Source of the DNA: a plasmid
Strand: one strand, 5' to 3'
Sequence record: NZ_CP084005.1
Length of the DNA stretch: 29,994 nt
The translations under genes and the position numbers were made by a program. Of this stretch, positions 1-29,994 are shown piece after piece. Within the stretch, counting starts at the first letter, position 1. The number at the start of each line of letters is the position of its first letter. The notes beneath the pieces are model-generated. The model had not been told where the DNA came from and searched no databases. It saw only the letters and a program-made list of their open reading frames with translations.

Positions 1-131
1 CGTCCGACACATTCGATGCGGGGGCGTTTTCTCCCTCCCTGTCGCCTCGAGAAGAGCAGTTTGTTCGACTGCTGCTCAAAGGGAAAACGCCGGCGGAAAT
101 TGCCAGGGAGACGGGTACGAAGCCATCGACG

Positions 132-1298
132 GTGCGAACAACGCTTCACCGAGCATACGGGAAGGCATCGGTTGCGGGCTCACGCGAGCTGGTGGCGCTG
201 TTTGCGGGTGGGGGCGATACTGTAGGGCATGAGCTACCGCAGCGGCATGCTGACGATATAGTGGCATCAGCTCGAACGCGCCGGCTGTTTCGATACCTGC
301 TCACATTATTCTTTATCCTCCTTGCGGCGGGGCCCTTGGTAATGGCGGATAGCGATTGGGGGTCCGGTGTTTCGCGGGCTGTCGCCTTTTCCCTCTTAAG
401 CTACGCATTGGGTCTCGGACTGCTTCTGTCGCTACGCTACGCGGGTGGAAAAGCGAATCGTGGCGCTGCGCTGGATAGAGCGGGTGAAGCGATTTGGCTC
501 GGAAGCCCGTACGTATGGGCGGTGCTGTCTGCCGTGGAATGGTCTTTTATCTATATCGCGGCATTGATGTGCATACGCGTTCCGTTGATGGCTGCGCCGG
601 TCCTGCTGTGCGGCGTGGCATCTACGGTCTCGCTCGCCGTTGGGCTGCGTCCGTTTAAGGTGCATGCCCGTGTCCGGGCTATCGTGCCGTTGGTGTCAAT
701 AGGTGTCGCTGCTTCAATCTATGCGGCCAGTAGGGGGCGAATCCATGGGTTCGCGGTGCTGACGGGGATGTTGCTCACATACATAGTGCTGCGTAGCTGT
801 CCGCAGCGCAAAATGCTTGGGATATGGATGCTTTGCTTCGGGGCGACGGCTCCTGTTTGGGCTGTCTTGCTCAACATGGCGCAGGATCTGACGGTTTTCG
901 AGCCGTTGTTCCTCGCGTCGTTGCTGGGGCAAAGTTCGGCCGTCAATGTCGTCGTGGCAACGGTGGTCGTCTGCTGGTCTGTGCCCATGTTCGTCACGCA
1001 CATCGCGCTCGCCCGCTCGGTTGAGGACGAGAAGGCCGTCTTGGAGTACCGGGCGAACGGGTCCACCGAAACGGCCCGCGTGCGCCAGCTGGCCCTGCTT
1101 ACGTCGCGCTCCCTTTCTGATGTTCAGTCGAAAATTTTGCTGATGACGGCAGAGGGGGCAACGACAAAGGCCATTGCGCAGGATGTCGGTTACGCTGCAT
1201 CTACGGTGCAAGCGCTGCGATCCGCGTCCTATCGCCAGTTGAAGATCAAGAACAAAGCAGAGCTTATTTCATTGTTATCGCAGGTAGATAACGTGTAA
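132..1298 (+). CDS. Membrane-anchored LuxR-family transcriptional regulator (polytopic N-terminal membrane domain plus C-terminal LuxR-type HTH). The true start is uncertain because the frame is open to the window start; ATG 342 is the first in-frame ATG after the upstream HTH.
   Basis: Several hydrophobic helices (LLTLFFILLAAGPLV, IYIAALMCIRVPLMAAPVLLCGVASTV, IVPLVSIGVAASIYAA, etc.). They are followed by a C-terminal LuxR HTH motif, SDVQSKILLMTAEGATTKAIAQDVGYAASTVQALRSASYRQLKIKNKAELISLL. The same frame upstream (nt 3-200) encodes another LuxR HTH, LSPREEQFVRLLLKGKTPAEIARETGTKPSTVRTTLHRAYGKASVAGSRELVALF, with no intervening stop. Confidence 0.6.
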   Translation: MRTTLHRAYGKASVAGSRELVALFAGGGDTVGHELPQRHADDIVASARTRRLFRYLLTLFFILLAAGPLVMADSDWGSGVSRAVAFSLLSYALGLGLLLSLRYAGGKANRGAALDRAGEAIWLGSPYVWAVLSAVEWSFIYIAALMCIRVPLMAAPVLLCGVASTVSLAVGLRPFKVHARVRAIVPLVSIGVAASIYAASRGRIHGFAVLTGMLLTYIVLRSCPQRKMLGIWMLCFGATAPVWAVLLNMAQDLTVFEPLFLASLLGQSSAVNVVVATVVVCWSVPMFVTHIALARSVEDEKAVLEYRANGSTETARVRQLALLTSRSLSDVQSKILLMTAEGATTKAIAQDVGYAASTVQALRSASYRQLKIKNKAELISLLSQVDNV

Positions 1299-1407
1299 AC
1301 GCCTGGATTATCAACTCAATAGCGAGTGTTTACAGACATCTTTCTCCATTCATGCAAAGGTTACCGTGCGTCGACGCATTGTTAGCCGCTTTTGATTGGA
1401 GAAGGCC

Positions 1408-1920
1408 ATGATTAAGCCAAGGAGCGCTATTGCTCGAATCGGAGTCGGCTTGGCGATTGCTGCGGGTCTGTCCCTAGGGGTTCCCGCTGCATCGTTCGCG
1501 CAAGAGGAGTTTGACACCTCTCAGGTTTCCAGCATTACTCAAAACGCCGATACGGGAATTACGACCTGTACGAACAATGCCGATAGGGCATTTAGTTTTC
1601 AATGTGCCGGGACGAGTGCAACTGGCTACCGTCAAAAGGATGATTCCTCATCGCTCTATCTGGATATCCAAGGTTATACGGGAAATCCGCTTCGGTTATA
1701 TACAGACGGTGCGTATAACACAAGCGGTAGCGGCAGCATGAATTGTACTCAGGGAACGTATCGTTCGAATCACAAGGGACAGTGGGAAATGTATAACCTC
1801 GTCCGTGAGAACGGGCGATCTGCGGCGCGACTGACTGCATGGGCGGAGTCTGGCTACGGCACTGTTATTGGTGTATGGAGCCCCGACTGCGTCGGGCATT
1901 TCCGCAAGCTTCCCGCATAG
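1408..1920 (+). CDS. Secreted hypothetical protein (Sec signal peptide, 4 Cys, Gly/Ser/Thr-rich mature part); possible bacteriocin-like or accessory protein for the downstream ABC transporter
   Basis: ATG 1408 preceded by GGAGAAGG; N-terminal MIKPRSAIARIGVGLAIAAGLSLGVPAASFAQ (AxA cleavage-like); directly upstream of permease/ATPase genes. Confidence 0.5.
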   Translation: MIKPRSAIARIGVGLAIAAGLSLGVPAASFAQEEFDTSQVSSITQNADTGITTCTNNADRAFSFQCAGTSATGYRQKDDSSSLYLDIQGYTGNPLRLYTDGAYNTSGSGSMNCTQGTYRSNHKGQWEMYNLVRENGRSAARLTAWAESGYGTVIGVWSPDCVGHFRKLPA

Positions 1921-1974
1921 TTGTTTGAATTGGCTCCCTTCCGGCTTTCTGGGTCGGAAGGGGGAGGAGGACGT

Positions 1975-2856
1975 ATGAACCAAAGGCTCGTAAGATATGA
2001 GCTGTCGAAAACGATAAGACGCCCAGCTTTTATCTTTGCTCTCTTGATTGCAGTCGCAGTTGCAATAGCTGCTGCGCTGGAGCCGTGGGCAAATTTGGAA
2101 AAAGAACGTCACAACCTTCTTTCTTTTGGTTACGGCGTTGGCATGCAAGCCAAAAACTATCTCGGTCAAACACGTGAAAGCAGCTTCGGTAACTGGATTG
2201 TTGTGAGCGCGAACGCGCCACTGTCTGCGTCGGTGTTTTTCTATGCACTGCCCCTGCTTGCAATGTTGGCCGGATCTTGGTCGTGCCTCTTTGAGCGTTT
2301 GAGTGGTTATGACATGCAGATATGCACGCGCGTTTCCAGAAAGGCATACGTGAACGTAAAGGTGCTGTCTGCTTTCCTCTCCGCGTTTACAGTGACTGCC
2401 ATTCCTCTGCTCGTCAATTTCCTGATTGTCTCGATGCTTTTTCCTGCGTATCTTCCTCGGGTCGATGAGTCGACCTACGTAGGGCTTTACCTGCATAGCT
2501 ATTTCTCCGGTCTATTTTATTCACATCCTTTGTTATATGTGCTTGCATACACGCTGTTCGATGCGGTCACGCTCGGGACTTTATCCATGGCTGTAACTGG
2601 CTTCTCAATTTTGTTTCGTAGCAGAATCAAAGCGATAATTGTCCCGTATCTGCTAATGGTTGCGTGGCATTTTGCAAATGGCTGGATCTTCGGCGTAATG
2701 GCTTGTGTGGGGTTTAACTGCAATATCTTCAACAGCATCAGGTCGGAATCGCTGAATAACTGGCCAGACATTCGAGCCGGTTTTGCGGAAATCATATTAT
2801 TGACCCTTGCTTCGTTGGCTTTTTCTGGGGCGTGGAAAAGGCGGGAGATGGTCTGA
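1975..2856 (+). CDS. ABC-2-type transporter permease-like membrane protein (6 predicted TM)
   Basis: ATG 1975 behind strong RBS GGGGGAGGAGG; multiple hydrophobic helices; stop TGA overlaps next start (TGATG at 2854-2858). Confidence 0.55.
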   Translation: MNQRLVRYELSKTIRRPAFIFALLIAVAVAIAAALEPWANLEKERHNLLSFGYGVGMQAKNYLGQTRESSFGNWIVVSANAPLSASVFFYALPLLAMLAGSWSCLFERLSGYDMQICTRVSRKAYVNVKVLSAFLSAFTVTAIPLLVNFLIVSMLFPAYLPRVDESTYVGLYLHSYFSGLFYSHPLLYVLAYTLFDAVTLGTLSMAVTGFSILFRSRIKAIIVPYLLMVAWHFANGWIFGVMACVGFNCNIFNSIRSESLNNWPDIRAGFAEIILLTLASLAFSGAWKRREMV

Positions 2857-3692
2857 TGCTGTTTAGGCTGGTCGCCGCGGACCTGAGGACCGTTTTGAAG
2901 AAGAACATCATTACCTTTATTGCGATTGCGGCAGTGACCGTTGCGAACCTGGTGTACGCCTACGGTTTGTCTTCTGTGTATGGGGTCAGGACGGATGCCT
3001 TGGGGTTTGCGGACAATCTTGCGCTCGTGTTTGCCGGATCTGCTCCGTTTGAGCCTAGGCCCGGGGTCATGTTTGTGCCTCCGCTAGGATGGCTATTTCT
3101 CATTCTGCTTATTCTCTATACAACACTCGATTATCCCGCCGAATCGTTGCACGGGTTTGGTTTGCAAACGCTTGTCCGATGCCGGGCGAGAACCCTTTGG
3201 TGGGTCTCGCGTTTTATCTCAGTGGCGGCGATAACAGCATTTTCGCTGCTCGTGGTGGTTTGCTCTGTTGTGATTTGGAGCTTGATGGTGAGTGCCTCGT
3301 TCAGCGCGGTCATCCATGGCGAGTCGCTTCAGCTGGCTAATTTGGCGCCGTGGTTTCTCAAGGCGAGCGAAGCAGGTGCACTGCCGTTTTTCGCAGGTCT
3401 CTTTCTTGCTTTTGAGGCGCTTGCGTTTGTGCAGGCAACGGTTGGGTTTGTGCTTGGGCCGTCAGTTTCATTTGCGGTTGTAATGAGCTACCTGATCTGT
3501 TCGGCATATGCGCGGCATTGGGCGCTACTGGGAAATGCCTTGATGCTGTTGCGCTGGGGTGGAATCGTCAAAGAAGGAATTGCGACGGGCTCGAGTGGCT
3601 TGTTTTCAATTGTGATTATGTCGTTATGCCTATCGTTGGGTGGACTGTGGTTTCGAAGGGCCGACCTTATCGAAAAGAGGGACAAGATATGA
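2856..3692 (+). CDS. Second ABC-2-type permease-like membrane protein
   Basis: In-frame ATG 2856 overlapping upstream stop; polytopic hydrophobic protein; stop overlaps ATPase start (ATGA at 3689-3692). Confidence 0.55.
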   Translation: MLFRLVAADLRTVLKKNIITFIAIAAVTVANLVYAYGLSSVYGVRTDALGFADNLALVFAGSAPFEPRPGVMFVPPLGWLFLILLILYTTLDYPAESLHGFGLQTLVRCRARTLWWVSRFISVAAITAFSLLVVVCSVVIWSLMVSASFSAVIHGESLQLANLAPWFLKASEAGALPFFAGLFLAFEALAFVQATVGFVLGPSVSFAVVMSYLICSAYARHWALLGNALMLLRWGGIVKEGIATGSSGLFSIVIMSLCLSLGGLWFRRADLIEKRDKI

Positions 3693-4333
3693 GTGTGATC
3701 GTTAGGGACGTATCGAAGCGCATGGGCAAAAACGATGTCCTGCGCAACGTGTCTATCGAGGTTGACCCTGGGACTGTGGTCGGGCTTCAGGGGATAAACG
3801 GTTCGGGCAAGACCATGCTCATGCGAGCGGTCTGCGGATTGATTAGACCTACCGAGGGCGAGATCATTATCGATGGCCAAAGGCTTGGGGCGGACATCTC
3901 GTTCCCGCCGAGTCTGGGGATGTTGATCGAGGCGCCTTCCTTTTTGGGATATCTGTCTGGCTACGACAATCTGGAACTCATCGCTCAGATCAAGGGCGTT
4001 GCCACCCCCGAGGACATTCGCTCTGCCCTGCGGCTCGTGGGGCTCGATGCAGACGAAAAAAAGAAGTTCCGAGCATACTCGCTTGGGATGAAGCAGCGTC
4101 TGGGGATAGCTGCGGCGATTATGGAGAAGCCGAAGCTGCTTGTTCTCGATGAGCCAACGAATGCCCTCGACGAAGCGGGCGTGGAAATGCTCAAGCGCGT
4201 TGTGGCGATGGCGGCATCAACGGGTCGCGAGGTCCTTCTGTCCAGCCATGACGGAGAGGTGCTCGAGGAGCTGGCCGATCGGGTTTACTGCATGCGCGAC
4301 GGTGCCGTTGTGGAAGTTCGGGAAAGGTCGTGA
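3689..4333 (+). CDS. ABC transporter ATP-binding protein (ABC-2/lantibiotic-immunity-like ATPase, about 214 aa)
   Basis: Walker A GINGSGKT, signature YSLGMKQRL, Walker B LLVLDEPTNALD, H-loop SSHD; RBS AAGAGGGA 6 nt upstream of ATG 3689. Confidence 0.85.
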   Translation: MSVIVRDVSKRMGKNDVLRNVSIEVDPGTVVGLQGINGSGKTMLMRAVCGLIRPTEGEIIIDGQRLGADISFPPSLGMLIEAPSFLGYLSGYDNLELIAQIKGVATPEDIRSALRLVGLDADEKKKFRAYSLGMKQRLGIAAAIMEKPKLLVLDEPTNALDEAGVEMLKRVVAMAASTGREVLLSSHDGEVLEELADRVYCMRDGAVVEVRERS

Positions 4334-4338
4334 GCGCG

Positions 4339-4998
4339 ATGAAGAAGACCCTGTGGACGAGAAGATCGGCGCTCGCGCTTTTTTGCTGTGCTGCTGCCGG
4401 CCTTGCGGGCATGAGGGTGAGCGTCGTTAACGGGAACCGGACGGTCATTCCTGAGAAATATTACGCGGAGGGCGAATGGCTCTCGATGGATGGAGCGTTT
4501 CTGGGATCGAAGGATGTGGTGACTGATGGGTATTCGTTTTGCATAGACGGGGCAGAACTACTCACGCCGCGCGAGTATCTCAAACGAGCACATGACGATT
4601 ATTCAAAATATGGCACCGTGGATACGAAAACGAGACTGAAGGATGCCGACATCACGTGCGTTATCGCCGTAAAGATGCGTGTCAGAAATAGGGATAATAT
4701 CGACGGTGGAATCAAAGCGTATGTTTGGCATCTGGTTCCGGAGTCTGCGCCAAACTATGACTTTGTGGTCAATACCGATCTGATAACGCAGGCAATGCCG
4801 GTGCTGGGCGGTTCTGCTGCGTTTGCTGTACAGGTTGGGGCGGAGAACGAGTTGCTCGTCCCATTCATGATGCAAAACACCAACGACTATTTCGAAGGTT
4901 ACGAGACCGTCCGTTTTGAGAAGGCTTTTCCCGGGACCTATACGATGAAGATGACCGATCTGCCAGAGAGAAGGCTCTTAAGGTTTGAAGTGAAGTAG
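4339..4998 (+). CDS. Secreted hypothetical protein (signal peptide MKKTLWTRRSALALFCCAAAGLAG)
   Basis: ATG 4339 immediately after ATPase stop; hydrophobic N-terminal signal; no recognisable catalytic motif. Confidence 0.5.
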   Translation: MKKTLWTRRSALALFCCAAAGLAGMRVSVVNGNRTVIPEKYYAEGEWLSMDGAFLGSKDVVTDGYSFCIDGAELLTPREYLKRAHDDYSKYGTVDTKTRLKDADITCVIAVKMRVRNRDNIDGGIKAYVWHLVPESAPNYDFVVNTDLITQAMPVLGGSAAFAVQVGAENELLVPFMMQNTNDYFEGYETVRFEKAFPGTYTMKMTDLPERRLLRFEVK

Positions 4999-5574
4999 CT
5001 CGAAGATCCCGCAGTTCGCGACGAGCTCCTTGCGCGCCGCGGCTACGCAAGGGAGATTCGCAACCGCTATGCCGGCTCCGTTCCCGATGCCGGTGACGAC
5101 CGCGTCCGCGCCACCGGCCAGGCGCACGGCGGTGGCGCCGTGTCGCGACAGATGGACGATCGCGTCGTCGATCGCGGTGACTACTCGCGCGGCGACACGC
5201 CCCGCTAGTTTTGAACTGTCCTGCCCTAGCGCGTTGCAATTCAATCAGCTGTTACAGAATCCTGGAAGAAAGGGTCGAACCGAAGTGTCTGGCCGGACGC
5301 CAATTGTCCGGGAACTGCTTCTGGTTCGGCCCTCTTTTACTTTACTTCCATGGCCGTGCAGCGGTCTAGTACTCCTTGACCGGATGCTTCTCACCGAAAC
5401 CACCGTCGATGCCGAATCGGCACAGCCTGTCGATGGCACGAAGATGCTCGTCGATGGCGGTTGCGATCTGGGTGTCGACCTCGCTGTCGTGGTCGTTGAG
5501 ACCGCGGACCGCCTCGTCGGCGGCCATGAAGGCCTTGATGGCCTGATTGAACTGAGCCCTAAAGATGTCGAGCG

Positions 5575-6094
5575 TGTGACCGGGGTTGTCGCGTCGCCGT
5601 TTGAGGCTCAGCTGTCCTTATTGCTTGCGACGCCGCGCGTCGCCGGTGGCGAGGGTCTCAGATCCTTTAGCAACAATGCTCGCATTGTCCTTTCGGGCAA
5701 GGCAGCGCGTTTGGCCGGGCGCTACAACTGCTATGCAGACTTCCTATTTGAGGAGACGGGTGACAAGAAGCCGCTTGTCGTCGAGTGCCAAGGCAGGCTT
5801 GTGCACGGTGGGGCCGATGCCGCAATGTCGGATTCCGATCGCGCCACCGCATTGCAGCAAATGGGTTTCAACGTCATGTTGCTGACGTATCAGCAAATCG
5901 CCGATGAGAAGAACTTCGAGATAGTGAAGCGCATGTTGTTTGAGGAGATCGGCTTGGAGTATCGCGAGAAGACGGACGCCAGCTTGATGCGCAGCGCAGT
6001 CTTCGTCGCGAGCTCTTTATCGATTGGAACACGCTGGGGCGCTAAAGTTTCCGAGCCTTGCCCTTACCTCTGCTCTTGCGAAACCTTGCAGTGA
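5575..6094 (+). pseudogene. DUF559 / Vsr-like endonuclease-fold domain protein, probably a truncated remnant (N-terminal extension of ORF 5030..6094 looks spurious)
   Basis: C-terminal YADFLFEETGDKKPLVVECQGRLVHGGADAAMSDSDRATALQQMGFNVMLLTYQQIADEKNFEIVKRM resembles the conserved DUF559 core (DFLWPE..RLVVEVDG..H......D.RRD..L...G..VLRF); no clear start/RBS. Confidence 0.35.
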
Positions 6095-6554
6095 ATATAA
6101 GGGGCGTTGCAATAAGCAATAGTTCGAATGCAACAGCGCCGACAATCATCGCCTTGCAGTCGTCGGACAACGGGTTAAGGGCCGCAAGCAGCGAGAAAAC
6201 GCCGCACTCGAGCTCAAACCAGGCCACCGAGCGAGCACTTGCGAGATACCAAGCATCCTTCTCGTCGCTCTCGAGACCGGCAGGCTGGTTCCAATGCTCT
6301 GGACTGACCAGATGGAGAACGAGGGCCAAAAGCGCGATGCAAGCCAGCATGACAATAGGGAGGAGCAACAGCTCGACAGAAGAGCCCCAGCGGTTCGGCT
6401 GCATGTCAACGCCGTAGTGGACGGGGACCTTCTCTCCGGTGGGCACTGCTGCGATAGCAAAACCTGTCAGCACGACGCTGCAAGCGCCGGTTAGCCACCC
6501 CATCGCTTCTACTATGCGAACATCCTTTGTTATCCATGGCGCTTTTTTGGGCAT
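6042..6554 (-). CDS. DUF1648/SdpI-like membrane protein
   Basis: N-terminal TM then VPVHYGVDMQPNRWGSS motif typical of DUF1648 (IPIHWN..GE.D..GSK), followed by 3 more TM helices; RBS GAGAAGGAGGGG upstream of ATG 6554. Confidence 0.45.
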   Translation of the reverse strand: MPKKAPWITKDVRIVEAMGWLTGACSVVLTGFAIAAVPTGEKVPVHYGVDMQPNRWGSSVELLLLPIVMLACIALLALVLHLVSPEHWNQPAGLESDEKDAWYLASARSVAWFELECGVFSLLAALNPLSDDCKAMIVGAVAFELLLIATPLIFTARFRKSRGKGKARKL

Positions 6555-6903
6555 AACCCCTCCTTCTCAACTGCGGAGGCTCGGTCTGCCATCTCGCGCT
6601 CGAGCCGATGTACGACTTCCATTAAATCGCTCATGCTATTCCTTTCCCCCGGGTGTTCTGTCTAATATATCGCCCCGTGCGGACACGATTCTCACCTAAG
6701 GAATGGCAATGGTGTGTTCATAAACACGCAGATAGACGACTTAACAGGATTCGATTTACGGGGCGATTGAAGCTGTGGTGGTGCGGATGCCCCGACCCGC
6801 GGCACGACTTAACCGCCGTTATGTTAGCGACATGTCTAACATAACGGCGGCGCAGGGCGCTCACTCCCTGCGGCAACGCCGATTCCGGGAAGGCACGCCG
6901 GGG

Positions 6904-7185
6904 CTATGCCGACCTGAGTATCCTCTCGGCCTTCTCGATCGCGGCCGAGCGCAGGAACTCCGACTTCCGCATCCCGCACGCGGCGGCCGCCCTTTCGATG
7001 AGGTCGGCGCCCGTCTTTGGGCACTTGAAAGACAGGTTGGCGTTGGCCTCCACCTCGGAAAGCCTGGGGCGGCCGACTCGGAGGTTCACCAGGCTCCCCT
7101 CCCAGGAGCCGGATTCGTATTCCGCGCACTCGCGCTCGATGTCCTCGTCCGTGATAACGGATCCGTTTGCAAGCCTGTACTCCAT
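6904..7185 (-). CDS. BrnA-like ribbon-helix-helix antitoxin (type II TA)
   Basis: C-terminal RHH signature GRPRLSEVEANANLSFKCPKTGADLIERAAAACGMRKSEFLRSAAIEKAERIL; RBS AAGGAGAGG; start ATG overlaps toxin stop (TGATG). Confidence 0.55.
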   Translation of the reverse strand: MEYRLANGSVITDEDIERECAEYESGSWEGSLVNLRVGRPRLSEVEANANLSFKCPKTGADLIERAAAACGMRKSEFLRSAAIEKAERILRSA

Positions 7186-7451
7186 CAGTAACCTCTCCTT
7201 CTCGCGTTCTCGATCTCCCTCAGCGTCTTCTTGCTCGGCGGCGTCATGGCGTGGTAGACGAGCCACGCGCCGTCGGCCAGGAGGACACCGACCATCTCGA
7301 TGTACCGGCCTTGCGGGTCGTAGCCCGTTCGCATCTCGCGCTCCCCGGGGATGCGGACGGCCGCGAAGCAGTAGCTCTCCCACGCCGCCTCGACATCACC
7401 GTCATCTAGCTCGGGGTGCCGCTCGTGAACTCTCTGGTGTATCCGGACCAT
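7185..7451 (-). CDS. BrnT-like (DUF497) toxin, putative ribonuclease
   Basis: About 88 aa; ...GRYIEMVGVLLADGAWLVYHAMTPPSKKTLREIENARRRGY resembles DUF497 C-terminus (GRLLVVV...IRIISAR.ATKKERR.Y); toxin-first gene order as in brnTA. Confidence 0.45.
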   Translation of the reverse strand: MVRIHQRVHERHPELDDGDVEAAWESYCFAAVRIPGEREMRTGYDPQGRYIEMVGVLLADGAWLVYHAMTPPSKKTLREIENARRRGY

Positions 7452-7665
7452 GAGCCTCCAATCTTCACGATAATATTCTACTACTATTTGGTAGTAGAAT
7501 ATTAGGCATTCCAACATATTCCATTGGCCTTTCGTCCCAAAACGTATGCCTCTGGGCACTCGAAAATCGAACCCTCGATGCCGTGAACGTCGAGTGCCAA
7601 AACCCAGTGTCAAAACCTCCGCGTCAATTCCCATGGGAAAATCAAATACGAGACAGGAGGCTGAA

Positions 7666-8250
7666 ATGACACGTTACGGATATGCTCGCGTGAGCACGAA
7701 AGACCAGAGGTTGGACCGCCAGATCGAGGCTCTGGTGAACGCTGGCGTGGCCTATGGCCATATCTACAAGGACAAGGTCACGGGTGCCCAGGACGGCGAC
7801 CGGACGCAGCAGAAGCGCCTGTTCAAGAAGATGCGGGCGGGCGACGAGGTGGTGGTCGAATCCTGGGAGCGCTTGACCAGATCGACCAGGCAGCTGCTCA
7901 ACTATGACCTTATGTTTCGAAACCTCGGCGTGAAGCTCACGTCCCTGAAACAGCCCGTGGATCTAGATACCGCATTCGGGCGCTTCGTGCTTGGCACCCA
8001 TGCTTGCACCGCGGAACTTGAGCGAGATCTGATCAGGCAACGCCAGGCCGAGGGTATCGCCGTCAAACGGAGCCACGGCGGCAACGTGGGTGGCAGGCCT
8101 CGCACTGCCGGCGTCAAAGCCGATGCCGCAGTAAGGCTCTATCTTGGAGGAGAGACTCCTATTCCCGATATTTGCGCTGCGACTGGCGTCTCCAAATCAA
8201 CGCTGTACCGCATCCTTCGTGAACGCGGATTGGTGGGCGTCAGGAAATAA
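7666..8250 (+). CDS. Small serine recombinase (resolvase/invertase family) with C-terminal HTH
   Basis: MTRYGYARVSTKDQRLDRQIEAL catalytic-Ser motif; C-terminal ICAATGVSKSTLYRILRERGL HTH; RBS GACAGGAGG before ATG 7666. Confidence 0.85.
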   Translation: MTRYGYARVSTKDQRLDRQIEALVNAGVAYGHIYKDKVTGAQDGDRTQQKRLFKKMRAGDEVVVESWERLTRSTRQLLNYDLMFRNLGVKLTSLKQPVDLDTAFGRFVLGTHACTAELERDLIRQRQAEGIAVKRSHGGNVGGRPRTAGVKADAAVRLYLGGETPIPDICAATGVSKSTLYRILRERGLVGVRK

Positions 8251-8475
8251 GTCCGTCTGTCGTTTCGCGATTTGCCTAATAGGCCCGAGTGCGGCGGCGT
8301 TACTATATAAGGGTGCGGTATTTCTCTAACCGAAAACCTGCGTGAACGCATGACTTGAGACGCCTTTCTAGAACTCACCGATCGCAGGAAAAAGACAACT
8401 CAACAGCGGCCGTGCATTGTTCCCAGCCATATGGCATGGCGGAGCCATGCCCGTTGTTGATTGGAGTGCCGCATC

Positions 8476-9168
8476 ATGGCCGAAAACCAAGTCCAGTCCG
8501 AAAAGAAAATGACCAGTCTGAATGTCTCATCGGAGACCCGTGACGCCATAAAGGACATCAGCACGAGCCTTGGTCTCTCGCAGGCCGATACCGTCGCCCT
8601 CTTGGTCGATGGCTACCACCCTAACGCCACTCCCGGCGTGAAGGCTGCGCTCGACGCATCGGCCGTCCTCGATGAGGCGGTCGAGCGGGTCAAGCGCATC
8701 ATCGTGGGCGCTGCCGAAGCTGCCGCGATGGAGGCTCGTGCTGCCCGCGAGGACGCCGACGCTGCCAAGAAAAGTGCAATGGAACAGATTCAGAGCATCA
8801 AATCTAATTGCGTCGAGCAGGTCGCCGCCATCAAAGAGAAATTCGAGCTGGATACTGCGAGCTTGGAGATTGAGAACGATGAGCTCCACGCCACCGTCGC
8901 CGATTACCTCTCGCAGCTCAAGAAGCTCGATTCCGAGAACAATCAGCTCTTGGCAGAATCAGCCGCAAAAGACGATCGAATTGAAAGCATGAGGGGCGCG
9001 GTCGACGCCGCGGCCAAGGCTCAGGCCGATCTCAACGTCTCCCTCCTCGCCCAGCGTGACCTGATGGCCGAGGTCGCCGCCCTCAAGGACCGCCTCGCCG
9101 CCTCCGAGCAGCGGGCGGCCGTGGCCGAGGCCAAGGTCGAGGTCATGACCCAGGCGAGGGGCGAGTAG
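8476..9168 (+). CDS. Ala-rich coiled-coil DNA-binding-like protein (KfrA-like; N-terminal RHH-like strand-helix then long coiled coil)
   Basis: N-terminus SLNVSSETRDAIKDISTSLGLSQADTVALLV (beta-strand plus helix like RHH/MobC motifs); remainder heptad-like AAEAAAMEARAAREDADAAKK...; RBS GGAG 8 nt before ATG. Confidence 0.4.
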   Translation: MAENQVQSEKKMTSLNVSSETRDAIKDISTSLGLSQADTVALLVDGYHPNATPGVKAALDASAVLDEAVERVKRIIVGAAEAAAMEARAAREDADAAKKSAMEQIQSIKSNCVEQVAAIKEKFELDTASLEIENDELHATVADYLSQLKKLDSENNQLLAESAAKDDRIESMRGAVDAAAKAQADLNVSLLAQRDLMAEVAALKDRLAASEQRAAVAEAKVEVMTQARGE

Positions 9169-9170
9169 AT

Positions 9171-9380
9171 ATGTCCGACAAGCTAAGGCCGTCTCGCCGT
9201 GAGTTGATAACGGCAGGGCTAGTCGTCTTTTTGGTCACGGCACTCGTCTGGACTGTCATTGATGGTGCCGGCGCAAATGCGCTCACCATCAGCGGTGTCA
9301 TCACCCGTCAAAATGCCGTCTGGGCTTCGCTTGCAGCAGTTTCAGTGGTCATGCTCATTGGGGCTTGGCTGTTTGGCTGA
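9171..9380 (+). CDS. Small membrane protein (2 TM)
   Basis: ATG 3 nt after upstream stop, RBS GAGGGGCGAG; LITAGLVVFLVTALVWTVI and VWASLAAVSVVMLIGAWLFG helices. Confidence 0.45.
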   Translation: MSDKLRPSRRELITAGLVVFLVTALVWTVIDGAGANALTISGVITRQNAVWASLAAVSVVMLIGAWLFG

Positions 9381-9414
9381 TGGCATTCAAAAACAATTAA
9401 GTTTGGAGTAGTCG

Positions 9415-9927
9415 ATGGAACATCTCTCTGTTAAAAAGGCAATCAACCTGGCTCGGACTCTCGGCGTCGCCGGTCTTTTGGCGGTTGCCCTGGTCACGAC
9501 CTCTGGATGCATTCGTACAGATAATCACCAGCCGGAAGGCCAGGTTTCCACCTCTGATAGCTCGCAGGAAGAGGGCGCGGTTTACGGCAAGATGGAGTAT
9601 TCAATCACCGGCGTCGAGGTACATGATTCGGCGGATGACGATGGCGGGAAGGTCGCCGTTGTTCGCTGGCACGCCATCAACAACCGAACCGCAGATTCCT
9701 TTGCCACTGGAAGCTACATTACGGCCTATCAGAATAAGCAGATGCTTCATGGCGGTCTTGCCGCCGATTTGCAGGAAGATTCCTTCTCTTCGCAAGGGCT
9801 TGCGCCGGGAGGCGAATGCGACGGTGTGTCGATTTTCGAACTCAATGACATGTCCCCCGTTGAAATTAAGATCAACGGCACGAGCGCTGGATCGAACTCT
9901 CTCGACCAGACCTTTGAATTGGAATAG
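9415..9927 (+). CDS. Lipoprotein (lipobox LVTTSGC), hypothetical
   Basis: Signal peptide LARTLGVAGLLAVALVTTSG-C; RBS GGAG before ATG 9415. Confidence 0.55.
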   Translation: MEHLSVKKAINLARTLGVAGLLAVALVTTSGCIRTDNHQPEGQVSTSDSSQEEGAVYGKMEYSITGVEVHDSADDDGGKVAVVRWHAINNRTADSFATGSYITAYQNKQMLHGGLAADLQEDSFSSQGLAPGGECDGVSIFELNDMSPVEIKINGTSAGSNSLDQTFELE

Positions 9928-9958
9928 GCCTCATAGCATCTAATTTTCTAGAAACCTT

Positions 9959-10696
9959 CTAGAGCATTTCTAGGAGGTTTCTAGAACCGAGCGCGGCATC
10001 TTCGATCGACACGATGTCTTGGTAGATCAGGCGGTGCTTGGCGTCGCACCACTCGTCGCCGTGGTAGTGGCCGAAGAACCAGGCGCGGTAGCCGAGCTGA
10101 CCGTCGAGCTCGGCAAGGAATCGCTGAAGCCGGTCGCCCCGATACTCGCGCCCGCGCTCGCGACACAGCTTCTCCGCCAGGGCGGCAGGGGCCTCGTGAG
10201 TCACAACGTAGTCGACCTTCCAGCCCACGCGGTCGAGCGAGGAGCGGCAGTGCTCCGTCTCTTCCTCGCTCGGCATCTCCTCGGGCCACCAGCTCCTCCC
10301 CTCTTTGCGATACTGCCTGTCGTTGCTCGCGGCGCCGCCCATGGCAAGGACCGTGAGCCCGTCGATATCGAACACCTCCCCGCGCATCAGGTGCAGCACG
10401 TGCGGTCGCGCCTCATGGACGAGCCCGCCGTTCCACTCCCGCACCGGCAGCCCGGCCAGGGCGTGGTGGTTCTCATGGTTGCCGTCTACGAAACACGTGG
10501 TCCAGGGCTTCGATTCGAACCAGTCGAGCCAGTATTTCTCGGCGTTGGATCCATCCCAGACAAAGCCGAAGTCGCCGGCCACGATCACTGCGTCATCGCG
10601 CGTCAGGGTCCGGCCCAGTGGCCAAGACCTGAAGGCGAACCTGCTGGCCCCGTACTCGGCCCTGCCGTGCACGTCTCCCGTCACATAGACAGCCAT
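9959..10696 (-). CDS. Metallophosphoesterase (calcineurin-like phosphoesterase), paralog 1
   Basis: MAVYVTGDVHG ... AGDFGF ... VDGNHE ... GHYHGDEW metal-binding motifs; start shares one nt with upstream stop (TGATG). Confidence 0.8.
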   Translation of the reverse strand: MAVYVTGDVHGRAEYGASRFAFRSWPLGRTLTRDDAVIVAGDFGFVWDGSNAEKYWLDWFESKPWTTCFVDGNHENHHALAGLPVREWNGGLVHEARPHVLHLMRGEVFDIDGLTVLAMGGAASNDRQYRKEGRSWWPEEMPSEEETEHCRSSLDRVGWKVDYVVTHEAPAALAEKLCRERGREYRGDRLQRFLAELDGQLGYRAWFFGHYHGDEWCDAKHRLIYQDIVSIEDAALGSRNLLEML

Positions 10697-11421
10697 CAGT
10701 ACGCACCCCACGGCAGGAGTTTGTCCCCGAGCCTCACGATCCGGTCGTACAGCACGGTATGACGTTCGTTCGGGTTGCCGTCTCGGTGAAAATGGCCGTA
10801 ATACCAGCGCTTATAGTCCAGGCGATCCTCGAGCTCGTCGAGGAATCCGGTCAGCCGGTCCACATCAGGGCGCTCCCAGCCTGGGTCCGGGTAGAGCGTC
10901 GGCGAGAGCATGCGCGTCGAGCAGGTATGGGTGATGACGCAGTCGACCTTCCAGCCGACCTTGTCGAGCTTTGTCCGCGCGGTATCGAAATCGCGCTCGT
11001 CCGGGAGCTCCTGAGGCCACCAGCTGGAATACGGCACGCGGTATTCCCTGTCCACGCTCGTGGCACCGCCCATGGTGAAGACCGTCGAGCCGTCGAGCTC
11101 GAAGACCTCGCCGCGCATGAGGCGGCGGATAGACGAAGTATCCGACAGACGTTGCGTCAGCCCGCCGTGCCACGGCTCCATGGGGCGCTCCTCCCAGTGG
11201 TCGAAGCGCTCGTGGTTGCCGTCGACGAACAGTGCCGTGTAGGGGCGCGACTCCAGCCAGGCGATGTCGGCGCATTCCTCGGCAGAGAAATCCCACGGAA
11301 AGCCAAAGTCACCGGCAACGATGAGGTAGTCATCGCCGGTAAGGCTATCCCCAAGCTCCCAGTCGCGGAGCTTTTGCATGTCGAGCCCACCGTGGATGTC
11401 GCCCGTCACATAGACCGTCAT
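10696..11421 (-). CDS. Metallophosphoesterase, paralog 2 (N-terminal 190 aa of ORF 10696..11991 appear spurious)
   Basis: MTVYVTGDIHGG ... AGDFGFPWD ... VDGNHERFDHWE ... GHFHRDGN; ATGA overlap with upstream gene at 11418-11421. Confidence 0.75.
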   Translation of the reverse strand: MTVYVTGDIHGGLDMQKLRDWELGDSLTGDDYLIVAGDFGFPWDFSAEECADIAWLESRPYTALFVDGNHERFDHWEERPMEPWHGGLTQRLSDTSSIRRLMRGEVFELDGSTVFTMGGATSVDREYRVPYSSWWPQELPDERDFDTARTKLDKVGWKVDCVITHTCSTRMLSPTLYPDPGWERPDVDRLTGFLDELEDRLDYKRWYYGHFHRDGNPNERHTVLYDRIVRLGDKLLPWGAY

Positions 11422-12056
11422 CGGATCGCCTCTTCCCTCCTGTACGCCGCCAGCTCGCGCTCGACCTGCCTGTCGCCGGTCTCGTTGACCCACCAGGGCC
11501 ATTTCACCCGGCCGCACGGCTCGTCGACTCCGGCGAACCATTCCCTCAGCTCGTCGAGGCTCACCGGGGAGTGCCCGTTGGCATCGCAACCGACGTCGTA
11601 GCGCAGAAGGCCCTGCTTGCGGTTGAACTCGTTGTACGCGCCGGCGCTGCTGTGGATGTGCCCGTGGAGGTGCCACGATCCATGGCTCATGCCCTGCCAG
11701 TCGGCCATGGGGTAATGGCTCAGGACGATCTTCTGCCCGTCGATCTTGAGCACGCAGATCGGCGGCTCCACGGTGAAGGCGCCCGCGACCGCCGGCTGGG
11801 TCCAGTCCTTGTCGTGGTTTCCCGGGACGAGGTGGATGCGCCTGCAGGCGATCCGCTTGCGCAGCCCGTAGGCGTCCTGGGCGGTCATCTTGAATGAGAA
11901 ATCCCCCAGGATGTAGAGCTCGTCGTCCACGGCAACCCTGCCGTTGATGTTGTCGACGATGGCGTCGTTCATCTGCCAAATCGTCTCCCACGGGCGGTCG
12001 GTGAACTTCAGCACGTTCTCATGCCCGAAGTGGGTGTCGCTGGTGAACCAGATCAT
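11418..12056 (-). CDS. Metallophosphoesterase (Metallophos_2/YfcE-like family member)
   Basis: MIWFTSDTHFGHENV ... LGDFSFK ... VPGNHD ... HLHGHIH motifs; RBS AGGGAGAC before ATG 12056. Confidence 0.8.
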   Translation of the reverse strand: MIWFTSDTHFGHENVLKFTDRPWETIWQMNDAIVDNINGRVAVDDELYILGDFSFKMTAQDAYGLRKRIACRRIHLVPGNHDKDWTQPAVAGAFTVEPPICVLKIDGQKIVLSHYPMADWQGMSHGSWHLHGHIHSSAGAYNEFNRKQGLLRYDVGCDANGHSPVSLDELREWFAGVDEPCGRVKWPWWVNETGDRQVERELAAYRREEAIR

Positions 12057-12495
12057 TCCATTGTCTCCCTGTCGCTAAAAACCGTTCTCCTTTGCGCTGT
12101 TGAGGAGACGTATTTTGAGCGACATGAGGCGTTCGAACCTCATGTTCTGTGCTCCAATCTGCCGGATTGTTCCGGCTAAAACTTTAAAACCTCGTGCGGA
12201 TAGAAAACCGTGTCCCGTTTGTGGGGTCATAGTATAGGCACTGTTAGAGCTAATAGCCCAAATCCGTTGCCAACTAGCCACTATTGGCAACTGTTAGGCC
12301 TTTTGGACAGCCGAGCTGACTAATAGCCGCTATTTGTTGGGCTGTTTTGCAACCACGAGCGCCACGACCGCTGCCGTGGATTCTTGATACGGCGCATCGA
12401 CAACAGCAATGTCAAGCGGGTAGAATGGTGCCGACGGCAGCCCAAGTTGTAGCGAGCTGGGCAGAGCCGTTGCGTTAGAAAGTTAGGTCATCGTC

Positions 12496-12626
12496 TTAAC
12501 GACGGTGGCCTTTCTTTTTGGGCTTCGAACCCTGCTTGAGTGCCTTGGAAAGGCCGACAAGGGCCGTGAGGAGCGAGACCAGGGCGGTCAGGAGCTTCAC
12601 GAGCTCGGTGAAATCGGTCATGGGCA
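12496..12626 (-). CDS. Small hydrophobic peptide (MPMTDFTELVKLLTALVSLLTALVGLSKALKQGSKPKKKGHRR), type I toxin/Fst-like architecture
   Basis: GGGAGGTG RBS immediately upstream; one TM helix followed by basic tail; not in ORF track because under 60 aa. Confidence 0.3.
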
Positions 12627-12698
12627 TCACCTCCCATCGGATGGAGGGCTCTGCCCGGCACAAGGGCTGCCGACAGCGCTGCTGATTCTAGCAGAGCG

Positions 12699-12947
12699 TC
12701 ATTCTTCTTCGATCAATCCGTGCTCCACTCCCTCGCCGGAATCCAGCCTTTCCGCAGCTCGACGAAGGTGTTCTTGATTCCCGCGACCCCAAAACGGATC
12801 GTCTTCGCGCTCGTCACGGGCCTTGAGCTTGCCCCTGGCTCTCTCGACGATCTTGCCAATCACTTGCCGCCGAACCTCATCCTTAACTTCCTCGCCGACC
12901 TCGCCAAACTCCATCGACGGCCCGTCCTTGCTCACCGGTCCATACAT
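12699..12947 (-). CDS. Hypothetical small acidic protein (82 aa)
   Basis: ATG 12947 with RBS AAGGGGGA 6 nt upstream; plausible composition; lies downstream of dnaB in same orientation. Confidence 0.4.
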   Translation of the reverse strand: MYGPVSKDGPSMEFGEVGEEVKDEVRRQVIGKIVERARGKLKARDEREDDPFWGRGNQEHLRRAAERLDSGEGVEHGLIEEE

Positions 12948-13007
12948 ATGGATCCCCCTTTTTCAATCCATCAATTGCGATAGATCTTCTAGAAATTTGG
13001 CAAAAGC

Positions 13008-13033
13008 GTACTCATGCAACGTTGCATGAGTAC
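13008..13033. promoter_or_regulatory. Perfect 26-bp palindrome GTACTCATGCAAC|GTTGCATGAGTAC built from the iteron half-site, just downstream of dnaB
   Basis: Exact reverse-complement symmetry read from sequence; arm matches iteron GTTGCATGAGTAC at 15826-15938. Confidence 0.7.
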
Positions 13034-13046
13034 ACAATACACCGCA

Positions 13047-14405
13047 TTATCGCGCTACGTTTCTTGCGGCAACGTAGAACCGGCAGTACTCCGGCTTGAA
13101 GACGAACTCAACAGTCCCGGTCGCCCCCATTCGGTTTTTAGCAACGATGACATTCGCGATGCCCTTGGCCGGACGTCCATCCATGTTCGCCTCTCGATCG
13201 TCGGCTGAACGGTCCAAGAACATAACGATATCGGCGTCCTGTTCGATCGAGCCGGAGTCGCGAAGATCAGACAACTGGGGCACTTTTCCGACGCGATTCT
13301 CAACCTGCCGAGAAAGCTGGGATAACGCAATGACGGGAACGTTAAGCTCCTTTGCGAGGATCTTGAGCGAACGGGAGATCTTGCCGATCTGAACGTTCCT
13401 GCTCTCGAACTTGCTTCCCTTGGGATCATCAACCAGCTGCAGGTAGTCGACGATGATGATTCCCTTTCCTTGCCCGCGAAGCATGCGCCTCGCCTTGGCG
13501 CGAATGGACGCGACGGTCGTTCCGGGCGTGTCGTCGATGTCGATTGGCAGAGCACTCACGGATGCCACGATGTTCTCAGCCAGGGCGCGGTCGCCCTCCT
13601 TGATAAGCCCATCCCTGATGGCTCCGATGGTCAAGCCGCTTGAAGCGCCGGCCGACGCGCTCGCGAGTATGCGCTGTCCTATTTCGGTAGCAGTCATCTC
13701 CAGCGAGAAGAGGCATACCTTCGTACCAACGCTTGCGATCGATGTTGCCAGATTGATTGCGAAAGCACTCTTACCGACCGCCGGCCGAGCGCCGAGGACG
13801 ATGAGCTGTCCAGGCTCGAACGAACCGATAAGCTCATCGAGCTTGGAGAATCCAGTTTTGACATGGTCCGTCGCTCCGCCCGTCCTGGTCGCCTCGGCGG
13901 AATCGAGGACGAGGCGTAAAGCGCTTTCCATGCTCTTGTAATCGCTTGGGACGGATTGCTCGGTCGCGGCGAGAAAGGTGTCCTGGACTGCGGAGATGTA
14001 TTCCGCGGTGTCTATCGGCGGGTTATTGGTTAGCGACGTTACTTCAGCGGTCGCGGCGATGACATTACGGCGAGCGGTGTCACGTCGCAGGATGTCAACG
14101 TAGTGCTCATACGACGCCTGAGCAAAGTCGTCCGAGATGAGTTCGATGACGTATGCCTCGCCACCGACGGCAGCGAGCTTTCCGCTGCTCCGAAGCCCAT
14201 CGATGACGGAGACGCAGTCGGCCCCGATACCCTTCGCATCAAGATCGCAAATCGCCTTGAAGATCGTCCTGTTCGACGGAGAGAAAAAATCTGACTCCGT
14301 GCAACTTGCCACGATTTCCACGCGTGAAACGCGGTTCGTCATGGCGGCGGCCAGCACTTTCTTTTCTGCTTCGATGTTGGACGGGAGTTTCGTTGGTAAC
14401 GGCAT
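13047..14405 (-). CDS. dnaB: Replicative DNA helicase DnaB
   Basis: N-terminal domain PSNIEAEKKVLAAAM; Walker A GARPAVGKSAFAINLA; IIIVDYLQLV; ISRSLKILAKELNVPVIALSQLSRQVENR. Confidence 0.9.
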   Translation of the reverse strand: MPLPTKLPSNIEAEKKVLAAAMTNRVSRVEIVASCTESDFFSPSNRTIFKAICDLDAKGIGADCVSVIDGLRSSGKLAAVGGEAYVIELISDDFAQASYEHYVDILRRDTARRNVIAATAEVTSLTNNPPIDTAEYISAVQDTFLAATEQSVPSDYKSMESALRLVLDSAEATRTGGATDHVKTGFSKLDELIGSFEPGQLIVLGARPAVGKSAFAINLATSIASVGTKVCLFSLEMTATEIGQRILASASAGASSGLTIGAIRDGLIKEGDRALAENIVASVSALPIDIDDTPGTTVASIRAKARRMLRGQGKGIIIVDYLQLVDDPKGSKFESRNVQIGKISRSLKILAKELNVPVIALSQLSRQVENRVGKVPQLSDLRDSGSIEQDADIVMFLDRSADDREANMDGRPAKGIANVIVAKNRMGATGTVEFVFKPEYCRFYVAARNVAR

Positions 14406-14511
14406 ATTTGGCCTTCCTACTGCGTACCAATGCAACGTTGCATGAATACGCAGTTGAATAATCTGATATTTTCTAGATATTTTCTAGAAAATATCTAGAT
14501 TTATCCCTTAA

Positions 14512-14543
14512 TGCGCACTGATGCAACGTTGCATCAGTGCGCA
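14512..14543. promoter_or_regulatory. Perfect 32-bp palindrome TGCGCACTGATGCAAC|GTTGCATCAGTGCGCA (iteron-related operator/terminator) abutting the stop of the Rep-like gene
   Basis: Exact symmetry; core TGCAACGTTGCA shared with palindromes at 13008 and 14431. Confidence 0.7.
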
Positions 14544-14544
14544 T

Positions 14545-15357
14545 TTACTTGTTTCTCTTTCTCGACTTCTTGAGAATCGCTTCCAGTGCTCGTATGCGGT
14601 CATCTTCGAGACGGACCGCAGCCACAGCGGCCCCCGACGCGATTTCCGGCACGACCTGCTTTCCCTGCTTCTTGAGCTCAATGAAACCTTGCTCGGCAAG
14701 ATGCTTCCTAGCCTTTTGGAGCGCGGAGACGGAAATACCCAGGAGCTCTGCCAGCTCCGGGTTCTTCATCGCGCCGCGGGGGTGGTCCAGCAGACTTTGG
14801 GACACGAGGTCGCCGAACACGACACAGGCTGCATCGTGGAACACATCACTTGCAAGCATGAATCGCGGCACGTGAAGGAACTGACCGCTAATCAATTCGC
14901 TTCTGGACATGCCGACAAAGTTACCGATTTCATCAAAGTCAACCGAAAGAGCCCCGCTTTCCGAGCGCACGACCCATCCCCAACCAACCATCTCGTTGAT
15001 GGTTGTACTCACTCGGCACCGATCGATATCAAGTTCGACGGCCGTTGACTCACGAAGCTCGGAAAGACCAGATCCGATATGCGAGAGCAGGATAACGGTG
15101 CCGATCGAGCATTTGCGCCCATTCGGCATCGTCTTGCCAACCACCGAAACGAGACCGAGGCGCACAAGAAGCCATGGATAGTCCTTGAGCTCACGGGTTG
15201 CGACGGGGCGCTGCAGCACAGGCGCTGCAGCGGAAGTACCCAGATTGCCTCCGCCAACCGAAAGCTCGGTTTGGAACACGAACGGCGCAGGGGCATCATT
15301 CGATTTTTCAGATTGACTGCCGACGGCGGCAGCCAGAGCGTTGGCCAAGCTGGTCAT
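14545..15357 (-). CDS. Putative replication initiator / HTH DNA-binding protein (C-terminal winged-HTH)
   Basis: ATG 15357 with RBS AGAGG; C-terminal AMKNPELAELLGISVSALQKARKHLAEQGFIELKKQG HTH; sits between iterons/RHH gene and dnaB. Confidence 0.5.
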   Translation of the reverse strand: MTSLANALAAAVGSQSEKSNDAPAPFVFQTELSVGGGNLGTSAAAPVLQRPVATRELKDYPWLLVRLGLVSVVGKTMPNGRKCSIGTVILLSHIGSGLSELRESTAVELDIDRCRVSTTINEMVGWGWVVRSESGALSVDFDEIGNFVGMSRSELISGQFLHVPRFMLASDVFHDAACVVFGDLVSQSLLDHPRGAMKNPELAELLGISVSALQKARKHLAEQGFIELKKQGKQVVPEIASGAAVAAVRLEDDRIRALEAILKKSRKRNK

Positions 15358-15516
15358 GATTATCACGACCTCTAGCCGACAGCATCATCTGCCAAGGTAC
15401 ATCCACAAAAACCAGCGGTAGAACCGAAGGTACTATGGTATGATGTCCTTGACAAATCGATATCACGTCGGAAAGAAAGACTCATTTGCTTGGCGGCTGC
15501 GAGTCTTTTTTTCTGC

Positions 15517-15705
15517 CTATTTTTCCTCATCGCCAGCCCGATCCTCGCGCTCATGAAGCATCTGGTTGCGCAAAAGCACGCCGATATACCCGGACTTGTT
15601 CATTCCGGTCTGCTCGGTAACCTCGGTAAGATAATCCACGAGCTCAACGGGAAGGGTGAGCAACACGCGCTTCTTGGACGGAGTTGCGTCCTTCTTGGAT
15701 TCCAT
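15517..15705 (-). CDS. Ribbon-helix-helix (CopG-like) protein
   Basis: KKRVLLTLPVELVDYLTEVTEQTGMNKSGYIGVLLRNQM matches RHH beta-alpha-alpha pattern; located between iteron array and Rep-like gene. Confidence 0.5.
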   Translation of the reverse strand: MESKKDATPSKKRVLLTLPVELVDYLTEVTEQTGMNKSGYIGVLLRNQMLHEREDRAGDEEK

Positions 15706-15825
15706 CTCAAATACCTTTCTGGCCGAATTTACATTGCAAATAGTATATCCGTATATATCACGATGTTCAAATATATTTCTTCACGGTTGAATGCGTTGTC
15801 ATAACCCCTTAACGCGTACTCATGC

Positions 15826-15938
15826 AACGTTGCATCAGTACATAACGTTGCATGAGTACGCACATAGCGTTGCATGAGTACGCATTTATGTTGCATCAGT
15901 ACGTGATAAATAGGGGTTAACGTTGCATGAGTACATGT
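15826..15938. repeat. Iteron array: 5 direct repeats of RYGTTGCATSAGTACR (starts 15829, 15847, 15869, 15890, 15922; about 21-22 bp spacing for the central three) flanked by inverted TAACCCC/GGGGTTA; candidate replication origin
   Basis: Read directly; the repeat unit is the half-site of the palindromes flanking dnaB. Confidence 0.75.
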
Positions 15939-16230
15939 CCCTATATATGTAGAGAAAAGAGAATTGAGAATTAAGAGAGGGGCCACAAGTGGCCTAGAAC
16001 CCCTGCTTGAAACTCACTGAAAGACGAACGCCTTTTTGCAATCGTGAGGTGACTACAGATAGGGCATCTTTTTCAGCTGCTATCCATTCCGACATTCAGT
16101 TGACCTCACGTCTAGACCACGGAAACGGCCACAGAATCGAATATCTGACACTTTGGAACCAATTCGACCGTATTCCTCAGACTGCATTATTTCGATGCCT
16201 TAAATCGGATCTGAGAGCTTACAAGAAAGA

Positions 16231-16252
16231 AAAAGCACCTTCCGGTGCTCTT
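16231..16252 (-). terminator. Rho-independent terminator for the acidic-protein gene (stem AGCACC/GGTGCT, followed on minus strand by TTTTTCTTTCTT)
   Basis: Hairpin plus U-run immediately downstream of the stop at 16295. Confidence 0.55.
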
Positions 16253-16294
16253 CTTGACTGACGTTTGATTAAGATATGTTCGCGAAATGCGATA

Positions 16295-16702
16295 TCAGGA
16301 TGCTTGTTCCAATTCTTCAATCAGATTGAGCAATCGGTTTACGGCTGGGCCTAGAAGGTCTGAAAGAGCGAGCGTGATTTCACTCCCTGATTCCTCCATT
16401 GCCATTGCGAGGCCCTTTAGGCCATGAAGCTCGATGGCGAACTTGTCGTAAATTTCGGCGCGCGTCTCCTCGGCCGTTTTCGTCGAGTCTTCGATGGCAT
16501 CCTCTGGGATGGCGAACGAATCAATATTGTCGCTCTCTTCGAGCAGGTCGAGCAATCGGTTTACGGCTGGGCCGAGAAGGTCGGCCAGCGCGAACAGGGC
16601 TTCGTTTTCGGATGTGTCCATCACCTGCGAAAGCCCGCTGAGCCCACAGAGCTCCGTGGTGATGTCGCCGCTGAGCTTCCTGCGTTTCTCGCTTTGAGTC
16701 AT
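16295..16702 (-). CDS. Acidic hypothetical protein with an internal tandem duplication (two about 40-aa repeats ending LLGPAVNRLL[DN]L[LI]EE)
   Basis: Clear internal repeat LCGLSGLSQVMDTSENEALFALADLLGPAVNRLLDLLEE / LHGLKGLAMAMEESGSEITLALSDLLGPAVNRLLNLIEE; very D/E-rich. Confidence 0.55.
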   Translation of the reverse strand: MTQSEKRRKLSGDITTELCGLSGLSQVMDTSENEALFALADLLGPAVNRLLDLLEESDNIDSFAIPEDAIEDSTKTAEETRAEIYDKFAIELHGLKGLAMAMEESGSEITLALSDLLGPAVNRLLNLIEELEQAS

Positions 16703-16735
16703 ATCGGCTCCTTTCTCATCGATTCCGAAACTAAC

Positions 16736-16993
16736 CTATCGGTCTTCGTTTTCCGCCTCTTTAAGCAGTTCATCGACAGCGTTCTGCATCACAGCTGTCA
16801 TCGTCCTGCCCTCCTGCTTGCAGTAGGCCTTCAGGGCTGCGTGCTTCTTTGCCGACACGTAAAACGTAATCATCTTGCGCTCGTCGGTCCCGGCATCACC
16901 CTTGTGTGCGGTGTCCTGGTTGTCCATGAGGCGCTTTTTGGCCGGCTTGGTGTTGTTGTTGGCAAATGCATTGAAGTTATTTTTAACGGCCAT
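16736..16993 (-). CDS. parG: ParG-like ribbon-helix-helix partition/centromere-binding protein
   Basis: Basic unstructured N-tail then KMITFYVSAKKHAALKAYCKQEGRTMTAVMQNAVDELL RHH; overlaps parA 3' end by 11 nt. Confidence 0.65.
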   Translation of the reverse strand: MAVKNNFNAFANNNTKPAKKRLMDNQDTAHKGDAGTDERKMITFYVSAKKHAALKAYCKQEGRTMTAVMQNAVDELLKEAENEDR

Positions 16994-17597
16994 TCAGGGC
17001 CTCCCTGAGCTCGCTGTAGACGTCATCGTATCCGTAGAGTGCCGATCCGAACGGCAGCCCGAAGTAGCCCTTCAGGTCCTCCTTCTGGCGGATCGCCGTG
17101 TCGAAGTAGGAAATACCGCCGGCGGCAAGGTTTTCCTGCGCAGCCTTGAAACCGTTGGTGTTCGTCAGCACGCGGGTAAGAAGCACGGCGTACGGCCTCC
17201 CGTTCGCTTCCATCGTTTTCACGGTCTCGGCCGTTTTCACGAGGTCTGCGTTGCCGGTGCCGGTCGGCACGATGACGAAGTCCGACGCGTCCTGCGCCGC
17301 GTCCAAGATGGCCCCATTGGGTGGGCAATCGATGAAGGCCCAGCGGCCCGGATCGCCTTTGAACTTCTTCGCCGCCCGTTTGACGGTTGCGGGGTTCGCG
17401 GCGTCGACGGCGAAGGGAAGTTCCTCGCCGTTGTCCTCGGCGTTATCGGCCCAGAAGGTGGCCGATCCTTGCGGGTCCGCGTCGAGTACGACGACTTCCT
17501 TGCCGTCGCGAGCGGCGGCCGTCGCGAGCGCGATGCAGCTCGTCGTCTTGCCCACACCGCCCTTCAGATTGATCAGCGAAACGATCATTTTTTGCAC
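16983..17597 (-). CDS. parA: ParA/MinD-family partition ATPase
   Basis: Deviant Walker A LKGGVGKTTSCIALA; VLDADPQGSATFWA; about 204 aa. Confidence 0.85.
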   Translation of the reverse strand: MQKMIVSLINLKGGVGKTTSCIALATAAARDGKEVVVLDADPQGSATFWADNAEDNGEELPFAVDAANPATVKRAAKKFKGDPGRWAFIDCPPNGAILDAAQDASDFVIVPTGTGNADLVKTAETVKTMEANGRPYAVLLTRVLTNTNGFKAAQENLAAGGISYFDTAIRQKEDLKGYFGLPFGSALYGYDDVYSELREALNGR

Positions 17598-17615
17598 CGG
17601 TCCTCTCCATAATTC

Positions 17616-17742
17616 TTCTAGAACATTTCTAGAAACCTTCTAGATTCATTTTACCGCACCGCAACGTTCCATAACCCATGAATCCCTACAAATCTAGAAA
17701 TACTCTAGAAGTTTTATAGAAATTTCTAGAGTATTTCTAGAT
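17616..17742. repeat. Two arrays of TCTAGA hexamers phased at 11 bp (3 copies at 17616/17627/17638 and 5 copies at 17693/17704/17715/17726/17737) in the parA promoter region; candidate centromere/operator
   Basis: Read directly; exact 11-bp periodicity; similar arrays at 9946, 14472, 18232, 23895. Confidence 0.75.
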
Positions 17743-17821
17743 ACAATCACGATCACGCGTACCTTTCTGGTTTGCGCCTTGATACGATAAATGAAGACTC
17801 AGTTGGGAGAGGGAGGGGGTT

Positions 17822-17995
17822 GTGGTGACTGGCTTTTGGCAAGTGTTTGCACTTCTGGGCCACCTCGGTTTTGCAACGGTCCTTACCGTATGGCCGAACG
17901 ACTTCGGCCGTCATCCCCGCCTTATCCGTGCCATCGGCATTCTCGGGTTGATCACCGGCGCCCCGCGCGTTCTTCGATTTGGCCTAGCTATTTGA
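17822..17995 (+). CDS. Small hydrophobic protein (57 aa, 2 predicted TM), divergent from parA
   Basis: GTG start behind strong RBS GGGAGAGGGAGGGGG; VTGFWQVFALLGHLGFATVLTVW and LIRAIGILGLITGA helices; overlapping ORF 17791..18093 in other frame looks like P/R/S-rich noise. Confidence 0.3.
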   Translation: MVTGFWQVFALLGHLGFATVLTVWPNDFGRHPRLIRAIGILGLITGAPRVLRFGLAI

Positions 17996-18786
17996 GAAGC
18001 GACGGCGCGGCAGACAAGCAGATTAAGGTGGAAGGAAATGACCAGGCACCCACCGCGCCGCCATCAAAAGTGTATCGCTCGCCTTCAACCTAATAGTTCC
18101 TAATAGTGCCCATGCACCTGACTATTAGCGACTATTAACCTAAAGACCCTGAAAATTCGTCTATTAACCGGTATCACCGCAGGAAGATAGCCAAATCCAA
18201 ACGCCTCAACACCTGGAAGCCAACAATTAATTTCTATAATTCTTCTAGAAAATCCCTAGAAACCTTATAGAAGAATTATAGATTCAACTCATGCTGCGTC
18301 CCTTTTCGTTTCGGGCATACTGTCGGCAAGAAGACGATTTCAAGGAGGCGGACATGCTCCAGAACGTACTTGGCAGCGACGGACAGATGCACGTCGAGAA
18401 CCAGGTCGGCAACATGAGAATCGACCTCACGACCGGTGAGACCAAGACGGTCGTTCCGTGAGCCGGTGGTATGAACACGGTCATTGGCCCCGACGGGACC
18501 CATACCGAGTTTCAGACCGGCCAGATGCGCCAGACTCTCGGTAAGCCTGGGTTCGACTGGTTGTTCAATAAGCACTGACAAACGGTCGGTAAAACATAGG
18601 CGCTCTTAAAAATATGTGACCATAAGACCAGGCTAACATGTGCTCACAGACATATAGTCACAGCTGTAGATCGGTTTAATCCGCAGTCCGTAAGCTGAAG
18701 CTGCCTCAACGACCCGTGGTTGGCGAGACGAAAAAGGGGAATCCCTTTTGCGGGATTCCCCTTTCCGAGTCGTTATGCGATTTGCA

Positions 18787-21700
18787 CTACATCTGCTCGC
18801 GGCGCTTCTTCTGGTCGAGGAAGACGCCGGCTGCCACGAGGACGGTACCGCCGATGGCGAACGTCTCGCCGATGAGTCCCGCGCGGTCACCGGTCTGGGC
18901 GAGGTTGCCGGGCTGGGCGGTATCCGTGCCGGCGAGGTGCTTCGGGGTGTATGCCGCCTGCTGCTTTGCGACCTCCTCTGCCTCCTGTCGTGCGATCTCA
19001 TCGGAAAGCTTCTGCTCCGCTGCGATGCGGTCGGACTTCGCCGACTCGTAGGCGGCGAGTGTCGCATCGTAGCCGGGCTGGAGCTCGTCCACCGCGGCCT
19101 GCTTCTCGTCCAGGATGGCCTTAGCGGGCGCGACCTTGGCACGTGCCTCGACTGCTGCGGCGAAAAGCGCGTTGAGGGCGTCATCCGCGTTCGCGTCATG
19201 GCCGGAAGCGATCGCCGCGCCGGCATTGATGGAGTTCAGCTTCGACAGCTTGGCGTCTGCCTGCGCCTTCGCCTGTTCGGCAGCGGAGACCAGGGACTCG
19301 GCGGCGGCGGTATCAGCCTTCGCGGCATCGAGTTCGGCCTTGGTGTCATTGACGGCCTTTACTGCATCCTGCTCGCGCTGCTGTGCCTCTGCGAGCTTCG
19401 CGGCAAGACCGGTGAGGATGTCGAGGTTCGACTGTGCGTCATCGAGATCGGTCTGGGAGCCGGTAAGCCTGTCGGCGGCAACGCCGGTGTCGGTCTTTGC
19501 GGCATCGACGGCACGCTGGGCATCCGCGAGGGCGCGTGCGGTGGCGTCCGCCTTTTGCTCGGCGGCGGCGAGGACGGTCGCCTTCTCGACCTGATCGGCT
19601 GCCGCCGCGTCATGGACGCTCTTTGCTGTATCGAGCGCCTTCTTGGCGTCGGCGACGTCCTGGAAGAACTTCGCGAGATCGGCGTTCGCATCCATGACGT
19701 CCTGCTGCTTGGCCTCGGTGTCCGCCTTGGCGGAGTCCAGCTTGGTCTGTGCGCCCGTTACGGCTGCGTTGGCGGCATCAAAGGCGACCTGCTTCTGCTG
19801 GACGGTCGACTTTGCCGTATCGACTGCCGCGTTGGCGGCATCGAGGTCCGATTTCGCCGCATCAAGCTCGGTCTGGGCATCCGTGACGCCCTGCTGCTTG
19901 GATGCGAGATCAGCCTTTGCGGCATCGACGGCACGCTGGGCATCGGTGACGTCCTGCTTCGCGGCATCGACGTCTGCCTGTGCGGAATCCGCTGCGACCT
20001 GCTTCTGCTGGACGGTTGTGGTGGCGCCGGCGGCTGCCTGCTGCTTGGATGCGAGATCGGCCTTGGCTGCGTCGAGTGCGCTCTTGGTGTTCTTGAGACC
20101 GTTGATATAGGAGATCAGCTTCTGCTCGTACTCGTCGACGGAGATGGCTCCGGTATTCCAGCCCGAACCGGCCCAACCGCCGTATTGCAGCGTGAGCGAG
20201 AACGTCAAACGGGTGTCATCGTTCAGACCGCATCCCATGACAGCATAGTCAGGGTTGATGATGTTCATGTAATGACCGATACGGTAGTAATCGAACTTGT
20301 CCTGGTTGGCGTACCAGAAGTCGTAGGCGTCCTTTCCGGAAAGATTCGTCGCGCCAAGGGATGCTGCAGTCTTGTCAAACAGATCCTTTTCCTGATAGAT
20401 CCAGGCCTTGCAGGGGTCGCGATAGCTCCAGGCAAGGTTTTCACCGACATCGAACTGCTGGGCATGCTCTACATTTTTCGTCGAATAGTTTGCATCTGCA
20501 ATCGCTGCCGCAATGAGCTTATAGCTTACCTCAAGCTCGGAAAGGCCGACGGACTTACGGTAGGCGTTCACGTTCTTCATGACCGTGATGGACGAAAGCA
20601 TGTTTTCAAGGCCCGTTGCGTCGAGACTGTTTCCGATCTCGGTGTAGTCTTTGTACGTGCAGTTCTTGATGATCTCGATGGCTGAATCGGCACCCATGGC
20701 CTTGAAGAAACCGATGGCTCCCTGCTTGAGCTGCGCGTCGGCGGAATCGAGTTTCGCCTGTGCCTCGTCGACCTTCTGCTGGGCGGCGGTCACGGCGGTG
20801 TCTGCGGTATCCTTTGCGGTCTTTGCGTTCGCGAGCTCTACGTCGGCGGCTGCCTTGGCGGACTCGGCGTCCTTGACAGCCTGCTGCGCGGCATCCAGCT
20901 TGGAGATGGCGTCGACGTTCGCCTGCTTGGCCGCATCGAGGTCGGCGTTCGCGGCATCGAGTGCGGACTGGGCGGCGTTCACGCCGGACGTGGCATCGAG
21001 GGCAGTCTGCTGCTTCGCGGAGAGGGCCACCTGGGCATCATTCAGGTCGGCTTGTGCCGTTGCCGCAGCGGACTGTGCCTGCTCGAGCTCGGACTCGCAC
21101 TGGGACTGTGCCTCTCGTGCGGCGGCGAGGGCTGCCTCTGCGTCCGCGACCTTCTGTTTTGCCGCATCGTACTCAGGACCGCTGGCACCTGCCTCCGCTG
21201 CAGCGAGGTCGGCTTTCGCCTTCTCGTAGGCGGCGCTGGCGGCTGCGGCCTTCGCATCCGCTGCGTCCTTGTTCTGCTTGGCTGCAGCGAGGACAGAATC
21301 GGCGGCATCCTTTGCAGACTGGGCCGCAACCAGCTTGGACTGGGCATCGGCAAGCGTCGCGTTGGCGTTGTCCAGTTCGGCCTGTGCCCTGTCCACGGCA
21401 GCCTGGGCGTCGCGCACGGCCTGCTCGGCGGCACTGATTGCCTCCGGGGTGGCGCTTACAGCATCGGCCTTGGCTTTATCGAGGGCGTCCTTGGCATCCT
21501 GGGCCGCCTTGAGGGCGGACTGGTACGCTTCGTCCTTCTCGGACGCATCCGCCTTGGCGTCTTCGAGACCCGCCTTCGCCTGCTCGAGGTCCTTGCCGGC
21601 GGCATCGGCGGCGTCCTTGCCCTCCGCGACCTGACGGGCGTACTCGTCCATTGCCGCTCGGTCGGCTGCCGTGCCGGCGCTGACTGCCGAATCGTAGGAT

Positions 21701-22065
21701 GCCTTGGCCTGGTCGCGGGCGGAAGCCGCCTCGTTGTAGGGACCGGCGGCCTCATCGTAGGATGCCTTGGCGGCGTCCTCCTTCGCCTTCGCCTCGTCGA
21801 CTGCCTTCTGCAGGTCCGCGATAGTCTGTGCGGCGGATTTCGCGCCGGTACCGGCTGCCGCGCCGGCGTGGGCGGCGATCGGCGACATCACGGCGGGGTG
21901 CTGCGTGCCCCCGTCACCGGTCTGGGCGAATGCCGCGAACGGTGAGATGAGGCTCGATCCGGTCATGGCGGCCATGGTCGCCGCGGTGACGGTCAGACGC
22001 GCGATCCCCTTCGGGGCGTGAATCTTTTTGCTTGGCAGTGCGGCGAAGTGCTTTCCCTGGGTCAT
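18787..22065 (-). CDS. Giant cell-wall-anchored surface protein: signal peptide, Ala-rich repetitive coiled coil, central CAP/SCP (YkwD-like) domain, second coiled coil, C-terminal LAxTG sortase signal
   Basis: Signal peptide ...SLISPFAAFAQT. Repeated DAAKADLASKQQ-type heptads. CAP-like segment VNAYRKSVGLSELEVSYKLIAAAIADANYS...GENLAWSY...GHYMNIINPDYAVMGCGL (about nt 20100-20700). C-terminal NLAQTGDRAGLIGETFAIGGTVLVAAGVFLDQKKRREQM (LAxTG motif, TM helix, basic tail). Confidence 0.75.
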   Translation of the reverse strand: MTQGKHFAALPSKKIHAPKGIARLTVTAATMAAMTGSSLISPFAAFAQTGDGGTQHPAVMSPIAAHAGAAAGTGAKSAAQTIADLQKAVDEAKAKEDAAKASYDEAAGPYNEAASARDQAKASYDSAVSAGTAADRAAMDEYARQVAEGKDAADAAGKDLEQAKAGLEDAKADASEKDEAYQSALKAAQDAKDALDKAKADAVSATPEAISAAEQAVRDAQAAVDRAQAELDNANATLADAQSKLVAAQSAKDAADSVLAAAKQNKDAADAKAAAASAAYEKAKADLAAAEAGASGPEYDAAKQKVADAEAALAAAREAQSQCESELEQAQSAAATAQADLNDAQVALSAKQQTALDATSGVNAAQSALDAANADLDAAKQANVDAISKLDAAQQAVKDAESAKAAADVELANAKTAKDTADTAVTAAQQKVDEAQAKLDSADAQLKQGAIGFFKAMGADSAIEIIKNCTYKDYTEIGNSLDATGLENMLSSITVMKNVNAYRKSVGLSELEVSYKLIAAAIADANYSTKNVEHAQQFDVGENLAWSYRDPCKAWIYQEKDLFDKTAASLGATNLSGKDAYDFWYANQDKFDYYRIGHYMNIINPDYAVMGCGLNDDTRLTFSLTLQYGGWAGSGWNTGAISVDEYEQKLISYINGLKNTKSALDAAKADLASKQQAAAGATTTVQQKQVAADSAQADVDAAKQDVTDAQRAVDAAKADLASKQQGVTDAQTELDAAKSDLDAANAAVDTAKSTVQQKQVAFDAANAAVTGAQTKLDSAKADTEAKQQDVMDANADLAKFFQDVADAKKALDTAKSVHDAAAADQVEKATVLAAAEQKADATARALADAQRAVDAAKTDTGVAADRLTGSQTDLDDAQSNLDILTGLAAKLAEAQQREQDAVKAVNDTKAELDAAKADTAAAESLVSAAEQAKAQADAKLSKLNSINAGAAIASGHDANADDALNALFAAAVEARAKVAPAKAILDEKQAAVDELQPGYDATLAAYESAKSDRIAAEQKLSDEIARQEAEEVAKQQAAYTPKHLAGTDTAQPGNLAQTGDRAGLIGETFAIGGTVLVAAGVFLDQKKRREQM

Positions 22066-22204
22066 TGTGCTGTTCCATTCCTTTTCCGTGCCCTATCCGA
22101 CTGGGCATCAGAGTGCTTTCCAATAGAGACAATTATGCGCCTTAACTGGGATTGTTGTATATAGTCCGTTGGCTTTTATACAACAATCCATGACTCTTTT
22201 TGTC

Positions 22205-22426
22205 ATGGATACGAAGACGCTTCAGAAATCATTCGGCATGAGATGCAAAGAGCTCCGCGCTGGACTCGGGTGCAGCCAGGAGCAGTTCGCCAATTTGATT
22301 GAAATGGATCGTTCCTACTACGCGAGCATTGAAGTCGGGCGGTGTAATGTCAGCCTCTCAAATCTCAAGAAGATTGCCGACGGATTTCAAATCAGCATTG
22401 CTGAACTCATGAGAGGCGTCAGCTAA
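22205..22426 (+). CDS. XRE-family (Cro/C1-type) HTH transcriptional regulator
   Basis: MRCKELRAGLGCSQEQFANLIEMDRSYYASIEVGRCNVSLSNLKKIADGFQISIAEL HTH_3 pattern; 11-bp inverted repeat ATTGTTGTATA/TATACAACAAT at 22151-22187 just upstream. Confidence 0.7.
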   Translation: MDTKTLQKSFGMRCKELRAGLGCSQEQFANLIEMDRSYYASIEVGRCNVSLSNLKKIADGFQISIAELMRGVS

Positions 22427-22486
22427 ATTTATCCGTCTCATAGTTCACAGTGGGTCTCGTTGATTAGTGCCTTAAGAAAATGGAAA

Positions 22487-22565
22487 TCGTCCCAACGAGC
22501 TATCGTCAATCGTCCCAATAAATTACCGTCAATCGTCCCAATAAGTAATCGTTATTTGTCCCAAC
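22487..22565 (+). repeat. Four direct repeats of (AA)TCGTCCCAA(Y) spaced 23-24 bp (including an exact 18-bp duplication CGTCAATCGTCCCAATAA) upstream of the ATPase gene, followed by TATAAT at 22580
   Basis: Read directly. Confidence 0.7.
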
Positions 22566-22614
22566 GACGCAGATAGACGCTATAATTTCAAATGAATGAT
22601 TGGAGGGAAAGCCG

Positions 22615-23880
22615 ATGGATCGGTATATAGGACGTTGTGTTGACTGCTTGGTCGAGCGCGACCTTGGCATTTTTGGTGCAGTGCTCATTCAGGGGCCGAA
22701 ATGGTGTGGAAAGACAACGACAGCTCAGAGATTTGCCGAGTCATCGTTATCTCTCTCCGACCCATCTGGCGGTTTTGCGGCCCTCCAGCTCGCTCGTCTC
22801 GATCCGGCCCAAGCAATTGTCGGACCGACCCCGAGGCTTGTCGACGAATGGCAGGAAGAACCGAAGCTATGGGATGCCGTGCGATTCGAATGCGATGTCA
22901 GGGGAGGGGAGCCAGGACAGTTCATTCTCACCGGATCTGCGACGCCGCGAGCCGAGAACCAGCCGATGCACAGCGGTGTGGGTCGAATCGCCCGTTTGCG
23001 GATGGATACCATGACGCTTTTCGAGCTCGGTATTTCGTCGGGAGCGGTCTCGCTTGGTGCGCTGCTCGATGGCGATTCCGTTGCGGCGTCACTCGGATCC
23101 ATCGCCGGTATCGCCGGTATCGCGGATTTGCTCTGCCGCGGCGGTTGGCCCCAAGCGGTCGGTAAGACAACTGCCGACGCAATGCGGATAGCCGCCGCCT
23201 ATATTGACGGTGTTTGCGAGTCTGACGTTTCGAGGGCGGATGGAGTGAAACGCGACCCGGTTAAGGTAAGAGCCTTGCTCTCGTCGCTTGCACGCAATGA
23301 ATCGACTCTTGCCGGCATGAGGTCCATCGAAAGGGATTTGGGTGTTGATGTCTCAAAGAATACGATTACCGGCTACATGGACGCGCTGCGCCGTATCAAT
23401 ATCGTCGACGATGTCCCCGCGTGGCATCCGGCTCTCAGGTCGCCGGTGAAGTTGCGGCAGGGCGCGAAGCGGCACCTTGCGGACTCATCGCTCGCTGTCG
23501 CCCTCATCGGTGCGGATCCGGAGTCGTTGTCATCCGATCCGAAGACCCTTGGCTTGCTCTTCGAATCCCTTGTGCTACACGATCTCAAGGTTTACGCGGC
23601 GGTCAGCGATGCGACCGTATCCCACTACCACGACGCTGATGACCTAGAGGTCGACGCGATTGTCCATCGCCGTGACGGCTCGTGGGTTGCCGTTGAGGTT
23701 AAGCTCGGGAGCCCCCAAGTCCCAGAGGCAGTGGAAAATCTGCTTCGACTTGAGCGAAAGCTGGTCGATCGCGGGGAGAGGCCGCCTGCGGCGAAACTCA
23801 TCGTCATCGGGTTTGGTATGCCGGCTCACGTAACTAGCGAAGGCATCGTTGTTGCTCCGGTCGATACGCTCGGAATCTAA
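22615..23880 (+). CDS. AAA-family ATP-binding protein (DUF4143/COG1373-like)
   Basis: Walker A GPKWCGKTT near N-terminus; RBS GGAGGGAAAG; length about 420 aa; composition typical of COG1373 ATPases. Confidence 0.6.
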   Translation: MDRYIGRCVDCLVERDLGIFGAVLIQGPKWCGKTTTAQRFAESSLSLSDPSGGFAALQLARLDPAQAIVGPTPRLVDEWQEEPKLWDAVRFECDVRGGEPGQFILTGSATPRAENQPMHSGVGRIARLRMDTMTLFELGISSGAVSLGALLDGDSVAASLGSIAGIAGIADLLCRGGWPQAVGKTTADAMRIAAAYIDGVCESDVSRADGVKRDPVKVRALLSSLARNESTLAGMRSIERDLGVDVSKNTITGYMDALRRINIVDDVPAWHPALRSPVKLRQGAKRHLADSSLAVALIGADPESLSSDPKTLGLLFESLVLHDLKVYAAVSDATVSHYHDADDLEVDAIVHRRDGSWVAVEVKLGSPQVPEAVENLLRLERKLVDRGERPPAAKLIVIGFGMPAHVTSEGIVVAPVDTLGI

Positions 23881-24230
23881 AGCTATTTGCATTTCCAGAA
23901 ATCCTCTATCTAGACGCCTCCTAGAGGATTTCTGGAAACAACCGGTATTTTGATCTGGGCTACGAAAGGTTACGGGTCCAGATTCCGTGCTGCGTGGAGC
24001 CGGTGATCTTGTATCCGTGGCGGTCGATTCACGCCGCAAGCCTGTCCCAGTCGATGCGTTTCCAGTTGCCGCACGGCGCGTGGTTCACGATGAGCCCGCC
24101 GGCGACCATGAGCGCGTGGTTGCGTGCCTTGCGCGCCTCGCGCGCGAGCGCCCTCTTCTTGTCCGAAATCTGGACCTCGGCCTGCTTCTTCTTGCATTAA
24201 AGCCTGAACCAGGTTCAGCTGGCATGGTTA

Positions 24231-24262
24231 AAAACGGGGGCGACGCTTTTGCGTCACCCCTC
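24231..24262 (-). terminator. Rho-independent terminator for the small secreted-protein gene (stem GGGGTGACGC/GCGTCGCCCC, loop AAAA, then GUUUUUAACC on minus strand)
   Basis: GC-rich 10-bp stem with one C-A mismatch followed by U5; located 17 nt downstream of stop at 24279. Confidence 0.65.
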
Positions 24263-24278
24263 GTCCCGGCCGGTTGCT

Positions 24279-24623
24279 TTAGTTGTACACACGGTAGTTA
24301 CACTTGAACTGGGTTATGTGTCCATAGCTGGAGCGGTACCAACCCGACGTATAGCTGATTGCCTCTGCGCCTAGATAGTCGTAGCCCTTGTTGTAGCGAA
24401 GCTGACGGTAGGTCGTGTCGTACTCTGCTACGTAAAACGTGTCTCCAGAGAAGGCTTTGTACCGGTCCTTAACCGTCGAAGCCATGTACGCGGGTTCGAC
24501 ATCGCCTTTCTCCCCGTTGAGCGCATAGACGGGTGCCGCGATTCCGCATAAAGCCGTTGCCACGAGGATGGCGTAGACAGCCATGCGCGACGCATTGGAC
24601 TTCAGCTGTTCAAATAGTTTCAT
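24279..24623 (-). CDS. Small secreted Tyr-rich protein (about 80-aa mature), possible bacteriocin-like/accessory protein of the upstream ABC transporter
   Basis: ATG one nt after upstream stop with RBS GAGGTGA; signal peptide MKLFEQLKSNASRMAVYAILVATALCGIAAPVYA; 13 Tyr in mature part. Confidence 0.55.
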   Translation of the reverse strand: MKLFEQLKSNASRMAVYAILVATALCGIAAPVYALNGEKGDVEPAYMASTVKDRYKAFSGDTFYVAEYDTTYRQLRYNKGYDYLGAEAISYTSGWYRSSYGHITQFKCNYRVYN

Positions 24624-24624
24624 G

Positions 24625-26439
24625 TCATTCACCTCGCTCGTATGTATCGAGGTATTCCTGCTTGAGCGTCTGCGAGGACGACTCGATCTTTTCCACGAGC
24701 GTGCCGGCCTCGATGAAGTAGAACGAGTCGGTGAGGTCCGCCAGGTCGTCGAGCAGATGGCTTGAAATGAGCACGCTTCGTCCCCGCGCCACCTCGCTGC
24801 GCATCGCGTCGCAGGAGGTTTTCCGCTTTCCCGGATCGAGGCCGTTCAGCGGTTCATCGAGGATGAGGTACGGGCAATCGGTCGCTATCGCCATGGCAAG
24901 CTTTACCTGCTGCTTCATTCCTGTCGAGAGTTTACGGGTCGGCTTGTCGAGATATGGGGAGATTCCGAGGGAGTCGCAGAGCGAGTCGATGTCGGCGGCC
25001 GATTTCCACGCCTCCCTAACGAAAGCAAGGTGCTCGATGGCCGATAGCGTGGGGTAGAGATCCGTGCCGCCCGAAGAGCTCAGGTAGACGAGTTCTGCAA
25101 ATTCGGCTGATCGACGTTGGCGGATTCCGTCTGCCGCCAGGCTTCCCGAGCGGATGCGGGTGGGAAATTGGCCCGACAGCGCTTCAAGAAGGGTGGTTTT
25201 CCCCGAGCCGTTGGGAGCGACGAGGCCCGCCGCCGTTCCCGGGCTCAGGAAAAGCGACCCGATTGAAAGTATCGTCGTGCTCCCGTATCCCACGCTCGCG
25301 TCCAGAAGCTCGAGCCCATGGTGCTTTTTCGCGGGTCCAGGCTGTTTGGGGGAACGTGTCGCAACGGCGCCGACCGCGAAAAGGACCGCGACGTATGCCA
25401 GGGCCACGGCAAGCATCGATGCGCTGCCTGAACCGGAGCCGATGAATTCTGTCGGGAAGCATCCTACGTAGCCCGTGGCCTCGATAGGCGAGAACACGGC
25501 CAGCGGCAGGAGCCCGAGCACGGCATTATGCTCCAGCGCCGAATCGGACAGCAACGGGAATGCCGGGGCCGCGACAAGCAGCGCTGAGGCAAGGGGGCCC
25601 GCGAGGACGCGCCTCGTTGCGGTCGATAGGACGGCGGAGCAAACGGATATCAAGGTTCCGCCCGCAAGCAGCGCGAGAAGCAGGGTCGTGAAGACGTTTC
25701 CCGCGGTCGTGGTGGCAAGCGCGCCGTCATGGAAGAAGGCGATCGGGTACCCGATCTGCCCGAAGCCGTTTAGGGCCAAGGCGTAAATGCCCCCGGGTGC
25801 GAGGCCGGCGAGGAGCATCGCGGTCCCCGCGGCGATTATCGAAAACACGATCTGGATAAGGCGCCGGAATTTGGGCGCGGGCGCCTTCGCCGCCAGGGTC
25901 GCAGGCCTTGTGGCGCCGAGCACGAGTATCGACGAGAGAAGGAAGGGGATGAAGGGAAGGAAAGACGGCGCCGTGGCAATGGCGTAAGGCAGGAAGGAAA
26001 GGAATGGCAGGTCGCTTGCGGAGGCCGGGATATCCGTGATGCCGGAGCTGCTCAGGGCACGGCAATACGCGAGCTCCGCGTCATTGGTCTCTCGGTCTCC
26101 CACGATGGACCCGGATTGGAAGCCTTCGCCCATGAGCGCGTAGTAGCTCTCGGCAGAATCGAGAAAGGCGGCGTCGGTTTGAGCGGCGAGGGCGGCGTTC
26201 GCGTATCTTGCAAGCTCCGCGTCAGCTTGCTGCTCTGGAGATAGGTCTGTGCCGCTGGCCTGGGGCGCGCGCGTATTGAATGCGTCGACAAAGCCCTGCA
26301 TGCCCTGTTTCATAAAGAAGGGCCCGTAGATGGGTGAATTGAACGCAATGGGGACGGAAAAGGCTGCAGCGAGAACGAGCGTACAAATCCATACGGCCTT
26401 GTCTCTTAGGATTAGTTTGAGAAGAAGTCGACAGTACAT
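24625..26439 (-). CDS. Fused ABC transporter: N-terminal permease (multi-TM with large extracytoplasmic loop) plus C-terminal ATP-binding domain
   Basis: C-terminal Walker A APNGSGKTT, signature LSTGMKQQV, Walker B LILDEPLNGLD, SSHLL; N-terminal about 380 aa hydrophobic. Confidence 0.8.
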   Translation of the reverse strand: MYCRLLLKLILRDKAVWICTLVLAAAFSVPIAFNSPIYGPFFMKQGMQGFVDAFNTRAPQASGTDLSPEQQADAELARYANAALAAQTDAAFLDSAESYYALMGEGFQSGSIVGDRETNDAELAYCRALSSSGITDIPASASDLPFLSFLPYAIATAPSFLPFIPFLLSSILVLGATRPATLAAKAPAPKFRRLIQIVFSIIAAGTAMLLAGLAPGGIYALALNGFGQIGYPIAFFHDGALATTTAGNVFTTLLLALLAGGTLISVCSAVLSTATRRVLAGPLASALLVAAPAFPLLSDSALEHNAVLGLLPLAVFSPIEATGYVGCFPTEFIGSGSGSASMLAVALAYVAVLFAVGAVATRSPKQPGPAKKHHGLELLDASVGYGSTTILSIGSLFLSPGTAAGLVAPNGSGKTTLLEALSGQFPTRIRSGSLAADGIRQRRSAEFAELVYLSSSGGTDLYPTLSAIEHLAFVREAWKSAADIDSLCDSLGISPYLDKPTRKLSTGMKQQVKLAMAIATDCPYLILDEPLNGLDPGKRKTSCDAMRSEVARGRSVLISSHLLDDLADLTDSFYFIEAGTLVEKIESSSQTLKQEYLDTYERGE

Positions 26440-26700
26440 TTAGAAGCACCTACATTTCCCAAAGCATCGTTAGATTAATAATGACAGACCGAATGAAGAT
26501 GCGTGCGATGGGGGCGAGGCGAATGGCTGAGCGGTATCGATATGCGGGTTCAACGGTATTATATTGACCACATAGATTATCAAAACCGTCGTAAAACCCC
26601 TGGTTTCAACTACGGGGAGTGTCAACGGTATTCACTTTTTCAGCAATGCCGTATTTACGTAATGTCGTTATTGCATAGTTCTGTTATTTCGTTTTGCCGT

Positions 26701-27006
26701 GTGCCGGGTTTTAGGGCAGAGCCCTAAATCGTACGCCGCCGGGCAAAACGCAGTTTTGTACGGCGGCGTACGACTCTTGCGGAACCGAACTATGACACAA
26801 CGCAACTGTGTCATAACGTAACTACGTAGTAGCGTAGCTGTGCGATAACGCGATTACGGCAAATCGAAATAACAGAACAACGTGACTGTGGAATAGCAGA
26901 ACAATTGAACATTGAACTAATCGCGCCTGAAAATTTTCCGCAAGTGTCGTGCGCCGCCGTACAAAGCCCGGCGGCGCACTAGGGCTCTGCCCTAAAAACC
27001 CGGCGC
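26701..27006. repeat. Pair of about 44-bp inverted repeats (26701-26745 and 26963-27006; core CCGGGTTTTAGGGCAGAGCCCTA...CGCCGCCGGGC) flanking about 220 bp that itself contains further palindromes; MITE-like or recombination/transfer site
   Basis: Read directly; reverse complement of right copy aligns with left copy with few mismatches. Confidence 0.6.
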
Positions 27007-28198
27007 TCTTGGCGGCGTTAAAAAGTGACGCAATAACGTTGTTACGTTATTGCGTTATTACACAGTTCGGCAGTCACACTTTTACATTGTTGCGGCATGA
27101 CACAGTTACGCAATGTCTCCGGTGCGTCTCGGTAAAAGGTTCGCTACCGGACAGCCACCGGACACCGAGGCGATCTAAGCGCGGCGATGGTTTGCCGTGA
27201 AATGTGCTGTGAGATGAAAAATCTCGCAAGAGACGCGAGTTTGTACCTCCATCGTGAATGTATGTACAAACTCACAACCTTCGGTTCTTGCCAGGGCTCC
27301 GCCCGTGGACCGGGGTTGGTAAGTAGCTGCGACCGCACTGACTACTTGATGACAGTTGGAGTCGACACTGCAGTTTTGGATTTGTTTTCTGAGATCTAAA
27401 CCGTGAAACTCAAAATCTCATTATCCGGTTCTTCGTTTGATTTGAATCGCGCCCGCGCAAAAGTCGAAACGGCTCGCGCGGGCGTTTCGACTTTTCGTTT
27501 CGCATCTCAACTCGCTTCAAAACAAAACGCGAGTTTTGAAAATCGATAGCGACCGAAGGTCGCGATCATAGGCGGCTTGACCGCCGCATGAAAACCGACT
27601 CGCTAATCCGAATCGCAATGCGAGCCGCGTCACCTTTCGACAAATCCAACAGCGCTGCGAGTCACGCTAATGACTCTCCGCGCCATTGAAATTGTCGAAA
27701 GGTGCCTCAACTTTTTCGTAAGCGTATCGAAAAACGATTCGATAAAGGCGAATGTTTGCGGCAATGCAAACACTCGGCATCCCTCGCATTCGCATTGCCG
27801 CTCCGCTCTCGCTACAGCGAATTTCTAACACTCAGCATCCTTCGCGTTAAAAATTCACTTTCGCTCACGGTCTTCACGCAGTTACAACGCCGCGAGGCCT
27901 CTCGCTTGGAATGAGGCCTCTCATTCCACGTCTACACTGCGTTTCGCCCAATCCCCGTTCCGGAGATTGCAAGATGTACATAAATCATGATAACCGGGCC
28001 CGTAGTCCCTGTTATCATGATTTACGAATCTTGCTTTTCTCCTGTCACGGAGAAAAGGGAAAGAGTGAACGCAGCACGCTTTTTGCGGGTTGGTTTCACT
28101 CTTTCTAAAAAATTAGGCAACCATAGCAAGAGGTGACGGATGCCAATCCTCAGTTTCTTGCTTACTTTTCCGGAGGCCACTCCGGAGAAAGTAGAAAA

Positions 28199-28852
28199 AT
28201 GGCACGAAATGAATTCGTAAAGGCTCGCGTTTCTCCTGAAGAGAAAGAGATCTATCAACAACTTTGCGAACAAGCCGGTTGTACGGAAGCTGAGTTGATT
28301 CGATCCGTACTGATTCATCGGGAAATCTCACTTGATGATCTCGATGACGAAATGCAAGTTCTTGATCGGAAGAAAAAGGCCCTCCATAAGCAACAGGAGG
28401 ATTACAGGAGAGCACAGGCATCGCGTAAAACCGATGAACGTGGCGAGCCGATTTCTGAAAAAAGGAGTATTCCGTTCCAAGTAATGCTCACTGCTCCAGA
28501 AAAAAAGGCAATTGAGCAGCGTGCAGCGGCGCTCGGCATTTCTGCAAGCGAACTGGTTCGCCGCAGCGCAATTTACGGAAAGATCGAATCATTCAATTTT
28601 GACATCGCGGAAGTTGAAAAACTCCATCATGAGTTATTGAAGGAAGGAACAAACCTCAATCAGCTGATGTATTTTGTGAACGCCCAAGGGCTTCCCGCGT
28701 ACAACGAGAAAGCTGTTTTCCGAACGCTTGAAAAGGTTTATCAAAATGCTCGAAAGGTCGACCGGTTCATCGAGAAATTAGAGAAGCGTTATCACGTCGA
28801 CTATATTCCAAGCGATTATTTGGCAGATGAACCAGACAACAGAAATCTTTAA
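28199..28852 (+). CDS. mobC: MobC-family mobilization (relaxosome accessory) protein with two tandem RHH-like MobC motifs
   Basis: KARVSPEEKEIYQQLCEQAGCTEAELIRSVLI and QVMLTAPEKKAIEQRAAALGISASELVRRSAIYG both fit the MobC pattern (R.T.EE...L...A...G.S.SE.IR); RBS GGAGA 11 nt before ATG 28199. Confidence 0.6.
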   Translation: MARNEFVKARVSPEEKEIYQQLCEQAGCTEAELIRSVLIHREISLDDLDDEMQVLDRKKKALHKQQEDYRRAQASRKTDERGEPISEKRSIPFQVMLTAPEKKAIEQRAAALGISASELVRRSAIYGKIESFNFDIAEVEKLHHELLKEGTNLNQLMYFVNAQGLPAYNEKAVFRTLEKVYQNARKVDRFIEKLEKRYHVDYIPSDYLADEPDNRNL

Positions 28853-29111
28853 CTCGGACCTATACTTCGCGAATGATGCGCACAGCGCCATTGCAAGACC
28901 GATCGCAAGGCCAACGGCTGCTATCTTTGCATAGCTCCTGCCCGCGCGTCCCAGTTTTCGGCCTAAAACGGGATGCATTTTCCGAACCGGCACTCAAAAG
29001 GAAACCGTATCCCGCTTTGGGGCGGGGGCTGCGGAAAAATTGGCCCGTGATCTGGTTCGGATTGGAGTATGCGCGAATCGTTGATGTTGGCCGGTGTGGG
29101 CATGGAGATAG

Positions 29112-29994
29112 ATGAGTGGATCGAGCGATATAATGACATGCTATGGAGGCCATATGCTCTTTTCCCGCCGTTCTGCCACATCTGCCTGCGCCATTGTGCT
29201 TATCGTAATGGCGGTCACCCCTTATCACCGGTTTTCATCTTCAATCGGCTTGGCATCAGGTGCAATGACCTGGCTCGTTATCCTTGGCGCATGCCTCGCG
29301 GCGTTTGGTCACGGTGTTGCGCTATGCAAGGGGGGAATGAGAAGGCCGAGGCATCTCGGTGCCATCGGTGTTTTCCTTGGTGTTATTGCAACGGTTCCCG
29401 AATGGGCCGACCTGGCTTTCTATGCTCGCGGAGACTCTATTCCAATCGTGTTTGCACCGATTTGGTTGTTACATGGCGTTTCGTGTGTCTCGTGCTTTGT
29501 TGGGTCGCTGCTTCTCTCATATGTTATTTGGGGCACGGCGGACTCTCCTTTGACGCAGAGGTCGACACGGACTGACGAAAGGGAAACTCGTCACCCGCAG
29601 GACGCGCTTTTTGCAGAAACAATAGCCGTCATGTCTTGCCTGCTGTTTTGCTGTCGAGTTTCATGGAGAGTCGTTCCCGAGCCATGGGGGATGCCCTCTG
29701 TGACGGCCGCATCAATTGGCATCGTGCTTTTAATTCCTCTGGTCTATCTCGTATTGGCTGCGGTCCCGCTGCTTTGCTGTCCCCGCGCCTTTGGTCGGGG
29801 GCAGGGCAACGTGTTTGCCCGTTCTGTGCTCGTAGCAGTTCCCATTGGCCTTGTTCCGGCTGTCGAGGTGGCATATTTTGCAAGCGGTGCCACGGTCATT
29901 GCATCACTGTCGATGGGGTCCGCTATTGCTGTTGCCGCCTTCGTATACACATTGCTAAGGGAGAAACGGGACAACAATTCGGATATCCCCCGCA
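29112..29994 (+). CDS. Polytopic Cys-rich membrane protein, 3' partial (frame open to window end; start uncertain: ATG 29112, 29133 or 29154)
   Basis: Manually translated: no stop in frame 0 from 29112 to 29994 (294 codons). It has at least 7 hydrophobic helices (e.g. MTWLVILGACLAAFGHGVALC, IPIVFAPIWLLHGVSCVSCFVGSLLLSYVIWG, VTAASIGIVLLIPLVYLVLAAVPLL). It is absent from the ORF track, probably because it lacks a stop. Confidence 0.5.
   Translation, partial: MSGSSDIMTCYGGHMLFSRRSATSACAIVLIVMAVTPYHRFSSSIGLASGAMTWLVILGACLAAFGHGVALCKGGMRRPRHLGAIGVFLGVIATVPEWADLAFYARGDSIPIVFAPIWLLHGVSCVSCFVGSLLLSYVIWGTADSPLTQRSTRTDERETRHPQDALFAETIAVMSCLLFCCRVSWRVVPEPWGMPSVTAASIGIVLLIPLVYLVLAAVPLLCCPRAFGRGQGNVFARSVLVAVPIGLVPAVEVAYFASGATVIASLSMGSAIAVAAFVYTLLREKRDNNSDIPR

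Follow-up and report, generated by a model that had tools for sequence, protein, structure and literature searches.

The partition locus of TP228 carries a centromere, parH, with 12 boxes beside an operator, OF, with 8 boxes, upstream of the ATPase gene (PMC3130281). The repeat unit of this system, the tetramer ACTC, is not palindromic and recurs with an 8-bp period through 4-bp AT spacers, all boxes lie upstream of parFG, and each of the arrays is coated cooperatively by ParG dimers (PMC3130281). On pSM19035, dimers of the RHH protein omega bind arrays of 7-10 repeats at PcopS, Pdelta, and Pomega, which act as operators as well as centromeres (parS1-3) and couple partition and addiction to the control of copy number (PMC2441792). 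Each omega repeat is a 7-bp heptad, WATCACW; the heptads follow one another without gaps, as direct or inverted copies, and are wrapped by a protein helix (PMC2441792), and a disordered N-terminal tail is encountered in ParG (PMC3130281) as well as in omega (PMC2441792).

This paper describes the phased TCTAGA arrays in a stretch of plasmid DNA of 29,994 nucleotides from sequence record NZ_CP084005.1 (hereafter the window), which are a real and conserved family of cis-elements that co-occurs with a ParA/ParG pair. Plasmid partition in gut Coriobacteriia has, to our knowledge, hardly been described. KorB of the IncP-1 plasmid RK2 is a partition protein as well as a global regulator, with ~12 operator sites around the plasmid, some of them far from promoters; it is an HTH protein of the ParB family that binds single 13-bp palindromes. 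P22 Arc places RHH dimers approximately one helical turn apart on one DNA face at TAGA-type boxes, in a single 21-bp operator that holds two dimers, and it has neither a partition role nor arrays. The geometry of Arc indicates that an 11-bp, one-face arrangement is feasible for RHH proteins.

The plasmid and its phased TCTAGA arrays

Continuity from relaxase to LuxR in a related locus (L091) suggests that the window represents ~98% of a circular, mobilizable Collinsella plasmid of ~30 kb. Because the window is a plasmid, the comparison of array density with the "rest of the chromosome" was replaced by a comparison with other plasmids and genomes. Relatives of the window are contigs of ~24-30 kb from human gut metagenomes and Collinsella genomes, and one variant of the ParG-like protein is indexed in 162 blocks of an assembly collection, the plasmid family being common in human gut metagenomes. 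Pfam searches identified genes encoding a resolvase, two metallophosphoesterases, DnaB, a CAP-domain protein, a DUF4143 ATPase, and an ABC ATPase, as well as a winged-helix Rep candidate preceded by a CopG-like RHH protein, NikA-like proteins, and a relaxase that runs past the window end. Besides the ParG-like protein, the plasmid encodes a second RHH protein (CopG-like, 15517-15705), and an XRE HTH protein is located at 22169-22426. Comparison of the window with a phage collection gave no match, and an Rfam scan of the whole window gave zero matches at the gathering threshold. A near-identity search of PLSDB matched the CAP gene region alone, which indicates that this replicon type is absent from PLSDB.

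TCTAGA occurs 19 times in the window, against 3.71 ± 1.73 occurrences (maximum 9) in dinucleotide shuffles, and exact copies within 60 bp of each other form seven pairs at 11 bp, three at 22 bp, and one at 33 bp. When up to two mismatches to the 8-bp core TTCTAGAA are allowed, 16 pairs are found at 11 bp, compared to 0.34 ± 0.61 (maximum 4) in 200 dinucleotide shuffles. The tetramer CTAG is depleted in the window, with 41 copies where base composition predicts ~112, and the arrays contain more than half of the copies present. The phasing of the arrays is non-random and the observation is real. After symmetrisation, the array unit reads (T/A)TCTAGA(A/T) followed by three variable bases. The commonest unit variant, TATAGA/TCTATA, resembles a -10 element.

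The sequence-only reading had placed TCTAGA arrays at seven or more module boundaries; the phased arrays hold up against the shuffles, the count is revised to six arrays (A1-A6) and two convincing single sites, and some of the earlier coordinates were off by one. Array A1 (9946-9986) has four units with hexamers starting at 9947, 9958, 9969 (TCTAGG), and 9980, and is composed of TTCTAGAA-ACC-TTCTAGAG-CAT-TTCTAGGA-GGT-TTCTAGAA, a palindrome with 18-nt arms. It is located between the convergent DUF5067 gene (9415-9927, plus strand) and metallophosphoesterase gene (9959-10711, minus strand), of which the stop codon and the last ~8 codons are inside the array, in agreement with the earlier description of A1 as coding sequence. 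Array A2 (14471-14500; three units, hexamers at 14472, 14483, and 14494) contains TCTAGATATTTTCTAGAAAATATCTAGA, which is a perfect 28-bp palindrome. It occupies the rep-dnaB intergenic region upstream of dnaB, has inverted iteron pairs on either side (14424-14449 and 14515-14540), and is kept in relatives.

Two arrays precede parA. The proximal array A3 (17616-17645), the proposed operator, has three units starting at 17617, 17628, and 17639, is non-palindromic, and lies between a -10-like hexamer and the parA ribosome-binding site. The distal array A4 (17692-17742), the proposed main centromere, has five units with hexamers at 17693, 17704, 17715 (TATAGA), 17725, and 17736, which form two 18-nt halves around a central TTATAGAA unit; the central step is 10 bp and the halves are consequently inverted. 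The divergent small genes that had been assumed next to parA (17791-18093 and 18276-18581) are probably not genes, as their translations are of low complexity and they are uncalled in relatives.

Array A5 (18232-18283) has five degenerate units starting at 18233 (TCTATA), 18244, 18255 (CCTAGA), and 18266 and 18277 (TATAGA), is a palindrome with 15-nt arms, and is found directly 3' of a conserved small gene (18284-18484, minus strand) at the end of the CAP-domain operon. Array A6 (23893-23937) lies between the stop codon of the DUF4143 ATPase gene (23880) and ORF 23987-24307, and has four units starting at 23894 (TCCAGA), 23909, 23920 (CCTAGA), and 23931 (TCTGGA), with steps of 15, 11, and 11 bp. 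It is a palindrome with 16-nt arms, in which the outer cores TCCAGA and TCTGGA are symmetrically altered. Single exact copies of TTCTAGAA are located between the resolvase gene and ORF 8461-9168 (8366-8373) and just 3' of dnaB (12987-12994), the latter being 13 nt from an inverted iteron pair (13008-13033) and kept in relatives. The sites at 7962 (ATCTAGAT) and 16111 (GTCTAGAC) may be chance matches.

The ParA/ParG-like pair and the arrays at parA

The parA gene (16983-17597, minus strand) encodes a short ATPase of 201-204 aa that matches CbiA, AAA_31, and VirC1 in Pfam from residue 4-5 onwards and has no N-terminal DNA-binding domain, which makes it type Ib-like; its NCBIfam ParA_partition score of 115.8 bits is under the equivalog cut-off of 180. 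Directly downstream, and overlapping parA by 11 nt, the ORF at 16736-16993 (minus strand) encodes an 85-aa protein that had been named as a ParG-like RHH protein and the candidate binder of the arrays. Its assignment as ParG-like was corroborated by profile searches and structure prediction: it matches the Pfam ParG family (PF09274) at 23.6 bits with a cut-off of 21.4, and the best solved relative in a family profile search is TP228 ParG (PDB 1p94, E 9e-4). In the AF2 model, residues 1-34 are predicted to be disordered (pLDDT below 50) and the strand-helix-helix RHH core is confident, with the beta region RKMITFYVS at residues 38-46 and helices at 47-60 and 64-82. A fold search with this model gave 1p94 ParG as the top match (rmsd 1.5 Å over 43 residues), with Arc, CopG, CdbA, and other RHH proteins ranking next. 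The ParG-like family comprises 13 clusters that are all at least 69% identical, in which the beta region and the DNA core are both invariant. Protein-DNA covariation is consequently lacking and the link to specificity is one of presence and absence, the sole contrast in the family comparison being a distant Bifidobacterium homologue.

Phased TCTAGA arrays are present upstream of parA in every ParG relative of which the locus includes the parA upstream region, in at least six gene backgrounds and down to a ParG identity of 69%. They occupy this position in L001-L008 as well as in L131-133 and L137-138 (69-70% ParG identity), and in the 24-kb relatives the arrays are found at the same positions as in the window. 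An unbiased, protein-based metagenome scan, which added two further backbones (L161 and L163), detected such arrays in all 22 loci that include the parA upstream region. Locus L131, with a ParG that is 70% identical, has ParA, ParG, and the resolvase alone in common with the window and contains 18 TCTAGA hexamers in 5.2 kb, including at least seven phased arrays. Locus L137 shares ParA and ParG alone; at its parA, as at that of L138 (both 69% identity), an array of five units is found. Most genes in L131 and L163 are preceded by arrays, and in L163, with 20 TCTAGA hexamers in 11.6 kb, several small genes in succession have a three-unit array 5-10 nt ahead of their ribosome-binding site, an arrangement that by analogy fits a plasmid-wide, omega-like repressor.

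Plasmids with other partition genes provided the comparison. The Collinsella plasmids pCaero1 and "plasmid 7" have much cargo in common with the window but encode an unrelated ParA + CopG pair, and no TCTAGA is found upstream of their parA genes, where other repeats are present. Moreover, pCaero1-type plasmids encode an XRE protein that is 94% identical and a resolvase, yet have few arrays. The Bifidobacterium plasmids pNAC3 and p1CACC514 encode a ParG homologue of 39% identity whose beta-strand, VMTTFQMD, is different; TCTAGA is absent from these plasmids, and parA is preceded by an AT-rich region of the AAATA type. When one genome per species was scanned for three phased hexamers without mismatch, 120 loci were obtained, 60 of which contain homologues of window proteins and represent this plasmid family with TTCTAGAA-type arrays, the listed sources being Collinsella or Coriobacteriaceae. 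The remaining 60 loci have no window protein in common and consist for the most part of isolated matches and simple tandem repeats. Inspection of 13 array loci outside Collinsella revealed no consistent ParA or RHH neighbour, and these loci were mostly tandem repeats or chance matches. The analogy to omega and ParG drawn in the sequence-only reading is apt, as the arrays accompany the ParA/ParG pair and are absent from unrelated par promoters.

The order of elements at parA is the same in the window, L001, L007, L131, L161, and L163: a distal array of 4-5 units, a stretch of 44-47 bp that ends in the -10-like hexamer TAAAAT or TAAGAT, 3 nt, a proximal array of 3-4 units, the ribosome-binding site, and parA. 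In the window the hexamer is TAAAAT (17648-17653, minus strand), 3 nt upstream of A3; by its consensus resemblance it is a putative parA promoter, and TAAAAT or TAAGAT was found at the same place when these relatives were compared. A consensus scan for promoters and terminators detected no sigma-70-type promoter at parA and flagged none of the arrays.

With a probability of about 0.7, the arrays are the centromere and operator cis sites of a ParG-like type Ib partition system. We infer that the ParG-like protein binds the arrays and that these have centromere and operator roles. In the proposed mechanism, a ParG-like dimer would bind one palindromic TCTAGA core through its paired beta-strands, and since the cores are 11 bp apart, dimers would align on the same DNA face, with cooperative binding. 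The distal array A4 would be the main centromere that recruits ParA, upstream of the promoter, and the proximal array A3 would be an autoregulatory operator that, between the -10 element and the ribosome-binding site, covers the transcription start and leader. Array A2 would place the upstream region of dnaB under the ParG-like protein, beside the iterons that Rep is expected to bind. The arrays at gene ends (A1, A5, and A6) would be accessory sites, used either as roadblocks or for additional centromere or pairing functions, and given their long palindromes they probably also form hairpins that end or insulate transcription.

Other candidate binders, palindromes, and module boundaries

The replication region contains a separate family of 22-bp iterons with the core GTACTSATGCAACG, clustered at 15816-15934 upstream of the CopG-like gene and rep. 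The Rep iteron is 14 nt long and has 12 good copies, including the inverted pairs at 13008-33, 14424-49, and 14515-40. TCTAGA arrays were rejected as Rep iterons since this distinct family fills that role. The CopG-like/rep promoter region has iterons and no TCTAGA, on which ground the CopG-like RHH protein was rejected as first-choice binder. The coordination of replication that the sequence-only reading had attributed to the arrays is accordingly limited to the upstream region of dnaB, where an array is present, and does not extend to the rep promoter; both systems appear to target the dnaB region, given that iteron pairs flank A2 and adjoin site 12987. It is quite improbable that the arrays are bound by another factor than the ParG-like protein, be it the CopG-like RHH protein, the XRE HTH protein, Rep, or a Collinsella host factor. 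Such a binder would account for arrays in plasmids without this ParG, for an array upstream of an RHH_5/Rep-like operon in L134, and for the iteron pairs next to A2 and site 12987. However, the promoter of the CopG-like gene lacks TCTAGA, Rep has a clear iteron of its own (14 nt), array-poor pCaero1-type plasmids also contain the XRE protein and the resolvase, and the array-rich L131 and L137 have in common with the window the ParA/ParG pair (and the resolvase in L131). No other candidate binder tracks the arrays as ParA/ParG does.

Palindromy, which had been regarded as special to A6, extends to A1, A2, A4, and A5, and in these five of the six arrays it spans the whole array, including the 3-nt spacers, which are mirrored in pairs such as ACC/GGT, ATT/AAT, ATA/TAT, and TTC/GAA. 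The five palindromic arrays fold with stems of 13-19 bp at -18 to -29 kcal/mol (z -3.7 to -6.1), with A1 at -28.8 kcal/mol (z -6.1), and the fold of A3 is weak (z -2.1). The A1-type array is kept in more than 50 Collinsella loci, with compensatory changes. Among 17 distinct variants of the phosphoesterase junction, which were ascertained through exact cores and are related in sequence, 98% of cells are paired and three pairs are changed on both sides, with U-G intermediates, against a shuffle mean of 1.1 such pairs. Core changes likewise preserve the palindrome, as in CCTAGA...TCTAGG in L098, L066, and plasmid 7, and in the outer units of A6, which read TCCAGA...TCTGGA versus TCTAGA...TCTAGA in the L161 homologue. 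In L001, the homologue of A5 has four units that form a perfect palindrome, with TCC/GGA in place of the spacer pair TTC/GAA, and in plasmid 7 the 11-bp phase is lost and the stem is kept. The A1-type and A6-type arrays and another palindromic array persist in pCaero1 and plasmid 7, from which this ParG is absent. Over 51 distinct arrays, mirrored spacers are complementary in 55% of cases, compared to 42.5% in a spacer-shuffling null, and many arrays, notably in L131 and L163, are non-palindromic.

The persistence of arrays without ParG on the plasmid, some with TCTAGA or the phase lost, indicates that these are probably maintained by something other than ParG, and together with the symmetric changes it suggests that a subset of the arrays, mainly those at gene 3' ends, is structurally constrained as an RNA hairpin or a DNA cruciform. 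A second, structure-based role of some arrays is likely; alternatively, array symmetry could be upheld by quasi-palindrome correction. One repressor acting at all arrays, as proposed earlier, does not account for 3'-end palindromes that carry compensatory changes and survive on plasmids from which this ParG is absent. A stronger version of the structural explanation, in which the arrays are mainly palindromes that act as bidirectional terminators, insulators, or RNA-stabilising elements at operon boundaries, and in which dedicated binding by ParG has no part, draws on these same hairpins, two-sided changes, palindrome-preserving core changes, spacer complementarity, the intact palindrome of plasmid 7, and survival without ParG. 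We nevertheless regard it as improbable. A hairpin has no need for the recurrence of one hexamer at 11 bp, the proximal par arrays and most arrays of L131 and L163 are non-palindromic yet strictly phased, those of L163 are located just upstream of ribosome-binding sites, and the arrays follow the ParA/ParG pair. Moreover, quasi-palindrome correction could generate compensatory changes in the absence of selection. The stems, though long, are rich in A+U and are not followed by a T-run, which argues against canonical intrinsic terminators, in line with the terminator scan.

Module boundaries tend to fall close to the arrays. Homology to pCaero1 breaks off at 12933 in the window and is regained at 18338, 54 bp from site 12987 and 55 bp from A5, respectively, which indicates that the whole DnaB-Rep-ParG-ParA core has been replaced between this TCTAGA site and A5. 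Further blocks of homology stop within 0-25 bp of A3, A4, and A6, and the left neighbour of the A1-type array varies between loci up to ~5 nt from the array. These three observations would be expected if the arrays were primarily recombination sites or hot spots for module exchange, as resolvase substrates or through joints mediated by palindromes or pairing, with protein binding being secondary. This explanation is highly improbable, since mosaic breakpoints are expected at operon ends anyway, and breakpoints near arrays may reflect operon ends alone; in addition, the A1-type array is internal to a conserved resolvase-to-phosphoesterase cassette. The resolvase gene has its own repeats at its 5' end (7593-7617), and res sites are unlike phased hexamers; a role of the arrays as res sites was not favoured. 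A combination of functions is a further, unlikely possibility: the arrays may be dual-purpose connectors that serve in ParG docking and, even without ParG, as structural palindromes at operon ends that insulate transcription and act as preferred joints for module exchange. In this case exchange would occur, for example, by recombination between paired or cruciform-extruded arrays, and the centromere repeat would double as the recombination grammar of the plasmid family. The possible link between centromere arrays, hairpin formation, and module exchange is testable.

Comparison with described partition systems

For the preferred interpretation of the arrays as centromere and operator sites of a ParG-like system, TP228 ParF/ParG provides the likeness in gene order, where the gene for a short ParA precedes that of a small RHH protein whose N-terminal tail is disordered, and in the two separate arrays, distal and proximal, upstream of the ATPase gene, for which centromere and operator roles are proposed here. 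Sequence similarity between TP228 ParG and the Collinsella protein is low (E 9e-4). Unlike in TP228, the Collinsella unit is a palindromic hexamer with an 11-bp period, the arrays are found at six or more dispersed sites including gene 3' ends and coding sequence, and many of them are whole-array palindromes.

The proposed logic of one protein and many arrays is that of pSM19035 omega. Pfam and PDB searches detected no homology to omega, and the WATCACW heptads are replaced by TCTAGA at an 11-bp period, with dimers proposed on one face of the DNA. The distribution of sites also differs: all omega sites are promoters, whereas in the Collinsella plasmid the rep promoter is excluded and several arrays are outside promoters. 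Arrays are present upstream of dnaB and at the putative parA promoter, A6 comes after the stop codon of the ATPase gene, and A1 and A5 are at gene 3' ends and therefore cannot be classical operators. RK2 KorB is similar in its dispersed sites and differs in not being an RHH protein on phased arrays.

If ParG binds the arrays, possible uses include a stability cassette for Collinsella and Bifidobacterium vectors and a sequence signature for plasmid binning. Binding would also establish a new RHH centromere geometry, with palindromic cores one helical turn apart, and make the ParG-like protein the second clear example, besides omega, of a small partition protein of the RHH type with plasmid-wide sites. 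Relative to these described systems, the unit and its spacing are new, as are the whole-array palindromes at gene ends, and the sites are dispersed.

CTAG distribution and iterons

CTAG was strongly depleted outside the phased TCTAGA arrays: of the 41 sites in the whole window, where about 112 would be expected, roughly half fall within the arrays, and TCTAGA itself is absent from positions 1-7900 and beyond 23914. Beside these arrays, a second repeat family was detected, consisting of 22-bp iterons with the core GTACTSATGCAACG, of which the window carries 12 good copies compared to an expectation of 0.2. Direct and inverted copies are clustered at 15816-15934, upstream of rep and the gene encoding the CopG-like RHH protein, and 26-bp inverted iteron pairs are located at both dnaB ends (13008-13033, 14424-14449, and 14515-14540). 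The latter two pairs flank array A2, and the single TTCTAGAA site at 12987 lies 13 nt from an inverted iteron pair.

Region surrounding A4 and A5

Arrays A4 and A5 are separated by a conserved non-coding stretch of approximately 490 bp (17743-18231), which shares 77% identity with the corresponding locus of a relative, while its flanks share 94%. The plus strand of this stretch carries CTAATAGT repeats at 18090 and 18100, and the minus strand carries two more, at 18121 and 18131. The stretch could function as an origin or encode a non-coding RNA, whereas ORFs 17791-18093 and 18276-18581 appear to be spurious. A small ORF of 66 aa on the minus strand (18284-18484) is conserved in relatives, with identities of 97-100%, and at about 45% in pCaero1-type plasmids, where it is called as a gene. 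Array A5 starts directly after its stop codon.

Phosphoesterase cassette and additional repeats

Two tandem, overlapping metallophosphoesterase genes are encoded on the minus strand (9959-11991). The cassette they terminate, running from the resolvase via ORF 8461, ORF 9171, DUF5067, and array A1 to the phosphoesterases, was found in many Collinsella contigs, some of which exceed 100 kb, and it may also be integrated in chromosomes or reside on larger replicons. At its 5' end, the resolvase ORF carries two copies of the 13-bp tandem repeat AGTGCCAAAACCC (7593-7617), a candidate res site that is kept in pCaero1 (10393-10417 of that locus). Moreover, 3.5 copies of the 23-bp repeat AATCGTCCCAACAAGTTATCGTC (22485-22565) are located between the XRE HTH and DUF4143 ATPase genes, where they may serve the XRE protein as an operator.

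ParG tail and core exchange relative to pCaero1

The N-terminal motif (K/R)LMDxQD...GD is common to the Collinsella ParG-like proteins (16736-16993 in the window) and a distant homologue of Bifidobacterium plasmid pNAC3 (4941-5192 of that locus). The tail bearing this motif is predicted to be disordered, yet the motif is shared, and it is a candidate ParA-contact motif.

Comparison with pCaero1 revealed that the replication and partition core, encompassing DnaB, Rep, the iterons, ParG, and ParA, was swapped whole as one block, with boundaries at 12933 and 18338 in the window and at 15693 and 20750 in the pCaero1 locus. A 44-bp perfect TCTAGA-type palindrome is retained in pCaero1 (16160-16200 of its locus), where it adjoins both a remnant of the window-type iterons and pCaero1's own, different 22-bp iterons.
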